Origin: Patescibacteria group bacterium
GTDB taxonomy: Bacteria > Patescibacteriota > Microgenomatia > CAYGWK01
Length of the DNA stretch: 64,000 bases
NCBI GenBank assembly: GCA_049322615.1
Contig: JBMORX010000010.1
Coordinates: 25,416-89,415 of the forward strand
Reading direction: 5' to 3'
The notes under the pieces are model-generated. The model did not search any database. It saw only the letters and a list, made by a program, of their open reading frames with translations, and was not told where the DNA came from. Shown one piece after another: positions 1-64,000 of the stretch; position 1 is the stretch's first letter, and every line of letters begins with the position of its first letter. The translations under genes were made by a program, and so were the position numbers.

Positions 1-79
1 CGAAAATAATTTTAAAAACCTTAGCTCAATTCAAAACGCCAAAGGTGGCGATTTGGTTTTTTAAAACTGCCTGGAATTT

Positions 80-997
80 TTGGAGGTGGACCAAATGAAA
101 GCAAGCGTGATTATTCCCGCTTACAATGCCCAAAAAACCATTAAAGACTTGCTTGCCTCGCTTGTTTCTCAAGATTATCCTCAAAAGGATTATGAGGTAA
201 TTGTCGTTGATGATGGCTCCAAAGATAATTTAAAATTGAAACTGGAAATTAAAAATTTAATTTTTCTGCAACAGAAACATCAGGGAGCGGGAGCGGCACG
301 GAATTTGGGGGCGAAAAAAGCCCAAGGTGAGATTTTGGTTTTTACGGATAGCGATTGTCTGATTCCCAAAGACTGGGTAAAAAATCACTTCAAAAGTCAG
401 GAAAAATATAAAGATTTTGGGATTATTGGTGGGGGAGTCAAAAAACCCAAGGAAGGAACTTATCTGGCTTGGGCTGATTTTCTCTCTTCTTGGTTTAATG
501 CCCATGAAGATTTGCCCAAACAGGAGGTTAAGGAATATCTTCCTAGCTTAAACATAAGTGTTAAAAAGGAGGTGTTTGAAGAACTTGGTGGTTTTTGGGA
601 GAAAAAATTAACTGGCGAAGATGTTGATTTTTGTTTTCGCGGCCGTCAAAGAGGAGTTAAAATTTTATTTGAGCCTGCCTTGGCTGTCTGGCATCAAGCC
701 CCAACTTTTCAGGGTTTCTTAAAACATAACTTCAATTGGGGTTATCACGCCTCATTTGTCCGCGGACAACATCAAGCTTTGAGTTTTCATTGGCTCCTTT
801 CTGGCGGTTTTTTTAAGGCTTTAATTTTATTTTTGCCCCTTGTTTGCGGGTATACTCTCTATTTGCTTATCCGTTGGTGGCGCTATCAACCCCTAAGATT
901 TATTCTCTGTTTGCCTTTAATTTTTTTCGGCAAGACAAGCTATGCTTTAGGTGTCTTGGTTGGTTCTTGGCAGAAATCATTGAAGAAAAATGATTAG
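80..997 (+). CDS. Glycosyltransferase family 2
   Basis: N-terminal VIIPAYNAQKTIKDLLASL...YEVIVVDDGSKDN is a classic GT2 (GT-A) motif; C-terminal TM helices. Confidence 0.8.
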   Translation: MEVDQMKASVIIPAYNAQKTIKDLLASLVSQDYPQKDYEVIVVDDGSKDNLKLKLEIKNLIFLQQKHQGAGAARNLGAKKAQGEILVFTDSDCLIPKDWVKNHFKSQEKYKDFGIIGGGVKKPKEGTYLAWADFLSSWFNAHEDLPKQEVKEYLPSLNISVKKEVFEELGGFWEKKLTGEDVDFCFRGRQRGVKILFEPALAVWHQAPTFQGFLKHNFNWGYHASFVRGQHQALSFHWLLSGGFFKALILFLPLVCGYTLYLLIRWWRYQPLRFILCLPLIFFGKTSYALGVLVGSWQKSLKKND

Positions 998-2072
998 TAA
1001 AGTCTTAAAAACAGCGCTTGTCAGCTCTCTTTTTGGCTGGCAACAACCGAAACATCTTATCTTCCATGTCACCAGTCGTTGTAATGCCCGCTGTGGAATG
1101 TGTTTTGTCTGGAAGAGATTGAACAAAAATAAGGATTTGACTCTTGAGGAAATTGAAAAAATTGCCAAAATCTTACCTGGTCTTATTTTTCTCGATATCT
1201 CCGGTGGCGAACCCTTTTTACGAGATGATTTAACCCAAATTCTGGCTATTTTTGAAAAAGAAAGCCCGGGTGTTTATGTTAATCTTCCCACCAATGGTCT
1301 AATGCCGGAAAGAATCGAAAAAGAAACCCGGAAAATTTTGCGGGAAACAGATCTATCAATTTCTCTTAATCTTTCTTTAGATGGACTGGAAAAGACTCAC
1401 GATGAAATAAGAGGAGTGAAGGGAAATTTTGAGAAGGTTTTGCAAACCTACCGTCGGCTGGCTCAAGTGAAGAAAGAAAATCCCCGCCTTTCTTTAAAAG
1501 TAGCCACCGTTGTCTCTAAACTAAACTTTCATGAGCTTGAGGGTCTGGCTGATTTTGTCAAAAGGGAAATGAAAGAGATTGATTTTCAAACCTTAATCTT
1601 AGTGAGGGGAGAACCAGCGGATAAAAGTTTTACTTTGCCTCCGCTTGAGGAGTTGAAAAAGCAACAATCAACCTTTTTTGAGATTTGGCAAAATTATGGT
1701 TATGGGAAAAATCTTGGTTGGTTTGGCTCAAAAGTGGCTAATTCCTCTCATCGTTTCCTTTTTCATCTTTATCTTAAAACCCTAAAAGAAAAGAAAATGT
1801 CCTTACCTTGTTTAGCCGGCAATGCCCATGTCGTTGTCTTTGCCAACGGAGATTTGTCTTTTTGCGAACTGCGCCAGCCAATCGGCAATTTGAGAAAAGT
1901 TAACTTTAACTTTTGGTCACTCTGGCAAGGAAAAGAGGCTCAAAAGCAACGCCAAGAAATTGCCCAAAACGCTTGTTTTTGTACCCATGGCTGTAACTGG
2001 ACAGATAACATTTTTTTCAGTCTCAAAACCTACCCGTTTCTTGTTCGAGAATTAATCAGAAGTTTTTGCTAA
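990..2072 (+). CDS. Radical SAM / SPASM-domain protein
   Basis: CNARCGMC (CxxxCxxC) 4Fe-4S motif near N-terminus; LSGGEPFLR; C-terminal Cys cluster CFCTHGCNW typical of an auxiliary SPASM cluster; paralog of 5710..6783. Confidence 0.75.
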   Translation: MISKVLKTALVSSLFGWQQPKHLIFHVTSRCNARCGMCFVWKRLNKNKDLTLEEIEKIAKILPGLIFLDISGGEPFLRDDLTQILAIFEKESPGVYVNLPTNGLMPERIEKETRKILRETDLSISLNLSLDGLEKTHDEIRGVKGNFEKVLQTYRRLAQVKKENPRLSLKVATVVSKLNFHELEGLADFVKREMKEIDFQTLILVRGEPADKSFTLPPLEELKKQQSTFFEIWQNYGYGKNLGWFGSKVANSSHRFLFHLYLKTLKEKKMSLPCLAGNAHVVVFANGDLSFCELRQPIGNLRKVNFNFWSLWQGKEAQKQRQEIAQNACFCTHGCNWTDNIFFSLKTYPFLVRELIRSFC

Positions 2073-2084
2073 AATGGTCTAAAA

Positions 2085-4835
2085 ATGAAAAGGATTTTGT
2101 CCATATTGGGACATTTATTGGCTTTAGGAGTGATTCTTTTATTTTGGTTTCCAATTGCCAAATCTTATTATCAGGCGGTACCGACCATTGGGGCTGATTT
2201 TTTACAATTCCCAACCTATGTCGCTTATATTAAAAACCATTTCCAGCTTCCCCCTGCTTCTTGGAAATACATTTGGTACTCTGGTTTTCCTTTAGTTTTC
2301 GATATGGCTTGGCTTCATATGTATTTGACCCTACCCCTGACTTTTTTTCTGAGTGTTGTTAATGCCTCTCGCGCTTATCTGATCTTGACGATGTTTGGAC
2401 AATTGGCTTTTTCTTATCTTTTGCTTTACGAGCTTTGCCGAAGTCGCTTTGTCTCCCTGGCGCTCACCCTCGCTCTTTCCTCCTCAGTTAATTTCTATCA
2501 TGGGCTTTGGGATGGGGGAACAGCCACTTTTTCGGCCACCCGAATGTTTCTTCCCTTAACCTTACTCTGGTTCGTCAAATATTTTAAAAGTAAAAATAAC
2601 AAATTTCTCCTTTTGTCAGGACTGATCATCGGCTTGGCGATCCTTGGCCACCCAGGCTCACTTTTTCTTATCATTCTCGGCCCGGCCGTCTTATTCTTTT
2701 TGTTTTGGCAAGATAAAGAAACTCCCCTTTTGAGCCTTAAGAAAATCTTAGGCACCATTGTTTTTACCTTAATCGGTTTTCTGATTGGCGGAGTCACTCT
2801 CTATCCAATTATCGAGCAGATTTTGACCCATCCTGGCTTTGCCCAATTCGGTCTGACGACTAAAATCCATGAAGATGCTTTAACCGGAATTTACAGCTTC
2901 AGCAATCCTTTTTTACTTTTTTTGTTTTTTCTTTTTAGCTTCTTAGTTTTCTTCAGAGGAAAGATTAGAAGAGTGCCTGAGGCGACTGCCTTTTTGATCC
3001 TTATCCTTTATGTTTTAGGTTCTTGCGTCCTTTATCTTATTGGCCATCATCCTTTATCTCAAGCTTTGGGACCGGGAAGAATTTGGTGGATTTTCTCTTT
3101 GGCTCTCGCGGGGGCAATTGCTCTTTTTTGGCAGGCTCTTTTTCCAAGTCGGGAGGGAAAATGGTGGGCGAAAAAAAATTTGCTTTCTTTTTTAAGCCTC
3201 TTGCTTTTTGTGCCTATTTTTGCTTCATTTTATCTTCCTAGCTTCAAAGAAAGACTAGATAAGATTACCGCTGAACATATGGGTTATCCTTCTAATGTTC
3301 AATTAGCAGTTATTAACGAAGACAGACAAGCAATCGAAAAAGCCATTGTTCCTTCATGGTTGAACACTCAATTAATTGATTACCGCTATTATGAAATCAG
3401 TCCCGGAGTAGAAACTTGGTGGAATTCAGTTTTTCCCCTACCCTTGGTTAAGGGTTATTATGGAATTTTTGGGGTCAAAGCGACTGACTGGCTTTATTGG
3501 GTTGATAATACGCTTTTGGGCGAGTATGTTTGGCATTTTGGCGTCCCTGAGGCGATTGCCAAAAAGCATGCTCTTTTTCTTATTGACTGGTATGCTATTC
3601 GCTATTTTGAGGGAGGAGGTTTGGCCTTGGCTGAGTATCTTGAGCAAGATCCAGGAGTGGTGGAAACCAAAACAGAAGTTAATATTGAAGCCAGTGAACC
3701 CCTCAAGCCCTATAAATTTTTTGATGAGATCACCTCGCCCATTATTCGCCCAACCAACTCACCAACGATTCTTATGGTGGGCGACACGGTCGCCTACGAT
3801 ACCTTCTTAAAGGTGTTGGCCACAGAAAACTTAAACTCGCGCTATCTTATTCCTCTTCATGGGCCGGAATATCTCGAGGATCTTTCTTCCTGGGACTTGG
3901 CAGATTTTGATGTTATTTTTCTTTACAGCTACAAATACCGTAACGAAAAAGATTTCCGTTCCCGACCTAATAGGGTTTGGGAAAAGCTTGAGGAGTATGT
4001 CCGAGCGGGGGGAAGGCTTCTGATTGAAACCGGGGAGGAGGTTATGGAATCTGATTCAAGCGCTCTTTCTTCTCGGGGTCAAGACATTCTTCCTGACGTT
4101 TTTCCGATAGAGAGAACCTTAAGAGGAGCCCTAGGAGAAAGTTGGGATTTGACCGTGACCGAGAGCCCAATTGTTGAGGGGATAGAATTTGGAAAATTTT
4201 CTCAACTTTTGTATGAAGGCTCTCCTTGGAAACTTTCTTATGCCTCAAATAGTGTTCGCCCCTGGGCGAAAACGATTTTATCTCAAGGAGGAAAGCCAAT
4301 TTTAGTTGAGGGCAAATTAGGGGAAGGGAAGGTTATCTGGAGCGGGATTAATCTTCCTTACCATTTTTTATATTATCTTAATCTAGAAGAGGGAGAATTA
4401 TTCAAAAATATTTTAGGAGAGATGGTTAGTTTAGGAAGGGAGGAAGATATTAAAACTGCTCGGGTTTGGCGAATCTCTCCGGAGAAAATTGAGGTTTCTG
4501 GAGAAAATTTTTCCGGGATAGTCTTTAAAGAGCAGGCCTATCCCGGCTGGCAAGGCAATCTTTTGGAGCCCCAAAACAAAAAACTTAAAGTTTATCGGGC
4601 TGGTCCCTATTTTATGTATTTTAAAATTCCCGAAGAGACAAAGGGAAAGATTAAAGCCAGTCTCACCTATAAAGGAGCCCCTTTGGGATGGTTATTATTT
4701 ATTATCAGCATGGAGACCATCATCTTTGTTTTCCTCGGTTTTATTTTTGAAAAAAGTCTTTCAAGGTTTATCTTAATCTTGAGCAGTAAGGTTGGAAGAA
4801 GGCTAAATACTTGGTGGGGGAAGGAGGAGGAATGA
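2085..4835 (+). CDS. Large polytopic membrane protein (916 aa); about 10 N-terminal TM helices and a large C-terminal soluble domain; possible glycosyl/oligosaccharyl-transferase-like role
   Basis: Long uninterrupted ORF with many hydrophobic stretches in the first 400 aa; sits between GT2 and rSAM genes. Confidence 0.55.
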   Translation: MKRILSILGHLLALGVILLFWFPIAKSYYQAVPTIGADFLQFPTYVAYIKNHFQLPPASWKYIWYSGFPLVFDMAWLHMYLTLPLTFFLSVVNASRAYLILTMFGQLAFSYLLLYELCRSRFVSLALTLALSSSVNFYHGLWDGGTATFSATRMFLPLTLLWFVKYFKSKNNKFLLLSGLIIGLAILGHPGSLFLIILGPAVLFFLFWQDKETPLLSLKKILGTIVFTLIGFLIGGVTLYPIIEQILTHPGFAQFGLTTKIHEDALTGIYSFSNPFLLFLFFLFSFLVFFRGKIRRVPEATAFLILILYVLGSCVLYLIGHHPLSQALGPGRIWWIFSLALAGAIALFWQALFPSREGKWWAKKNLLSFLSLLLFVPIFASFYLPSFKERLDKITAEHMGYPSNVQLAVINEDRQAIEKAIVPSWLNTQLIDYRYYEISPGVETWWNSVFPLPLVKGYYGIFGVKATDWLYWVDNTLLGEYVWHFGVPEAIAKKHALFLIDWYAIRYFEGGGLALAEYLEQDPGVVETKTEVNIEASEPLKPYKFFDEITSPIIRPTNSPTILMVGDTVAYDTFLKVLATENLNSRYLIPLHGPEYLEDLSSWDLADFDVIFLYSYKYRNEKDFRSRPNRVWEKLEEYVRAGGRLLIETGEEVMESDSSALSSRGQDILPDVFPIERTLRGALGESWDLTVTESPIVEGIEFGKFSQLLYEGSPWKLSYASNSVRPWAKTILSQGGKPILVEGKLGEGKVIWSGINLPYHFLYYLNLEEGELFKNILGEMVSLGREEDIKTARVWRISPEKIEVSGENFSGIVFKEQAYPGWQGNLLEPQNKKLKVYRAGPYFMYFKIPEETKGKIKASLTYKGAPLGWLLFIISMETIIFVFLGFIFEKSLSRFILILSSKVGRRLNTWWGKEEE

Positions 4836-5713
4836 TCAGCTGCAGCCTCGGGGTCATGGCTTACAATGAGGAAAAAAATATTGCCCGGGCCTTAGAGGCT
4901 CTTCTTTCCCAAAAACTGAAGAAAGTGAAAATAAAAGAAATCTATATCATTGCCTCAGGCTGCACTGACAGGACAATTCCGATCACTAAAAGAATCGCCA
5001 AAACCGACAAACGGATTAAACTCTTGATTCAAAAAAAACGGGAAGGAAAGTCGTCGGCCGTTAATCTATTTTTAAAGCACGCTCGGAGCAAAATTGTCGT
5101 TTTGGTCGGGGCGGATACGCTCCCTCAAGAGGATGTCGTCGAGAAATTAGTGACCCCTTTTTTAGATCCCCAGATAGGGATGACCGGGGCTCACCCCATT
5201 CCGGTTGATCCGGATAATACCTTTTTCGGTTTTGCGGCCCATCTTTTATGGGAACTGCATCATCAAGTTTCTTTAAGCTCACCTAAAATGGGGGAGATGG
5301 TGGCTTATCGGAAAGTTTTTGAGAGAATCCCTTATGCTTCGGTAGTCGATGAAGCCACGGTTGAACCCCTAATTGTGGGTCAAGGGTATAAACTTCTTTA
5401 TGTTCCTTCGGCGATTGTTTTTAACAAAGGAACAGAGAATTTAAGGGAATTTCTAAAACAACGCCGGAGAATTCATACCGGACATCTAGCTTTAATTAAA
5501 GTCCAAGGCTATAGCGTTTCTACCTTGAGCAAAAGGCGGCTGTTTTTGGCTTGGCTTAAAAGTTTTAGGTTTGAGCCAAGATTTATTTTTTGGTCACCAT
5601 TAGTGGCTTTTTTGGAGATTGTCGCCCGGCTCTTGGGGACTTATGATTTCTATTTTAAAAAAGATAAGCACACAATTTGGGAAGTCGCTTACTCAACTAA
5701 AAGATTGAAATGA
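4832..5713 (+). CDS. Glycosyltransferase family 2
   Basis: CSLGVMAYNEEKNIARALEALLSQ...IASGCTD, DXD-like VGADT; start chosen at MISCSL inside ORF 4811. Confidence 0.75.
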   Translation: MISCSLGVMAYNEEKNIARALEALLSQKLKKVKIKEIYIIASGCTDRTIPITKRIAKTDKRIKLLIQKKREGKSSAVNLFLKHARSKIVVLVGADTLPQEDVVEKLVTPFLDPQIGMTGAHPIPVDPDNTFFGFAAHLLWELHHQVSLSSPKMGEMVAYRKVFERIPYASVVDEATVEPLIVGQGYKLLYVPSAIVFNKGTENLREFLKQRRRIHTGHLALIKVQGYSVSTLSKRRLFLAWLKSFRFEPRFIFWSPLVAFLEIVARLLGTYDFYFKKDKHTIWEVAYSTKRLK

Positions 5714-6783
5714 GGCGAATACTTTTTAAAATTCCATTTTTCTGGTTTTTTTATTCTTTTGGCTGGCCCAAGGTTTTGCCGGCCAACTATACATTCAGTC
5801 TGACTTTTAAATGCAATTCTCGCTGTCTAACCTGCAATATTTGGCAAAAGAGTGAAGAGGGGGAATTAACCCAGGCAGAATGGCAGAAAATCTTTTTGGC
5901 TTTGGGTAAATCGCCTTACTGGGTAACTCTTTCTGGAGGGGAGCCATTTTTAAGAAAAGATTTAATTGAAATTGTTAAAAATCTTTGCCAAATTTGTCAG
6001 CCAAAAATAATTACTATCCCCACCAATGGAATTTCAACTGCTAAAATCCAAAAAGATGTTCAGGCAATTTTAAAAGGTTGCCCCAAGACGCGTTTAATTA
6101 TCAACCTTTCTCTAGATGGAATCGGGGAAAAACATGATCAAATAAGGGGGGTTAAAGGTAATTTTGATAAAGCAATGGCAACTTATAAAAAACTGAAAAG
6201 GATAAAATCAAGAAATTTTGTCTTAGGAATTCATACCGTTATTTCAAGAGAGAATGTTAAAGACTTTTCTGAAATCTGCGATTTTGTTTTGGACCAACTT
6301 AAGCCTGATTCATATGTGACAGAAATCGCTGAACAAAGGGTTGAACTTGAGACAATGGGTAAAGATATTACTCCTAGTCTTGAAAATTATCAAAGGGCAG
6401 TAGATTATTTAGAGCAGAAGATGAGAAGGCAAAAATTAAAGGGCTTTTTCAAATTAACTCAAGCCTTTAGATTTACTTATTATGATTTAGTTAAAAAAAT
6501 CATGGAAAAAAAAGCCCAAGTTATTCCTTGCTATGCTGGGATACTTTCTTGCCAGATAGCCTCCAATGGCGATGTTTGGCAGTGTTGTGTTCGCGCCGAT
6601 GTTTTAGGCAATTTAAAAAAAGAAAATTTTGATTTTTCAAAGATTTGGTTTTCAAAAAAAGCTGATAAAATAAGAAAATCAATCAAAAATAGAGAGTGTT
6701 ACTGCCCATTGGCTAATGCTTCCTATACTAATGTTTTAATGAGCCCAACCTCAATGACTAAAGTTATCTTTAATTTTTTTTAA
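5710..6783 (+). CDS. Radical SAM / SPASM-domain protein (paralog of 990..2072)
   Basis: CNSRCLTC motif; LSGGEPFLRKDL; PTNG; GVKGNF; C-terminal Cys-rich CQIASNGDVWQCC...CYCP. Confidence 0.75.
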   Translation: MRRILFKIPFFWFFYSFGWPKVLPANYTFSLTFKCNSRCLTCNIWQKSEEGELTQAEWQKIFLALGKSPYWVTLSGGEPFLRKDLIEIVKNLCQICQPKIITIPTNGISTAKIQKDVQAILKGCPKTRLIINLSLDGIGEKHDQIRGVKGNFDKAMATYKKLKRIKSRNFVLGIHTVISRENVKDFSEICDFVLDQLKPDSYVTEIAEQRVELETMGKDITPSLENYQRAVDYLEQKMRRQKLKGFFKLTQAFRFTYYDLVKKIMEKKAQVIPCYAGILSCQIASNGDVWQCCVRADVLGNLKKENFDFSKIWFSKKADKIRKSIKNRECYCPLANASYTNVLMSPTSMTKVIFNFF

Positions 6784-7706
6784 TGAATGTCTTAATTACC
6801 GGCGGGACAGGCTTTATTGGTAAGCATCTAGTTGATGCTTTAGTCAAAAAAGGGCACCTGGTGAAGGTTATTGCCAGAAATCCCCAAAAAGCAGAGCCAG
6901 TGAAAAAGTTGGGGGTTAGGGTTGTGATTGGCGATTTAGGAAATAAAGAGTTTTTGAAAAAAGAGCTTGAGGGAATTGAAATTGTTTATCATTTAGCGGC
7001 TATTCCAGGCCAAGCCTGGGGCATTCCTTGGGAGGAATATAAAAAGGTGAATGTTGATTTTACCAAGAATTTGCTTAAAGCAGCCGTTCAAAATAAAATT
7101 GAAAAATTTATCTTCTGCAGTTCGGTTCAAGCTGTTGATCCCTCGACTTTTTATGGCAAATCAAAACTTGAGGCAGAAAAAGAAGTTAAAAAAAGCAATT
7201 TGGAATACGTTATTGTCAGGCCTGGCGTAGTTTATGGACCAGGTGATAAGCAGGCAATTTTGCGGATTTGTCAGCTAGTTAAGAAGGGATTTTTCCCTTT
7301 GATTGGCGGAGGGAAGACAAAATTAGCGATTATTTTTATTGATGATTTAATTGATCTTTTTTTGCAATGTCTTACTTCGAAGGTAAAAAATAAAACAATT
7401 TGGGGAATTGGTGAAGAGATTACTTATAAAAACTTAGTCAAAATAATAGGCAAGGAGTTGGGCAAGCCCTGTTGGCAGGTTTTTTTACCGGCGCCATTGG
7501 TAAAAACAGTCGCTTTTCCTTTGGAGGCGATTTCCTCAATCACTGGGATTCGACCTTTGGTTACCCGAGCCCAGGTTGATTTTGTTACTTTTGGTTGGTA
7601 TTTTGCTGTTCCCAAGGAACAAAAACGAATTTGGCAGCCGAAGGCAAAGTTTGCCGAAGAAATTAAAAAAACAATTGAGTGGTATAAAGAAAATGGCTAT
7701 CTATAA
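6783..7706 (+). CDS. NAD-dependent epimerase/dehydratase (SDR family)
   Basis: MNVLITGGTGFIGKHLVDAL Rossmann GxxGxxG; YGKSK catalytic motif. Confidence 0.8.
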   Translation: MNVLITGGTGFIGKHLVDALVKKGHLVKVIARNPQKAEPVKKLGVRVVIGDLGNKEFLKKELEGIEIVYHLAAIPGQAWGIPWEEYKKVNVDFTKNLLKAAVQNKIEKFIFCSSVQAVDPSTFYGKSKLEAEKEVKKSNLEYVIVRPGVVYGPGDKQAILRICQLVKKGFFPLIGGGKTKLAIIFIDDLIDLFLQCLTSKVKNKTIWGIGEEITYKNLVKIIGKELGKPCWQVFLPAPLVKTVAFPLEAISSITGIRPLVTRAQVDFVTFGWYFAVPKEQKRIWQPKAKFAEEIKKTIEWYKENGYL

Positions 7707-8091
7707 AAAACTCCCGCTTTGGCAAAAATACAAACCCAAAATTTATGGTTTAGGAGAGGTTTATGAGCAGATTTCCGTAGAAAGAAAGAAAAAGAGATTA
7801 AAGGAAAAATTTGGGTCAGGAATTTTGTTTCTTTGTCCAAATAAAAAGCATTCTGGTAGGGGGTTAGCCCTAGAAGAACTGCAAGAAAAAGTCCGCCAGC
7901 AAAAATATCTAATTTTAACCAGTGGCTTTGTTGATTCACCACCGTGGCGATCTTCTCCTGGCAAAAGAAAAGGCTTGAAATTACCCCTTTTCTTGGCGAA
8001 AATAATTTTTTATGGCTTGAGTTTCTTGGAGTCTTTTTGGGAAGGAGAAGAAAATTCTCATATAGTTTATGTTTTAGGCAGAAAAAAGTAA
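7693..8091 (+). CDS. Hypothetical small basic protein
   Basis: ORF 7576..8091 overlaps the epimerase; internal Met at 7693 (MAIYKK) fits the gene spacing. Confidence 0.3.
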   Translation: MAIYKKLPLWQKYKPKIYGLGEVYEQISVERKKKRLKEKFGSGILFLCPNKKHSGRGLALEELQEKVRQQKYLILTSGFVDSPPWRSSPGKRKGLKLPLFLAKIIFYGLSFLESFWEGEENSHIVYVLGRKK

Positions 8092-8092
8092 G

Positions 8093-9467
8093 ATGAAAGT
8101 TTTATTGCTTCACCCCCAACTGAAAAAATATAAACAGCCCCGTCTTCCGCCTTTGGGACTTTTGTCAATTGCCGCCGTTTTGGAGAAAGAAGGACATCAG
8201 GTTTTTGTTTTGGATTTGAATGTTGAGCCTAATAACTTAGAAAGGTTTCTCAGAAAGAGATTTGATTTAGTTGGGATTACCGCAACCACTCCTTTAATCA
8301 AAGAAGCCTGGCGACTGACTAAGATTTGTAAGAGAAGAAAGTTGCCCGTAATTTTGGGCGGACCCCACCCTTCGGCTTTACCTGAAGAATCTTTAAAAAA
8401 GGGAATAGTTGATATTGTTGTTCGTCACGAGGGTGAGGAGACAATGAAAGAACTTTGTGCCAAATGGCCAAAATACCAAAAAATTGCGGGAATTTCTTAT
8501 ATTAAAAATGGGAAAGTTGTCCATAATCCTAATCGCCCCCTAATTCAAAACCTGGATAGTCTTCCTTTCCCTGCCCATCATCTTTTAGGCGATATTAGTC
8601 GCTATAGTCCCCCTCAACCTGTTTTAACTAAACAGAAAAAAACTTTGACCTTGATTTCTTCCCGCGGTTGTCCTTATCATTGTAATTACTGCTACAAGGG
8701 TGTTTTTGGCGATCGCTGGCGAGCCCACAGCCCGGAATATATTTTAAATCTTTGGGAATATTTGGTTAAGGAATTTGGGGTCGAAGAAATCGGAGTGGAA
8801 GACGATACTTTTAATCTAGACCCAAAAAGAGTCGAGGCAATTTGTGCTGGTTTGGGCAAAAGAAAAAATTAAAACTTCCTGGACCACCGCCCAGGGATTA
8901 AGGGCGGATAGAATCACCAAAGGCCTTTTAGTGAAAATGAAAAAAACTGGTTTTTATCGAACAGGCTTTGGGATTGAATCAGGCAGCCAAGAAATGGTTG
9001 ACAAAATCGGCAAAAATTTGAATTTAGCCAAGGTCCCCGAAGTCATTTCTTTCTGTAGAAACCTGGGGATAGAATCTATTGGTTATTTTATGATCGGTAA
9101 CGCTGGCGAAAACAAAAGGACGATGGAGGAAACGATTGATTACGCCATTAAGCTTGACCCAGATATTGCTCATTTTACTATTGCCACCCCCTTACCTGGT
9201 AGCCCCCTTTATGACCAGGTAAAAAAAGAAGGAAAACTGCTGATTACTGATTGGGATCTTTATGGTTATACCCAAGGCAGGTGTTATTTTGAGATGGGTG
9301 AGGTAAAAAAGGAGCTGGTGGAGAGGATGTGGCGAAAGGCTTATCGCCAATTCTACTTACGTCCTGCAGTGATTAAACGATTTTTAACCAGAAAAGAGAC
9401 GTGGCTTAACCTCCCCAAAATGGTTCAAGCTAGTCTTTCTTATCTGGGTATACGAAAGGAAACTTAA
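8093..9467 (+). pseudogene. B12-binding-domain radical SAM protein, split by a frameshift near 8840-8880 (two ORFs 8093..8872 and 8844..9467)
   Basis: N-terminal part has a B12-binding-like fold and SRGCPYHCNYC; the second ORF continues the homology (GFGIESGSQEM as in the two paralogs); the frameshift sits at the A-run gggcaaaagaaaaaatt. Confidence 0.6.
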
Positions 9468-10939
9468 TGGCGGATATCGTTTTAGTTCAACCAGTGGTGG
9501 GTCTTTTAGATAATATTAAGACGGCTCCTGGTTTGCCCCTCTCCCTTCTTTCGGCAGCTAAGTTGGTATCCAAGGAATTTAAGGTTAAGATTATTGACCA
9601 AAGGCTGGATTTTGCCTGGAGAGAAACCCTGAAAAAAGAATTGAAAAAGAAGCCTTTGTTGGTGGGGACAACGGCGATGCTTGGGCCGCAGGTTGAATTT
9701 GCCAGGATGGTTGGGGAGGAGGCAAAAAAGATAAATCCAGAAATCCCGGTAGTTTGGGGCGGACCCCATCCCTCTGTTTTGCCTGAGCAAACTCTTCAAG
9801 ATGAAACAGTGGATATCATTGTTGAGGGCGATGGGGAAGAGACGTTTTTAAAGCTGGCTCGGGGTTTGAAAAAAAAGAAATCTTTAAAAGCAATTCCTGG
9901 TCTTTATTTCAAAAAAGGAAACAAGGTGATTTACACCCGGCAGGCACCCCTAGTTGATTTAAATAAAATGCCGGATATTCCCTATGAGTTAGTTGATGTT
10001 TATCAATACTTGCCAAGAAGGGGAAAAGTGACGGCTTTGGATATGGAAACTTCTCGGGGTTGTCCTTATCGGTGTCGTTTTTGTTACAATCCCTTTTTTA
10101 ATCGCGGTCGCTGGCGGGCTTTAAAAGCGGAAATAGTTTTGGCAAGGATAAGGAAAATTGTTGAGAAATACAAAATTAAGGGGATTTGGTTTATTGATGA
10201 TGAATTTTTTATTGATCTTAAAAGAGCCAGAGAGATCATTGAGGGGTTGATAGAATTAAATCTTCACTGGACAATTCAGGGTGTAACTGCCAATTCGGTG
10301 CTAAGGATGGATGATAGTTTTTTGTCTTTGTTGGAGAAATCGGGTTGTGAACAATTAAATATTGGGGCTGAGTCAGGATCATTGCGGATTTTAAAAATGG
10401 TGGAAAAAGGCATTACTCCTCAAGATATTTTAAGGGTTAATCGCAAGCTTAAGCCCTACAAAATTATGCCCTGGTTTTATTTTATGATTGGCTTCCCTCA
10501 AGAAACGAAAACAGATGTTCACAAAACAATTAACCTCGTTCTTCGCTTACTTAAAGAAAACCCCAGGGCGAAAGTTTCCGGGATTGGCTGTTTTACTCCC
10601 TATCCGGGGACATCTCTTTTTGAGGAAGCGAAAAAAGAGGGTTTTGTGCCCCCCAAAGATCTTCTTGGTTGGCGGACTTTTTCGGTTGACCAAATTAATG
10701 TCCCTTGGTTAAAAGGGGAGAAAAAAGCAATGGTAGAAGCGGTTCAGTTCGCCTCCTTTTTTGTTGACGAAAAAGCCCGCGATGTGGCTTCTTCACTTTT
10801 GGTCAGACTGATTGCCGAGCTTTATCGACCCATCGCTCATTGGCGCCTAAAACGGAAGTTTTGGGGTTTACCTTTTGATGTTATGATTGGCAACCGGATT
10901 AAAAAAGAATTGGCTAAAAGGAGGATTTCCGTTTTTTAA
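9467..10939 (+). CDS. B12-binding-domain radical SAM protein (class B rSAM, methyltransferase-like)
   Basis: SRGCPYRCRFCYNP; N-terminal Rossmann-like B12-binding region; ATG overlaps the upstream stop (TAATG). Confidence 0.75.
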   Translation: MADIVLVQPVVGLLDNIKTAPGLPLSLLSAAKLVSKEFKVKIIDQRLDFAWRETLKKELKKKPLLVGTTAMLGPQVEFARMVGEEAKKINPEIPVVWGGPHPSVLPEQTLQDETVDIIVEGDGEETFLKLARGLKKKKSLKAIPGLYFKKGNKVIYTRQAPLVDLNKMPDIPYELVDVYQYLPRRGKVTALDMETSRGCPYRCRFCYNPFFNRGRWRALKAEIVLARIRKIVEKYKIKGIWFIDDEFFIDLKRAREIIEGLIELNLHWTIQGVTANSVLRMDDSFLSLLEKSGCEQLNIGAESGSLRILKMVEKGITPQDILRVNRKLKPYKIMPWFYFMIGFPQETKTDVHKTINLVLRLLKENPRAKVSGIGCFTPYPGTSLFEEAKKEGFVPPKDLLGWRTFSVDQINVPWLKGEKKAMVEAVQFASFFVDEKARDVASSLLVRLIAELYRPIAHWRLKRKFWGLPFDVMIGNRIKKELAKRRISVF

Positions 10940-10943
10940 AAAA

Positions 10944-12353
10944 ATGAAGTTCCTTTTTATTCAGAAAAGCGCTTTTCCTTTAGCTGGAGTGATGAGTCTT
11001 GGGGCGGTCATCAAAAAAACCGGCTGGCAAGTGGATCTAGTTTTAGCGGGAGAAGAGGATATTTTAAAAAAGGTTTGGGAGTTTCAGCCCCAGGTAGTGG
11101 CTTTTCCTGTTTTTACCGGTGAACATCAGTGGGTCCTTCGGCAGGCGCGGGTTTTAAAGAAAAAACATCCTCGTATTTTTATTCTTCTTGGTGGTTCCCA
11201 TCCCACTTATTATCCTGACATCGTTAAAGAAAAAGGAGTTGATGGCATTATTAGGGGAGAAGCCGAAGGAGCAGTTTTGGACTTATTGAAAGCTTTAGAA
11301 CAAAAAAAATCCTTAACTAAAATCAAGAATCTTTGGTTGAAGAAAGGAAAAAGGATTCATAAAAATCCCTTGCGTCCCCTGATTGAGGATTTGGATAGTT
11401 TGCCTGTTCCCTTAAGAGGAATTTATTATCAATATAATTTTTTAAAAAATGCCTCGGTCAAACAATTTTTAACCGGCAGGGGATGTCCTTATAATTGCAC
11501 TTTTTGCTCTAACCATCTTTTGCGCCAGATGTATCAGGGTAAGGGTAAATATCTTCGCCGACATTCTCCTTTAAGGGTTATTCAGGAGATAAAAGAAGTT
11601 TGGGAAAAATATGGCTTTAAGACAATTTCTTTTACTGACGATGTTTTTACTGTTGATAAAAATTGGTTAAAAGAATTTTTGCCTCTTTACCGAAAGAAGA
11701 TTGGGGTGCCTTTTATGGTGAATGTCACTGCCAACTCGTTGGATGAAGAATTAGCCAAGATGCTTAAAAAGGCTGGTTGTTACGGAATTGCCATGGGAAT
11801 TGAATCAGGAAGCCAAGAAATGAGGTTTAAAGTCCTTAAGAAATTTATCACCGATAAACAGATTTTTGAAGGAGGAAGATTGGCAAAAAAATACAATTTA
11901 GTTCTTAAGACCTACAATATTTTATCCTTGCCTGGCGAGACACTTCAAGATGCCATTAAGACGATTAAAATCAATGCTGCCCTTAAACCCTTATCAGCCA
12001 CGGCTTCCCTTCTTCAACCGTATCCAGATTACGAAATTACCCGCTACGCGGCCAGAAAAGGCTTTTTAGCGAAAAATTTTGGGATCGATGATGTCTTCGA
12101 AAGTATTTATCTGGCTTCCCCAATTAAGGGGAAAGAATCCCAAGAAATTGAAAACCTTCAGGCTTTTTTCCCTTTTTTGGTGGCCCATCCCAAATTTATT
12201 CCCCTCGTCAAACCATTGCTCAGGTTGCCATTCCGCTGGCTTTTTAGATTAGTGGCCAGAATTACTTACGGATTTTATATGAGCCGCGTCCATCGACTTT
12301 CTTTGCTAGATAAGATTCGATTCCTCCATCATATAGACCCTTTGAAGGTTTGA
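10944..12353 (+). CDS. B12-binding-domain radical SAM protein (third paralog)
   Basis: TGRGCPYNCTFCSNH; GIESGSQEM; start at MKFLFIQ just after the upstream stop. Confidence 0.75.
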   Translation: MKFLFIQKSAFPLAGVMSLGAVIKKTGWQVDLVLAGEEDILKKVWEFQPQVVAFPVFTGEHQWVLRQARVLKKKHPRIFILLGGSHPTYYPDIVKEKGVDGIIRGEAEGAVLDLLKALEQKKSLTKIKNLWLKKGKRIHKNPLRPLIEDLDSLPVPLRGIYYQYNFLKNASVKQFLTGRGCPYNCTFCSNHLLRQMYQGKGKYLRRHSPLRVIQEIKEVWEKYGFKTISFTDDVFTVDKNWLKEFLPLYRKKIGVPFMVNVTANSLDEELAKMLKKAGCYGIAMGIESGSQEMRFKVLKKFITDKQIFEGGRLAKKYNLVLKTYNILSLPGETLQDAIKTIKINAALKPLSATASLLQPYPDYEITRYAARKGFLAKNFGIDDVFESIYLASPIKGKESQEIENLQAFFPFLVAHPKFIPLVKPLLRLPFRWLFRLVARITYGFYMSRVHRLSLLDKIRFLHHIDPLKV

Positions 12354-12504
12354 AGACCTTGACCCGCCTAATCTTCCCTTGCGACTTTTCAGTTCTATTC
12401 GAACACGCCGCAAGGAGCGATTTATGTCGGGTCGGCGCCCCGCACCGAACTTTGTTCTGGTGCGGGGCTTGACTTTTCGATTTTTGGGATATAGGATAAA
12501 AGTA

Positions 12505-12753
12505 ATGAAGAAAAGATTGACTCCAGGGCAAATAGACCGCTGTTTTGGTGTTATCTTGGCGATTTTTTTGGCGTTTGCCGGATTTTTGTATTGGCAAGGC
12601 TATATCCAAGGGAGTGGTTTTTTACTTACGGCAATTGTTGTTTTATTAGCCGGAGCTTTCTGTGTTTTTAATACTCGAAGAGCCCAGAAAGATGGATTTT
12701 TAAATGGCTACGCTCGGGCAAAGGATGATTTTGAGAAAAAGAAAAAGGGTTAA
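12505..12753 (+). CDS. Small membrane protein (hypothetical)
   Basis: Two predicted TM helices (ILAIFLAFAGFLYW, LLTAIVVLLAGAFCVF); start picked at MKKRL after a purine-rich stretch. Confidence 0.35.
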   Translation: MKKRLTPGQIDRCFGVILAIFLAFAGFLYWQGYIQGSGFLLTAIVVLLAGAFCVFNTRRAQKDGFLNGYARAKDDFEKKKKG

Positions 12754-13085
12754 ATTTCTTCTAAAAGTTTTTCCGAAATATCCTTTCGACAGTGACCGCA
12801 GATAACCTCTTTTTCGTCTCCTTTAGCATAAGTTGGCTTTTCGCAAACATTACATTTAACAGATTTGTAGGGTGGGGGAACGACTAAACTTCTGGCAACT
12901 TCATCAAGAGTCAAAATCGTAAAGACAACCCCCAAGGGAATAATTATTAAGCCAAAAAACAAACTCCAGCCAGGAATTTTAGCAAGGAGAATGAGAATGC
13001 CGCCAAAGAAAAGACCTAAAGACAAGACAACCATTAAAACCTGTTTTGAGACAAGAGTCACCAGTTGGGAATTCTTAAACATCAC
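12750..13085 (-). CDS. Membrane protein with C-terminal zinc ribbon (CNVCEK...CGHCRK)
   Basis: Two N-terminal TM helices plus a CxxC...CxxC pair. Confidence 0.45.
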   Translation of the reverse strand: MMFKNSQLVTLVSKQVLMVVLSLGLFFGGILILLAKIPGWSLFFGLIIIPLGVVFTILTLDEVARSLVVPPPYKSVKCNVCEKPTYAKGDEKEVICGHCRKDISEKLLEEI

Positions 13086-13090
13086 TTAAT

Positions 13091-13182
13091 CATAGCAAGT
13101 GAAAAAGAAATTGTGAATGGTCAATTTTGAGTAGCATCATAGCAAGTGAAAAAGAAATTGTGAATGGTCAATTTTGAGTAGC
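13091..13182. repeat. Tandem direct repeat, 2 x about 46 bp (catagcaagtgaaaaagaaattgtgaatggtcaattttgagtagc)
   Basis: Two near-identical adjacent copies followed by the palindrome cctcgcaaggcgattccttgcgagg. Confidence 0.9.
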
Positions 13183-13976
13183 CTCGCAAGGCGATTCCTT
13201 GCGAGGCTAAAGGTCGTAATCGATTAAGGCAGTTTTGATTAAAGAAAAATCTTCTGTTTGTTTAACAAATGCTAGATAGTCTAATCGGGGATTCTTTTTA
13301 GAAAAATAAGAGAGTATTTCTTCTGGATGAACCCAGCTTGCTTGTCTTTGTCCTAAATATTCTGGCAACGAAGACGGTTGAGAAGTCCACCCACGAAAGG
13401 CATTGCCTTTTGAGGCTAATTCTTCAGGGTTGCGGTGAATATAACTAGTTAAATAAAGGAGTTGCTCTTCGGATTCAGCCATAACCGCTTTATATTGCGA
13501 TTGATACAGATGTCCAACGCGTTTATATTTTTTATTAAAAAACATGGTATATCTTGTCCCTAAAGAGTTCATAAATCTATCAATTGCATCTTTCGACTTT
13601 TGTTTTAAGAGAAAATGAAAATGGTTGGGCATTAAACAATAAGCGAGGAGAATTATTTCCCTCGAGAAGTTATTCAATCGCAAAAGTTTCAAAGCTTTGT
13701 CTTTCTCTTTGTAACTTGTTGATGGGCTAGAGAGTATTTCTCTAAGTTGCTTCTCGTTTTTGGGGAGGAGATATGTTTTAAGATATGAAAGAAAAACGGC
13801 ATAATCTTGTTCGTCAGAAAATATTTGGCGTTTTTCCACTCCCCGGTTATAAATATGATAGTAGCCATTTTCGATATATACTTTAAGAGCATTTTTAGCA
13901 GGCATAATTGCAGTCTTACACAAACGAAAGTATTTGTCAAGTTCACAAGGAGTTGCCTTGCGAGGCTAAAAGATCC
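13183..13976 (-). mobile_element. IS200/IS605-like (RAYT-like) HUH transposase element with flanking hairpins
   Basis: CDS 13207..13923 encodes YHIYNRGVEKRQIF and LMPNHFHFLL (HuH motif) plus a conserved Tyr region; a ccttgcgaggctaaa(g) motif flanks both ends (13191-13212 and 13953-13973). Confidence 0.65.
13207..13923 (-). CDS. IS200-like / REP-associated tyrosine transposase (Y1 HUH)
   Basis: HuH motif MPNHFHFLL; N-terminal YHIYNRG; 238 aa. Confidence 0.65.
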   Translation of the reverse strand: MCKTAIMPAKNALKVYIENGYYHIYNRGVEKRQIFSDEQDYAVFLSYLKTYLLPKNEKQLREILSSPSTSYKEKDKALKLLRLNNFSREIILLAYCLMPNHFHFLLKQKSKDAIDRFMNSLGTRYTMFFNKKYKRVGHLYQSQYKAVMAESEEQLLYLTSYIHRNPEELASKGNAFRGWTSQPSSLPEYLGQRQASWVHPEEILSYFSKKNPRLDYLAFVKQTEDFSLIKTALIDYDL

Positions 13977-14063
13977 GTTAGCGAAGGAGAGGAGGAAACT
14001 GGTGGGGAAGAGTAAGACTCGCCCGAAGTTTTTGAGCCCTTTTGAGAGAAATCTTGAAAGGGC

Positions 14064-14633
14064 TCATTTTTTGAGGTGTTCGACTATTTTATAAAGAATA
14101 ATTCCTGCCGAAACCATCACGTTTAAAGAACGGTTTATTCCTAACATTGGTAGTTCGACGATAACATCGGCTTTTTCTAAGACGCTTTTCGAGATACCAT
14201 ATGTTTCGTTGCCAACCACCACTGCTACAGGAAATTTTGGCTGTAAATCTTTATAGGAAATTGCTTCTTTTTTCTGCTCAACGCAAATTATTTGAACACT
14301 TTTTTTCTTCAGTGAATTGACAACTGAAAGAGCACTTTTTGAATATTCCCAAGGGACCCATTTCCAAGTGGAAACCGAAGCCTTTTTAATTTTTGGGTTA
14401 GGAGGGGTTTCGGTTTGACCACAAAGATAAATTTTTTCTGCCGCCACCGCATCAGCTAAGCGAAAAAGAGCGCCAACATTGTAGGTATCCAAAACATTAT
14501 CCAAAACAAGATAAATTGGATTGCGCTTGATTTTTTTAAGTTCTTCTTCGGTTGGTTCGGTCGTCCTTAGTTCTTTAGCGCCAAGTTTAAGCATCATGTT
14601 CATTTTAGCACAAAAATTTGCTATAATTAACAC
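14064..14633 (-). CDS. SpoU/TrmH-family RNA 2'-O-methyltransferase
   Basis: YLVLDNVLDTYNVGALFRLADA, VVGNETYGIS, LPMLGINRSLNVMVSAGIILYKI are SPOUT-family motifs. Confidence 0.8.
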   Translation of the reverse strand: MLIIANFCAKMNMMLKLGAKELRTTEPTEEELKKIKRNPIYLVLDNVLDTYNVGALFRLADAVAAEKIYLCGQTETPPNPKIKKASVSTWKWVPWEYSKSALSVVNSLKKKSVQIICVEQKKEAISYKDLQPKFPVAVVVGNETYGISKSVLEKADVIVELPMLGINRSLNVMVSAGIILYKIVEHLKK

Positions 14634-14701
14634 GGTTTTGGCCCCACCACGTCGGACGTGGTAGGGAGCCGCGTTTGACGCGGGAACGTCAGACGTTCCG
14701 C

Positions 14702-14774
14702 GGCCCCATCGTCTAGTGGTTTAGGACATGAGGTTTTCAGCCTTAAAACCAGGGTTCGAATCCCTGTGGGGTCA
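14702..14774 (+). tRNA. tRNA-Glu (UUC)
   Basis: Cloverleaf folded by hand: acceptor GGCCCCA/TGGGGTC, D-arm GTCT..GGAC, anticodon stem TGAGG/CCTTA with loop TTTTCAG, T-arm CAGGG TTCGAAT CCCTG; no encoded CCA. Confidence 0.8.
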
Positions 14775-16473
14775 CAGACAAGGATTTTGAGGTTTTAAAA
14801 TCGCTTTTTAGGGCGAAAAGACGGGCTAATTTAGGTGTTCGATTAACTAAATCATCATAAGTTGGCAACTCTTCGAAAAGTAACCCAAACATAGCTGCGT
14901 TTCTAAGGGGTTCGGAGCTTGAGAACAATAATTCTTCGGGGTGTTCGATGTAATATTTCAGGTATCCTAAGACTACCTGGACATCCACTTGTTGCTTTTC
15001 CTTTCGATCACGGATAAGAGTCGCTTGGGCTTTTTCTTGCTCCAAGTTGTCAATATCATCTTCTAAAAGCTTGATGGCTGCCACAGAAGTTAAGACTTTA
15101 ATCTTTTCTTTTAGGTTCTGAATTTCTTGTTCAATTTGGGTGACTCTTTGACCAAAGTTTATTGTATCATCAGATAAATTCTTCTCCCGCTTCTCCCACT
15201 CCTCCAAAACGATTTGCCTGAACCGAATAAAATACTCCTCACTAAACTTAACATCTTCTACGAAGGATTTAATTGTTTTATGAAACTCTGCAACTGGAAT
15301 CCCGATATATTTATGGTTCCTCCCACAGTTGCCGCAGTGATAATAACCATGACGTTCTCCGTTCTTGCTTCTGGAGAAAGAGGCTAAGAGAGACTTTCGA
15401 CAGATGGGACATAAAACATAGTGACGGTAAGGAAATAGGGGATTTTCCTTTAACTTCTTTTGCCCCCAAGGCGATTTTTGGTTTCTTAGAAGAGATACGG
15501 TTCCATCGGGATTTTCTACGATAACAATCTTGCCTCGGTTAGCTTTGTTAAACATGTCTATTGTAACTAAACCATCGAACCGTTCCTTAATTGGTTTACC
15601 TTCTGTCCAAAACTCATCGTTAATTCCAGCGTAGATGGGATTCTGAATATATCGTTGAAATTGTTTCACTGTTAATTTATTGCCACCGCCAAAACCTATT
15701 ATTTTCTTTTTATCGTTGGGGTCATGTCTTTTAAACTTTCTTGATCTAAAACCCATGTCGTTTATTTCCTTTACAATCTCTTTATCATCCAAATTTCCCT
15801 GAATCCTTAGCTCATACATGCGAATAAACCAAGGCGCTTCGGTAGGATCGCCTTCAAGAATTACTCTCATCCCACGCTCGGTTTCTATTTTTTGGTTGCG
15901 AAATCCCATCGGTGCCTGCCTAACATGGTATCCCATGCGAACATATCGAATTTCTGCCCCGATTAGTCTTGTCAAAATCGTTCTGACCTCCTCACGTGCC
16001 CGCTCTGCATCAAGAAGTTCAGTAATCCAGGTAGGGGAAAACTCTGACCAGTCGTATCGGACGTTTAGGTGTGCCAGGGTATTTATTTTTTGGGTGCCGA
16101 TAATTCCCATAACGTCTACAAGCTGGATTCCTAATTTTGAAAGTTGTGTTTTAAGAAGACCGTAGATGGTCGAACCACCTCTGGTAAATCTATCTATGCT
16201 TTTAGTGAAGAAGAACCTGATTTTGTTCGCGGGGTTTTTACAGTATTCTATAGCTTTTAAGACAGGTTGCGTGTCCAACTCGCCTGAAGCTGACTCAGTA
16301 AATTCGAATATCTTCCTAATTTCTATTCGGCAGTTAAGAAGTGTTCCTAATTGTTCTGCTCGAATTTTTATTTGTTCAAGCTGCTCTTCTGGAGAGTCAC
16401 CCGTCATCTCCTGCTTAAGAGAGCTTACCCGAATATCCGCAACCGCGTATTGAATTTCCCGCTCATCCTTCAT
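14743..16473 (-). CDS. Large serine recombinase (integrase); its 3' end overlaps the tRNA-Glu 3' half
   Basis: N-terminal resolvase domain YAVADIRVSSLKQ (catalytic Ser); recombinase domain; C-terminal zinc ribbon CPICRK...CGNCGRNH; coiled-coil tail; last residues PQGFEPWF are translated from the antisense of the tRNA T-arm. Confidence 0.8.
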   Translation of the reverse strand: MKDEREIQYAVADIRVSSLKQEMTGDSPEEQLEQIKIRAEQLGTLLNCRIEIRKIFEFTESASGELDTQPVLKAIEYCKNPANKIRFFFTKSIDRFTRGGSTIYGLLKTQLSKLGIQLVDVMGIIGTQKINTLAHLNVRYDWSEFSPTWITELLDAERAREEVRTILTRLIGAEIRYVRMGYHVRQAPMGFRNQKIETERGMRVILEGDPTEAPWFIRMYELRIQGNLDDKEIVKEINDMGFRSRKFKRHDPNDKKKIIGFGGGNKLTVKQFQRYIQNPIYAGINDEFWTEGKPIKERFDGLVTIDMFNKANRGKIVIVENPDGTVSLLRNQKSPWGQKKLKENPLFPYRHYVLCPICRKSLLASFSRSKNGERHGYYHCGNCGRNHKYIGIPVAEFHKTIKSFVEDVKFSEEYFIRFRQIVLEEWEKREKNLSDDTINFGQRVTQIEQEIQNLKEKIKVLTSVAAIKLLEDDIDNLEQEKAQATLIRDRKEKQQVDVQVVLGYLKYYIEHPEELLFSSSEPLRNAAMFGLLFEELPTYDDLVNRTPKLARLFALKSDFKTSKSLSVTPQGFEPWF

Positions 16474-16501
16474 GGTTTTATCCTCCTTCCATCTTACTAT
16501 T

Positions 16502-16750
16502 TTACGATATAAACCTCAAGGCTCCTTTCTCCTTATCCTCAAGAATCAAATCAATTAAACGATTAGCTAAAATTCTCATCCTGTCTTCTAGGTCTTGTTC
16601 TAATTGAACGCCTGAGATGGTAGTAATCCCCGACATAGTTGTATAGACCTCGGTAAATTTATCCAGAGTTGAATTAGTTTCTTGACCAAGAACTGTTTCT
16701 AATAAGACGTATGCCTGTGGTTCGCAGTAAACTGGCAGTAATTCAAGCAT
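16502..16750 (-). CDS. Hypothetical protein (82 aa), upstream of and co-oriented with the integrase; possible directionality factor
   Basis: ORF packed 29 bp from the integrase start. Confidence 0.35.
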   Translation of the reverse strand: MLELLPVYCEPQAYVLLETVLGQETNSTLDKFTEVYTTMSGITTISGVQLEQDLEDRMRILANRLIDLILEDKEKGALRFIS

Positions 16751-16752
16751 GG

Positions 16753-17001
16753 TTAGTAGTCCTCCAAAAAGGCAGACAAGACTTGGTTAAAATCTTTTTT
16801 GTTGGTATATTCACCATCGTTATAAGACCCACCGCCATAACTCACCCGCAGGTAAACTTTTAAAGGCCTATTTTGCCAATTAATCCTGCGTATTTTAGTG
16901 TAGAAACGGCGAATCGAGTGGGTCTCGTATCTTTCTACCAATTTACCGTTTTTGATAACCCGAAAAGTAAAATTTAGCCTGTTTTTGTTTTTCTTTTCCA
17001 T
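16753..17001 (-). CDS. Hypothetical protein (82 aa)
   Basis: ORF separated by 3 bp from the downstream gene; basic. Confidence 0.35.
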   Translation of the reverse strand: MEKKNKNRLNFTFRVIKNGKLVERYETHSIRRFYTKIRRINWQNRPLKVYLRVSYGGGSYNDGEYTNKKDFNQVLSAFLEDY

Positions 17002-17123
17002 ACTACCTCCTTAATCCTTATGTCATATATGTCATGTTTAGTGTCATATATGCTTTATTTCTTATAAGGGAGAAAAACATATTAGACTGAGAACATAGTC
17101 TTCTTACATATTCGGCTGATAAC

Positions 17124-17432
17124 TTAAAACATATCTTTTTCATAGCTTGGTTCTTCCATGGCTTCCTTCATCAAATATTCGTCATAACTTTTTAGAATTC
17201 CGTTTTTGATTGCTTGCCAGTCTTCAGGAGAATCTGTCTTGAAAATAGGCCTCCAACCATGGGGGGATAAATAACTAGGAGGGGTTACATAATTTGCTCC
17301 ACTCTCATCTCGGAGAACTTTGAAACCTTTGACCAAAAAACCGTCGAAGTGAATATCGGCACGGGCGATAACTTCACCTTTGTTAGCTTTGAAAATATCA
17401 ATCGAAAGAATTTTAAGTTTGGCTGCTTCCAT
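17124..17432 (-). CDS. spoVG: SpoVG-family nucleic-acid-binding protein
   Basis: KILSIDIFKANKGEVIARADIHFDGFLVKGFKVLRDESGANYVTPPS...GWRPIFKTDSPEDWQAIKNGIL matches the conserved SpoVG core. Confidence 0.6.
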   Translation of the reverse strand: MEAAKLKILSIDIFKANKGEVIARADIHFDGFLVKGFKVLRDESGANYVTPPSYLSPHGWRPIFKTDSPEDWQAIKNGILKSYDEYLMKEAMEEPSYEKDMF

Positions 17433-17685
17433 GATTTTTTCCTTTTTCCTTCATCTCAAAAACCATGTCTCGATAACTTTCTACCGAATCCAGTAAATCT
17501 TTTGCCTGAACTAAAGGGGCTTGTCTGCTTAGATAGGCGTTAACCAATTTCTCGCACCTATCTTTGGGGGCAAAAAGAAAATATATGGTCGTGCCAAGAA
17601 GTTTGGAACCAAGAAATTTAACATCAGGCTGAATCAGAAGATACGGCGTTAATTGTTTATCCTTTGTCTCAAATATATCGTTCAT
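17413..17685 (-). CDS. Hypothetical protein (90 aa)
   Basis: ORF overlapping the spoVG start by 20 nt (operon-like). Confidence 0.3.
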   Translation of the reverse strand: MNDIFETKDKQLTPYLLIQPDVKFLGSKLLGTTIYFLFAPKDRCEKLVNAYLSRQAPLVQAKDLLDSVESYRDMVFEMKEKGKNHGSSQT

Positions 17686-17977
17686 AATTTTTTCCCAACA
17701 AAAAAAGCCGCGAGCTTTTCACTCGTGGCTTAAACTTTTCCCACCTCGTTGTGGGATTTTAAACCCTTTATGATTTTATTTTACCCCTAAAATTTCGTTT
17801 GTCAATAGGCACTTGATGGACAACTTCAGAACCTATTTTACCTCAAATAAATCAATAAATTCCAACTTTCTTTATTTAGGAACCGATTTTTATCAAAACG
17901 ACTCCCAGAATCATATTGGGAAAACAGTAGCTTAAGGGAAAATTTGTTAAAGAAGACAATCCGTTCCTCAAAATAAG

Positions 17978-18016
17978 GAAATTCAATTCAATTCAATTCA
18001 AGTCAATTCAATTTAA
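17978..18016. repeat. Short satellite (aattcaattc)n
   Basis: aattcaattcaattcaattcaagtcaattcaattt. Confidence 0.8.
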
Positions 18017-18079
18017 GAAAAGATAATTCAAGTTAACATCGCTATTATACCAGAAAATTTGTATATTTTCAACTTCGTC

Positions 18080-18610
18080 TTACCCTCGCCAGCTCTCTAG
18101 TTTATCCTTGCAAGATAAGAGGGCTTCCTTAACTTCCTCTGCCGCCTTTAAAAGAGGCTGGTCTAAAAATCCTCCACCATAAGAAACTTTTCCTAAATCA
18201 TAATCAACTAAAACGTTATATCGATGAATTTTGGTGTAGGATTTTTGCAAATTTTCCTGTAGTTCCTCACTCAGAAAATAGATATCTCCCTTGGCGGTCG
18301 ACCAGGCTTCCGTTATAAACCGTATTTTTGCGTTATTAACCATAATATTTTCAGTTAACGCAAGATTTTCGTTAACTTCTGCCAATAATCGTTTTACCGT
18401 GCTTGCCCTGGCTTTTTCCTCTTCTTCTTTTCGCTTTTCTGACTCTTGTTCATAAACCGCTTTAATACTTTTCTCGGCGGCCTTAATCGAACCAAAATAT
18501 GATAACAATCCACCGATAACGGCTCCTATCAGACCGCTTAACAAATTACTTAGTTCCATGCTTAGACAATTATACTCCTCTCGGAGGCGATTACTAAAAG
18601 GGGGACTCAA
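18080..18610 (-). CDS. Hypothetical single-pass membrane protein (176 aa), translationally coupled to the upstream DUF4238-like gene
   Basis: TM helix LSNLLSGLIGAVIGGLLSYF followed by a charged/coiled segment; overlaps the upstream gene by 17 nt. Confidence 0.45.
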   Translation of the reverse strand: MSPPFSNRLREEYNCLSMELSNLLSGLIGAVIGGLLSYFGSIKAAEKSIKAVYEQESEKRKEEEEKARASTVKRLLAEVNENLALTENIMVNNAKIRFITEAWSTAKGDIYFLSEELQENLQKSYTKIHRYNVLVDYDLGKVSYGGGFLDQPLLKAAEEVKEALLSCKDKLESWRG

Positions 18611-19544
18611 TTTTTATACCTGGTTTTCTTGGCATCTTGTCAATCTTGCTCTTTTTAACCAGGTTCAAAAGTTGTTTTCTTTTCCTTGAGATGATAAACC
18701 TATCCGAAAAAAATATTGTCCTAAGGTTAAAATTGTTGATTATCTTATCATCTGCGTCCTGCCAAAAAGTCACCCCACCGTATTTGTGCATATATAGACA
18801 AATTCTAGAAGATAAAGGGAGGGTTAATTCGGCCAAACTGATATGATAAGGCTGAAGTGGGACGGCTCCAAATCTCATGACCGAAAAAGGGTTATCAGAG
18901 GTGAGGAAAAGATTATTTCTTGCTGACCTTACAAAAACCCAATTAAGACGAAAGAATATCCCGTAAAATTCTTTAAAGGACTCCAACATAAAGGTCAGAT
19001 GATATTCCTTCGGCACTTCTATCTTATATTTGTCTTCCTTAATAAATTTCATCGCCTCTTCTGGTGTTATATCGAATTTTTGGCCAGTGTTCCGCTCGAA
19101 ATTTTCAATAGTTTTCTGGGCCCGTTCCTCGTTAAAAAAGCTCATCCTTAACATAATTTTTGAAAATTGCTCGTAGGAATAACTCACATCTCGCCTGAAG
19201 GCTGTAGTTCGTAAGTATTGCGTGGTAACAAATTCACACAGGTCTCTTCTCTCTTCTGGCAAGTTAGGCAAAGTGCCCTTTTCAAGTTTTTCGATAACCC
19301 TGTTTGCCCTTTCTTCAATACTTTTTGCGAAAAGGTCAATTTCGATACTAAGGTTTTTGTCACCATCTTTAGTATGGAAAGTATAAAAATCCCTCTCGAT
19401 TGTCGTGTCTTTTGTAGGTTGTTTTCTCAACTCTTTCTTTTCCCTATCGTAAACCCAAACCATGGAATTGGTGTCGCTAAAACGCTTTAGGTAAAAATTG
19501 GGCATGGTGTGCTGTTTAACTGGTGCCCTTGGCTGGTTTTTCAT
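18594..19544 (-). CDS. DUF4238-like protein (316 aa)
   Basis: N-terminal HTMPNFYLKRFS resembles the hxxPxFYLKxF signature I associate with DUF4238; no catalytic motif recognised. Confidence 0.5.
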   Translation of the reverse strand: MKNQPRAPVKQHTMPNFYLKRFSDTNSMVWVYDREKKELRKQPTKDTTIERDFYTFHTKDGDKNLSIEIDLFAKSIEERANRVIEKLEKGTLPNLPEERRDLCEFVTTQYLRTTAFRRDVSYSYEQFSKIMLRMSFFNEERAQKTIENFERNTGQKFDITPEEAMKFIKEDKYKIEVPKEYHLTFMLESFKEFYGIFFRLNWVFVRSARNNLFLTSDNPFSVMRFGAVPLQPYHISLAELTLPLSSRICLYMHKYGGVTFWQDADDKIINNFNLRTIFFSDRFIISRKRKQLLNLVKKSKIDKMPRKPGIKIESPF

Positions 19545-19603
19545 AATTCACCCTTATATCGGATATTATACCGTTTATTGCCCAAAACAGTTAAAATATA
19601 AGT

Positions 19604-20137
19604 ATGGTTAGGAAGTATGATTGGCTTAAATTACAGCAAGAATTTATAACGGGTGGCTGGCTAACCGTCAGTGACTTCTTCAGGTCAAAGGGTGTCCCCT
19701 CCAACTCAAGAACACGCGCGAACGCTAAGGGATGGCGTGAGAAAAAAGTTGCCTACGGAAAAAGGGTGATTGCCGAGGTTAGAGAAAAAACAATCGAATC
19801 GGAAGCTGAAATACGGTTAAGACAACAACGGGCGGCAAAATATCTCCAGTATAAAGGCTTAAAGAAGCTGGAAGAACTGCCAGTCGAGAAACTTGATACG
19901 AAAGAGGCGAGAAAGTTGCTCGTGGATGGATTGCAACAAGAAAGGGAAGCTTTGGGTCTTGATAAGGACATAAAAGCCACGCAAATCAATATCAGTTATC
20001 CTTCTAGGACTGAATTAGATAAATTTATTGAGACCGCAACTTACGAACAAATTCTTGAGCTTATCGCCGAAGTTAAAAAGGAAAAGGCAAGAAGAAAATC
20101 AACTCTCGCATGCGAGAGTCTTCGAAACAAACTATAA
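19604..20137 (+). CDS. Hypothetical protein (177 aa); phage-like DNA-binding or terminase-small-subunit-like N-terminus
   Basis: YDWLKLQQEFITGGWLTVSDFFRSKGV then Lys/Arg/Glu-rich helices; divergent from the DUF4238 operon. Confidence 0.4.
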   Translation: MVRKYDWLKLQQEFITGGWLTVSDFFRSKGVPSNSRTRANAKGWREKKVAYGKRVIAEVREKTIESEAEIRLRQQRAAKYLQYKGLKKLEELPVEKLDTKEARKLLVDGLQQEREALGLDKDIKATQINISYPSRTELDKFIETATYEQILELIAEVKKEKARRKSTLACESLRNKL

Positions 20138-20361
20138 CAAATCGTGTCAATTCTAGTGACAAAATAGTGACTAACTCTTGCCTTAACTCGAGTAATATTT
20201 AAGCTTCTTAGCTTCTGACTGTTATAGACTGTTTCTTTCGCTAGCCAAAAATTTAAAAAAATCTCCCCTGTCAAAAAATTCTGTTCCTTACCAGGCTAAA
20301 ACGGCAGTCGTGGACTCTTCGTTGATAGGAGAAAATTTCTGAAAAATAACCTATATCATCC

Positions 20362-21171
20362 TTATAGATTGTCCTCAACAAAAGTGCGATTTGCTCTATC
20401 GGGCTCATCCCGACTGGTCTCTACATCTTTAAGCCAGGTGTAAAAGGGACTGGCACTAAAAGATTTCCAATCATCTTCAGTAAGGCTATTAGCTTGATTT
20501 TTCCCCAGAAAGGCTCTGAAATACTTCCCTATGCTTTTCGGAGAGTTAACCGTTATTCCTGCCTGCTTAATTGGATAGCCTGAGTGGTAAACTCCAGAGA
20601 TAAAATTTAACGCCCATAATTTAACAGTTGTTCCCGCAAATAGTTCAGGCCACTTGTTTACTATATTAACAACAACCCACTCACCATCTTCCTGTTGAAT
20701 CGCTGACACCATGGTCTCCTCTCCTCCCGCTTCTTCTCTGGCAATCTTAGAAAATATTTCTTGAGGGTCTGGTGTGGGGGTAGGAGTAGGCTTTTCCGTT
20801 GGTTTGGGGGTAGGCTCTATTGTGGGAGTTAGTGTGGGTGTGGGAGACGATACGGGCGCTGGAGTCGGCGAAGGCGACGGCGATGGACTGGGAGTAGGTG
20901 AAGGGGTGGCTAAAGTAACAGGTTTCGGTTTTGACTTATATGTCTCAGAAGAAGTAATAGCCATAACCCAGGCTGTTCCAAAAAGAATAGAAAAACCGAG
21001 AATTGGCAAAATCAAAAGCCACCTTAAAAGAAAATTCTTAATCTTGGTAGCTAAAAAATAGGACACTCCTCCGCCGATAACAAAAGGCCAAAAGAATAAT
21101 CCTAAACCAATTAAAATCAGCTTTGTCCACCACGCTTTTTGCCAAATATTTTTTATAATCTCAATTTTCAT
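20362..21171 (-). CDS. Membrane protein with a Pro/Thr/Ser-rich linker and a C-terminal extracellular domain
   Basis: 3 N-terminal TM helices; [45 protein letters not shown] linker. Confidence 0.5.
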
Positions 21172-21277
21172 CTTTTCCCCGTTTCGATACTAACGAAAAC
21201 TCATGTAAAAGTCAAGCTAAATCGCACACGCTCCGTCTGTAGACTGTCAGGGTGCTTCTTCATATCATCAGTTTGAT

Positions 21278-21499
21278 ATGGTTTTATCCAAACAAAACTT
21301 TCTTAAGCGTTTCGGCAAGAGAATAAAACAACTCCGCAAGAAGGGTAAAATTTCTCAGGAGGGATTAGCTTTTTCGGCGGGAGTTCATCGGACTTACATG
21401 GGAAGAATCGAAAGGGGAGAAAGTAACCCGCCGATTTATACGGTCTATAAGATTGCTAAAGCTTTAAAGATTAAATCTTCGGAACTTTCTCCTTTCTAG
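21278..21499 (+). CDS. XRE-family helix-turn-helix transcriptional regulator
   Basis: ISQEGLAFSAGVHRTYMGRIERGESNPPIYTVYKIAKALKI is a Cro/C1-type HTH. Confidence 0.7.
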   Translation: MVLSKQNFLKRFGKRIKQLRKKGKISQEGLAFSAGVHRTYMGRIERGESNPPIYTVYKIAKALKIKSSELSPF

Positions 21500-21637
21500 T
21501 TTAACTTGCGGCTTTATTGTGCGTAGGCATAAAGTGGAACGTCAATATTAAATCGGTTAAAAGTGTGGTATACTTTCTCCAGATAAGCAAAGAGAGAGTT
21601 CGTATCTAGGCTCTCTTGGCTCACTGATTCGGAGAAT

Positions 21638-21748
21638 CGGAATACTCGGAAAACTCGGAGTATCAGTGTATCAGATAATCTGATTATCAGATTTTTCTGA
21701 TTTCTCTGGCTCGCTGAGTATTCTGAGTTTTCTGATCCTCTGGAACTT
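21638..21748 (+). repeat. Repeat family A copy 1 (TCAGA/CTGA-rich, about 130 bp), immediately upstream of tRNA-Lys
   Basis: Aligns with 31119-31250 and 45040-45208: ctcggaaaactcggag..tcagat..ctgattatcagat..ctgagttttctgatYctctgRaac. Confidence 0.8.
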
Positions 21749-21823
21749 GGGCCCGTAGCTCAATGGCAGAGCGCCAGCCTTTTAAGCTGGGCGTTGGAGG
21801 TTCGACTCCTCCCGGGCTCACCA
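21749..21823 (+). tRNA. tRNA-Lys (UUU), CCA encoded
   Basis: GGGCCCG/CGGGCTC acceptor; anticodon stem CCAGC/GCTGG with loop CTTTTAA; T-loop TTCGACT. Confidence 0.85.
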
Positions 21824-21934
21824 TCCTTCGCTGAAGCTTCGGATGGCATGCCCTTAATAGCTCGGAGAGCGTCGGAGGGCAAGCCGAAGCGGATACGAAG
21901 ATATCCTCCGTAGCTTTATGCGAAGGAGGAACAA

Positions 21935-22171
21935 ATGCATTACGTTTATATTTTAAGATTAGAAAACGATACATTTTATACAGGTTATACAAACGATTTA
22001 AAGAGAAGACTTATTGATCACAAAGGTGGTAATACGCCACATACGAAAAAATTTAAGCCAGTAGAATTGGTTTATTATTCAGCCTTTAAAAACAAAACAA
22101 GAGCTTTAGGTTTTGAAAAATATCTAAAATCTGGATCAGGAATTGCTTTTAGAAATAAAAGGTTAATTTGA
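21935..22171 (+). CDS. GIY-YIG nuclease superfamily protein (UPF0213/YhbQ-like, 78 aa)
   Basis: YVYILRLENDTFYTGYTNDLKRRLIDH is the GIY-YIG core; RBS aaggagga upstream. Confidence 0.75.
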   Translation: MHYVYILRLENDTFYTGYTNDLKRRLIDHKGGNTPHTKKFKPVELVYYSAFKNKTRALGFEKYLKSGSGIAFRNKRLI

Positions 22172-22173
22172 AT

Positions 22174-22245
22174 TGCCGGGTGGTGTAATGGTTGCACGCC
22201 AGTCTTTGGAACTGGAAATTCTAGGTTCGAATCCTAGCCCGGCAG
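22174..22245 (+). tRNA. tRNA-Gln (UUG)
   Basis: U1-A72 acceptor TGCCGGG/CCCGGCA; anticodon stem CCAGT/ACTGG with loop CTTTGGA; T-loop TTCGAAT. Confidence 0.8.
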
Positions 22246-22308
22246 CTAACTTACCAGTTTCGCAAACCTATTCCGATCCAGGATCGGAAAACAGGAAAGA
22301 ACAGGCTC

Positions 22309-22337
22309 TTGACAAAATGTGCCCCTTTTGTTATTAT
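22309..22337 (+). promoter_or_regulatory. sigma70-like promoter (TTGACA-17-TATTAT) upstream of 16S
   Basis: cTTGACAaaatgtgccccttttgtTATTATatc. Confidence 0.6.
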
Positions 22338-22681
22338 ATCTTCGGTATGAGATAGAAGTTTTCGCCAAGCTTGCAACCACGGAAGCACAGAAGGTTGCAG
22401 AAGCACAGAAAGTGCCCCGCTTGGCGGGGCTTTTCAGTTTTACATACCTTGAAAAATGCACCTTAATAAGTGAATAGAAAATCTATTCACATCCTTGACA
22501 ACCGCGCTCAGCGCGGTTTAAGCCGAGCTCAGCTCGGCAATCAAGATGTGACAGGAAACGAACAAAAGTTCGATTTCTTGCCCGCCTAAATTTTCGCACT
22601 CGGCCTTTCAGTACTATTCGTACACGCCTCGTGCCAAAATTTTTGGCGGACTGCAAAAATTGAACTTCGTTCAATTTTTTT

Positions 22682-22724
<43 letters not shown>

Positions 22725-23478
22725 TAGGCATGCAAGTCGATCGGTCGTTCGTGTCTCACTTTCGTTCGACACTTACTCCCTCAATAGCAAATATTAAATA
22801 GTAAAAATCAAAAATACATAGTAAACATTAAAAATATTTAAATTTTGATATGTATATTTACTATTTAATTTTTAATATTTAATTTTGAGCGAGTGGTGAG
22901 CGGGAGCGAGACACGAGCGATAGAGGCAGACGGGTGAGTAATGCGTACCAACCTACCTCCAAGTGAAGCATAGCCATTCGAAAGGATGGGTAATACTGCA
23001 TACGGTGGGTGGAGTTCTAAGGGTAGAAATGAAAAATGAAAATAGAAAAAATAAGCAAGCTTGTTGCTAGCGCAATAAAAATGACAATTAAAAATTTTAA
23101 AATTTTACATTGTAATTTTTCATTTTTATTTTTTAGTTTTTAATTTTATCAGTTTATTTAGCAACTTTTACTTTTAGATCTCCATCCATCAAAGAGAGTA
23201 ACTTCTCGCTCGGAGATGGGGGTGCGTCCTATCAGCTTGTTGGTGGGGTAAAAGCCTACCAAGGCGATGACGGGTAGCTGGACTGAGAGGTCGGTCAGCC
23301 ACAAGGGGACTGAGAGACGGCCCCTACACCTACGGGTGGCAGCAACTAGGAATCGTTCGCAATGGGGGAAACCCTGACGACGCGACGCCGCGTGGAGGAT
23401 GAAGGCCTTCGGGTTGTAAACTCCTTAATCCCGAACGATAGCGAGGGAGGATTAAGCACCCACTAACTACGTGCCAGC

Positions 23479-23721
23479 CACGTACAATTTTTGCGATGGC
23501 TGGTGGCGCGTAGTCTAAATCCGACTATATGCTGGGAACTCTTTTGATGTCCGCAAACAGTGTTGTGGTTTTTATGACCCGCGTCAAAAGACAATCAGCA
23601 GGCAACCCGACGTTCAGTTTACATAAACGTGGGAAGTCCTCAGAGACTATACGTCGGATTCCGATAGAATCGGGAAAGATATAGTCCAAATGTTACGTAG
23701 CAAAAATGTTACGTGGCCAGC
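23479..23721 (+). mobile_element. Group I intron (no ORF) at the 16S 515-region
   Basis: Splits GTGCCAGC|..|AGTTGCGGTAA; contains the P7-type core cagagactatacgtcgg...gatatagtcc. Confidence 0.6.
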
Positions 23722-24548
23722 AGTTGCGGTAAGACGTAGGGTGCAAGCGTTATCCGGATTTATTGGGCGTAAGGCGTTTCGTAGGCGGTCCGATGAGTCC
23801 CGACTTAAATACCCCGACTCAATCGGGGAAGTGGTTGGGATACTATCGGACTTGAGGTTTTTGGGAGGTGCTGGAATTCGCGGTGAAGCAGTGAAATGCG
23901 TTGATATCGCGAGGAACACCAAGGGCGAAGGCAAACACCTAAAAAACATCCCGTAAATTGCCTTCGGCAATAACGGGACTCCCGTAAAGAGCAATCTTTA
24001 TGGGAATTCTGTATGCCAAAAGAATTGAGGGAACCCCGTTAGTCTTGAGCGTAAGCGAAAGACTTTACGGGGCCTGACGCTGAGGAACGAAAGCTAGGGG
24101 AGCGAAAGGGATTAGAGACCCCTGTAGTCCTAGCCGTAAACTATGCTCGCTAGATGCCCGGCTTGTGCTTCGCACAAGTTTCCGAATTAATCCGAATGCT
24201 TGGTTTTGGTTTAAAATTTATTCGGATAAATTCGGATGAAGAACTTGACCTAGAAGATCAGTCTCAACATCCGAATAAATCCAAATAAGAAAAGCAAACA
24301 AACACATTAGGATTAAATTCGGATATCTCGTGCGGAGCACGAGCTAGGTGTCGTAAGCTAACGCGTTAAGCGAGCCGCCTGGGAAGTACGGCCGCAAGGC
24401 TAAAACTTAAAGGAATTGACGGGGAGCTGCACAACCAGGGGAGCGTGTGGTTTAATTCGAGACGAAACGAAGGACCTTACCTGGGTTTGACATGCCGACG
24501 TTCTAGTCCGATGAAAATCGGACAAGTCCGCAAGGAGGTCGGCACAGC

Positions 24549-24579
<31 letters not shown>

Positions 24580-25015
24580 GGGTGTTGGCTTCAGTGCCAT
24601 AACGAGCGCAACCCCTATTGTCTGTTAAATTTTCAGACGAAACCGCCCCGCCTATTTTGTCGCGGTTGTTAACACTATTTATTCTTGAGTTACAACCTGA
24701 ATTTAGTTAATAATGGCGGCGCAAGGGCGAATAGCCCTGCCCTATTCGGGCACAGCGCCGCGATTGGAATCAACGGCGGCAAATATGGCGGGGAGGAAGG
24801 AGGGGACGACGTCAAGTCAGCACGGCGCTTATGTCCAGGGCAACACACACACTACAATGGACAAAAACAGCGAGTTGCAAGCACGTAAGTGTAAGCTAAT
24901 CTCGGAAATTTGTCCTCAGTTCAGATTGTGGGCTGCAACTCGCCCACATGAAGATGGACTTGGTAGTAATCGCGGGTCAGCAAACCGCGGTGAATACGTT
25001 CTCAGCTCTTGTACA

Positions 25016-26053
25016 AAAATTGCGCCTACCGGTTTGGTTTTCCATTCCGTTGAAATCGGAACCAAAAAGAATAATTTTTGGAAGCGAAATAACATCCTCC
25101 GATGGTGACATCGAAGCGAGAAGGGTTAAAGTAGCATTTTCTAGCTTGCAGTCGAGACGGTCCCGCCTATTTGATGACCTTTCGTACAAATAGGGAAATC
25201 ACTTATTCTAATTTTGCCTTTAAAAATAAGCAAAATAGGCGGGATATTTGGGCTCGAGATGGAAAAGAAAGGAAAACCAAATTACGTAGGGAGATCTGCC
25301 ATTGACCCACCAAAAAATTGCAGCATGAGCCGCAGTTGAAATCAACTAAGGCGAATGCTAAAATTTAGGCGGGTAGTTGTCGGTGTGAACTAACAACGTA
25401 AATGGTAGAAGTCTGCAGAGTGCGTAGTACCCCGCCGAAGCGCACCACGAGCCGTGTATGAATAATACTGAAAAGGCGAGTGGCAAGCGAATGGCTGGGG
25501 GAAGGCACGTAAACTATCCAAATGGGCGCATACAAAATCATCAGTCCTTGGTATATCGTTGGTTTTACCGAGGGAGAAGGTTGTTTTGCCATAATTCTTT
25601 CGAGACATAAAACAAAGAAGGCTAAAAGGGATGCCGGACTTTGTTTTGAAATTGAGCTTCGGGGGGACGACAAACCAATCCTTGAAAGAATTCAAAAGAG
25701 GCTGGGGTGTGGTCAAATTATTGATCTTGAGTACGAGCGTTATGGTTGGAAACCCCATGTGAAGTATGTCGTTAGAAAGCAAAAAGATCTTTTCTTTAAG
25801 GTGATTCCTTTTTTCAAACAGTTTCCGCTACAAGGCAAAAAACAAAAAGATTTTGAGCTTTTTTGCCAAGCCGCGGAAATTATAAAAAATAGGGAACACT
25901 TAAAAGATGATGGAATCAAAAAACTTGAAAAAATCAGGGAATTTATGAATGAGCGCCGACCGATGTTTGGATAGTCATTCGCGAGGGTGCGGGAAAACCG
26001 CGTGCCCCGTGAGAATAGAAAATATTTTGAGCAATCAGATATTTATCTATGAA
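25016..26053 (+). mobile_element. Intron at the 16S 1391-type site carrying a LAGLIDADG HEG
   Basis: Exon junction cttgtaca|cactgcccgtca reconstitutes CTTGTACACAC(C/T)GCCCGTCA. Confidence 0.65.
25522..25974 (+). CDS. LAGLIDADG homing endonuclease (single-motif, 150 aa)
   Basis: WYIVGFTEGEGCFAI motif; inside a 16S intron. Confidence 0.8.
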   Translation: MGAYKIISPWYIVGFTEGEGCFAIILSRHKTKKAKRDAGLCFEIELRGDDKPILERIQKRLGCGQIIDLEYERYGWKPHVKYVVRKQKDLFFKVIPFFKQFPLQGKKQKDFELFCQAAEIIKNREHLKDDGIKKLEKIREFMNERRPMFG

Positions 26054-26144
26054 CACTGCCCGTCAGATGAACAAAGTCAGGGGCACTTGAAGTCCCGATT
26101 TAATCGAGATTAAAGTGAACTTGGCGATGAGCATCAAGTCGTAA

Positions 26145-26920
26145 AAAAGTTGCGACTCCCGACGGTAACGTCGGGAAAAAATCTGGCTATATCGGGGAAG
26201 CCTAAATCTGCTAAAATTAAATTAGGGATATGGTAACCGCGAGGGAACCTCGATTTAATCGGGGACTCCGTAGAGACTATACGCCAGTTCCTGTCAGAAA
26301 ATGACGAAAGCATATTTGCTGGGAGCACTCCATGATGCTACCGAGCGAAAAACCACCTATCGCATTGCTCAAAAGAGCAAATCGTATATTGAATTTCTAG
26401 CCGAAGGGATTAGATCCTTGGGCCGAAAAGCCTGGATGTACAAGGAAGGAAAATCAAGAAATCTTTATGTAGTTGAATTTTCTAAATCCTTATTAAAAAA
26501 TACTAAAATTTCCTCTCGGCAAGAAAAAATTGACTATGTGCGTGGCTATTTTGATGCGGAGGGTGGAATTGCTCGAGATCCGAAAGTGAATTATTATTTG
26601 TATTTTGCTCAGAAAAATTTGGGAGATTTACAAAAAACTAAACATTTTTTGGAAGAATTAGGCATCAGTTGTGGAAGAATTCATAACCCAAGCAAAAGGG
26701 CGGATCCAGATTACTGGCGATTCTTTATAAGAGCAAAATCTTATGAAGATTTTGCCAGAATAATTGGTTCGGATCATCCAGAAAAAAGTCATTTTCTGAG
26801 AGGATAAAGAGATAGTCCATGCCTCTGGAAACAGAAGGAAGAACCCCGAATAATTTTACCGTTCGCCGGAGTATCATTCGAACTGCGGCTCACGGAGCAA
26901 TTCAACGGGGTGAACATGAA
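26145..26920 (+). mobile_element. Group I intron at the 16S 1506-type site carrying a LAGLIDADG HEG
   Basis: Splits GAAGTCGTAA|CAAGGTA; P7-type strands gtagagactatacgcc (26272) and agatagtcc (26812). Confidence 0.6.
26301..26807 (+). CDS. LAGLIDADG homing endonuclease (168 aa)
   Basis: RGYFDAEGGIA motif; second motif region LLGALHDATE; inside a 16S intron. Confidence 0.7.
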   Translation: MTKAYLLGALHDATERKTTYRIAQKSKSYIEFLAEGIRSLGRKAWMYKEGKSRNLYVVEFSKSLLKNTKISSRQEKIDYVRGYFDAEGGIARDPKVNYYLYFAQKNLGDLQKTKHFLEELGISCGRIHNPSKRADPDYWRFFIRAKSYEDFARIIGSDHPEKSHFLRG

Positions 26921-27156
26921 CAAGGTATCCCTACTGGAAGGTGGGGATGGATCACCTCCTTTCTAAGGAGTAATTCGGAGCGATTAAGCAACTAAGCAAT
27001 TGAGCTATTGAGTTTTTCTTAATAGCTTAGTAGCTGAATAGCTTAATAGCTAAAATACACCCGAGAAGGCGAACTCGTTAAAATCGCCAAATTTCCTGTC
27101 ACGTAAGAACGTTGATTTTGCTCTGCAAAATCTTACGTTCAACGTGACTAGGGACG

Positions 27157-27519
27157 TTAGACGTAATCCGCCTTTGGCGGAAACGTCTTTTCGTCCCTGT
27201 CACATCTTGGTTGTTGAGGAGCGAAGCGACGAAATCCGCCGAAAAGTAAGCTTAGGCGTTTTTGTACTATTGTAATAGGACAGTGATACAAGTTGGAAGT
27301 GTTTTTCAAATAGGAAACAAAAAACCCCGATTTAAATCGGGGTTTTTTGATAGAAGCCAGTGTTTGATTTCCCTTTTTGGGATTTCGCCCACTGTCGGTG
27401 GTCCAGCCGATCAGGTCCCCGGTCTCAAACCCGGGATTGACTGGTCCGTCGGCGAGAGCCACGGTCGGAACCATTGCTATCGCCAAAACGATAGACACTG
27501 CCAGCAAACGCCATTTCAT
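27157..27519 (-). CDS. Small secreted protein (signal peptide MKWRLLAVSIVLAIAMVPTVALA); the ORF probably reads through a terminator hairpin, so the true 3' end is uncertain
   Basis: Sec-type signal peptide; the downstream part of the ORF overlaps the bidirectional terminator at 27331-27364 and looks non-protein-like. Confidence 0.3.
   Translation of the reverse strand: MKWRLLAVSIVLAIAMVPTVALADGPVNPGFETGDLIGWTTDSGRNPKKGNQTLASIKKPRFKSGFFVSYLKNTSNLYHCPITIVQKRLSLLFGGFRRFAPQQPRCDRDEKTFPPKADYV
27331..27366. terminator. Bidirectional intrinsic terminator hairpin
   Basis: aaaaaaccccgatttaaatcggggttttttga: GC stem with U-runs on both strands. Confidence 0.6.
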
Positions 27520-27846
27520 CTGCTTTCTCCTACTTACTTATTTTTTCTGCCGCTACCTGTCAGCAGAACGCCATTTCTCTTTTCAAGGAGCAAAAGCACC
27601 GCGTTTGCGACGCAGACCTCGCCGAAGTCCGCCAGCAGGCGAGACGAAGGCGGGTCAAGCTGCGTTTTAAAACCAAAAAGTGGAACATAATTTACCACTT
27701 CCGATTTTAAACCCGAGAGAATTCTATTATAAACAAAGAGAAAAGTCAATATTATAGGGTTATAGGGTGAGAATGGAATGCGCCCAAGAAGATGAGATTT
27801 TGTCCCAAATCCTTGGGCGCGGTTTAACAAGTGAATGGCGTTGTTC

Positions 27847-28551
27847 TTAAGAGACTGGACCACCTGAATGATTTGGTGGTGGGATAGCCCGATAGATATG
27901 GACCTGGACGCCAAACGGCGGCCGCGGGCTGGTGTGAAGGTTTTCCCAGTTAAGGATAACCTGATCTGGGTTACAGACGAGTGAGGCAATGCTCACTCGG
28001 AGAGTCCACCCCCGATCCCCCCAGTCGAAGAGGTAAATCGTCTCACCCTTTCCGGGGTGGAACAGAATTACTTCCTCGAAGGAGTCCATTGCCATTCTCC
28101 CCGCTGGTTGTCCACCAATCTCCTTCCAGTAAAATTCGACGACTCTCCAATTAGGGTTATTCACCCTTATTTGAAGAGGCGGACATGAAGGGGGAGGAAC
28201 AGGAGGAGGTGGGACGGCCGTGGGCGGTGGTGGTGGAGGTGGTGGAGGAGGTGGGGGAGGTGGTGGACAATCCGGTTCGCCGTGCAGACACCCCTGAGGA
28301 GACGCATGGTTGTTGCCAGGATTTCCTGGACGACCATGCAGGTCACCATTACTGCTTCCGGTCTCCACCGGATTTCCTGGTCCGCCAGGCTGTCCGTGAC
28401 CATTTCCCTGGCTGTGAGGCGGAGGTCCTCCAGCCACCACAGTTGCTGGTGCTGCCAGTACCAGTACCAGCATGCAAATCGCGAGAATTCTTACCGCTCT
28501 CATTTCCTTCTCCTTCCCATTTTTATTTTTCGTACGCCATTCACTTGTCAA
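27847..28551 (-). CDS. Secreted Pro/Gly-rich protein with a 20-residue poly-Pro tract
   Basis: Signal peptide MRAVRILAICMLVLVLAAPATVVAG; GNGHGQPGGPGNP..; CPPPPPPPPPPPPPPPPTAVPPPPVPPP. Confidence 0.5.
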   Translation of the reverse strand: MTSEWRTKNKNGKEKEMRAVRILAICMLVLVLAAPATVVAGGPPPHSQGNGHGQPGGPGNPVETGSSNGDLHGRPGNPGNNHASPQGCLHGEPDCPPPPPPPPPPPPPPPTAVPPPPVPPPSCPPLQIRVNNPNWRVVEFYWKEIGGQPAGRMAMDSFEEVILFHPGKGETIYLFDWGDRGWTLRVSIASLVCNPDQVILNWENLHTSPRPPFGVQVHIYRAIPPPNHSGGPVS

Positions 28552-28764
28552 GGAACAAATGCGCCAACATTTGTGACGCAGACCTCGCCGAAGTCCGCCA
28601 GCAGGCGAGACGAAGGCGGGTCAAGGAACAATTAAAGAATTTGTCTTTAATAACCAAAAAAGAATGGACAGCAGAAATCGCCCATTCCTAGTTATTAAAT
28701 TGCGGCGATAGTAGCATAAGACTTGCCAAAAATCAAGTTTTTTAGTAAAATATTTTTAAGATTG

Positions 28765-28805
28765 GGCGATTAGCTCAGTTGGTTAGAGCAGCCCGCCAAA
28801 ATTTT
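28765..28805 (+). other. Orphan tRNA 5'-half fragment (tRNA-Ile-like acceptor, D-arm and 5' anticodon stem) directly upstream of tRNA-Ile
   Basis: GGGCGATTAGCTCAGTTGGTTAGAGCAGCCCGCCAAAATTTT; near-identical to 31294-31335. Confidence 0.6.
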
Positions 28806-28877
28806 GGGTCGGTAGTTCACCGGTAGAACGCTTACCTGATAAGTAAGAAGTAGATGGTTCGACTCCATCCCGACCCA
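28806..28877 (+). tRNA. tRNA-Ile (GAU)
   Basis: GGGTCGG/CCGACCC acceptor; anticodon stem CTTAC/GTAAG with loop CTGATAA; T-loop TTCGACT. Confidence 0.85.
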
Positions 28878-28923
28878 CAGTTTTGAAGAAGAAGGCGAAT
28901 CGGGAAGGGCGCTCCGCTCCAAA

Positions 28924-28952
28924 TTAGCCTCTTGACAAAAAATCGCACGTGC
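28924..28952 (+). promoter_or_regulatory. sigma70-like promoter (TTGACA-16/17-GATAAT) with an internal CGCACGTGCG palindrome
   Basis: cTTGACAaaaaatcgcacgtgcgATAATTtg, upstream of ORF 29209. Confidence 0.5.
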
Positions 28953-29208
28953 GATAATTTGTCAATAAATTAGCCTCAAAATTTAAAAGAAAAACCCAAA
29001 AATTCTAAAGAACAATGTTTAAAACTTTAAAGGCGCAACCGGTGGAGTCAACAAGAAATTGCTTTCCGTTGCCCGATTGCGCCATCAAAAAAAGCAATCT
29101 CCAAAATGTTGACTCCAATAACAATATACCAAAACTAAGAATAGAAAAACAAGTGGATTTCGGTACTTGAATTTTGAAAATATGATATACTTTTACTTGG
29201 AGGTAAAA

Positions 29209-29982
29209 ATGGAAAATCAAATAAGCATAGGTGATCAAAATAGCCAGCAAATTGGCCAAAATTCGATAAATCCACTTATCAGCAACAAACAGGACACAAA
29301 GCCCGTTTGGCAATCCGACGCCTTTATCATATTGACTCTATTATTATTTTGGCCAGTGGGCTTGTTTCTGATGTGGAAATATGGACCGTGGAGGAAGTTG
29401 GTAAAGTGGTTACTTACCGTATTTTTTACACTAGCGTGGTGGCCGGTCATTTTAATATTTTTGTTTATAGTTTTTCTCAAGGGGGTTGGAGTGGCCAATA
29501 AGGCTTATTACTCTCTGCCGATGGTAAAGAAAAACACTGATATTTTTTCTTGCAGTGCTGTTACCCAACCATGGGGCAAGTGTAAAAATACGGAAGTTGG
29601 TTTTTCATTCGAATATCCGGCTGACTGGTACTATAAAGTTGTAAATCCGCCAAAGGATATAGTATTTAGTGATAAGCAAGAAAAATTAGAAGAAGCTTAT
29701 ATTATTTCTCTTTACCATGATTTCTACGACACCGAAGAAAGAGCTAAAAGAAAAGAGGATGTAAACGATAAAGAACTAGTTGTAAATGGTTTATGGGCTA
29801 CTAGACATGATGTACGATCTAGTGGAATTTATGCTTCACGCGTAAAAATATTATATAATCGTACACTTTACACATTCCAAATAATGCTAACTCCCGGATT
29901 GGGAGGGAGGCAATATTCTGAAACAGAGCTGAAGAATTTTGACTCTATATTTGATCATATGTGGAACAGTTTTCAAATCTAG
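29209..29982 (+). CDS. Membrane protein (hypothetical), 2-3 TM helices plus a C-terminal domain
   Basis: RBS ggagg 8 nt upstream of MENQIS; hydrophobic FIILTLLLFWPVGLFLMW and WWPVILIFLFIVFL. Confidence 0.5.
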   Translation: MENQISIGDQNSQQIGQNSINPLISNKQDTKPVWQSDAFIILTLLLFWPVGLFLMWKYGPWRKLVKWLLTVFFTLAWWPVILIFLFIVFLKGVGVANKAYYSLPMVKKNTDIFSCSAVTQPWGKCKNTEVGFSFEYPADWYYKVVNPPKDIVFSDKQEKLEEAYIISLYHDFYDTEERAKRKEDVNDKELVVNGLWATRHDVRSSGIYASRVKILYNRTLYTFQIMLTPGLGGRQYSETELKNFDSIFDHMWNSFQI

Positions 29983-29991
29983 AAGTAATTT

Positions 29992-30210
29992 ATGAATGAC
30001 GATACACTGAAGAGCAAAGAAAAGATCATAGTTTGGATTGCAAATTTAATAAATCCTTTGATTGCCGGGTTTTTATTTTATTACTCGTGGAGGAAAAGAT
30101 TTCCAAATAAAGCAAAACAGGCAAATACAATTTCTTTTCTAGCTCTTGGGATTGACTTTATTATTTATATTTTGCTAACTAACTGGTTTAAACTAGGGAG
30201 AACGTTTTAA
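29992..30210 (+). CDS. Small membrane protein (72 aa, hypothetical)
   Basis: Two hydrophobic helices; 10 bp after the upstream stop. Confidence 0.3.
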   Translation: MNDDTLKSKEKIIVWIANLINPLIAGFLFYYSWRKRFPNKAKQANTISFLALGIDFIIYILLTNWFKLGRTF

Positions 30211-30413
30211 ATTTGCTCGGCGGAGCCGAGCAAAAATCGCGCGCGCGAAACATAAGCGAGGCCGAAGGCCGAGCCCTTCGACTGCGCTCAGGGTAAACTC
30301 CAAGATGGCGCGGCGAGTGGGCGGCGGCACTCGCGGCGCTACCCTTGAAATAAAGTCCGAATTTTTTCGTAAAGAGTCCACCGTTTCCCAAACTGCCCAA
30401 AGAGCAGTTTTTT

Positions 30414-30866
30414 ATGCGAGAAAGAGAAGACCTTAGTCAGCAAATAAGAGAAATAAAAAAAAGAGCCTTGCTCGTTCTTCAGGGGGAAAGGCGAGAGGTA
30501 ATTCTTTGGTCTTTTGGAGCACCTTTGCCCAAAGAGGTGGAAGAAGCAATTTTAGAGTTTGAAAGAGAGTATGAGGATCCTAGAAGAAATATTTTTTCCT
30601 CCGCCAGAGAAGAAGTTTATTCTGGTTTGCGAATTTGGGTTCAAACAAAAGACTATCCTCTAAAAGGTCTGTCTTCCCATCGGGATGCTGAAATTATCTT
30701 AAGACAAAAAGTTCGGAATTTTCCGGCTAGACCGCCCCATATTCCCCACCTTCCTTCCATGCCCCATCGATTTTCTCATCAAGAGGAATGGAGAGTAATT
30801 AATTTTAGTTGGCAGAGAATACTTGAACGAATTCGAGAAAAGTTGGCTTCGTTCCTTCGGGCTTAA
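30414..30866 (+). CDS. Hypothetical protein (150 aa)
   Basis: Charged N-terminus; no recognisable domain. Confidence 0.4.
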   Translation: MREREDLSQQIREIKKRALLVLQGERREVILWSFGAPLPKEVEEAILEFEREYEDPRRNIFSSAREEVYSGLRIWVQTKDYPLKGLSSHRDAEIILRQKVRNFPARPPHIPHLPSMPHRFSHQEEWRVINFSWQRILERIREKLASFLRA

Positions 30867-30932
30867 CCCTGTACAACACTTACCTGCTCCCGAATACTTC
30901 GTGTTCGCGTCGCAAGGGCGTGTATGCGGGGC

Positions 30933-30961
30933 TTGACAAGACAAAATGCCTTTGTTATAAT
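30933..30961 (+). promoter_or_regulatory. Consensus sigma70 promoter (TTGACA-17-TATAAT) upstream of the tRNA/23S/5S block
   Basis: gcTTGACAagacaaaatgcctttgtTATAATgc. Confidence 0.65.
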
Positions 30962-31118
30962 GCTTTTTAGTTAGGAGTCAGTCCTAAGTTTAATTCATGA
31001 GAAGCCTAAGAAATTTAATAAGTCGTTTAAGACAGTTTTTGCGTGGGAAATAGTTTGGGCTTTTCAAAGCACATTAAGCTGGCTCCGATAAGGAGCCATT
31101 TTGTTTCGGAGTAATCAG

Positions 31119-31244
31119 AAGACTCGGAAAACTCGGAGAATCAGGCGGTCAGATTGTCAGAAATTCTGATTATCAGATTTCTCTGATCTTTCCGACGCAC
31201 TGAGTTTTCTGATTCTCTGAAACGAGGGCCCGTAGTTCAACTGG
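31119..31244 (+). repeat. Repeat family A copy 2, followed by tRNA 5'-fragments
   Basis: Aligns with 21638-21767, including the GGGCCCGTAG(T/C)TCAA tRNA-Lys-like 5' end. Confidence 0.8.
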
Positions 31245-31293
31245 CCCCGTAAATCCGCCTTCGGCGGTAACGGGGTAAACAGAACATTTTGGG

Positions 31294-31458
31294 CCGTTAG
31301 CTCAACTGGCTAGAGCAGCCCGCCAAAAATTGTGAGAAGGGCCTATGGCGTAACGGTAGCGCATTTCGTTTGCAACGAAAAGGTTGGGAGTTCGATTCTC
31401 CCTAGGTCCACACAATTTAGGCGGGAGGTAGAGGGTTCGAATCCCTCACGGTCCACTA
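31294..31458 (+). other. tRNA-like split gene: 5' half (31294-31338) and 3' half (31411-31458) flanking a complete tRNA-Ala
   Basis: 5' half GGGCCGTTAGCTCAACTGGCTAGAGCAGCCCGCC; 3' half TAGGCGGGAGGTAGAGGGTTCGAATCCCTCACGGTCCA; the acceptor and CCCGCC/GGCGGG stems are complementary; 7-bp inverted repeat AATTGTG/CACAATT brackets the inner tRNA. Confidence 0.5.
31339..31410 (+). tRNA. tRNA-Ala (UGC)
   Basis: GGGCCTA/TAGGTCC acceptor; anticodon stem TTTCG/CGAAA with loop TTTGCAA; T-loop TTCGATT. Confidence 0.85.
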
Positions 31459-33116
31459 GCACCTTAACAATTGAAGAGAACCGCATTTATTCTAATTCAT
31501 GGCCTAATTTTTATTAAAGCAAATGGTGGATGCCTTGGTGGCAAGAGCCGAGGAAGGACGCGGCAGGTGGCGATACTCGTCGGGGAGAAACCTAGCATTC
31601 TTTGATCCGGCGGTTTCCGAATGGGGCAACCCGGCGCAGTGAAAACTGCGTCAAGCGCTGTTTCACTGCGATATTAAATAGTAAATAGTAAAAATCAAAA
31701 ATACATATTAAAATTCAAAAAGATTTTTCTCTTTAAAATTTTACTATCTATATTTACTATTTAATTTTTAATATTTGATATCGCTGCGAAGCAGCGTTGG
31801 GGAACCACCCGAACTGAAACATCTAAGTAGGGTGAGGAAAAGATAGAGCTTGTGCTTCGCACAAGTTTCCGAATGAATCCGAATGCTTTTCATTGGTCTA
31901 AAATCTATTCGGATAAATTCGGATGAAGAACTTGACTTGAAAGTTAGTTTCAACATCCGAATAAATCCGAATAAACAAAATCAAGAAAGCGTATTAGGAC
32001 TAAATTCGGATACTCGCGCGAAGCGCGAGCAGATTCCGCAAGTAGCGGTGAGCGAAAGCGGAAAAGCCTAAACTCGTGCGGAGCACGAGTTCGCTGAACT
32101 ACGCTGATTCATACGCTGAACTACGCTGAAACCTAATTTTCTTCTGCGTTAATCCGCGTCTTGATCTGCGTTTATCGGCGATCTCATGCTTCGCATGAGA
32201 GTTGGAGGACTCCAACGTGGGAGTGTCGAGGGTAGTCGAAGGACATGGAATTGTCCACCAGAGAAAGTGAAAGTCTTGTAGACGAAACCTGAAACACCCC
32301 TAGGAGCACCTAAGTACCATGGGGCAAATACCCTGTGAGAATCTGGCCGAACCATCGGCTAAGGCTAAATACTCTTGCTGACCGATAGTGTACCAGTACC
32401 GTGAGGGAAAGGTGAAAAGAAGGGTTTAAAACCTAGTGAAATAGAACCTGAAACCGTTTGCTTTCAAACAGATAGAGGCCCGGGAGTGAATTCTGTTTAC
32501 AATCTTCAGCGATTTTCAGCGTTTTGTTCAGCGTCAATCAGCGCTAATCGCTGATAAACGCGGATAACTACGCGGATTAACGCTGAAATAATTGTAGATA
32601 GTACTCACTTCCGAGCTAATATCGTGCCTATTGAAGAATGAACCGGCGAGTAACTATGTGTTGCGTTTTGGTTAATCCCATTTAAATGGGAGAAGCCGTA
32701 GCGAAAGCGAGTCTTAATAGGGCGTTAAGTAGCACATAATTGACCCGAAACCGGGCGAGCTAACCATGGGCAGGGTGAACCCGCCTAAATCGGCGAGGGG
32801 AGGCCCGAACCCGTTGCTGTTGCAATAGCATGGGATGACCGGTGGTTAGAGGTAATATGCCAAACGAGCCCGGAGATAGCTGGTTCTCCCCGAAATATAT
32901 ATAGGTATAGCCTTAATTTTAACTCCTCCTGAGGTAGAGCACTGGATGGTCTCGGCAGCGCAAGCTGTCGTGATCAACCAAACTCCGAATTCGGGGGCGA
33001 GAAATTGAGGAGTCAGAACGACCGGGCTAAGCTGGTCGCTCGAGAGGGAAACAACCCAGACTTTCGTCTAAGGTCTCAAAACTTTGGCTTAAGTGGAAAA
33101 GGAAGTATTTACCCTA

Positions 33117-33153
<37 letters not shown>

Positions 33154-34125
33154 AAAAGAAAGCGTAACAGCTCACTGGAAGACCCGTCTCGACTCAGTCG
33201 AGCCGAGGCGGATTGGGTGGGTGCGCCGAAAATTTACCGAGGCTAAAAGCCAATACCGAAGACAAAGGTTTCGTGCAGAGCACTGCTCTGCGCGAGGCAG
33301 TAGGGGAGCGTCCCGATAGCAGTGAAGTCCTTCCGCAAGGTCAGGATGGAGCTGTCGGGAGTGAGAATGCCGGTATGAGTAGCGAAAGTCCGATAAGAAT
33401 TCGGACCGCCGAAAACCCGAGGTTTCCCCCGCAATGTTCGTCAGCGGGGGGTTAGTCGGTCCTAAGCCAAGTCCCCGATTTAATCGGGGAGTAGGCGATG
33501 GAGGAGCCGTTTATATTCGGCTACAGGAAAGAAATCATTTTTAGTCGGGGATTGACAGAAATGGAAGAGCCAAGTCTCGAAATGACACGGGATTTAAGTT
33601 ATAAGGCAGTTCCGATAGGAAAATCCATCGGAACGTTTTAACCGAGTAACAAATAAGAGTCCAACCCGCAAGGGAAGGGCAATTTGGTAAGCTTTCAATT
33701 CTTGAAAAAAGATTCGCGACGAACCCGAATAGTCTTACCATTCGCCTTAGTACATTTGTACTGCGGCTTATGGAGCGACTTAACGGGTCTAGGATTTCTT
33801 TTTTACCGTACCGCAAACCGACACAGGTGGGTTGGACCAGAAGTCTAAGGCGAGCGGGAGAAGGAAGTTTGAGGAACTCGGCAAAAAATCTGGGCGTAAG
33901 CTATGCAAGATGCCCTCCCCCACACCAAATTTTGGTGTGGGGGTGCAACAAAAGATTGTTTGGCGACTGTTTAACTAAAACACAGGCCTCTGCAAAGGGT
34001 AATACCCAAGGTATAGGGGCTGAAGCCTGCCCAGTGCCGGAAGGTTATGGGGACTTGTCCTTCGGACATTTGCCCGGAGGGCGAGAAACTTAAGCCCCGG
34101 TGAACGGCAGCAGTAACTATAAACG

Positions 34126-34538
34126 AAAGTATTGTAGTTATAAAACTTGGCTATATGCTGGAAAGTCCGTCCTGAAAAAAGAATAGCATGCAGTGGTACC
34201 CTTGATACCGTGATGTTGTACTATTGTAATAGTACAGTGAAACAAAAGGCGATATAAAGGGTAAAAATCCACCTGCTGCGGACAATCAGCAGGAAAGACC
34301 AAGAAATATCAAATATAAAATATCAAAAAGTAAATATACAGATTAAAAATAAAATATTTTAATTTTGCTTTGTATTTTTGATATTTAATCTTTAATTTTT
34401 GATTTTCTTCGGAATCCTCAGAGACTATACGCCAAGGTCGCCGAATTGGCGACATGAGATAGTCCGACCTCCCAAGAGATTGGGAGAGCCGTAAACAATC
34501 GGTCTTAGGGACGTCAAACGTCCCGAGTAACAAAGTGA
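34126..34538 (+). mobile_element. Group I intron (no ORF) at the 23S 1917-type site
   Basis: Splits GTAACTATAAACG|..|GGTAGCGAAGTCCCTCGTCGGGTAAGTTCCGACC; P7 core cagagactatacgcc...gagatagtccgacc resembles the Tetrahymena CAGACUAAAUGUCGG...AUAUAGUCGGACC. Confidence 0.6.
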
Positions 34539-35137
34539 ACTGTTCGATGGTAGCGAAGTCCCTCGTCGGGTAAGTTCCGACCCGCACGAAAGGCTAAACG
34601 ACCAAACAACTGTCTTGAACTTTCACCCGGCGAAATTGAAATGGCTGTGAAGATGCGGCCTACATGCTCTTGGACAAAAAGACCCCGTGGAGCTTTACTA
34701 TAGCTTGGCATTGGGTTGGGTTTTGAAATTGTCTAGCGTAGGAGGGAGCTTGTGCGTAGCACAAGCACGCGGATAAACGCTGATTTTGACGCCGATTGAC
34801 GCTGATTTTTTTTCAGCGTTCTTCAGCGTTTTATTCAGCGTAATTCAGCGTGCTCGCGCTGCGCGCGAGCATTAATGTAACACCTCTCTTTTCAAGACTT
34901 CAATTCTTACCTATGGGCTTTGCAAACAAGCTCGGGAAAAGTGTCAGGTGGGTAGTTTGACTGGGGAAGTCGCTTGCTAAAAGGTAACGCGAGCGCACAA
35001 AGGTCGGCTTAGTCCGGATGGAAATCGGACCGAACGTGCAAAGGCGAAAGCCGGCTTGACAGTGAGACCGACAGGTCGAACTGGTGCGAAAGCAGGTCTT
35101 AGTGATCCCCCGCCTGTTCGTGGGAACGGCGGGGCTT

Positions 35138-35174
<37 letters not shown>

Positions 35175-35217
35175 GGACCCGAGAGTCCATATCGACGGTC
35201 CGGTTTGGCACCTCGAT

Positions 35218-36126
35218 AAACAAGAGTCGATTGTCGAGGTTAAACTCAGCTCATAACGGTGAAATCCTTATCATTTTAGAACCCAGCTTGAGAATGTTAA
35301 AATAAATGAGAGGACAATACCGTGGGAAGTTATTGGGAAAACAAAAACTTACAGAGACGATGGGTTCTTCTTAAGAAAGGCTTGCGATTGACACAAAAGC
35401 AGAGATCAGTGTTAATTGGTTCCTTACTTGGAGATGGAACATTGAGACGTGGCATAAGAGCAATCAATGTTAATTTTAAAGTTGAACACGGTTTGCGTCA
35501 GAAAGAATATGTTTTCTGGAAGTATCTGGTTTTCAGAAATTGGGTATTTACTGAACCTAAATTGAGTTACAGATATAGAGATAATGGGAAGAGATATTTA
35601 AAATCTTGGTGGTTTAGGACAGTTCGGCACCCTGTTTTAACCAAGTATTGGAAGCATTTTTACTCTGGCAGGAAAAAGATTATTCCAGATTTAATCGACA
35701 AACTGTTTGATTCATTGGTTTTGGCTGTTTGGGTCATGGATGACGGGTGTTATCAACACGGAAGAATTGATATTAGCACCTATGCTTTTACACTTAAAGA
35801 AATCCATCGTTTACAGGATGCATTAAGGACGGTGTTTGCTCTTGAATCTCACTATTTCAAGGATAGAGAAAAAGGTTATCGGATATATTTCTCTGTTTCG
35901 GAGACAAAGAAAGTTATAAATTTTATTCGTCCTTATATAATTCCTTCAATGCAGTATAAAATTGGTTTATCCCAACAACCCCGTAACGACTGATCCCTGA
36001 AGTATGCGCGCAAGTGCTTAATTTTGGGGTGAGATGGAAAGAATTCTTTCTTCCATCACACGCTGAGTCCTGGACTGTTTGGCCCAGGAAAGGTATAGTC
36101 TACACCATTAGTAATATTGGATTTTG
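35218..36126 (+). mobile_element. Intron with a LAGLIDADG HEG in 23S domain V (after GGCACCTCGAT)
   Basis: Exon CACCTCGAT|..|GTCGGCTCATCGCATCC. Confidence 0.65.
35322..35993 (+). CDS. LAGLIDADG homing endonuclease (double-motif, 223 aa), GTG start
   Basis: LIGSLLGDGTL and LAVWVMDDGCY motifs; RBS gagagga. Confidence 0.8.
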   Translation: MGSYWENKNLQRRWVLLKKGLRLTQKQRSVLIGSLLGDGTLRRGIRAINVNFKVEHGLRQKEYVFWKYLVFRNWVFTEPKLSYRYRDNGKRYLKSWWFRTVRHPVLTKYWKHFYSGRKKIIPDLIDKLFDSLVLAVWVMDDGCYQHGRIDISTYAFTLKEIHRLQDALRTVFALESHYFKDREKGYRIYFSVSETKKVINFIRPYIIPSMQYKIGLSQQPRND

Positions 36127-36723
36127 TGGTCGGCTCATCGCATCCTCCCGCTGAAGTAGGCGGGAAGGGTTGGACTGTTCGTCCATTAAAGCGGTACGTG
36201 AGCTGGGTTCAGAACGTCGTAAGACAGTTCGGACTCTATCCAGAGCATGCGTTGATTTCTGAGGGGAGCTCTCCTTAGTACGAGAGGACTAGGAGGGAGG
36301 AATCCCTGGTGTGTCGGCTGTTCCGTCAGGAGCATCGTCGAGTAGCCACATTCCTAGTGGATAACCGCTGAAAGCATCTCAAGTGGGAAGCCCACCCCAA
36401 GATTAGAAATCGTTAAAGACCCGTCGAAGATGACGACGTTTCCCCCTTCGCTGCTTTGCAGCTTCGGGGGGACCCCGCGTAGCTCGCAAGAGCGAAGTGG
36501 GGGATAGGCTGGAGGTTAAAGGGCAGTAATGCCTTAAGCTTACCAGTACTAATCGGTCAAAAGAATTAGGCCATGAACTAGAATAAATGAAGAGGCGTAA
36601 AAGTTTTTGCGCTTAAGCCTTTCGGTCTCCGGAGCGGACTGGAGCCACTCCTTCCCATTCCGAACAGGATAGTGAAACAGTCCAGCGACCCGTAAAATTT
36701 GCGCAATTTAAGATTTCAAAGTA

Positions 36724-36842
36724 TAATAAATATGCTTCGGTGATAAGAGCGCCGTCGAACTACTCCTTTCCATTCCGAACAGGATAGTAAAAGGCGGCAG
36801 CGGGGACGATAGTTAGACCTTGTGTTTAGCGAAAATACCTCA
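36724..36842 (+). rRNA. rrf: 5S rRNA (119 nt)
   Basis: Helix I GCTTCGG..CCGAAGC; loop C region CCATTCCGAACAGGATAGTAAAAG; followed by a T-run. Confidence 0.65.
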
Positions 36843-37187
36843 TTGCCGAAGCTTTTTTATTGCGCAAATTAACGGGTCAGGGACGTTACGAAGCTTTACG
36901 TCCCGCTGACGATAGTTCCCCGTCTAACGGGGGCGAAAATAGGTCGAGGCCGGAGGACTTGAGCGCAAAAACTTATCCCGTTGAACCGCGTGGTCACGCG
37001 GCATGGGACTTTGCGCGGCGCTTCAAAGACGTTATTCCGCTTACAGGGATATTGTTTTCCTCCCCCAAAAGGGGTAAAATTAAAAAAATCCTAAAAAGAA
37101 AGAAGGTTGAGATGGGTGGGAAAAACAAAAGTATCACAAGAAGCAAAAGTATCACGAGTATCACGGGCTAAAAAAGAACCCCAGACA

Positions 37188-38243
37188 ATGGCGGAACTCC
37201 TGGCATCCTCTTCTTATCAAATAAAAGGTTTGAAGCGTGGAGAAGAAAGAGAAGGGATTGTGACCGGGATTTCCTCAAAAGCAGTTTTTGTTGATATTGG
37301 TGCCAAAACCGAGGGACTGGTGGTTAACCGGGAGTTTGAAGCAGCGTGCGAATATATAAAAAATTTAAAAATTGGCGATAAAGTTTTAGTTTCCATAGTC
37401 TCTCCAGAAGACCATTTGGGTCAAATTCTTCTTTCCTTAAAAAGGGCGGCTTATACCTTGGCTTGGAAAAAATTTCTTGAGGCAGAGCATACCCAGGAAG
37501 AAGTCGAAGTTAAGGTATTAGAGGCAACCCCGGCTGGACTTTTAGTTGAAGCCTTTGGACTTTCAGGTTTTATTCCTCAATCACAAATCGGGAAAAGTTG
37601 CCAGGGGAAGGCAAAAGAGTTGATAGGTAAAAGACTTAAAGTAAAAGTCCTGGAGACAGACCAGCTTCAAAACCGCCTCGTCTTTTCCGAAAAGCAAGTG
37701 TCGGAGAAGGAAAAAATTGCCAAAGTAAAAAAATTTTTGGGAAAAGTGAAAATCGGACAAATTTTTGAAGGAGAAATAACTGGTTTTGTCCCTTTTGGAA
37801 TTTTTGTCCAAATAAAAGTTGACGGAGAAGAAATTGAAGGACTGGTTCATATTTCCGAAGTTTCTTGGGATAAGGTAGTTGACCCAACAGAACTTTTTAA
37901 GGAAGGAGAGAAAATCAAAGTTAAGGTGATTGGTAAGGACAAGGAGGGAGAAAGACTTTCTCTTTCACTTAAGCAAACAGTGCCTGATCCTTGGCAAGAG
38001 AAAGTTAAGAAATATCCGCCTGAGAGTATAATTTCCGGTAAAGTTTCTCGCCTTATTTCTTATGGAGCCTTTGTGGAGATAGAGGAGGGTTTAGAGGGAC
38101 TTTTACATATTTCAAAAATACCTCCGGAGACAAAAATTGATATTGGAGAGAAAATTACTTGTTTCGTTGAGAAAATTGAGCCTGAAAAAAGAAGACTTTC
38201 TTTGGGGTTGGTTTTAAAGGAAAAACCAGTAGGATATAAATAA
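37188..38243 (+). CDS. rpsA: 30S ribosomal protein S1 (4 S1 domains); an alternative TTG start at 37107 is possible
   Basis: Repeated S1 folds: GIVTGISSKAVFVDIGAKTEGLV; FEGEITGFVPFGIFVQI..GLVHISEVSW; GKVSRLISYGAFVEIEEGLEGLLHISK. Confidence 0.75.
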   Translation: MAELLASSSYQIKGLKRGEEREGIVTGISSKAVFVDIGAKTEGLVVNREFEAACEYIKNLKIGDKVLVSIVSPEDHLGQILLSLKRAAYTLAWKKFLEAEHTQEEVEVKVLEATPAGLLVEAFGLSGFIPQSQIGKSCQGKAKELIGKRLKVKVLETDQLQNRLVFSEKQVSEKEKIAKVKKFLGKVKIGQIFEGEITGFVPFGIFVQIKVDGEEIEGLVHISEVSWDKVVDPTELFKEGEKIKVKVIGKDKEGERLSLSLKQTVPDPWQEKVKKYPPESIISGKVSRLISYGAFVEIEEGLEGLLHISKIPPETKIDIGEKITCFVEKIEPEKRRLSLGLVLKEKPVGYK

Positions 38244-38354
38244 ATAAGTACCAATGTCAAATAAATACCAATAAATACAAATGACCAATAAAAAAATTGT
38301 GAATTTGACATTTGAAATTGGTATTATTTGAAATTACGAGGAGGAGCAAGCATT

Positions 38355-39779
38355 ATGCGAGCGACGACGAAGTTTGTCTGCCAGCAATGTGGATATGAGT
38401 CGGCTGGGTTTTTGGGCCGCTGTCCAAATTGCCAAACCTGGGGAAGTTTAGTTGAGACGTTGGTGCCAGGAGAAGAGACCCGCCTTCGCCAAGGCTTCGG
38501 CGGGCAAGGGGCGGAGGTAAAACCAGTGAGTCTTGGAGAAATTAAAGTTTCCACCCTTCAAAGAATTTCCACCAAAATCCAAGAGTTTGATCGGGTTTTG
38601 GGTGGAGGAATCGTCCCAGGCTCGGTTATTCTTTTGGCTGGCGACCCAGGAATTGGAAAATCAACCCTGCTTCTTCAGGTAGCAGCAGAAATAAGTGATA
38701 AGGGCGAAGGGCGAAGTGGGAAGCAGGGAAATTTAGTTCTCTACGTTTCGGGAGAGGAATCGCCGGAGCAGATAAAAATTCGAGCCGAAAGGCTGGGGAT
38801 TAAGAATAAAAATATTTTGTTTTTGACCGAGACGAATGTAGAAGCGGTAATTGAGGAGATAGAGAAATGGGAAATGAGAAATGGGTCGGGAAGTGGGGGT
38901 GGGAACTGGGAAAACAAAAATCATCTCACTTCTCACATCTCACCCCCACCCATTCTAGTTATTATCGATTCCATCCAAACCCTCTATACTTCCTCTTTAA
39001 CCGGAACCGCGGGGAGCGTTGGTCAGGTAAGAGAGTCTGCGGGAAAATTACTCAATTTTGCCAAAACGCACGGAATTCCCATGTTTTTTATTGGTCATGT
39101 AACCAAAGAAGGGGCGATTGCCGGACCAATGGTTTTGGCTCATTTAGTTGATACGGTTTTGTTTTTTGAAGGAGAGAGATTTCAGAGTTTAAGAATCCTT
39201 AGGAGTTTTAAAAATCGTTTTGGACCAACCGATGAAGTTGGCGTTTTTGAAATGGGAGAAAAGGGACTTGAGGAGGTCTCAAATCCTTCAAAATTATTTT
39301 TAGAAGAAAGAAGAGAAAAAGTTCCTGGATCAGTCGTTACTTGCCTAATGGAGGGTTCAAGACCCTTGCTTTGCGAAATTCAGGCGTTGACTGTTCCCAG
39401 CCAACTTGCCATTCCTCGCCGGGTTGGGCAGGGAATAGACTGGAATAGACTTCAGCTTTTGGTGGCGGTTTTATCAAAAAGAGCAGGCCTTCCCCTCTCT
39501 TCTTTTGATGTCTTTGTTAATGTCGCTGGCGGAATTAAGGTGGCAGAACCTGGAGTAGATTTAGCTGTCTGTCTTGCTATTGCCTCATCTTTTGCCGATA
39601 AGCCCTTGGACCCCAAAATCTGCGCCTTAGGCGAAGTTGGACTGTTAGGAGAAGTCAGACAGGTCGGAAATTTAGAAAAAAGAGCCAAAGAAGCCCGCCG
39701 ACTGGGATTCACAAAAATTTTAAGCCCCAGGGAAGTCAGAACCGTTTCTTCAGCCATCAAAACCTTCATCGGCAAATAA
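38355..39779 (+). CDS. radA: DNA repair protein RadA (Sms)
   Basis: N-terminal Zn finger CQQCGYESAGFLGRCPNCQTW; Walker A LLAGDPGIGKSTLLLQ; KNRFG; Lon-like C-terminal domain. Confidence 0.85.
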   Translation: MRATTKFVCQQCGYESAGFLGRCPNCQTWGSLVETLVPGEETRLRQGFGGQGAEVKPVSLGEIKVSTLQRISTKIQEFDRVLGGGIVPGSVILLAGDPGIGKSTLLLQVAAEISDKGEGRSGKQGNLVLYVSGEESPEQIKIRAERLGIKNKNILFLTETNVEAVIEEIEKWEMRNGSGSGGGNWENKNHLTSHISPPPILVIIDSIQTLYTSSLTGTAGSVGQVRESAGKLLNFAKTHGIPMFFIGHVTKEGAIAGPMVLAHLVDTVLFFEGERFQSLRILRSFKNRFGPTDEVGVFEMGEKGLEEVSNPSKLFLEERREKVPGSVVTCLMEGSRPLLCEIQALTVPSQLAIPRRVGQGIDWNRLQLLVAVLSKRAGLPLSSFDVFVNVAGGIKVAEPGVDLAVCLAIASSFADKPLDPKICALGEVGLLGEVRQVGNLEKRAKEARRLGFTKILSPREVRTVSSAIKTFIGK

Positions 39780-40884
39780 CTTTTGGGACCACAAAATCCA
39801 GCACAAAATCCAGGACTATCCTGGGTTGTCTCTGTAAACAATCGAATCACCATCGAATGACTACTGAATTACTACAGAATCACCTTCTTATTTAGAATTG
39901 TCAACCTTTTCCTCAATTTATCCACAAAATCCTAAAACTTCTAAAAATTAGTCAAAATTGAAGCTATTTCCCTGGAGAATTTTCTTATAAGACATAGCAT
40001 TTTTACTCATCTTTTTCTTATAGGATTGACAAACTTGACAACCTGTGATATATTTGGAAGTGTATGAGCAAGAGATTTTTGGGAAACTTCTTAAAAAGAA
40101 GAATCAAGGTAAAATTACCTAATTTAGGTAATGGAAAAACCATTCTAGGTCTTTGGGGAAGCGAGCAAATTAAAAAATTAGGGAGTCTGGGGCAGGATTT
40201 GGTAATAATGAGAATGTCCGCCTAATCTTACTTCTCGCCTTACCCCGTCTGACGGGGTGCGGCTCGAAGAGCGATTATCGGCGGATAAAGGATGAAGGTA
40301 GTAAGTAATTAGTAATTAGTAATTGGTAATTTGGATTAGTTCATTGAAATTTTTCGCGTTAATCAGCGCGCGACACAAGTAGACACTTAAGGTAATCAGA
40401 GGTTTGCGTGTCGCGTAATCTGCGTTAATCCAGGCCTATCAGCGGGGAAAGAGTTCCAGAATGAACAAAAGAGCATTGCTATCGCTGGTTTGATAGAGTC
40501 TTACCACGAGTAGCAATGCTCTTCGAACGGTTTTCAAGTTTGGACAGGAAACTTGTAAAACCGTATTGACAATAGCATATCCTAACAAGTCTGTCAAGGG
40601 GTAAACCAGAATAATATTCGGTTTACCCCGCAGACCCCGCGTATAGTGCGGCGTTGCCGCAACGCGGCTTTACGCCGTTAAAATCGCGCCATGAGTCGCG
40701 CTACGAATAGTAGATAAGACGAATGGCAAGATTATACGGGGTCAAGTGGATAAGTTGGTTGACTTTAATTTTGTTCGACCCTAGAGATGGCGGGTGGTAT
40801 GTAGGGCAGGCGTACCACCTGCCTTTTGTGGGGTCGAAAATTGTTTTACGTGCCAGGCGTACTCTGTTTTCATAATTTTGGGTC

Positions 40885-40913
40885 TTGACAAGAGTAGAAA
40901 TTTCGTTTAAATT
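40885..40913 (+). promoter_or_regulatory. sigma70-like promoter (TTGACA-17-TAAATT) upstream of rho
   Basis: tcTTGACAagagtagaaatttcgttTAAATTag. Confidence 0.5.
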
Positions 40914-40979
40914 AGAATTGGATCACGATTGAATCGTGGTGGATTTTCCCCAAATGTTTTCTTTTTTCCTCTAAATCTT

Positions 40980-42149
40980 ATGATTTCTAAAACAAAAGGC
41001 ATATCTGTTGACAATCGAGTGTTGCCTGACTCAAGCCTTCCGACGGAATACCTTGAGGGAATCCTGGATATTTCCGAAGAAGGTTCAGGAGTTTTGCGAC
41101 CGAAGTTTATTCCTTCTGAGAAGGATATTTATATTTCCGCCTCACAAATCCGCCGCTTTTCTTTGCGTCAGGGAGATTTAGTTGGTGGTCAAGCCCGGGC
41201 TCCGAAAGAAAATGAACGCTACTTTGGTTTACTTAAAGTCGAGAAAATTAACGGTCTTGAAGCCGAGGGAGAGGAAATCCAAAAAAGACCATTTATTGAT
41301 GACCTAACGCCAATTTTCCCCCAACCCCAAATCAAACTTGAAACGGAAAAAGATGTTTTAACTTGTCGGATGATTGATTTGGTCTCTCCAGTTGGTTTTG
41401 GTCAAAGGGGACTGATTGTCTCACCGCCCAAGGCTGGCAAAACTTGGTTACTCAAAGATATTGCTGCGGGAATTGCTAAAAACTATCCCAAAGTTCACCT
41501 AATGGCGGTTTTAATAGGGGAGCGACCGGAGGAGGTCACTGATATCTCTCGAAGCGTTAAGGGCGAAGTGGTGGCTTCAAATTTTGATGAACCCCCAACT
41601 CATCAAACCAAAACTGCGGAAATTGCCCTTGAGCGAGCCAAACGCTTAGTCGAACTAGGAAAAGATGTCTTTATTATTTTGGACTCAATCACCAGACTTG
41701 CTCGCGCCTATAATCTGGCGATGCCGACCTCGGGCAGGACTCTTTCTGGCGGGTTTGATCCGGCCGCCCTTTTTCCCGCCAAGCACTTTTTTGGGGCGGC
41801 TCGAAAAATTGAAAAAGGCGGCTCTTTGACGATTATTGGCACTTGTCTTGTCGATACTGGTTCGCGCATGGACGATTTAATTTATGAGGAGTTTAAAGGC
41901 ACCGGCAACATGGAACTTCATTTGGACCGTCGCCTGGCGGAACGCCGGGTCTTTCCCGCCATTGATATTCAAAGATCGGGCACTCGCCAGGAAGAGCTTT
42001 TATATGAGCCCAAAGTGTACGAAAAGATTGTCACCATGAGGAGAATGATCGACATGCTTTCCCCTGAAGAGAGAACCGATGTCTTTATTGAGAGACTTAA
42101 GAAAACCAAAAGTGATAAAGAATTTTTAGAAAGCCTGAATAAGGGTTAG
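40980..42149 (+). CDS. rho: Transcription termination factor Rho
   Basis: CSD-like RNA-binding domain (GILDISEEGSGVLR..DIYISASQIRRFSLRQGDLV); Walker A GQRGLIVSPPKAGKT; RecA-like core; start codon uncertain. Confidence 0.85.
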   Translation: MISKTKGISVDNRVLPDSSLPTEYLEGILDISEEGSGVLRPKFIPSEKDIYISASQIRRFSLRQGDLVGGQARAPKENERYFGLLKVEKINGLEAEGEEIQKRPFIDDLTPIFPQPQIKLETEKDVLTCRMIDLVSPVGFGQRGLIVSPPKAGKTWLLKDIAAGIAKNYPKVHLMAVLIGERPEEVTDISRSVKGEVVASNFDEPPTHQTKTAEIALERAKRLVELGKDVFIILDSITRLARAYNLAMPTSGRTLSGGFDPAALFPAKHFFGAARKIEKGGSLTIIGTCLVDTGSRMDDLIYEEFKGTGNMELHLDRRLAERRVFPAIDIQRSGTRQEELLYEPKVYEKIVTMRRMIDMLSPEERTDVFIERLKKTKSDKEFLESLNKG

Positions 42150-42270
42150 AGAATAAATACCAATTAACCAATTATCCAATCAACTAATTATCCAATTTAA
42201 GATTTGTTGATTTGCTGATTAGATGATTAGTTGATTTGTTCCCCTTTTTGTGTTATCAATTTAATACTGA

Positions 42271-43356
42271 ATGAAAGAGCTGATTTCGGATTTTGTTTTA
42301 TTCTTGCGTGCTTGGGGAAATTATCTTTCCAAAACAAGTTTTCGCACCTATGTTTATTTTGAAAAAGCCAAAGATGCCTTGGTGGAAAAATTAACCTTCG
42401 GGCGAGGTAGGCTGGTTCGGCCCTTTGTTCATTCGGGAATGGCGGCTTTAGTGATTTTGGGAATGGCTCTGGCACCAGTGATTGCCTCTTCTGGCTTTGC
42501 TCAAAAGTCTTGGCAGGAGGTCCCCTCTCCTTCGGCAGTTTTATCCTCGGCAACTACCGCTGATCCCCAAACCACGACCTTAATCTCGGAAAAACCAAGA
42601 AGCGAAATTATAAACTATACTGTCCAGAGCGGTGATACTGTTTCTGGGATTGCCCAAAAATTTGGAATTTCCATTGACACCATTCGTTGGGCAAATAATC
42701 TTGAGTCTATCTCGGCAATCAAGCCTGGTCAAACCCTGCGGATTCTTCCGGTCACTGGCGTTTCCCATAAAGTTAAAAAAGGCGAGACAATTTATTCAAT
42801 TGCTAAATATTATTCAACTGATCCCCAAGGGGTGGTTGATTTTCCCTTTAATACCTTTGTTAATGATGAAACTTTTGCTTTGGCCGTCGGTCAAGTCTTG
42901 ATTGTTCCAGATGCAGTGATGCCTAAAGTCACTCCTTGGGCACCAGGGGTTTATATTGCCCGGAAGACTCCAGATGCCGGAACGGTCGTTGCTTCAGGAG
43001 TCTTTGTCTGGCCAGCCGGAGGAACAATTTCCCAACCATTTAGGTGGTATCATAAAGGGATTGATATTGCCAACAAAGGGGGTCCGGCGATTTTGGCCGC
43101 CGATGCAGGGAAAATTATTATTGCTGGTTGGCCTGATGGCGGAGGATACGGAAACAGGGTTTTGATTGACCACGGTAATGGCTATCAAACTTTATATGCT
43201 CATCTTTCAAGGATTTATGTCACTTCCGGTCAGACTGTCAAAAGGGGAGACCAAATAGGGGTGATGGGTTCAACCGGTCGGTCAACCGGCATTCATCTTC
43301 ACTTTGAGGTTCACAAGGATGGCGTTTCAATTGACCCAATGGGGGTTTTGAGATAA
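42271..43356 (+). CDS. LysM-domain / M23 family metallopeptidase
   Basis: Two LysM repeats (YTVQSGDTVSGIAQKFGIS.., HKVKKGETIYSIAKYY); M23 motifs HKGIDIA.., DHGNGYQTLYAHL, GSTGRSTGIHLHFEV. Confidence 0.8.
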   Translation: MKELISDFVLFLRAWGNYLSKTSFRTYVYFEKAKDALVEKLTFGRGRLVRPFVHSGMAALVILGMALAPVIASSGFAQKSWQEVPSPSAVLSSATTADPQTTTLISEKPRSEIINYTVQSGDTVSGIAQKFGISIDTIRWANNLESISAIKPGQTLRILPVTGVSHKVKKGETIYSIAKYYSTDPQGVVDFPFNTFVNDETFALAVGQVLIVPDAVMPKVTPWAPGVYIARKTPDAGTVVASGVFVWPAGGTISQPFRWYHKGIDIANKGGPAILAADAGKIIIAGWPDGGGYGNRVLIDHGNGYQTLYAHLSRIYVTSGQTVKRGDQIGVMGSTGRSTGIHLHFEVHKDGVSIDPMGVLR

Positions 43357-43692
43357 AATTAGAGAAATAAGCAAATAAGCAAATAAGCAAATAAGCAAAT
43401 AAGCAAATGACAAATATCAAATTATAATTTGTAATATTTGTTTATCGCGAAGCGACAAGTTTTGCTTATTTGAGATTTGTAGTATTTGCTTATTCTTGTG
43501 GGGCCTATAGGTAAACGGTATACCGCACCCTTCGCATGGGTGAATTCCGAGTCCGATTCTCGGTAGGTCCACCACGTAATCCCGCCTCTGGCGGGAAACG
43601 TGGTAGGAACGTTTTCGCCAAAGGCGAATTACGTTCCACCCTTCGTCGGGGGCATGCCCCAGACATGCACCCTTAATTCTTGATTTTAATTC

Positions 43693-43721
43693 TTGACATT
43701 TTTCTGAGCCAATGTTATCCT
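43693..43721 (+). promoter_or_regulatory. sigma70-like promoter (TTGACA-17-TATCCT) followed by the palindrome CAGCGTTACGTAACGCTG
   Basis: tcTTGACAtttttctgagccaatgtTATCCTc; palindrome at 43728-43745. Confidence 0.5.
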
Positions 43722-43761
43722 CTTTGTATCAGCGTTACGTAACGCTGTAACAAGAGAGGGG

Positions 43762-44292
43762 GTGAAGAGAGTGAGGAGGAGTTTTGAACCAAGAGAAAAA
43801 AGATTAGAGAAATTATCAAAAGAGCAACAATTAGATTTAATCTTTGACCTTATCAATGCCTTTAGTTTAGTAAGAAATCCTTACGAGACGGCTCTTTTAA
43901 TGGAGGATCTTTTGACCGCTGATGAGGTAAAAGATTTGGGCAAGAGGTTGCGCATCGCTAAGTTATTGCTTTTGGGGAAAACCCAGAGAGAGATTTCCGA
44001 AGAACTTCATTGTAGTCTGGCGACGGTGGCTAAAGTAAATTTGTGGCTTAACCAGAAAGGGGAGGGTTTTAAAAGAATTATTGCCAAATTGCCCAAAAAA
44101 TATCAAATGCCAAAGTTGCCTAGCCGACCTTTGACTTATCATTTCCCAGAAACATTAATAAGTTTAGCTTCCCATGCATTAGCCGTAAGACAAAAAAGAC
44201 AACTAGAGAATTTTGCTGACAAGATGGCGGACAAGGCCGTTATGGACAAATCGTTTCAAGAAGCAGTTGACGAAAAGTACCGAAATTCTTAA
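43762..44292 (+). CDS. TrpR-like YerC/YecD family DNA-binding protein (with an extended C-terminus)
   Basis: LLTADEVKDLGKRLRIAKLLLLGKTQREISEELHCSLATVAKVNLWL matches the YerC/YecD helix-turn-helix core. Confidence 0.6.
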   Translation: MKRVRRSFEPREKRLEKLSKEQQLDLIFDLINAFSLVRNPYETALLMEDLLTADEVKDLGKRLRIAKLLLLGKTQREISEELHCSLATVAKVNLWLNQKGEGFKRIIAKLPKKYQMPKLPSRPLTYHFPETLISLASHALAVRQKRQLENFADKMADKAVMDKSFQEAVDEKYRNS

Positions 44293-44388
44293 AAGAATTT
44301 TTTAAAAGATAGTCAGTTACAGTGTTACGTAACACTGTAACAAAGAGAGGTGGCGTTTGTGGTATAATAAATTGTGGCAGAATAATTT

Positions 44389-44464
44389 GGGCCGTTAGCT
44401 CAGTTGGTAGAGCGTCCCGATGGCATCGGGAAGGTCACCAGTTCAAATCTGGTACGGTCCACCA
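44389..44464 (+). tRNA. tRNA-Ala (GGC), CCA encoded
   Basis: GGGCCGT/ACGGTCC acceptor; anticodon stem TCCCG/CGGGA with loop ATGGCAT; T-loop TTCAAAT. Confidence 0.75.
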
Positions 44465-44758
44465 CACTTCGTCCCGATTAAATCGGGACTACGCGTGGCG
44501 AGCCACGAGTCAAGAAGTGTGCCCCGCGTCGGGTTTTGCCTTTAGAAATAAAAGATTAATTTGATTTGTTAGTGAGTATTCTGAAATTTGCTTTTTAAGT
44601 TTAAAAAGAGTATAGTCTAACAAGGAGTCGCGGATCAGCGTGAATCAGCGTTGTCTGAAAAGCACCTTCTCCTGGACGCGGAAAAACGCGGATACAAGAA
44701 GGAATCTTTGAGCAACGGAAGTATCTGCGTTAATCTGCGTTTCCAGAGAGGAGGTGAG

Positions 44759-45040
44759 AAAATGCCATTTACTGATCAAACATTAAAATGCCGTGATTGC
44801 GGCAAGGATTTTGTTTGGACTGCCTCAGAGCAGGAGTTTTACCAACAAAAAGGTTTTACTAATGCTCCGGTTCGCTGTCCAGATTGCCGGCAGGCAAAAA
44901 AGCAACAGAGAATGGGAGAAAGACAAATGTTTACCATTACCTGTGCCCAATGCGGAAAAGAGGACCAAGTTCCCTTTGAACCAAAAGGAGACAGACCAGT
45001 TCTTTGTCGAGAGTGCTTTAGAAAATCAAGGGGAGCGTAA
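44759..45040 (+). CDS. Double zinc-ribbon protein (93 aa, hypothetical)
   Basis: Strong RBS gagaggaggtgag; CRDCGKDF..CPDCRQ and CAQCGKED..CRECF CxxC pairs. Confidence 0.55.
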   Translation, partial: KMPFTDQTLKCRDCGKDFVWTASEQEFYQQKGFTNAPVRCPDCRQAKKQQRMGERQMFTITCAQCGKEDQVPFEPKGDRPVLCRECFRKSRGA

Positions 45041-45208
45041 TTCGGAAAACTCAGAGAAATCGGTGTGTCAGAAAAATCAGATAAGTCAGACAGTCAGAGT
45101 GTCAGATTTTCTGAGTCTCTGGAATTCTGATTCACTGGCGCTCTGAGTATTCCGACCGCGTCTGACGCGGTTCCGAGTTTTCTGATCCTCTGACTCTCCG
45201 AATTAGGG
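45040..45208 (+). repeat. Repeat family A copy 3
   Basis: ttcggaaaactcagagaaatc..tcagaaaaatcagataagtcagacagtcagagtgtcagattttctgag..ttccgagttttctgatcctctga; contains the hairpin ccgcgtctgacgcgg. Confidence 0.75.
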
Positions 45209-47164
45209 TGTCGGGCTAACCTCTGGCTCGACTCCAGTTGGGAGGCTTAGAGGAGGCTTTATTCCTGGGGGAAGCGGCTGGGGTTGACTAAGGGTTTCTG
45301 ATGGTTTTTGCGATTCTTTTTCCGCCTTTTCTCCTAATTTTTTCTTTAGGGCTTCAAGTTCGGAATTTGCTTTAGTAAAGTCATCAGAGTCTTTAGGAAC
45401 CAGGGAAAGAGTTGTTTCCATTGCGGAAACTGCTTTCTCGTAGTCTTTCTTTTCCCTTAAGGCAGCCGAAAGATTATAATGACCGTTGGCAAAATTTGGT
45501 TTAAGGGAAACTGTCTGTTCAAATAATCTTTGCGCCTCATCCCAGTTCTGCAGACTAAAATAAACTCCACCTAGGGAAAGTCTCAATTGGGGATTTGCTG
45601 GGTCAAGGCTGATTGCCTGCTGATAGGCGGCGATGGTCCAAGAATCTGACCCTTGGGCAAAATTAATTAAGGAACGATAAATTCCCGCTAAGTTTTCCCA
45701 AGAAATTGAATTTCTTGGGTCTAAAGCGACGGCTCCCTTTCCCTCTCTGATTGCCTGCTGGACTAAAATTGAGATATTCTGCCTGTCTTGGTCTGATAGT
45801 CCGCCAGCTGGCGGATTTGCCGCCAGGGAATTGGCTAAAGCCAAGTTTGTTTGCGAATAGGTCAGCCGATAATTAACTCGATAAGGAGCAAGGGTGATGG
45901 CTTGAATTTGGAAATTATAAGTTTCTGTTCCCTTGTTTTGGGCTAAGGCATCCAAGGAGCGCTTAAAATAAACTTCGGCGGCATAGGCTCGACCGATAAA
46001 GTACAAAGTGGAGAGGGCGAAGAGTGAAGTGGGGACGAAGATCACCCAGGGCAGGATTTTTGATTCCTCGGAGTATTCTTTGGTTGGAAGGCTTGCGGCC
46101 AAAAGAGCAAGTAAAAAGTAAAAAGTAAAAAGTAAAAGAAAATTGGCAGGAAGGACAAAAAACAGGAGCAGAGAGACTAAGAGACTAAGATACAAAGTGC
46201 TCTTAATATCATAATATCTTAATATCTTAATCTCCTTTAATATTTGCCAGATTAACCAGAGAAACATTCCTAAACCAATTACACCAACTGTTGTCAAAAG
46301 TTGAAGATAGAAGTCCGAAGAGACCCCGAATTTAACTGCCCAAAAATCTGAAAGATTGAAAGCCAAAGGTCTTAGTTGATTGAAGGCGACAATAAAACTC
46401 GTTGGACCAACCCCAAAAAGGGGAGCAAATTTTAAGGTTTCAATGGCAATCTGCCAGCCGGTTTGGATTGGGAGAAGGAGGGGTCGGGCACTGGTAAGCA
46501 ATTGATAAAGAGAAACACCTAATCCACCTAAAATAAATACCAATAATACCAATAAATACCAATAAGTACCAATAGAGAATCGGCGTTGATCAGCTTTTAA
46601 ATCAGCGTAAATCCGCGTGATGGTAAGCACCAGCGCCACCACCAGAAAGGTCGCCAAAGGTAAAAGACCACCGGCTGGGGTAAAGGTTTTTTGAACAAGC
46701 CAGACGGGAAGATTCAAATTCCAGACCTTGGCAAATTCTAAGAAAGAGAAAATGCTAATAAGTGCCAGGATACTGGCACTAGCAATATAGCAATATAGCA
46801 ATTTAGCAATATAGTTTTCTTTGAGATTGTTAACAATGATGAAGTAGAGAAGAGTTAGCGCCAGAATCGTTCCCGCTCCCCCAGGGAGAATGAGGGCTTC
46901 GGCTTTATTTGGGCTGACCGCAAAGGTTGAGAGCAAAAAAGCGGCGGTAATGGCTAAAACTGGGAGATCAAATGGTGTTCTTCTGAAAACAACCTTCTTT
47001 TCAAGAACCATCTTCAAAAGCCAAACAATTAGCAATATAGCAACATAGCAATAAAGCAAGATATTTTTATTAAATTCATAAAATTCCGAAGTTATCGGCA
47101 GGAAAAACAAAGGCAAAAGAAAAACTAAGATAATAAGCCCCCAGTTTATGATTTTGTTAAGCAT
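45203..47164 (-). CDS. Polytopic membrane protein with C-terminal TPR repeats (O-antigen-ligase/Wzy-like + TPR architecture)
   Basis: About 12 TM helices over the N-terminal 400 aa; C-terminal TPR-like repeats (AIYRSLINFAQGSDSWTIAAYQQAISLDP.., AQRLFEQTVSLKPNFANGHYNLSAAL); Pro-rich tail. Confidence 0.55.
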   Translation of the reverse strand: MLNKIINWGLIILVFLLPLFFLPITSEFYEFNKNILLYCYVAILLIVWLLKMVLEKKVVFRRTPFDLPVLAITAAFLLSTFAVSPNKAEALILPGGAGTILALTLLYFIIVNNLKENYIAKLLYCYIASASILALISIFSFLEFAKVWNLNLPVWLVQKTFTPAGGLLPLATFLVVALVLTITRIYADLKADQRRFSIGTYWYLLVLLVFILGGLGVSLYQLLTSARPLLLPIQTGWQIAIETLKFAPLFGVGPTSFIVAFNQLRPLAFNLSDFWAVKFGVSSDFYLQLLTTVGVIGLGMFLWLIWQILKEIKILRYYDIKSTLYLSLLVSLLLFFVLPANFLLLFTFYFLLALLAASLPTKEYSEESKILPWVIFVPTSLFALSTLYFIGRAYAAEVYFKRSLDALAQNKGTETYNFQIQAITLAPYRVNYRLTYSQTNLALANSLAANPPAGGLSDQDRQNISILVQQAIREGKGAVALDPRNSISWENLAGIYRSLINFAQGSDSWTIAAYQQAISLDPANPQLRLSLGGVYFSLQNWDEAQRLFEQTVSLKPNFANGHYNLSAALREKKDYEKAVSAMETTLSLVPKDSDDFTKANSELEALKKKLGEKAEKESQKPSETLSQPQPLPPGIKPPLSLPTGVEPEVSPTP

Positions 47165-47468
47165 AGGTGGCTAGCTCCTTTTGGTGGATTTCTTCTAATT
47201 TTCTTAGGGTTTTAAACTCTTCTTTGGTTGGCATATCAGCCTTTAAGTCAGAAACATCTCTTTTGATATCTCTGACATCCGTTTCCACCCTTTCAAGTCT
47301 TTCTTCTACCATTTTTAGTTCCTTTTTGGTAGCTAAATTTTCAAGATCTTCTTTAGTCGCCACATTTTCCAAGGCTTTCGTTATGGCTCTTGAAATTTGG
47401 GCCACTGCCTCCTCAATTTGCCTTTTTATAAGTTCATTAATCTCTTGAAGGTCTTTTTTAGTTAGCAT
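47157..47468 (-). CDS. Coiled-coil protein (103 aa, hypothetical)
   Basis: Heptad-rich, charged sequence; overlaps the downstream gene by 8 nt. Confidence 0.4.
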   Translation of the reverse strand: MLTKKDLQEINELIKRQIEEAVAQISRAITKALENVATKEDLENLATKKELKMVEERLERVETDVRDIKRDVSDLKADMPTKEEFKTLRKLEEIHQKELATYA

Positions 47469-47530
47469 ATTAGTTTATCACCCACAAATTGAATTTTATC
47501 TCACGATCTATCGGCGTGTCAACCCCGACT

Positions 47531-50500
47531 TTATTTAATTGTCATCCCCTCGACCGTAACTCCGCTTATATTCATATCTCCAGTTGCCAGATTAACTGTT
47601 TGGGTCATACACCAATCAGAGCTGCCACCACTAACTTCTGCTCTAACTCGATATTGATAAGTATGACCTGAAGAAACGTTGGTATCAGTATGAGAAGTAC
47701 TGTCAATTGCCTTGTCTATCAAAAAAGTAAATCCTCCACTATCGGTATTCTTTTCAATTCGATAACCTGTCTCAACCGCGGTATTGTCCTGCCATTTAAC
47801 TATCAGCTGACTTGGTTGACCGCTATCATCAATCAAACAACCTGTTGGTGGGTAAAATGAAGCGGTGGTAAAAGAATAAACCGGAGACTGGGTGGTACTC
47901 CAGATATTTGAACCGCCTGGATCAATCGCATAAGAGCGCCAATAATAGGTTGTTAGGGGAGAGAGAGCCGATTGAACAGTATAAGTCGCTTGAGTGCCTG
48001 AAGTGTAAGCAGTTCCTCCTTGGGTATTCTGACCCGACCAGCCAGTTTGAGAAGAGGTTTGGTCAAAGGTTTGGCAATTTTGAGTCATTCCAGAGTCGGT
48101 ACAAACTTGAATTTTATATCTTAGGTAATCGCTTTCGGTATCAGTGGCGGTAGTTTTCAAAGCAGGAGTTAGACTAACATTGGTGGCAGCGTTAGTTGGT
48201 GAATCCAAACTTGGCGTATTCGGACGATTGTTGATCGTGTAGTTAATAGTGACACTGGTAAGTTGGGGAGAAACTTGAGTGTCATTGGTGGAAAGAATGG
48301 CGCGATATTGAATATAACGATTAGCTGTCGAGGAAATAGTTGAGCCTCCCGGCGTCGTGAGATAGTTGGTATTTGAGCGGAAATCATCAAGGTACATGGT
48401 AAAACCTTCGGAAGCATCCAAAATTCGCAACCCTAGCCTAACAATGGCATTCCTGTCGGCAACGGAAACATCACCAATATCCCAATATTCTCTTTGCCAT
48501 TTGAAAACATCGGCATCAGTAGAGTAGCCGCCAGAAGGGGCAGTTCCCGACCAGGAAGAAACGGTGACCAGTCCTGAAGAAATTGAACTTACCTCTCCTT
48601 GCATAATATAGAGAGTGCCATTGTAATTTTCTCGGACAATGACGGTGTCGCCTTTATAAAGCCCGGTGGTTGAATCAGGGGTGAATTGGGTGTCCGAAGT
48701 TGAAGTCGGACCATCGGAACCAGCGGTGGTGACAAAATCAACATTTACCTGATGCGTTCTCAAGCTATATTGATAAGCCAGGCGGATTTCCTCAGGCGTG
48801 CGGGCGGTATTAGAGATGCGGACTTCGTCAATAATTCCTTTATAAAATTGAGTCATACTCCCATTATTATTAGCCGCTCCTATAGAAGCATTTGTGACGA
48901 CGAGGGCATTTCTTGAGGTTGTATCACTACCGATTTGATTGCTATCCAGGTAGAGTTTTCTGTCGCTGGCACTTGATTGAACAAAAGCCACATGATGCCA
49001 TAGACCATCGGAGACACTTTGAGAATAGGTAATAATACTACCGCCTGTTCCGCCACTGTCTCGATACCAAACTCGAATCCCACCATTGGTTGAAGGATTG
49101 TCTCCGTAGTAAATAATAAAGAGGTTATTGGACCAGTTTGCCGGGGTTCCCTCTGAGTATACGACCGGAGCAGTGGTGAAGACGCCTAATTCCGCTTTTG
49201 CCCAAAACTCGACTGTATAAGCAGTGCCTTCGGTGACTCCAATATCAGGGAGTCCAATATAGTCATTTAATCCATTAAAATATCTTCCATTACCAATTTT
49301 TCCTTGGGTAATGGTATGCTCTGGACCAGCATAATTACCTAAAGAGGTTAAAGAGCCATTGCTAATTAAATGGTTAGCGTAGCTTAAGGAGCCGGCATTA
49401 TAAATTACCTTTCTTATTGTTCCCGAACCGTTGGTAATGGCGATAGCATCAAAATATCCAGTTCTCGTTGAAGTGGTATCGTCCTCACAGGCAACATCAA
49501 AATAAGTAATTGTTTTGCCAACGTGACCACTTGGTAAGGCGATTTTTCGGTGGTACCATTTCCCTAGAGCCTTGGCATCGAGATCGGTATTAGGATGGGC
49601 ATTCAAGTTATTTTGATCAACAACACCGGCATCTCGAAGAGTTGCTCCATCAGAGGTGGTGTAATCAAAGGCGATCTTGTCAAGCGAAGCTGTCCAATAA
49701 ATATCGTATTCAAGATAATCTCCTGACTGAATAACATAGTCGGCAACTCCAGTTAAATCAATATAAGCATAGGAGTTTCCCGAGGCAGTCATCGAATAAA
49801 CAGTTCTTAAAGAATTATAGGAAGTGCCGTCATTATTGTTTGCTGAACTGTCGTCAAGATTAGTGGATTGGTCATCTAAATGCCAAAGACCCCTAGTGTT
49901 GGTATCTGTTCCATAAACCGAATGGTCCGTTTCCCCAATATAGGTTTCGGCAATGGTTCCTTGACGGTCAGCAGCAAAATAAAAGGGAACTTTGGTTTTG
50001 CCTGAAAGATCGGTTGAGGAGATGGTTTTTTGTAATCGATGGTCTCTTCCTGCCCGATAGGCTTCGGCAATTTCCTCGGCGGTCATCGCCGTCGCTTTGA
50101 CAAATGGTTCATCGATAATGCCGTCGAAAAACGAGGCAGGGGTGGAGGTCATTGACGCCCCAATTCCAAAAGAACCAGTGTTGTCGAAGATACCTGAAGA
50201 ATAAGAAGTTGTTCCGATTAATGCCCCATCAAGATAAATTTTTAAGGCAGAACCATCATAAACTCCGACTGCCAAATGCCATTGGTAAGTGGGAACGGCC
50301 GAAGTGCCCGAGACGCCGGCGAGGGCTGTTCCGTTTGAGGAGACTAAAAAATCTAGAGAGCCGTCGGCTGAACCCGAACAGGCGCCACAAACATAAAGAT
50401 AGTAACCATATTGTCCAGAATCTCCACCTTTGGTGACAATCGAATGGTCGGCGTCAGTGTTGGCATGGGGGTAAACCCAAGCCCCGACTGTCCAGCCACC

Positions 50501-53386
50501 ACTACCGGTATAGTCGAGTTTGGTTGTTCCTCCGCAATTTCCATCGGTACAAGAAAGATATTGACTTGAACCGGAAAATTCCCTGGCGCTTGAGAAAAAT
50601 CCGCTGTTGGTGACGGTTGCCCCGGTTGGGGTGAGGTCATTATTTAAGGAAGTTTCATCTTGAATATAAGCACTCGACCCTCCTGTTTCTTCTAAGTGCC
50701 AAAGACCTCGGGTATTGGCGTCTGTTTGGGGAGCGCCGACAGTGGATTTTAAGGAACCTGTACCTTCCATTTTAATCGTTGATTCATCGGTTTTGGTAAG
50801 CATCGTTGTACTTGAGGTTGACCAATTAGTGGCATCTGAATCCATTGAGGCAATAGCAGTTTCATTGGTGATTGGTCTCCACTCTTCCCAAGTGGAATTG
50901 TCAGCCGAGGTTCGGGTCTGAAATTCCACATCCGCCCCAACCCCGGCAACAGGTTCGGGAGAGGAGTATTGGTGGACCCTTAAGTCATCAACATAAAAAG
51001 TCGTAGTTCCGCCCCAATAGCCCTGAACCCTTATTTGGGTAATGGTTGTAATTTGTCCCGTAAGAGTTCCTACTTGGTTTCCATCTATAAAAAATGTTAT
51101 CTCACCAGTAGATTTCATCCTAATAGCAAATTTATGCCAGCCAGTGGTTCTAGCAACCGTTGTGGCAGTATAAGTGAAAGCTGTATTGTGATATACATAG
51201 TTAGTAGAAGAGCTATCTGTCCAAACTCCAATCCCAACTGTATTGGTGCCATCATATAACCGAATCACCTTAAAGGCGGTGGTGTCCGAGTCATCATACA
51301 TATCAAAAGTAAGATAAATATTGGGAGTAGTAAATGCCTTATAAGCCGTTATTGAGGTATCCACTGAGTTTGTCTGGACGAGCTTGCCGCTATAGCTACC
51401 TCTTTTTGCCTGCTCGGTTGAAGCTGACCAAGTGCCGGCAGTTGGATTGAGAACAGTCCAATCGCTAACATCCCCATCCTCAAAATTATCCCAAAAAGGG
51501 AAAGTAGCCGAGCCATTACTTCCGGTGCTGGCTCCGGAATTTCCATACCACATAAAGATAGTCGTAAAGGAACTGGCGGTGATTGAGTCCACCTCCACCC
51601 AAACCTTTGCCCAGGCGCCATCGGCTTTATCTTCAATCCAATAATCAAGACTTGTTCCTGAAGAATTAGTAAAGCGCAAATCATCAAAGTCTGTTTGCAT
51701 ATTGGAGTCATAGTCAACGTTGACTTTGACTTGATAATTAGTCAAAGTGTTGGAATTTTGGGTATTATCAATAATCACCGGTTTGTAGTTGCTCCAGCCT
51801 GGAAGTGAAGCGCTTGAAGAAGCAGTATCACTCCAAGATAAAGAATCAAGACTGGTAACTTTTGAAGTGCCGGAGGTTAGGTCAATTGAATCAGAAGTGT
51901 GGATTCCATAAGGAAATCTTTGGGCATCCTGGCGAATTTCCTCAGGGGTGCGGGCGATGTCAGAGATGCGGACTTCGTCAATTACACCATTAAAATAATC
52001 GCCACTATACCAAGACGCTTTACCAATTGTCGGGGCAGTGGTGTCTTGAGACAAGGCAGACGCAGTTCCAGTACCTGTCAAAATTCCATTTATATAGATT
52101 TTTATACTTGAACCATCCCAAGTGCCAGCAAGATGGCTCCATGTTCCGCTTGGAAGGGCAACCGTACTTGTTGCAGATGGGCATGTTGATGGGGTGCAGA
52201 TATTAAAAAATGGAATACCGCTACTTGTTACTTCTAATTTATAACCTATCCAATTCCCGCCATACTTTGAAAAAATAGCACAATTGGTATCGGCCCCTGT
52301 ACAGGTAAAATTAGTTGGTTTTACCCAGGCTTCAACAGTAACCGCTGATGTAGGTTTTAGTGAAGAAGAGTCAGAGAAAGAAATATAATCACTTGAACCG
52401 TTAAAACTCCGGGCATTGCCGAATTTGCCGGTGGTGACATTAGTGCTACTTGCTGATGTGCCGGTGTTTGAGTTTCCAGAGCTATCGGCGACAGTGGTGG
52501 TTCCTGAACTTTCATTCATATGCCATAATCCTACGGTCCGAATATCGGCTGCAAGTTCATGGTAGGGAAGCTCAAGTTTTGGCGAGGAGCCGGAACCAGC
52601 ATCGCTAATTCGATTGAAGGTGCCGGTGGAGAATTCAGAAGAGGTATCGTGGACGACCGAAGGGTCAATAATAACCGGATATTGGCGAGCCGGATGAGAA
52701 AGCCAGTCTGAAGAAGGCGAGATGATAATCTCGTAAGACGTAGAACCAGAAAGACTTGAACGCGAAACAACGCGGAGTTCAACCTCGGTGCTTCTGGCGC
52801 CCGCCGCATCAACCATAAAAGGCTTGGGAATATGGAAGCGATATTGACCATCTTGGGTGTCAATAAAGTAAGTTGAAACTCTGCCATCTAAGGATTTCCT
52901 TGGCACCGCATTCTTTAAATTAAGCGCGAATCTAAATTGCTTAATTGCTAGATTGCTAGATTGCTGATTGCTGAGAATAATTTCTTCCTTAATGCCTTTA
53001 TCGTTAAGCGAATATTTAATATCAATTCCCGGCTGGATATCTTTATAAAGAAGTGAGCTACAGTTCACCTCCGAGGTGGAAGAGGCTCCGCCTTCGGCGG
53101 AGAGACACCTCGGAGGTGGATTTCCAAATTCGGCAGGAGAAAATTCTGCGGACGAGTCTTCTTGTTCAAATTTGACTTTGGGTTTGTTTTCTTGAAGCCT
53201 ATCTCCCAGATATACTGCGAAATCTTTAGATATATTTTGATAGAGATAAGAGGTGGTTGGGGGAGCAGGTGATAATTGGGGGACAGAGGCTTTTTTGGGA
53301 GAAGGCTTAATTACGGAAAAAGCTATAATAATTATAATTATTATAATTGTTATAAATTTTATAATCTTTATAATTTTTTTCTTCAT
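47531..53386 (-). CDS. Giant secreted/surface protein (1951 aa) with LamG/concanavalin-like and FN3-like domains
   Basis: N-terminal signal anchor MKKKIIKIIKFITIIIIIIIIAF; three copies of the LamG-type core (SIKIYINGILTG..FNGVIDEVRISDIARTPEEIRQ; LKIYLDGALIGT..FDGIIDEP; KLYLDSNQIGSD..YKGIIDEVRISNTARTPEEIR); Ser/Thr-rich; FN3-like region near the N-terminus. Confidence 0.7.
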   Translation of the reverse strand: MKKKIIKIIKFITIIIIIIIIAFSVIKPSPKKASVPQLSPAPPTTSYLYQNISKDFAVYLGDRLQENKPKVKFEQEDSSAEFSPAEFGNPPPRCLSAEGGASSTSEVNCSSLLYKDIQPGIDIKYSLNDKGIKEEIILSNQQSSNLAIKQFRFALNLKNAVPRKSLDGRVSTYFIDTQDGQYRFHIPKPFMVDAAGARSTEVELRVVSRSSLSGSTSYEIIISPSSDWLSHPARQYPVIIDPSVVHDTSSEFSTGTFNRISDAGSGSSPKLELPYHELAADIRTVGLWHMNESSGTTTVADSSGNSNTGTSASSTNVTTGKFGNARSFNGSSDYISFSDSSSLKPTSAVTVEAWVKPTNFTCTGADTNCAIFSKYGGNWIGYKLEVTSSGIPFFNICTPSTCPSATSTVALPSGTWSHLAGTWDGSSIKIYINGILTGTGTASALSQDTTAPTIGKASWYSGDYFNGVIDEVRISDIARTPEEIRQDAQRFPYGIHTSDSIDLTSGTSKVTSLDSLSWSDTASSSASLPGWSNYKPVIIDNTQNSNTLTNYQVKVNVDYDSNMQTDFDDLRFTNSSGTSLDYWIEDKADGAWAKVWVEVDSITASSFTTIFMWYGNSGASTGSNGSATFPFWDNFEDGDVSDWTVLNPTAGTWSASTEQAKRGSYSGKLVQTNSVDTSITAYKAFTTPNIYLTFDMYDDSDTTAFKVIRLYDGTNTVGIGVWTDSSSTNYVYHNTAFTYTATTVARTTGWHKFAIRMKSTGEITFFIDGNQVGTLTGQITTITQIRVQGYWGGTTTFYVDDLRVHQYSSPEPVAGVGADVEFQTRTSADNSTWEEWRPITNETAIASMDSDATNWSTSSTTMLTKTDESTIKMEGTGSLKSTVGAPQTDANTRGLWHLEETGGSSAYIQDETSLNNDLTPTGATVTNSGFFSSAREFSGSSQYLSCTDGNCGGTTKLDYTGSGGWTVGAWVYPHANTDADHSIVTKGGDSGQYGYYLYVCGACSGSADGSLDFLVSSNGTALAGVSGTSAVPTYQWHLAVGVYDGSALKIYLDGALIGTTSYSSGIFDNTGSFGIGASMTSTPASFFDGIIDEPFVKATAMTAEEIAEAYRAGRDHRLQKTISSTDLSGKTKVPFYFAADRQGTIAETYIGETDHSVYGTDTNTRGLWHLDDQSTNLDDSSANNNDGTSYNSLRTVYSMTASGNSYAYIDLTGVADYVIQSGDYLEYDIYWTASLDKIAFDYTTSDGATLRDAGVVDQNNLNAHPNTDLDAKALGKWYHRKIALPSGHVGKTITYFDVACEDDTTSTRTGYFDAIAITNGSGTIRKVIYNAGSLSYANHLISNGSLTSLGNYAGPEHTITQGKIGNGRYFNGLNDYIGLPDIGVTEGTAYTVEFWAKAELGVFTTAPVVYSEGTPANWSNNLFIIYYGDNPSTNGGIRVWYRDSGGTGGSIITYSQSVSDGLWHHVAFVQSSASDRKLYLDSNQIGSDTTSRNALVVTNASIGAANNNGSMTQFYKGIIDEVRISNTARTPEEIRLAYQYSLRTHQVNVDFVTTAGSDGPTSTSDTQFTPDSTTGLYKGDTVIVRENYNGTLYIMQGEVSSISSGLVTVSSWSGTAPSGGYSTDADVFKWQREYWDIGDVSVADRNAIVRLGLRILDASEGFTMYLDDFRSNTNYLTTPGGSTISSTANRYIQYRAILSTNDTQVSPQLTSVTINYTINNRPNTPSLDSPTNAATNVSLTPALKTTATDTESDYLRYKIQVCTDSGMTQNCQTFDQTSSQTGWSGQNTQGGTAYTSGTQATYTVQSALSPLTTYYWRSYAIDPGGSNIWSTTQSPVYSFTTASFYPPTGCLIDDSGQPSQLIVKWQDNTAVETGYRIEKNTDSGGFTFLIDKAIDSTSHTDTNVSSGHTYQYRVRAEVSGGSSDWCMTQTVNLATGDMNISGVTVEGMTIK

Positions 53387-53946
53387 CTTGATTTTCCTTT
53401 CTTAAACTCTAGTCTTTTTCTAAACAGGTTTTCTCTAAATCCGCCCTCTTTGATAAATCTTTCCTCGGTCCAGCGGAGTTTTTGGTCTAACAGAGAGTTG
53501 GTTTGGTTGATAAGACAGATTAGGGTGTTGGCGGCCGTCTCGGGAGATTTCTGAATATAAATTTTATAATCTTTATAACTTTTATAATTTTTATAGGCGA
53601 TTCTTCGAATCGCCAGGGATCGAGGATCGTCTTTCAGCCAAAGAGTAAGTCCTCTTTGTCTTAAAAAATCTAAGAAGTCGTTTAGAAGTTCTTCGTAGGA
53701 GCCCCGAGAAACTCCTAGCATCTTTAATCTCCCTTCAACGCTTTTTTGGAGGTAGCCCTCGGCAATGCACTGTTTGCCGGATCTTGCGGCTTGAGTCATT
53801 TGCTCTTTTTGGCGAAGAGAGCGGATATAGCGGTCGCAAAACTCAACCGTTCCATCGTAAACAATCTCCGCCTGTTGGAAGAAGGGAAGGGTTTTATAAC
53901 CGCTAGGTTTCAAACTCTGCTTATAACCTTTATAATTTTTATCCAT
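53383..53946 (-). CDS. Four-helix-bundle protein (TIGR02436-like, the '23S rRNA intervening-sequence protein' family) with an N-terminal Tyr/Lys-repeat extension
   Basis: MTQAARSGKQCIAEGYLQKSVEGRLKMLGVSRGSYEELLNDFLDFL matches the family's xQxxRAAxSxxxNIAEGyxR...ARGSxxEL pattern; N-terminal YKNYKSYKDYKIY repeats. Confidence 0.55.
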   Translation of the reverse strand: MDKNYKGYKQSLKPSGYKTLPFFQQAEIVYDGTVEFCDRYIRSLRQKEQMTQAARSGKQCIAEGYLQKSVEGRLKMLGVSRGSYEELLNDFLDFLRQRGLTLWLKDDPRSLAIRRIAYKNYKSYKDYKIYIQKSPETAANTLICLINQTNSLLDQKLRWTEERFIKEGGFRENLFRKRLEFKKGKSR

Positions 53947-53947
53947 C

Positions 53948-56900
53948 TTAATTTATTATCCACCAGTTAAACCTTATCTCTTGGTCAATTGGGGTATCAA
54001 TTCCAACCTTAAACCATTCGCCAGATTTCTTGGCCGAAACGTACAAGACCTTATTTTGAGTATCTGAAACTGGAGTAAGATAAACTAAAGTATTTTCGCT
54101 GACTTTTGGATTAAAAATTGTAAATTCAGTTGAGCCCGCAGGTAAAATTCCCAACCCCGAGGTGGCGTTAGTTCGGATTTCTGCCAGGCTTGCCGATTGG
54201 GTAGCCGAGTAATCGGCGGCAATGACCAGAGAGGCAAATTGGGCTGAACCCGAAGCATCGATTGAGGCGACGGTCTCCCCAAGCGGGTTTTGAATCGCCA
54301 AGAGCTTGCCAAAAGCAGATTCTTCTGGGGAGGTCGAACCTCCGGAGAGGTTCGACCTCTTAAGGACTAAACCAGAAGCCGAGATCTCACCGCCGACTGC
54401 CAGATTGCCGGCGACCTGAACATTGCCATCGGTATCAATCGTCATCTTTCCTGCCAGAATATCAACTGGTCCCCAACCAGAGGACTGAAGACGGAGGACA
54501 GAAGACGGAAGAGAGTTGATACCCGTGCTGTCGATAACAACTGCTCCATCAACCATTAATTGTCCAGCCACAGTCGTGTCAGCCAAAGAGGTTCGGCCTA
54601 AAACCTTTAAGTTTGCGGTGATTTTCAGGTCAGAAGAAGGATCGGTGATTGGCCAAGATTGAGTCTCAGCTAAAAGACTGCTTGCAGTTGCGGTTTCGTT
54701 GGCATATGATAGAGTTGGCGTGGGGTTGGCAGGTTGGCTGGATGGGCTTGTCAAGCCACGTCCATCGGGTTCAACTCCCGACAGCTCCACGCCCTCTTGA
54801 GATTGGGACTTGACAGGCGTGTTATTATCTGTTATATTATTGTCAAGCTTGACAGGCCCATCTATTAGCGAACTTGCTGGACTTACCAGAGCCGCTTCAT
54901 TTGAGGCGGTTTTTTGGTTCTCGAGATTTTCTAACCTTGCCAATAATTCTCCAAAGCTGCCCCTTAAGGCGCTTATTTCTTTAGTTTCTATCTTGTCCGC
55001 GTAGAGGGTGCCGGAAACCGTCGCATCTTGGGTTACTTGTAACGTCTCACTTGTCACCTGTCCGGCGAAGCTTGCTGAGCCGGAAGAATCTATACTCGCC
55101 ACCGTTTCTCCTTGCTCATTCTGAACCAGAAGCTTGCCGAAGCCAGATCCTTCGGAGGTCGAACCTCCTTGGAGGTTCGACCTCTTAAGGGAAATCACGA
55201 TTTCCGAAGAGTCTGGTAATGGTGAAATAATTCCAGTCTCAACCACCGGCGAGATAATCTTCTTCTCGGCGATTAATCTTTGTCCAAAAATCGTTCCTGC
55301 TTCGTCAATTGAGGCAATGGTTTTACCAAGAGAGTCTTTAATCTCAAGAACTTTTTCAGCTACATCAACTGCCTTCTTGGTGTTAATAACTACCTTATTT
55401 AAAGTGGCTACTCCCAATTCGTCAATTAACCAATTGCCGTCCGTTGATTTAATAGTCTTAGTCACTATTTCCTGGGCTTGTATTTGTTCCTCTGGTGGTG
55501 AGTCTTGGTTCCAAGAGAGATTGGCAAAGGCGGTAACTTCTCCTAGGGCATTGATGTCTCCATTGGTTTCAAAGGGAGAAAGGGCGATTCCGATAGTTCT
55601 TACTTTACCGGTCGCCTTCATTGCCCGACCCGGGACAGGTGAGGCCGTCAAGAAATCGCCTCTTTTGATCGAGCCGCCAATTCCAGAAACCTTAACTGGA
55701 ACACGACCCGCAAGAGCAAGAGGATATTTAAATTTAGCTTCGGGCATATCGCCGTCAAGAGTTATAGCGGGCGCAGTCGAAATAATACCCAAAACATCCC
55801 CTTGATTAGCCTTTGTAGTCCTTACCAGGTTTTCGTTGTTATTTGGGTCAACAGCAACTAGTTCTCCCGGTTCAAGGGGCATACTAGCGGGAAACATTTC
55901 TGCTAAATCAAAACCGTTAGATAGACGACAACATTGAGCATACCAACCCGGATTACAAGTTCCGGGGCAGGAGCCTCCCCCTGAAACAGAGGTACATTTA
56001 TAAGTGGTGGAAATATTACTACAAGCAGTATTCCCGGTTATACCATTGCAATCTGCGGAAGTTGTACATTCAATATTTAACGCCGTACCACTTTTTCTTA
56101 TTTGACCAGTAAAGTTAATATCTCCGGAAACATCTAATTTATAGGAGGGCCCCGTCGTCCCGATGCCGACGTTGCCGTTCATATAAATCTTACCTTCACT
56201 ATCTACAATTTCCCCATAACCCGCATGCTTATACATCTGAATGTATGCACCAGCAGTACCTTCGTACAATCTTAATTTCGCTTCGCTACCACTTGTAGAT
56301 GTTCCAGCAACAATGTCCCCTGCAACTGCCAATTTAAAATTTGAACCAAGATTATTCCAGATATTAGAACCAACTTGTGTGAGATACGCTGGACTCGTCG
56401 TCCCGATGCCGACATTGCTACCATCCAGAGTCATTACATTCGCAACACCGAGATTAGTGAAAGTCAATTTACTACTTAAATTTTCGATTCTCCAGGTTTT
56501 TCCTGCGGTAGAGTTTGTAAGGTCCAGTTGGACATCGCCAGCACGTTCAATATCTAAAGCAACTGTTGGACTTGTCGTCCCGATTCCGATATTGCCAGCG
56601 TTGGTAATTCTTAGCCTTTCTGTTGCTCCGGCGTCGCCTCCAACCGAGGTATAAAAAGCCAAATCGCCAGCGTTTAAGGTATAAATCTTGGAAAGTCCGG
56701 AAGTGGGGAGAAGAGTAAGATTGGGGGTGCCGGAAATTGAGGCAATTCCACCCATCGTTAAATTGCCAACATTAATTAAGTTGTCACTTGCAAGAGAAAT
56801 ATTATTTGAGGCAGCGTTAATGGTAATATCTCCTGAACTATTGCTAATTAAAGATTGGGCGCCGCCAACAGTCAAACTTCCACTTTGGGTGGAGGAACCG

Positions 56901-59900
56901 CCGGCATCCAAAGACCATTTAGAAACACCATTATTTTGAATATCAAAGAGTTTCCTGCCAGTAGAGAGAGTATTTGCGGTATTGAAAAGATAAGCAGTAT
57001 TTGAGCCGGTATCAGCCACCGTTGAAAGCAAGGTTAATTGTCCGCTTGCGCCAATGGTAAAAGAGGTATAATTTGAGGCATTGTAGGCAAGCCTTAATTG
57101 CTCGGTTGTCTTTAAGACCTCCAAAAGAGCGTTCGGTGAAGTCGTCCCGATGCCGACGTTGCCGGCGACTAAAAGGGAATTGGTGGAAGCGGCTGGGTCT
57201 AAGAAATAGGCAGTATTGGCGGTATCCACAAACCGAGCGGCATTAACATAGTTTGAAGAATCAATCGTCACTCCGCCGGAATTAAAAGAAGCGGTTCCGG
57301 TGGTAGTAATATTGCCGGCATTAGAAATTGTAAATCTGGGGGTGCCAGAGGAGGAGGCGGTAAAGATGTCATTTACTGTTCCGGTTTCATTTAGGATGGT
57401 CAAAGCCTTGCCGGTGGTAGTGCCATCAACATGAAGTTTGGTTAAAGGAGAGGTGGTGCCAATGCCGACGTTGCCAGAAATATACGTGTTGTGTGCCAAA
57501 ATCCCGTTACCGACAAAGTTATGAGTCCCCTCAACCTCTATGTCATAAACTTGTTCTTCTCCTACATACTTAATGGATTGGATTTTGTCCCACACCACAT
57601 ATGGTTCGGAGTTCGAAGAGCGAAGATCGGAGAAAGAAACGGTAGCGATAGAATCGCCAGGCTGGAGATAGATTACTTTTGACCAGAGGAGGTTTTGAGA
57701 TAATTGATGAGGCTGGTAATCATTTTGCGAATCTGATGGGTTTGTCCCAACAGAGGCTTGATTTGCTGTTCCGTCAGATAGCCTAATTCCACTGCCAGTC
57801 TGAGACAGGCTACTACCTCGAAGAGGCTGCCTCTGGCTTGATAGAGAAACTGGATAAACTCTGTCTTGTGATACCTGCCCGACCCCTCGGCTAGGTTGAG
57901 GAGAATCGAGACCACCGCTCTCCTTAACTGATCCGCCAGACCATACTGTTCGTGTTTGGGAAAATTCGTAATCAGTTGATAAACTGCCTTGACTAAGATC
58001 ATAGTCTTTTTCCAAACCTCCAGTTTCTCGAAGTTGAACTCTTCGTTGGTATTCATCATAAGTTAATTGTACCAGATAGGGATGGTTACCAGTAGTTCTA
58101 ATTTCTTTGCCGCTTTCAGTCTTGAGCTTAAAGACTGGTTTAATCCCCATGTCCAAAAGTTTGTTAATCTTCGCTGGTTGAACTTTACCTGTCTGCTCAT
58201 TCCTTGAGTAAACCAGTGTTCCTGGTTGAACATCTTTAATCTGAACTTCGCTCTTCGAACTTCGATCTTCAGAAACTTCACCTTGTTTATCTAGGTCTTG
58301 AGTAACAATAGAGAGGAGGGTATCACCGGTAACGCACTGACCTTCAACGTGAAGTTTCTGAACAGGCCCCGTCGTCCCGATGCCGACGTTGCCGCTTACA
58401 TATAAAATATTGTTCCCTGCCCCTGGACTTCCACCTACTCCAAACCCCCCGCTGGTATAGAATTGCCCCCACCCAGTCGAGTAAATAATACCCGCTTGAG
58501 TATTATCTGTACGAGTGCTTTCAATAAGAGCAGTATCTGAATCAGCCGCAAAATTCAATGCAGCATTATTAAACCCAGCGCCGATGATAACATTACCTCC
58601 ACTAACATGTAACTTCGCCCCCGGTCCCGTCGTCCCGATGCCGACGTTGCCGGAGGCTAATAACATCGTGTCACTGCTACGTCCACTCTCTCGAAATCCC
58701 AAACCGGCACTTGAGGTAATTCTTGCGTTATTGCTGTCAAAAGTCAGAATATTTCCATAGTTTAAGGTTTCAACACCTTGGGTAGTAACTGTCCAACGAT
58801 TAGCCGTCCCATCTGACAAAATCAGTGAGGGATTTGACGAAGAAGAATCCTGAACAACAAATCTCGCCCCCGGCCCCGTCGTCCCGATGCCGACGTTGCC
58901 GGCGTTAGTGATGGTCATTCTTGGAGTTAGTCCCGCATCTCCACCAACCGAGGTCTGGAAATCAAGCCTTGAGCCATTTAAGACATCAATCGTTCCTGGC
59001 GAGGTTCCTCGTAAAACCAAACTCCCTGAAGCCGAGGCATCTCCGACAATATCAAGCGAATCATCAGTCTTAAGCCAATTGGCGGCCGAGCGGTAAAGAT
59101 TAGTGTCAGTTCCAAAAGTAATTCCCGAGGCAGCGTCGCCATCAGTTGAGGCAAGTTGTAAAGAGTAAGTATCGGCATCAGCAATATAAAGACCAATATC
59201 AGTTGAGCCGCCAGCAGTTTGATTGCCAATGTAGATACCATAATTGTTGGAAAGGGTTCCGCCACCACTATTTATGGCATCACCAACATAAAAGCCGTAG
59301 GCGTTAGTTATTGTTCCGGTTGAGAGATTGGACCGACTGGTATAAAACGAATAGGCATTGTTAACTGTTCCATTAGAGGTGTTTTCTATCGAAGCATAAT
59401 TGCCGGCTGCTTGGGTAACAGTTCCCGAGCCGGCATGGATCGCCTTGGCGTTGGTTCCCCACAGGGCACCGATATTTTGCGCTCCCATTCCGTAAGCCTG
59501 TGCCTGGTGTCCATAGAAGTTGGCGGTTGAGGCGGAGGCTGGGTTGGCGACAGCTTCGGTGTAGAGAGCGGTTACCTCTCCACTGGTGTTTGTAAAAACT
59601 TCTCTAGACATTGTGGTTTTAGTTGTGTCAAAGAAACCGCCGGAGCCGAGGGCAACGTTGCTAGCAGCGAAAAATTGATCATCTGTTCCCAATCTGTTTG
59701 CCGCCGAGCGGTAAAGGTTGGTGTCAGGAGCCCCTGAACCTGAACCCCATCGAAGATAACCAGCACTTGCTCCGGTACCAATGACTTGAAAGTAGGCAGA
59801 ATTGGTGGCAGTTCCTCCAATTAAAAGATCATCAGTAATATTAGTGGGGGATAAAGCCCCGGCGTTTCTCTGCCAATATCCGGAGGTTCCTGTTCCCGGA

Positions 59901-62900
59901 GCGTAGATATTATTAACATAAAGATTATTCCAATATAAAGCAGAGGAGCCCAGATTGTAAGTAGAGGTAGCTGAAGGAAGAAGATTAGCCGTTAAGGAAA
60001 CATCTCCTCCTGAAGGAGCGATGGTTAAATCGCCCCCTGAAGAAACAGTAAAGGTTGTCTGATTTGAACCATCATATTCTAATTCTAGTTGAGTCGCTGT
60101 GCCACGCACCGACAGCTTGCTGTCTGGTGCTGTGGTCCCGATGCCGACGTTGCCGCCAGATTTTAAGTACACCTGATTTGCCGTTGTATCTGTCCCTAAA
60201 GCCACATCAGATCCGCTTGCAGTATTTCGTATTCTTGCAACTCCAGGACTTCCAGGATTTTCTATGGTAATGTCCCCATTGTAGATGTGAAGTTTAGTAC
60301 TTGGTCCCGTCGTCCCGATGCCGACATTGCCTACCGTATTTACCGTCAAAGCCGGTGTCCAAGAGTTAACTCCGGATTTGTAGTCAAGAGTAAGTATGCC
60401 ATTAGTTCTTGGTCTGACTGCTCCTCCCGAAGCAAGATACAGATTACTGGAAACAGAAGCATCGCCGGAGACATCAAGTGTAGCTAAAGGAGAGGTGGTC
60501 CCAATCCCAATCTGACTGCCAGTTTCGTAGATTATCGAATCAGTTAAAGATGAAGAAGTACTCCATTTCGGAATGTAATTTTGCGTTCCTGAACCCGAAA
60601 CCCCACTTGCTCCTGAAGCAACTGCCTTCCAAGAAGAACCATCACAATAGTAGTATTCATCTTGGGCATTGTCATAGTACATTTTCCCTTCAGAGGAAGC
60701 ATTACAAGTTCCGGCATATGCCTGAACTTGCGGACCAAGGGAAAGAGTACCGGAAATAGTCGCATCCTCGGCCAAAGTTAAATCATTGAGAATATAGGTA
60801 TTATGAGCGACAATCCCATTAGCGACAAAATTATGGGTTCCCTCAACCTCAATATCATAGACCTGCTCATGACCTACATACTCAATTGAGGCAATTTTTG
60901 CCCACTTGACTCGGCTGCCAATTCCTTCACCATCCGAGGAGTCCTTCGGCCACCTCGGAGGTGTTCCCTTGGCAGCCTCGTCCGAAGTGTCAGCAACGGC
61001 AATTTCCATTCCCGGCTTAAGGTAAATTACCTTAGTCCATTGTCCATTGACAGGAGAATGATTATCTGTTAGATTGTTTTTAATGGTTTTTGATTTAAAG
61101 CTAGCCAAATTGCTTTCTGATTTTTTCTTAGACATTGCCAAGGCATTTTTTATTGCAACTTTTGTAACACCATCCTTAACAGGAGTCTCTTCAACCCCTG
61201 AACTATTTTTAATATTGACAAAGGGATTAGGTAATGTTACGATGTTTTTAGTCCTTTCCTGGTATTTAGCTAAATTGGAGGAAAGATTATGAATCAAATC
61301 AACTGGCTTGATGTTTTCAACTCGGCGACTACCTTTGGTGTTTTGACTGTTATTGCCGTTGCCTTGTTGTTCTTGCTTTTCCGAAGAGATTTCGGCTCCA
61401 AATCCACCAAGCGATGAGAGTTTAACCAGATACGGATGGTTTCCGGTTGTTCTTATCTGTCTTCCGTCTTCAGTCGTCAGTCTATAGACTGGTTTGACCC
61501 CCATATCCAACAATCCCTTGATTTTCGCCGGCTCGATTTTACCAGTTTTTTCGTTTAAGGAAAGAACATATTCTCCACCTTTAATGTCCTTGATCTGGAC
61601 GAAGGAGATATTAGGTGATTTTTCTTTTTTGTTTTCGCTCTTAGTATCATAGTCTCTTAGTATCTTAGTATCTTCTGTTGCCACGATTGGTAAAAGACTG
61701 TCTCCTGTAACACATTGTCCTTCTACATGGAGCTTTTGGGTAGGACTCGTCGTCCCGATGCCGACGTTGCCGCTACTTCTTTGAATAAACATTCTCGGTG
61801 TCCCTGGATACGCCGCCGATTCATCAGAGATTTGAAAATCCCCATTGGTCGTTGTCATCTGCATACCCCATGAATATGAACCTCTCTGTATCAAGGCTAT
61901 TGCAGGCATGTAAGCCGTACTGCTAACCTCTGCCAAAATTTGACCCTCTGTAGTGGAATCCTTTTTTACATTGAGTGCCCAGCTTGGCCCCGTCGTCCCG
62001 ATGCCGACGTTGCCATCATTTCGGACATAAAGTAGGGAAGTCCCCGAGGAATTGTAAACCTGAAGTCCGGCTTTAGTTGAGTCGGCGGTTGAACCTTGGA
62101 TATAAGTATTGTGAGCCACAATCCCGTTAGCGACAAAGTTAGCCGTATTGGCAATTTGAAGATCATAGACATGCCTTGTACCGGTTTTTTTAATAGAAAC
62201 AATTTTCTCCCAGCCTAGGGTAGGAGACTTGACATCGCCACTTTCATTTATGCTAGAATGGGAATCGGTGAGGAAATTATCTTCAGACCAGCGGAGAGCA
62301 TTTACAGAATTTTGGGCTAATTTTGCCGTTGTTTGGTTAGCCGCAGGGGTTGTCCCCTCATTTGTGACCGGTAAAATTAGTGTTGAAGAAGTTAAATCAG
62401 TGGTCGCCTCTCTCGTTTGGGGTGGAGTTTCTTTATTGTTTATGCTATATTTTAGTAGAGGAGGCAAGAAATGAATTTCTGGCCGGCTTATGCCCTCGCC
62501 TCGGCGATGACGGCGGCGATTATTGTTTTCATTTATTTTCTTGTTAGAAAAGGATAAATTATGTCTGATACCACGGCCACGGTTGTCATCTTGTTGTCCA
62601 TGGTTATTGCTGTCTTTGTTCTCTGGCGTCTTTCCCGCGAGCGTTGAGGAGACCCCTTTAGTCAAGACGGCGATTTCCTGATTTTTATTAAGATAGACGA
62701 CCTTTTCCCAACCTTCTTTAGTTAAGTACGGATGATTTCCGGTGGTTTCGATTCTTTTTCCTGATTCGGTTTTTAGTTCATAGACTTCCTGAATACCTTT
62801 ATCCAGAGTTTTTTCCACTTTCTGCCATTCAAATTTGCCAGTTTGTTCGTTTAAAGAAAGGACTTGGTCGCCAGGTTTTATATCTTTAATCTTCTCTCTT

Positions 62901-63904
62901 CGCCCTTCTCTCTTCTCACTTCTCTCTTCGCCCTTCTCTCTTCTCACTTCTATTAAGGAATTCTCTTCCACACATTCGCCGATGACCTTAAGTTTATTTG
63001 TTCCCGGGTCGGTCGTTCCAATTCCGACATTCCCTAAATTATTAACCGTCAAGGCCGGTGTCCAGGAGTCGACTCCGGATTTATAGGAAAGAGAAAGACT
63101 ACCGCTGGTCCTTGGTCTGACTTCTCCTCCGGCGGCAAGATATAAGTTCCCGGAAACCGAAGCATCTCCAGAAACATCAAGTTTAGCCAGGGGAGAAGTT
63201 GTTCCAATTCCAATCTGGGAACCAGTCTCATAAATAATAGAGTCAGTCAAAGTCGAGGAAGTAGACCACTTGGGAATATAATTTTGTGTTCCCGAACCCG
63301 AGACGCCACTTGTTCCTGAAGCCACTGCTTTCCAAGAAGAACCATCACAGTAGTAGTATTCATTATTAGCATTGTCATAGTACATCTTTCCTTCAGAAGA
63401 AGCGTTACAAGTCCCAGCGTAAGCCTGAACCTGGGGTCCTAAAGCCAAAGTCCCAGAGATAGTGGCATTACCGGCAATATCGAGTTTCTGCGATGGAGAA
63501 GTTGTCCCGATGCCGACGTTGCCGCTATCAATGACCATTCTCGTGCCACCTTGATAGAAACTGAGTTTTCCTCCAGTATCAATATTTTTGCCAATTATCC
63601 ATTTGGTAGAATCTGCATCACCTGTAGCAAAGAAGCCGATTGAAGCTTCTGCATTGGCAGTTGAAGCAATTGCCTGAATTTGGCCATAACTAGTTGTACC
63701 GTACACTGACAGTTTTGCGCTTGGTCCCGTCGTCCCGATGCCGACGTTGCCATTCGTTATCGTCATTGTCTCTGTTCCACCGGCTACTAGACCTAATTTA
63801 TCTGCCGCAGTGCTGTAAAGACCGGTATTTGTATCACCTGTAAATGTTAAAGATGGCGTTGCCGCCGCCCCTGCTGGTAAGAGAGCATATCCAGAAGAAT
63901 TCAC
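53948..63904 (-). CDS. Giant repeat-containing surface protein (>3318 aa), interrupted by three inteins; the N-terminus runs off the window (the same frame stays open to 64000)
   Basis: More than 25 copies of G-N-V-G-I-G-T-T-(S/G)-P modules (DNA motif gtcgtcccgatgccgacgttgcc on the + strand); Ser/Thr/Gly/Asn-rich beta-type repeats; Cys-rich segment TGNTACSNISTTYKCTSVSGGGSCPGTCNPGWYAQCC near the C-terminus. Confidence 0.7.
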   Translation of the reverse strand: MNSSGYALLPAGAAATPSLTFTGDTNTGLYSTAADKLGLVAGGTETMTITNGNVGIGTTGPSAKLSVYGTTSYGQIQAIASTANAEASIGFFATGDADSTKWIIGKNIDTGGKLSFYQGGTRMVIDSGNVGIGTTSPSQKLDIAGNATISGTLALGPQVQAYAGTCNASSEGKMYYDNANNEYYYCDGSSWKAVASGTSGVSGSGTQNYIPKWSTSSTLTDSIIYETGSQIGIGTTSPLAKLDVSGDASVSGNLYLAAGGEVRPRTSGSLSLSYKSGVDSWTPALTVNNLGNVGIGTTDPGTNKLKVIGECVEENSLIEVRREKGEERSEKREGRREKIKDIKPGDQVLSLNEQTGKFEWQKVEKTLDKGIQEVYELKTESGKRIETTGNHPYLTKEGWEKVVYLNKNQEIAVLTKGVSSTLAGKTPENKDSNNHGQQDDNRGRGIRHNLSFSNKKINENNNRRRHRRGEGISRPEIHFLPPLLKYSINNKETPPQTREATTDLTSSTLILPVTNEGTTPAANQTTAKLAQNSVNALRWSEDNFLTDSHSSINESGDVKSPTLGWEKIVSIKKTGTRHVYDLQIANTANFVANGIVAHNTYIQGSTADSTKAGLQVYNSSGTSLLYVRNDGNVGIGTTGPSWALNVKKDSTTEGQILAEVSSTAYMPAIALIQRGSYSWGMQMTTTNGDFQISDESAAYPGTPRMFIQRSSGNVGIGTTSPTQKLHVEGQCVTGDSLLPIVATEDTKILRDYDTKSENKKEKSPNISFVQIKDIKGGEYVLSLNEKTGKIEPAKIKGLLDMGVKPVYRLTTEDGRQIRTTGNHPYLVKLSSLGGFGAEISSEKQEQQGNGNNSQNTKGSRRVENIKPVDLIHNLSSNLAKYQERTKNIVTLPNPFVNIKNSSGVEETPVKDGVTKVAIKNALAMSKKKSESNLASFKSKTIKNNLTDNHSPVNGQWTKVIYLKPGMEIAVADTSDEAAKGTPPRWPKDSSDGEGIGSRVKWAKIASIEYVGHEQVYDIEVEGTHNFVANGIVAHNTYILNDLTLAEDATISGTLSLGPQVQAYAGTCNASSEGKMYYDNAQDEYYYCDGSSWKAVASGASGVSGSGTQNYIPKWSTSSSLTDSIIYETGSQIGIGTTSPLATLDVSGDASVSSNLYLASGGAVRPRTNGILTLDYKSGVNSWTPALTVNTVGNVGIGTTGPSTKLHIYNGDITIENPGSPGVARIRNTASGSDVALGTDTTANQVYLKSGGNVGIGTTAPDSKLSVRGTATQLELEYDGSNQTTFTVSSGGDLTIAPSGGDVSLTANLLPSATSTYNLGSSALYWNNLYVNNIYAPGTGTSGYWQRNAGALSPTNITDDLLIGGTATNSAYFQVIGTGASAGYLRWGSGSGAPDTNLYRSAANRLGTDDQFFAASNVALGSGGFFDTTKTTMSREVFTNTSGEVTALYTEAVANPASASTANFYGHQAQAYGMGAQNIGALWGTNAKAIHAGSGTVTQAAGNYASIENTSNGTVNNAYSFYTSRSNLSTGTITNAYGFYVGDAINSGGGTLSNNYGIYIGNQTAGGSTDIGLYIADADTYSLQLASTDGDAASGITFGTDTNLYRSAANWLKTDDSLDIVGDASASGSLVLRGTSPGTIDVLNGSRLDFQTSVGGDAGLTPRMTITNAGNVGIGTTGPGARFVVQDSSSSNPSLILSDGTANRWTVTTQGVETLNYGNILTFDSNNARITSSAGLGFRESGRSSDTMLLASGNVGIGTTGPGAKLHVSGGNVIIGAGFNNAALNFAADSDTALIESTRTDNTQAGIIYSTGWGQFYTSGGFGVGGSPGAGNNILYVSGNVGIGTTGPVQKLHVEGQCVTGDTLLSIVTQDLDKQGEVSEDRSSKSEVQIKDVQPGTLVYSRNEQTGKVQPAKINKLLDMGIKPVFKLKTESGKEIRTTGNHPYLVQLTYDEYQRRVQLRETGGLEKDYDLSQGSLSTDYEFSQTRTVWSGGSVKESGGLDSPQPSRGVGQVSQDRVYPVSLSSQRQPLRGSSLSQTGSGIRLSDGTANQASVGTNPSDSQNDYQPHQLSQNLLWSKVIYLQPGDSIATVSFSDLRSSNSEPYVVWDKIQSIKYVGEEQVYDIEVEGTHNFVGNGILAHNTYISGNVGIGTTSPLTKLHVDGTTTGKALTILNETGTVNDIFTASSSGTPRFTISNAGNITTTGTASFNSGGVTIDSSNYVNAARFVDTANTAYFLDPAASTNSLLVAGNVGIGTTSPNALLEVLKTTEQLRLAYNASNYTSFTIGASGQLTLLSTVADTGSNTAYLFNTANTLSTGRKLFDIQNNGVSKWSLDAGGSSTQSGSLTVGGAQSLISNSSGDITINAASNNISLASDNLINVGNLTMGGIASISGTPNLTLLPTSGLSKIYTLNAGDLAFYTSVGGDAGATERLRITNAGNIGIGTTSPTVALDIERAGDVQLDLTNSTAGKTWRIENLSSKLTFTNLGVANVMTLDGSNVGIGTTSPAYLTQVGSNIWNNLGSNFKLAVAGDIVAGTSTSGSEAKLRLYEGTAGAYIQMYKHAGYGEIVDSEGKIYMNGNVGIGTTGPSYKLDVSGDINFTGQIRKSGTALNIECTTSADCNGITGNTACSNISTTYKCTSVSGGGSCPGTCNPGWYAQCCRLSNGFDLAEMFPASMPLEPGELVAVDPNNNENLVRTTKANQGDVLGIISTAPAITLDGDMPEAKFKYPLALAGRVPVKVSGIGGSIKRGDFLTASPVPGRAMKATGKVRTIGIALSPFETNGDINALGEVTAFANLSWNQDSPPEEQIQAQEIVTKTIKSTDGNWLIDELGVATLNKVVINTKKAVDVAEKVLEIKDSLGKTIASIDEAGTIFGQRLIAEKKIISPVVETGIISPLPDSSEIVISLKRSNLQGGSTSEGSGFGKLLVQNEQGETVASIDSSGSASFAGQVTSETLQVTQDATVSGTLYADKIETKEISALRGSFGELLARLENLENQKTASNEAALVSPASSLIDGPVKLDNNITDNNTPVKSQSQEGVELSGVEPDGRGLTSPSSQPANPTPTLSYANETATASSLLAETQSWPITDPSSDLKITANLKVLGRTSLADTTVAGQLMVDGAVVIDSTGINSLPSSVLRLQSSGWGPVDILAGKMTIDTDGNVQVAGNLAVGGEISASGLVLKRSNLSGGSTSPEESAFGKLLAIQNPLGETVASIDASGSAQFASLVIAADYSATQSASLAEIRTNATSGLGILPAGSTEFTIFNPKVSENTLVYLTPVSDTQNKVLYVSAKKSGEWFKVGIDTPIDQEIRFNWWIIN
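57488..58336 (-). mobile_element. Intein C (283 aa) with an embedded alternative-frame four-helix-bundle ORF
   Basis: ..KLHVEGQ|CVTGDTLLSIV...TTGNHPYLVQL...THNFVGNGILAHN|TYIS; the central about 400 nt encodes a TIGR02436-like protein in a different frame. Confidence 0.7.
57673..58059 (-). CDS. Four-helix-bundle protein (TIGR02436-like, 128 aa) encoded inside intein C in an alternative frame
   Basis: FEKLEVWKKTMILVKAVYQLITNFPKHEQYGLADQLRRAVVSILLNLAEGSGRYHKTEFIQFLYQARGSLFEVVACLRLAVELGYL matches the family consensus closely. Confidence 0.6.
   Translation of the reverse strand: MMNTNEEFNFEKLEVWKKTMILVKAVYQLITNFPKHEQYGLADQLRRAVVSILLNLAEGSGRYHKTEFIQFLYQARGSLFEVVACLRLAVELGYLTEQQIKPLLGQTHQIRKMITSLINYLKTSSGQK
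60800..61714 (-). mobile_element. Intein B (mini-intein, 305 aa)
   Basis: ..KLHVEGQ|CVTGDSLLPIV...TTGNHPYLVKL...THNFVANGIVAHN|TYIL. Confidence 0.7.
62108..62974 (-). mobile_element. Intein A (mini-intein, 289 aa) in the giant protein
   Basis: ..KLKVIGE|CVEENSLIEV...TTGNHPYL...FVANGIVAHN|TYIQ: Cys1, block B TxxH, terminal HN, +1 Thr; low-complexity linker instead of an endonuclease domain. Confidence 0.7.
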
Positions 63905-64000
63905 TCCAAACAGATCACCAGAACCAACGGTGAGGAGATAGGCAGGTGAAGCATCCCCGATGCCGACGTTGCCGGTTGTATCTATGACTACTTTGCCCCT

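Follow-up and report, generated by a model that had tools for sequence, protein, structure and literature searches.

According to intein theory, these elements survive in conserved sites of essential enzymes. Where one enzyme holds several of them, as in cyanobacterial DnaE, DnaB and ribonucleotide reductase, the inteins occupy different, non-homologous catalytic sites. A hypervariable, exported surface protein is said to be the classic context of bacterial intein-like (BIL) domains, a view attributed to Amitai et al. in 2003. The term fractured genes has been used for split inteins whose two halves flank a separate endonuclease gene (Dassa et al. 2009, PMC2677866). The window analyzed here is a 64,000-nucleotide stretch of DNA that encodes the C-terminal part of a giant repeat protein, in which a sequence-only reading had placed three inteins at homologous positions.

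Results

The host protein

The host open reading frame (53948..63904, minus strand) has no in-frame upstream stop as far as base 64000 and thus runs off the window, so that the feature spans 53948..64000 (-). Residues are numbered from the GTG at 63904. The 3350 codons in the window are 100% identical to residues 2282-5631 of P0238 (NCBI MFZ5366523.1, 5631 aa, from the MAG of an uncultured Patescibacteria (CPR) bacterium). The proposed giant repeat protein of more than 3300 aa is real, and it is the C-terminal part of a 5631-aa membrane-anchored, tail-fiber-like repeat protein. The full-length protein is predicted to have an N-terminal signal anchor and to be exported. Its name refers only to its 50-residue N-terminal domain, and the inteins were missed by automated annotation.

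The exteins match PHROG tail-fiber families 9942 and 18345 with E-values of 1e-14 to 1e-18. A region at 55466..56041 (-) is homologous to the Peptidase_G2 intramolecular-chaperone (IMC) autocleavage domain of fiber relatives by a BLASTP match (29% identity, E = 2e-15) to residues 84-277 of the fiber relative P0108, in which PF11962 covers residues 91-184. The IMC likeness of the window protein is reached only through P0108; Pfam on the window protein itself is below threshold. A cluster of eight cysteines (55928-56068, (-)) precedes this region, and relatives carry Peptidase_S74 or Peptidase_G2 domains.

The gene is highly repetitive and most of its homologues lie on short contigs, both of which would fit an assembly chimera or another artefact of a repetitive metagenomic gene. 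The frame is nevertheless open over 10 kb, a 3.2-kb Logan contig matches the 3' end of the gene, an independent NCBI MAG encodes the identical protein on a contig of 161.7 kb, and the same architecture is found in hundreds of other assemblies. The organism occurs in sequencing run SRR32167786. An artefact is almost certainly not the explanation.

Splicing elements and fold

The whole reading frame matches the Pfam model PF14890 (Intein_splicing; curated cut-off 35.8 bits) with E = 1.1e-59 in three stretches. Intein I1 (62108..62974, (-); aa 311-599) has 289 residues and an E-value of 3.5e-23, I2 (60800..61714, (-); aa 731-1035) has 305 residues and an E-value of 2.5e-22, and I3 (57488..58336, (-); aa 1857-2139) has 283 residues and an E-value of 1.1e-20. 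These lengths reproduce the 283-305 residues estimated earlier. PF14890 is the sole strong Pfam model on the inteins, with PT-HINT as a weak, secondary match. The sequence-only reading had taken PF14890 for a BIL-type model, which is wrong; it is the intein splicing model. Judged from sequence scores, the matches of I1-I3 to it are not chance.

Each of the three inteins has Cys1, the TTGNHPY block, VYD with the block-F Asp, a terminal AHN and Thr at the +1 position, as the canonical rule invoked for them had it. A comparison across blocks A, B, F and G finds all splicing residues in I2 and I3, but in I1 the usual block-F His is replaced by Ala (TANF versus THNF; residue 588, codon 62141-62143). 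The block-F His assists C-terminal cleavage in other inteins, and it is invariant in 44 relatives. TANF is also found in intein 1, one of the copies upstream of the window, and because it is common to two copies that are just 51% identical, the Ala in I1 is arguably tolerated.

In 44 complete relatives from other genomes no variation occurs at Cys1, TT..HPY, the block-F Asp or AHN, and in the 8 sequences of set A1 none occurs at C1, TT, HPY, D or HN. At the splice junctions of the relatives, Thr+1 is found in 99 of 99, Tyr+2 in 85 of 99 and Gln-1 in 68 of 96. The catalytic positions are kept in all five inteins of the full protein, which are merely 34-64% identical overall.

AF2 models I3 as a HINT fold, in which 130 residues reach pLDDT ≥90; its linker (residues 122-212) has pLDDT <50 and is disordered. 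Foldseek places the Npu DnaB intein (4o1r) first (E = 5e-11, TM 0.84), with the Ssp DnaB intein also among the best matches, and nearly all of the 52 PDB matches at E ≤0.001 are inteins. A phmmer comparison of I3 with 4o1r gives 1.7e-18. The three inteins are thus borne out by PF14890 matches of 1e-20 to 1e-23 each, by their splice residues and by the HINT fold of I3, and the similarity to the Hint fold that had been proposed as a check is greatest to DnaB mini-inteins, with PF14890 by far the best model.

The same data bear on BIL-like autoprocessing, the alternative raised by the sequence-only reading, in which the flanks would stay unligated and the giant protein would instead be cut into pieces or joined to some other molecule. 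In its favor are the nature of the host, a surface protein that is exported and hypervariable, the faint additional Pfam matches to PT-HINT, and the His-to-Ala change in block F of I1, which could promote side reactions. Set against these points, PF14890 outscores every other model, genuine DnaB inteins head the structural matches and the BIL2 structure (6y75) ranks only 24th (E = 1.5e-5, versus 5e-11 for DnaB inteins). Thr+1 follows every intein among the relatives, whereas Ser and Thr are about equally frequent at empty sites, and all copies end in His-Asn. BIL-like autoprocessing is very unlikely on this evidence. I1-I3 are in all probability canonical class-1 mini-inteins that use Cys1 as nucleophile and require Thr at +1, members of a DnaB-intein-like clade specialized on one GNVGIGTT-repeat junction in giant, tail-fiber-like surface proteins.

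The insertion junction and its empty counterparts

All of the inteins sit at one junction, GNVGIGTTxPxxKLxVxG(Q/E) before the intein (C...HN) and TYI after it, and the common module context claimed for the three is as described. The N-extein junction of I1 is GNVGIGTTDPGTNKLKVIGE (62975..63034, (-)), followed by CVEENS...AHN and TYIQGS. I2 follows GNVGIGTTSPTQKLHVEGQ (61715..61771, (-)) and runs CVTGDS...AHN into TYILND. I3 follows GNVGIGTTGPVQKLHVEGQ (58337..58393, (-)) and runs CVTGDT...AHN into TYISGN. The I3 C-extein TYISGNVGIGTT (57452..57487, (-)), with the next repeat motif beginning four residues past the splice site, is of the type commonest among relatives. Predicted spliced products read VIGE-TYIQ, VEGQ-TYIL and VEGQ-TYIS, and the junction peptides predicted from splicing are LHVEGQTYISGNVGIGTTSPLTK and VIGETYIQGSTADSTK.

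Two paralogous modules of ~80% DNA identity display the junction with and without an intein. Module copy A (63035..63463, (-); aa 148-290) has an empty upstream junction and is followed by I1; copy B (60329..60763, (-); aa 1048-1192) is preceded by I2 and has an empty downstream junction. The intein-free junction before copy A is GNVGIGTTSPSQKLDIAGN-ATISGTLA (63443..63523, (-)). It lacks the 12 C-extein residues TYILNDLTLAED that accompany I2 (60764..60799, (-)), so that the occupied site reads KLHVEGQ-I2-TYILNDLTLAED-ATISGTL and the empty one KLDIAGN-ATISGTL. One downstream module occurs five times in the full protein, with an intein at three copies and none at two. Intein-free homologues read KLHVEGN-TYVSGNVGIGTT and LHVxG(D/N)(T/S)Y. 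The comparison with orthologues lacking the insertions thus yielded empty paralogous junctions and intein-free homologues, but an extein search found no close intein-free orthologue (matches at best 41% identical and at most 650 aa long).

In genomes and phages alike, the codons for GNVGIGTT form a single, invariant 24-nt word. The exact word, GGCAACGTCGGCATCGGGACGACG, begins the junctions of I2 (61748-61771, (-)) and I3 (58370-58393, (-)).

Relationships among the copies

The full protein has five inteins, two of them upstream of the window. One of this pair, intein 2, matches I2 at ~99% identity in the splicing parts and flanks, with the high identity beginning exactly at GNVGIGTT, and at only ~30% in the linker. 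A frameshift was rejected as the cause of the linker divergence; the other frames are stop-rich and the linkers align in-frame at that ~30%. Among the three window inteins, identity in the N part is 51-60%, with ~75% for the DNA, and for each of them a closer relative is found in some other genome (the nearest to I1 is P0016, 39%). Recent intragenic copying of the three was rejected on these grounds, and by the same comparison the window copies are old, separate lineages. Of 51 inteins in multi-intein proteins, 22 are closest to another intein of their own protein. The suggested spread between paralogous repeat units is upheld by the intein 2/I2 pair and by the five-copy module, the window trio being older. 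Within genes, copies have probably also multiplied as cassettes of intein plus module, through duplication and gene conversion.

These features could also be read as inteins that are more than selfish passengers and take part in a fiber-diversification system. Copies with a nuclease would cut near the 24-nt word, repair of the cuts would carry cassettes from one repeat or gene to another, and similar or split copies may cross-splice into alternative fibers. The mosaic of intein 2 and I2, the word as an island of nucleotide identity, the inteins with a nearest relative in their own protein and the split forms with nuclease genes described below all suit this reading. The word is equally conserved in fiber genes and phages without inteins, however, and I2 and I3 do not share conserved DNA at the exact point of insertion. 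We regard such a system as unlikely.

Linkers and nuclease domains

The mini-inteins carry their linkers at two positions. The I1 linker lies after the WEKVVYL..EIAV strand (type a) and the I2 linker between block B and the WTKVIYL strand (type b); I3 is also of type b. A NYN domain is nested in 13 of 44 complete relatives (P0031 and P0032 are examples of NYN inteins) at these two positions, and the linkers occupy the places where relatives hold a nuclease domain, as the proposal of linkers in place of an endonuclease had anticipated. In eight loci, a PD-(D/E)XK reading frame lies between the intein halves or is fused to them, in the order N half, nuclease, C half; one such nuclease is encoded at 10360-11925 of L045. 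The NYN and PD-(D/E)XK nucleases of the relatives are likely homing enzymes.

The window linkers hold no Pfam domain, and no NYN or PD-(D/E)XK signal was found in any frame beyond one 22-residue match in I1. Because their linkers lack a nuclease domain, I1-I3 are classed as mini-inteins. Decayed NYN or PD-(D/E)XK domains were considered as the source of the linkers and rejected, a clade-specific NYN HMM (--max, E up to 10) being silent on I1-I3. The 22-residue match, found in-frame by tblastn in all frames between I1 and one NYN intein (E = 0.001 per query), beat 200 of 200 shuffles for that one sequence only and is at most a hint; no convincing nuclease remnant was seen in the linkers.

Loss of the nuclease domain and long, disordered linkers would also be seen if the inteins were inactive relics kept in the mature fiber as globular inserts with flexible spacers. 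Retention of the catalytic positions across five such divergent copies and 44 complete relatives is a pattern not expected without selection for splicing, which makes inactive relics extremely unlikely.

Distribution

The same clade occupies the same junction in hundreds of giant proteins from CPR, Omnitrophota and DPANN, with up to six inteins per reading frame (six in L034). The junction recurs in nearly all of 120 protein matches, and among 79 genome loci most of those from Patescibacteria have it. Profiles that contain the flanks give counts inflated by extein repeats, and these counts are therefore not taken as family size. A phage origin was considered and rejected: only two short IMG/VR contigs hold this fiber intein, both lying wholly in one giant reading frame, and the remaining viral matches are terminase, DnaB or RNR inteins. 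The fiber intein was not seen on bona fide phage contigs.

A full-text literature search outside the subscription journals returned no report on the GNVGIGT motif, on inteins that contain NYN, or on inteins in CPR or fiber proteins. The intein lineage, which resides in giant fiber proteins and not in the usual replication enzymes, is large and apparently undescribed. The arrangement had been called highly atypical, which holds for the literature but not for the databases, where it is found in hundreds of proteins.

Discussion

The analysis establishes the identity, the fold, the catalytic residues and the common insertion site of the inteins, the occupied and empty sites among paralogues and homologues, and the broad distribution. 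That I1-I3 actually splice, that the nucleases serve homing and where splicing stands relative to export are inferences. The N and C lobes of each intein, once translated, would come together as a HINT domain across a disordered linker of 120-150 residues. Splicing would start with an N-S acyl shift at Cys1, followed by trans-esterification onto the Thr+1 hydroxyl, cyclization of the last residue, Asn, with help from the His before it, and an O-N shift. The mature fiber would then have 4147 aa, 2441 aa of which would be encoded in the window. The window copies have lost any nuclease, and splicing would persist because its loss would destroy the host protein. The predicted export behind a signal anchor is a point against this reading: splicing would have to precede or follow translocation, an unusual situation for an intein.

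A more far-reaching reading takes the GNVGIGTT junction as a homing niche. The NYN and split-form PD-(D/E)XK enzymes would be unrecognized homing nucleases, the 24-nt word would act as a landing pad or homology arm, cassettes moved by homing and gene conversion would feed the shuffling of modules in CPR surface fibers, and splicing might follow export. We put this forward tentatively and consider it rather improbable.

In this locus the conserved site is a junction between structural repeats of a giant protein that is hypervariable, exported and not an enzyme. Because the junction is repeated within each gene and across genes, one lineage can fill up to six sites per polypeptide. The locus offers a natural system in which to follow how inteins home into repeated targets, how paralogous sites gain or lose them and how exported proteins are spliced, and possibly to find new homing nucleases. 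The related Cys1/Thr+1 mini-inteins and split inteins, with their defined short extein needs, are of practical interest for protein engineering.

The DnaB mini-inteins (Npu, 4o1r; Ssp, 1mi8) are like the window inteins in their HINT fold, in Cys1, TxxH, Asp and His-Asn, and in F and G blocks of the form VFDLTVPG.HNFVAN.I.VHN. The window inteins differ from them in residing in an exported repeat protein rather than a helicase, in having Thr rather than Ser at +1 and in occurring in several copies per protein, and their linkers are long, disordered and natural, not engineered deletions. BIL domains resemble them in the HINT domain and in hypervariable extracellular bacterial hosts; the window inteins are distinguished by a complete set of intein blocks, a strict +1 nucleophile, homologues with empty sites and far better scores against intein models and structures. 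Phage tail fibers and tailspikes with C-terminal intramolecular chaperone domains (Peptidase_S74, Peptidase_G2) resemble the host in its tail-fiber PHROG matches and, indirectly through P0108, in its Peptidase_G2-like region; the host is instead cellular, anchored in the membrane at its N terminus and 5631 aa long.

Published cases of fractured genes are, to our knowledge, DNA-metabolism genes with another endonuclease family. The eight loci related to the window share the order of N half, nuclease reading frame and C half with fractured genes. Their hosts are instead giant fiber proteins and their nuclease is of the PD-(D/E)XK type, and the window inteins themselves are contiguous minis and not split. 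Multi-intein enzymes also place several inteins in one polypeptide, and the DnaB loci L049, L051 and L080 carry two each. In contrast to those enzymes, all copies here, five in this protein and six in L034, sit at one repeated junction.

The giant ORF and its full-length protein

The sequence-only reading placed a giant repeat protein at 53948-63904. Its ORF, on the minus strand, is real and encodes 3318 aa from its first GTG. Its frame is free of stops up to base 64000, and therefore the gene extends beyond the window. A representative search recovered a 5631-aa protein (MFZ5366523.1, referred to as P0238) encoded on a 161.7-kb contig and titled 'MAG: phage integrase SAM-like domain-containing protein [Patescibacteria group bacterium]' at NCBI; its residues 2282-5631 are identical to the 3350 codons of the open frame. 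That name derives solely from a 50-residue N-terminal SAM-like domain. The 3' end of the ORF is also present on a Logan contig from run SRR32167786. The full protein has five inteins of two types, and its mature length would be 4147 aa. Type a consists of intein 1, upstream of the window, and I1; type b consists of intein 2, also upstream, with I2 and I3.

The giant ORF exteins match tail-fibre PHROGs, and close to the C-terminus lies a region with homology to a relative's Peptidase_G2 chaperone domain. The N-terminus, which lies upstream of the window (P0238 residues 1-110), has three features: a short phage-integrase SAM-like domain (a weak match, E 2e-6), a very basic head of 80 residues and, at about residues 80-110, the sole strong hydrophobic segment of the protein. 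The single hydrophobic segment and the basic head predict an N-in signal anchor that would place the 5500-residue, intein-bearing fibre outside the cell. Cys1 is the only cysteine in each of the window inteins, and the extein cysteines are found in C-x19-C pairs and one 8-Cys cluster.

Two minus-strand genes (47531-53386 and 53383-53946) lie directly downstream, overlapping or abutting, and probably form one operon with the giant ORF. One product (1951 aa) has four LamG domains, DUF2341 and fn3, and the other (187 aa) is weakly similar to the 23S rRNA intervening-sequence protein. The window fits a Patescibacteria (CPR) genome, with a group I intron in the 16S gene, a 3.8-kb 23S gene and three LAGLIDADG ORFs around the operon. 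The rRNA operon (elements at 22676-25051, 23474-23703, 25522-25974, 26301-26807, 31503-35313, 35322-35993 and 36634-36851) is rich in selfish elements; its 16S gene reaches 2.4 kb, a gap of 6.4 kb separates the 16S from the 23S, and next to the full 5S there is a second, partial copy.

Splicing elements of the window inteins

The three inteins are all on the minus strand: I1 at 62108-62974 (aa 311-599, 289 aa), I2 at 60800-61714 (aa 731-1035, 305 aa) and I3 at 57488-58336 (aa 1857-2139, 283 aa). Pfam Intein_splicing (PF14890) matches them with E values of 3.5e-23, 2.5e-22 and 1.1e-20, respectively. The splicing motifs read from the sequence were borne out in all three, each having Cys1, TTGNHPY in block B, a terminal AHN and Thr+1. 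All three also have VYD in block F. The block-F His is replaced by Ala in I1, a change that is probably tolerated because it is common to an upstream intein only 51% identical to I1. The AlphaFold model of I3 has two confident lobes, together forming a HINT fold, and a linker (residues 122-212) with pLDDT <50; the Npu and Ssp DnaB mini-inteins are its closest PDB entries in both fold and sequence. The earlier alternative of bacterial intein-like (BIL) domains does not hold up against the conserved +1 nucleophile or this sequence and structure similarity. I1-I3 are canonical inteins that most likely splice.

Occupied and empty junctions

The module context proposed to be common to the inteins holds for 3/3, with GNVGIGTTxPxxKLxVxG(Q/E) before the intein and TYI after it. 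Internal controls come from the gene itself, where two paralogous modules with ~80% DNA identity have opposite intein occupancy. The upstream junction of copy A (aa 148-290) is empty (KLDIAGN-ATISGTL) and the downstream junction holds I1. The upstream junction of copy B (aa 1048-1192) holds I2 plus 12 extra residues (TYILNDLTLAED) and the downstream junction is empty. The full protein has five copies of the module, three behind an intein and two not. Intein-free homologues from other sources have junctions resembling spliced products, such as KLHVEGN-TYVSGNVGIGTT and LHVxG(D/N)(T/S)Y... His at -5, Glu/Val at -3 and Gln at -1 are enriched at occupied junctions compared with 267 empty repeats.

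Intein 2 (P0238 residues 1502-1792) and I2 share ~99% identity over the two splicing parts and the flanks. The identity begins exactly at GNVGIGTT and continues into the C-extein module, whereas the linkers, in the same frame, are only ~30% identical. Such a mosaic favours gene conversion over simple duplication and suggests two separate conversion tracts.

Conservation of a 24-nt word ahead of the junction

GNVGIGTT is encoded by the same 24-nt word, GGCAACGTCGGCATCGGGACGACG, at 7/13 sites of the giant ORF gene (56153-56176, 58370-58393, 58628-58651, 58877-58900, 61748-61771, 61991-62014 and 63728-63751). Five further sites differ by at most 2 bases, and shuffles yield none. The word has G or C at each third position, and the gene elsewhere favours A/T-ending codons. 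Under the gene's own codon usage, its per-site chance is P = 2.7e-6 and the binomial tail is 1.8e-36. The word recurs at 70/176 motif sites of the genome loci, over a GC range of 0.36-0.60, and in at least 120 low-GC viral contigs (median GC 0.44). Synonymous conservation is limited to the GNVGIGTT codons and is absent at the adjoining conserved Pro, Leu, Val and Gly codons. The intein insertion point is 33 nt downstream of the word, which could possibly be conserved as a recombination site, by biased gene conversion or as a nuclease target.

Distribution of the intein family

I3 with its flanks matched 283 proteins at E <1e-5; nearly all have the same junction, and the named ones are mostly Patescibacteria. 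A genome scan, with each species represented by one genome, gave at least 560 coding stretches. Its best 79 loci included about 33 from CPR, 10 from Omnitrophota, 2 from Elusimicrobia and 7 on DPANN-labelled contigs, and farther relatives were cyanobacterial and actinobacterial DnaB and DnaE inteins. Of 135 top representatives, 82 have an intein and 30 have at least two; Thr+1 is present in 99/99 related inteins. Two to six inteins per giant ORF recur among relatives, and in multi-intein proteins the nearest relative of 22/51 inteins is within the same protein. The Omnitrophota loci L007, L011, L012, L013, L015 and L032 have the same intein clade in giant ORFs of up to 5615 aa, with Thr+1 kept and a different N-extein context (..GL|CVT(A/G)DTLLP) that is without GNVGIGTT. 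The fibre intein was not seen on bona fide phage contigs among the viral contigs searched. The 5329-aa ORF of locus L034 has six intein N-parts and C-parts, which would be at or above the highest number known for one polypeptide; the Gammaproteobacteria label of its contig is possibly a binning error.

Nucleases in relatives and a possible remnant in the window

I1-I3 have polar, low-complexity linkers that gave no Pfam match and, whatever the frame, no nuclease signal. The linker comes after the WEKVVYL..EIAV strand in I1 and before the equivalent strand in I2 and I3. One or other of these two positions is the site of an NYN domain (PF01936, best E 6e-27) in 13/44 complete relatives, nested between the splicing lobes, the normal place of a homing endonuclease. 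Examples are P0031 (intein 41-457, NYN 197-347), P0032 (intein 166-546, NYN 305-446), P0015 and loci L018, L025, L033, L036, L042, L047, L053, L065, L068 and others. Sequence inspection indicates that the domain retains its FIDxxN and GDxDF motifs. DUF3800 was found in two relatives, and LAGLIDADG and HNH in none of the 44. Nearest neighbours are a mixture of NYN-bearing and mini forms, as would be expected from repeated nuclease loss.

The I1 linker at 62402-62467 (aa 480-501) contains 22 in-frame residues, LPPLLKYSINNKETPPQTREAT, 45% identical to the NYN domain of the L033 intein. The score exceeds 200/200 shuffles for the single sequence L033 only, and the segment may be the last remnant of a lost nuclease. 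We interpret the window inteins as nuclease-less survivors of an intein lineage whose niche is a conserved structural junction that recurs both inside single fibre genes and from one such gene to another. Splicing itself, its timing relative to export, and homing by NYN or PD-(D/E)XK are points that we infer.

Neither inteins in CPR or fibre proteins, nor NYN inteins, nor the GNVGIGTT motif were found described in the full-text literature searched, which has most subscription journals outside its scope. Split inteins occur at eight fibre-gene loci (L020, L022, L038, L039, L041, L045, L048 and L074), where different ORFs separated by 0.5-4 kb encode the N and C halves and a PD-(D/E)XK ORF (PF12705) lies between the halves or is fused to the N half. 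These split loci resemble the published 'fractured genes' layout, as outlined in PMC2677866.

Follow-up and report, generated by a model that had tools for sequence, protein, structure and literature searches.

A four-helix-bundle gene of the rRNA intervening-sequence family in an alternative reading frame of a mini-intein

A four-helix-bundle gene within intein C

The window, by which we mean the whole 64,000-nt stretch of Patescibacteria DNA analysed here, carries on its minus strand part of a giant gene for a surface protein with many GNVGIGTT repeats (NCBI MFZ5366523.1, 5631 aa in full, from a Patescibacteria MAG). Inteins A, B and C lie in this part of the gene, and intein C shares nucleotides with a second gene, encoding a four-helix-bundle (4HB) protein, for which the original prediction had given exact coordinates, as it had for the intein itself:

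53948..63904, minus strand: host gene, 3318 C-terminal codons in the window; the ORF continues past the window end
57488..58336, minus strand: intein C, 283 aa, host aa 1857-2139
58061..58336, minus strand: N-terminal subdomain of the Hint fold, up to and including block B (intein aa 1-92); the host frame alone codes
57673..58059, minus strand: 4HB gene (S23p / 23S_rRNA_IVP family), 128 aa followed by a TAA stop, read in the +1 frame relative to the host
57674..58060, minus strand: host-frame 'shadow' linker, 129 codons with 0 stops, S/Q/G-rich, predicted disordered, not conserved as protein
57488..57672, minus strand: C-terminal part of the Hint fold (W.KVIYLQPGD..., blocks F and G)

By its sequence, intein C is a complete class 1 mini-intein of the Cys1...His-Asn/Thr type with all catalytic motifs: Cys1 (C1VTGD...), block B TTGNHPY, block F VYDIEVEGTHNF, a C-terminal AHN and a +1 Thr. 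The C-terminal end reads VYDIEVEGTHNF...GILAHN/T, with blocks F and G, the His-Asn pair and the following Thr all present. Profiles for intein splicing matched (Intein_splicing PF14890, 1.1e-20; TIGR01445, 4.4e-9; TIGR01443, 8.6e-10), and the block B residues T81, T82, N84, H85, P86 and Y87 were invariant across 14 sequences. The intein is set in the host motif GNVGIGTT.PVQKLHVEGQ / TYISGNVGIGTT; read directly, the junction left after excision, KLHVEGQ/TYISGNVGIGTT, matches the same protein's uninterrupted GNVGIGTT.P..KL.V.G.T repeats. An AF2 model gave the Hint core pLDDT values of 74-90, with about 30 at aa 106-215 and less than 50 at aa 14-25 and 237-244. In the N-terminal Hint subdomain, codon log-odds were positive in the host frame only, and substitutions relative to the orthologous copy at locus L081 were distributed over the three codon positions as.38/.27/.63.

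The 4HB ORF is offset by one base, in the downstream direction, from the boundary between two host codons; it begins ATGATG five codons past the HPY of block B, and ends in a stop that overlaps the host W-S-K-V codons. Its predicted membership of the 4HB family was confirmed by HMM scores far above the curated cut-offs (PF05635, 3.9e-38, 130.3 bits against 33.8, covering 1-105 of 106 positions; TIGR02436, 1.3e-36, 125.1 bits against 24), which disposes of the concern that the similarity might fall below significance. The product also matched PDB entries 2GSC (E 4e-20) and 2RLD (7e-4), each with five chains, in line with the five chains per entry described for solved relatives (PMC4990558), and the family is kin to the nucleic-acid-binding protein Avd of diversity-generating retroelements (DGRs) (PMC10053308). 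Gene callers give only the giant ORF at the 4HB locus, and an exact look-up of the product in a gene-call collection returned no called gene. No Shine-Dalgarno sequence precedes the window's 4HB ORF, a trait shared with most genes in the window. Stops in the 4HB frame lie 1-5 codons upstream of its start, making programmed frameshifting into that frame unlikely. By eye, a TGnTACAAT is seen 6 nt before the 4HB ATG and is kept in L081; it falls within conserved block-B codons. Across the window, the 4HB HMM found two genes in all and no remnants beyond them. A downstream 187-aa 4HB-suffix gene is without a flanking stem. The cassette is in an intein and not in a 23S rRNA helix, and the window's 23S gene (31503..35313) contains no 4HB.

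The host frame is kept free of stop codons

Across the 129 shared codons the host frame has 0 stops and the third sense frame has 12. None of 20,000 synonymous resamplings and none of 20,000 within-gene codon shuffles left the host frame open, with 6.25 stops expected, bearing out the earlier suspicion that the open frame was unlikely by chance. That suspicion had appealed to AT-rich DNA, a description that does not hold, as the window has 42.7% GC and is not very AT-rich. In 81 homologous free-standing 4HB genes the same frame had a mean of 9.3 stops and a minimum of 1, and it was open in only 1 of 163 homologues, which proved to be the intein copy at L081. The shadow peptide is of low complexity, as had been noted, with 23 S, 15 Q and 14 G among its 129 residues.

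Openness is achieved at the level of single codon choices. A T at the third position of 4HB codons was found at 0 of 190 stop-risk contexts in the intein-borne copies, compared with 27.5% at other contexts and, for free-standing genes, 25.7% at these risk contexts (Fisher P 6e-22 and 3e-24, respectively). Because the codons avoid every T/AA, T/AG and T/GA junction, ribosomes on the host gene could cross the cassette. On its arrival, the cassette would have had about six host-frame stops to clear, a point that we count against our model.

The arrangement recurs and the two frames are under different selection

The sequences compared are from metagenome assemblies throughout. A search of other genomes for 4HB genes inside inteins, as the original prediction had proposed, yielded six more loci verified at the DNA level (L081, L161, L162, L165, L166 and L169). 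All seven copies share the site after block B and the +1 offset, and in each of them the 4HB ORF is intact and the host frame has 0 stops, which upholds the proposal of true dual coding. Where scored, the 4HB HMM gave E-values of 1e-35 to 1e-43 in the copies, and for each 4HB-bearing copy 5-7 host-frame stops were expected and the probability of an open frame was at most 2.5e-4. In an exhaustive profile search of protein clusters, 14 of the 235 proteins fetched matched the shadow peptide over its full length, at 70-200 bits. The shadow peptide, alone or as a four-sequence profile, gave no matches in word-indexed protein searches, a result that reflects index limits, given the 14 carriers found later.

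Synonymous and non-synonymous changes separate the frames. We obtained a dN/dS of 0.22 for the 4HB frame, 1.5 for the host frame and less than about 0.2 for the intein flanks, and pN/pS for the host frame within the overlap was 1.1-1.5. Substitutions followed the 4HB codon phase (position 3 > position 1 > position 2) in 10 of 10 pairs, and amino-acid identity was 75, 58 and 52% for the 4HB protein vs 55, 31 and 38% for the shadow. Start and stop positions of the 4HB ORF are conserved among the intein copies. As judged from these comparisons, purifying selection acts on the 4HB frame in every copy, and the frame is intact in all of them. The host frame in the overlap, for which the dN/dS check on purifying selection came out negative, is constrained just to remain stop-free and otherwise evolves freely. 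The two frames thereby present the pattern of a same-strand overlap, both open and both constrained across relatives, the host frame only as regards stops.

The loop after block B has also been interrupted in other ways. In the relative L163 the intein is split at the same loop, with three genes between the halves, and other relatives in the intein C clade hold different inserts there, in keeping with the suggestion that the 4HB gene takes the position normally occupied by a homing endonuclease. The intein unit occupies non-equivalent positions in different host proteins.

Heptamer-built stems enclose the gene

Predicted helices bracket the 4HB gene, all on the strand of the host gene:

58240..58265, minus strand: helix I1, 5' arm, a tandem-heptamer array in a disordered Hint loop
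57606..57631, minus strand: helix I1, 3' arm, 26 nt, in a second disordered Hint loop, 608 nt from the 5' arm
58345..58362, minus strand: helix I3, 5' arm, N-extein codons VQKLHVE
58268..58285, minus strand: helix I3, 3' arm, 18 nt, 94% complementary, adjoining the I1 5' arm
57580..57607, minus strand: helix I2, 5' arm, less well supported, adjoining the I1 3' arm
57477..57504, minus strand: helix I2, 3' arm, less well supported, across the intein/C-extein junction

The I1 arms are 88% complementary, and a period-7 array of 3.6 copies spans 58246..58270. In all five complete copies, I1 scored 15.5-19.7 (null, about 8 +/- 1.2), and its sequence differs from copy to copy; the arms are 18-30 bp long and covary between lineages. 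For the window, L081, L165 and L166, Tandem Repeats Finder (TRF) reported arrays of 3.6-4.4 copies with a period of 7. We sought the stem in inteins A and B, and it was absent from both.

Beside free-standing homologues, heptamer stems scored at least 18 at 28 of 132 loci vs 0 of 132 shuffles, and 17 of these 28 had period 7. Altogether, 4HB cassettes with the same stems but without an intein occur at 28-49 of 132 loci, indicating that the stem belongs to the 4HB gene and not to the intein. Duplex energies were alike for sense and antisense strands, and G-U and A-C mismatches were equally frequent, so the arms could act in DNA. The two arms are placed in the nearest disordered Hint loops, one 181 nt upstream of the 4HB ORF and the other 42 nt downstream, and through this displacement essential Hint codons lie between the arms as well. 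Cutting of the stem by RNase III would destroy the host mRNA, an effect that we likewise count against our model.

Relation to known elements

In Coxiella burnetii's helix-45 intervening sequence (IVS), a 28-bp terminal stem and tandem heptamers before the S23p start accompany RNase III cleavage, and the S23p borne by this IVS is probably untranslated (PMC4990558). The intein-borne element resembles the 23S rRNA IVSs of Coxiella and Leptospira in having a PF05635/TIGR02436 ORF inside the element, inverted repeats at its ends that pair into a stem of about 26-28 bp with tandem heptamers in the 5' arm, and a location within sequence that the host later removes (here, probably). It differs in that its host is a protein-coding intein and not an rRNA helix, in that removal would proceed through protein splicing where IVSs rely on RNase III, in that its ORF shares nucleotides with an open host frame, and in that its arms stand off the ORF in tolerant Hint loops. 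The ORF is, moreover, clearly under purifying selection here and decaying in Coxiella. The retained IVS hallmarks, an S23p ORF and a heptamer-built inverted-repeat stem of about 26 bp, favour the earlier suggestion that these genes are passengers of excisable elements.

Like homing-endonuclease inteins (LAGLIDADG, PI-SceI), intein C has cargo in the Hint fold past block B that is presumably dispensable for splicing and is co-inherited. Unlike in those inteins, the cargo is a separate +1-frame ORF, neither an in-frame fusion nor a member of a nuclease family, and what the intein itself has as an insert, in its own frame, is a by-product peptide predicted to be disordered. Searches of the insert for LAGLIDADG, HNH and GIY-YIG found none; the host frame matched only Intein_splicing and the alternative frame only the 4HB family. 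DnaE-type inteins are the classical natural split inteins. The split relative L163 shares with intein C the interrupted loop, the intein clade and the host motif, but intein C is contiguous, and it stays so because the gene inserted in it puts no stop in the host frame. As in viral overprinting and long bacterial same-strand overlaps, two frames coexist, one of them disordered and fast-evolving; here, however, the conserved member of the pair belongs to an ancient and widespread family and came in from elsewhere, not as a de novo ORF, and the 'new' frame functions just by being stop-free, its product probably being discarded by splicing. The likeness to DGR Avd, a homologous small helical-bundle protein (PMC10053308), extends to weak bAvd and NF033474 matches, which remain under the cut-offs (NF033474, 39.5 vs 80; PF22296, 36.5 vs 40), and a crude YxDD motif scan of the window revealed no convincing reverse transcriptase.

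An intervening-sequence cassette probably sheltered by an intein

We consider it likely that an IVS-type 4HB cassette, ORF plus stem, is nested in the +1 frame in the mini-intein loop after block B, with the intein serving as a safe harbour. The mini-intein is itself nested in the giant surface-protein gene, and the shadow peptide would leave the host protein along with the intein by protein splicing, which would explain why the host tolerates the cassette. The 4HB protein may be translated separately from its own ATG/GTG, off the full mRNA or a sub-transcript. The long stem could be an RNase III site, as in 23S rRNA IVSs, and cleavage could free 4HB mRNA from transcripts not under translation. 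Intein, 4HB gene and stem may spread together among the repeated GNVGIGTT..KLHVEGQ/TY sites.

Several readings would do without a functional overlap. If the frame offset had arisen as an artefact of assembly or sequencing, and the 4HB were really an in-frame intein domain, as the use of metagenome assemblies for all data might alone suggest, a single offset would hardly appear in seven independent assemblies from different projects; two compensating errors cannot recur in this way, and they would leave the stop-free host frame unexplained. Errors would not clear the other frame's stops or deplete T at 190 of 190 risk sites, and the 4HB frame has its own stop as well as the stops just upstream of its start. 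The frameshift that might have overturned the original prediction is thus removed, and the artefact is effectively refuted. We find it scarcely credible that the host gene is not read through, being a split intein, two genes or a pseudogene with an incidentally open frame: close relatives in the intein clade are truly split at exactly that loop, but such an arrangement would impose no stop-free constraint, every 4HB-bearing copy lacks the 5-7 stops expected, and for a C-terminal half made on its own neither a start codon nor an RBS context was recognized. The 4HB ORF could instead be a neutral, non-expressed relic, with the host frame alone of consequence. In Coxiella, the ORF of the IVS is apparently not translated and is undergoing decay (PMC4990558), no clear RBS is present at the window copy, and some relatives, such as P0017 and P0105, seem to have versions that are truncated or diverged. 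Full-length ORFs with strong HMM scores in 7 of 7 copies, substitutions in the 4HB codon phase at a low dN/dS, and conserved start and stop positions make this very improbable.

A different role for the 4HB protein is somewhat less remote, although we still regard it as improbable: it might be the intein's partner, a non-nuclease substitute for a homing endonuclease that binds the heptamer arrays as DNA or RNA and promotes copying into empty GNVGIGTT..KLHVEGQ/TY sites. Co-inheritance of intein, 4HB and stem over deep divergence, the non-equivalent positions of the unit in different host proteins and the usual endonuclease site of the 4HB would fit such a partnership, as would arms of about four tandem heptamers alongside two solved relatives with five chains per entry (PMC4990558) and the kinship with nucleic-acid-binding Avd (PMC10053308). 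Against it, profile searches gave no nuclease motif or nuclease family match, cassettes and stems exist without an intein, and inteins A and B, in this very protein, are maintained with neither 4HB nor stem. Tentatively, and with more doubt than confidence, we also entertain the idea that intein, 4HB and heptamer stem form an autonomous composite mobile unit in which a 4HB oligomer recognizes its own arrays, as RNA or as DNA, and governs how the unit is processed or copied. If true, this would for the first time open a way to the function of the large S23p/PF05635 family, rRNA IVS proteins among them, and would mean that selfish cassettes can colonize protein-level introns through an evolved stop-free overlap.

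To our knowledge, inteins have been thought to carry cargo solely as in-frame domains. The sheltered cassette would add a new category, a free-standing gene riding in another reading frame, with the intein's own insert a by-product of reading the 4HB gene out of frame. A 4HB gene sheltering out of frame in an intein appears to be an unreported route for one selfish element to lie inside another. It links IVSs and inteins, since a 4HB ORF with a heptamer stem is found alike in elements removed at the RNA level and, probably, at the protein level, and the shared cassette supports survival where the host can erase its footprint. The same-strand 387-nt overlap, with T at none of its stop-risk sites, offers a natural example of codon-level selection. 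For a very common uncharacterized family, the heptamer arrays, the possible RNase III site and the pentameric relatives provide leads, and a 4HB gene hidden beneath a giant ORF exposes a blind spot of annotation.

Other searches at the locus

Known RNA families in 57300..63100 gave no match at E <= 1, and promoter and terminator scans gave counts not above those of shuffles. Antisense ORFs in inteins A and B (62229..62474 and 61074..61292, plus strand) looked alike by eye, a resemblance that was not supported: they had no BLASTP similarity and no Pfam or NCBIfam match. In the relatives L167 and L168 the antisense frame is still open, with a weak similarity (E 0.006) that composition could explain, and antisense ORFs of 60-220 aa are found along the whole host gene.

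An out-of-frame gene within intein C

The giant surface-protein ORF of the window is the C-terminal portion of MFZ5366523.1, a 5631-aa Patescibacteria MAG protein whose NCBI name derives from an N-terminal integrase-SAM-like domain. The protein consists of repeats with GNVGIGTT.P..KL.V.G, and three Hint/intein elements in the window all break this motif at the identical point.

63904 down to 53948, minus: giant host ORF (3318 codons)
62108..62974: intein A, Hint element in the host ORF
60800..61714: intein B, Hint element in the host ORF
57488..58336, minus: intein C, Hint element in the host ORF
57673..58059, minus: four-helix-bundle (4HB) ORF within intein C (128 aa)

Each intein starts with Cys, carries TTGNHPY (block B) and ends in AHN, followed by Thr. 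Intein C matches PF14890 (1.1e-20), TIGR01445 and TIGR01443; judged from its sequence, its intein motifs are complete.

The original prediction placed a 4HB-family ORF in intein C, in another frame, with the host frame open by more than chance, and each part was borne out. The ORF starts one base past a host codon boundary. It gives a full-length match to PF05635 (3.9e-38) and also matches TIGR02436 (1.3e-36) and a protein of solved structure, 2GSC (4e-20). Across the 129 codons that overlap, the host frame is stop-free, against 12 stops in the remaining sense frame. With the 4HB protein held fixed, 6.25 host-frame stops were expected, and the host frame was open in 0 of 20000 trials each of synonymous codon re-drawing and shuffling. 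The same frame in 81 free-standing 4HB homologues had a mean of 9.3 stops (minimum 1); it was open in one of 163 homologues from genome and metagenome contigs, and that one has the same intein arrangement.

Recurrence of the nested arrangement

A search for 4HB genes inside other inteins, which the original prediction had called for, yielded six further DNA-verified copies, all in metagenome assemblies.

L081 (Ga0172364_10023230): 849-nt intein of identical length; 4HB with 75% identity and unchanged position and offset
L161: ends at contig edge; confirmed with the 4HB HMM
L162: confirmed with the 4HB HMM
L165: confirmed with the 4HB HMM
L166: confirmed with the 4HB HMM
L169: intact 4HB ORF

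L161 and L162 came from a mini-intein core search, which returned fragments whose host-frame insert resembles the peptide read in the host frame across the window 4HB ORF (the shadow peptide). All copies have the +1 offset and no host-frame stops (P(open) <= 2.5e-4 each), with 4HB HMM E-values of 1e-35 to 1e-43 where scored; the L081 host frame is open as far as the contig end. Searching 1.84 billion representatives exhaustively with a profile, and then applying an HMM built on the shadow alone, gave full-length shadow matches in 14 proteins (70-200 bits), carriers including Microgenomates and other Patescibacteria MAGs; two word-indexed searches that returned nothing were false negatives. The dual-coding arrangement thus recurs across many lineages. 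Because host proteins can be aligned only in the immediate extein motif, and the position of the 4HB-bearing intein varies between them, the intein/4HB unit seems to move among repeated target motifs.

The predicted 4HB start is ATGATG in the window and L081 and GTG in L165 and L166, whereas L162 has ATG together with a Shine-Dalgarno sequence, AAAGGAG; most genes of the window have no Shine-Dalgarno sequence.

Selection on the two frames

Both frames are under selection, and the host frame need only stay stop-free. Compared with L081, substitutions at host codon positions 1, 2 and 3 were.38,.27 and.63 in the N-terminal Hint part, as in ordinary coding sequence, versus.39,.23 and.14 in the overlap, a pattern in which these positions behave as positions 3, 1 and 2 of the 4HB frame. 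The dN/dS analysis proposed for the host frame gave 1.5 over the overlap versus 0.22 in the 4HB frame, with the intein flanks below about 0.2 (Nei-Gojobori). All ten pairs among five copies agreed (pN/pS 0.34-0.50 in the 4HB frame, 1.1-1.5 in the host frame), with pairwise pS near saturation in distant pairs. Identity to the window copy was 75/58/52% for the 4HB protein and 55/31/38% for the shadow peptide.

A 4HB codon ending in T before AA, AG or GA creates a host-frame stop. T occupied the third position in 0 of 190 such contexts in the five copies, compared with 27.5% in other contexts (Fisher P 6e-22); for free-standing 4HB genes the figure in stop-risk contexts was 25.7% (Fisher P 3e-24). 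AlphaFold2 models (14 sequences) gave the Hint core a pLDDT of 74-90 and aa 106-215 a pLDDT of about 30 without secondary structure, so that the shadow peptide is predicted to be disordered. Together, the selection pattern, T avoidance and modelled disorder indicate that the host-frame insert is a by-product, required only to be stop-free.

A heptamer-armed stem encloses the 4HB gene

Intein C contains a 26-nt inverted repeat, I1 (58240..58265 with 57606..57631; 88% complementary, 608 nt between). An I1 helix, its sequence differing from copy to copy, lies at the equivalent place in L081, L162, L165 and L166 and scores 15.5-19.7 versus about 8 +/- 1.2 for shuffles (ungapped scoring, simple shuffles). 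Its arms are tandem heptamers (TCGAAGW, GTTCAGA, GTTCATT, GTTCAAA and GTGGAGA; TRF period 7, 3.6-4.4 copies) and fall in two Hint loops disordered in AlphaFold2 models (aa 14-25 and 237-244). The stem is therefore conserved, covarying and built from heptamer arrays. Two further helices were found: I3 joins N-extein codons to the stretch immediately preceding the I1 5' arm, and the weaker I2 joins the stretch beyond the I1 3' arm to the boundary between intein and C-extein. All these helices are absent from inteins A and B.

The stem is a property of the 4HB family, not of the intein. When the 250-nt upstream and downstream flanks of the 4HB ORF were compared for the best helix joining them, 28 of 132 free-standing homologues scored at least 18 (shuffles 0) and 49 of 132 at least 14 (shuffles 2); 17 of the 28 high-scoring stems had period 7, and arms were typically within about 30 nt of start and stop.

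Among related loci L001-L160, examples of 4HB genes enclosed by a repeat-armed inverted repeat are L085, L003, L087, L135, L047 and L010. Free-standing PF05635 loci with such arms occur in Bacteroidota, CPR and other groups, with arm repeats of 6-8 nt, mostly heptamers. The inverted-repeat and 4HB cassette looks like a family-wide architecture extending beyond rRNA intervening sequences (IVSs).

The stem of the 4HB cassette corresponds to that of the Coxiella 23S rRNA IVS, a 28-bp terminal stem within which RNase III cuts, with tandem heptamers directly preceding the S23p start (PMC4990558); a Xanthomonas S23p homologue is a pentameric toroid (PMC4990558), and CPR rRNA insertions can hold 23S_rRNA_IVP ORFs (PMC11270868). 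The IVS-type cassette is the known part, and the new part is the sort of host, an intein, which forces a stop-free overlap on it. Full-text searches pairing inteins with overlapping genes, alternative frames, IVS proteins or CPR turned up no description of a gene nested in an intein in another frame. We propose that protein splicing of intein C would remove the shadow peptide, which may be why the host tolerates the cassette, that the 4HB protein would be translated from its own start codon and that, by analogy with IVSs, the stem may be an RNase III site.

The loop after block B as a cargo site

A same-clade intein in Zambryskibacteria (L163, MHVH01000005.1, 1..4530) is naturally split, with the break exactly behind block B. 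Its N-half gene stops at 639; next come three genes, one of them encoding a Bro-N domain, and the C-half begins the following gene at 3331, continuing into a protein with an S74 peptidase domain. In other relatives of the intein C clade, this loop is occupied by what seem to be in-frame domains or by other sequences. Together with the L163 split, these inserts identify the post-block-B loop, on sequence comparison, as the clade's cargo site. The 4HB insertion stands apart: it is read in another frame, and the intein remains contiguous.

P0092 has a precomputed PF01936 match beside PF14890, seemingly an in-frame domain at the loop, which the P0106 insert resembles by eye; a conserved, in-frame-looking ...GK(R/S)SPAH(F/I)AAY.VH... 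insert is common to P0099 and P0105 (by eye). L169 carries a tRNA-like element (222..291, minus) that lies antisense within its intein's insert, immediately upstream of the 4HB ORF, where the host frame is still open; it scores 32.5 bits, below gathering, against the tRNA-like ends of the tmRNA model (E 4e-11), and ARAGORN detects no tRNA there. The peptides VEVGGIEPP, GRDSNPHP and AGNRTPE in the P0105, P0106, P0127, P0131, P0179 and P0007 inserts look like translated copies of this element. L168 (544..2142) holds an A-type intein fragment with its N-terminal Hint segment duplicated internally; a transposase gene of the Y1 (IS200/IS605-type) family and a HicAB pair come directly after it, and the locus may have been rearranged.

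Inteins A and B have inserts of 125-150 aa and odd composition, after EIAV and after block B, respectively, with no family match, 4HB or long-range stem. Their antisense ORFs (62229..62474 in A, 61074..61292 in B) are not outliers for the host gene.

Neighbouring genes and the rRNA operon

Directly downstream of the host gene is a second giant gene (47531..53386, minus; 1951 aa), secreted or surface-like by eye. Between the two lies a second 4HB-family gene (53383..53946, minus; 187 aa) with a TIGR04258 four-helix-bundle suffix domain and no flanking stem, its stop overlapping the next gene's start. In L169, a PF05635 gene (7179..7580) lies immediately 3' of the giant gene.

An unusual rRNA operon, interrupted by insertions, is also present in the window; taken with the sources of all the relatives, it assigns the organism to the CPR/Patescibacteria. 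The 16S (22676..25051) spans 2376 nt with a group I intron at 23474..23703, a gap of about 6.4 kb with tRNA-Ile and ORFs separates it from the 23S (31503..35313; 3811 nt, exceeding the model by about 890 nt), and the 5S region (36634..36851) has a full match plus an adjoining partial second 5S match.
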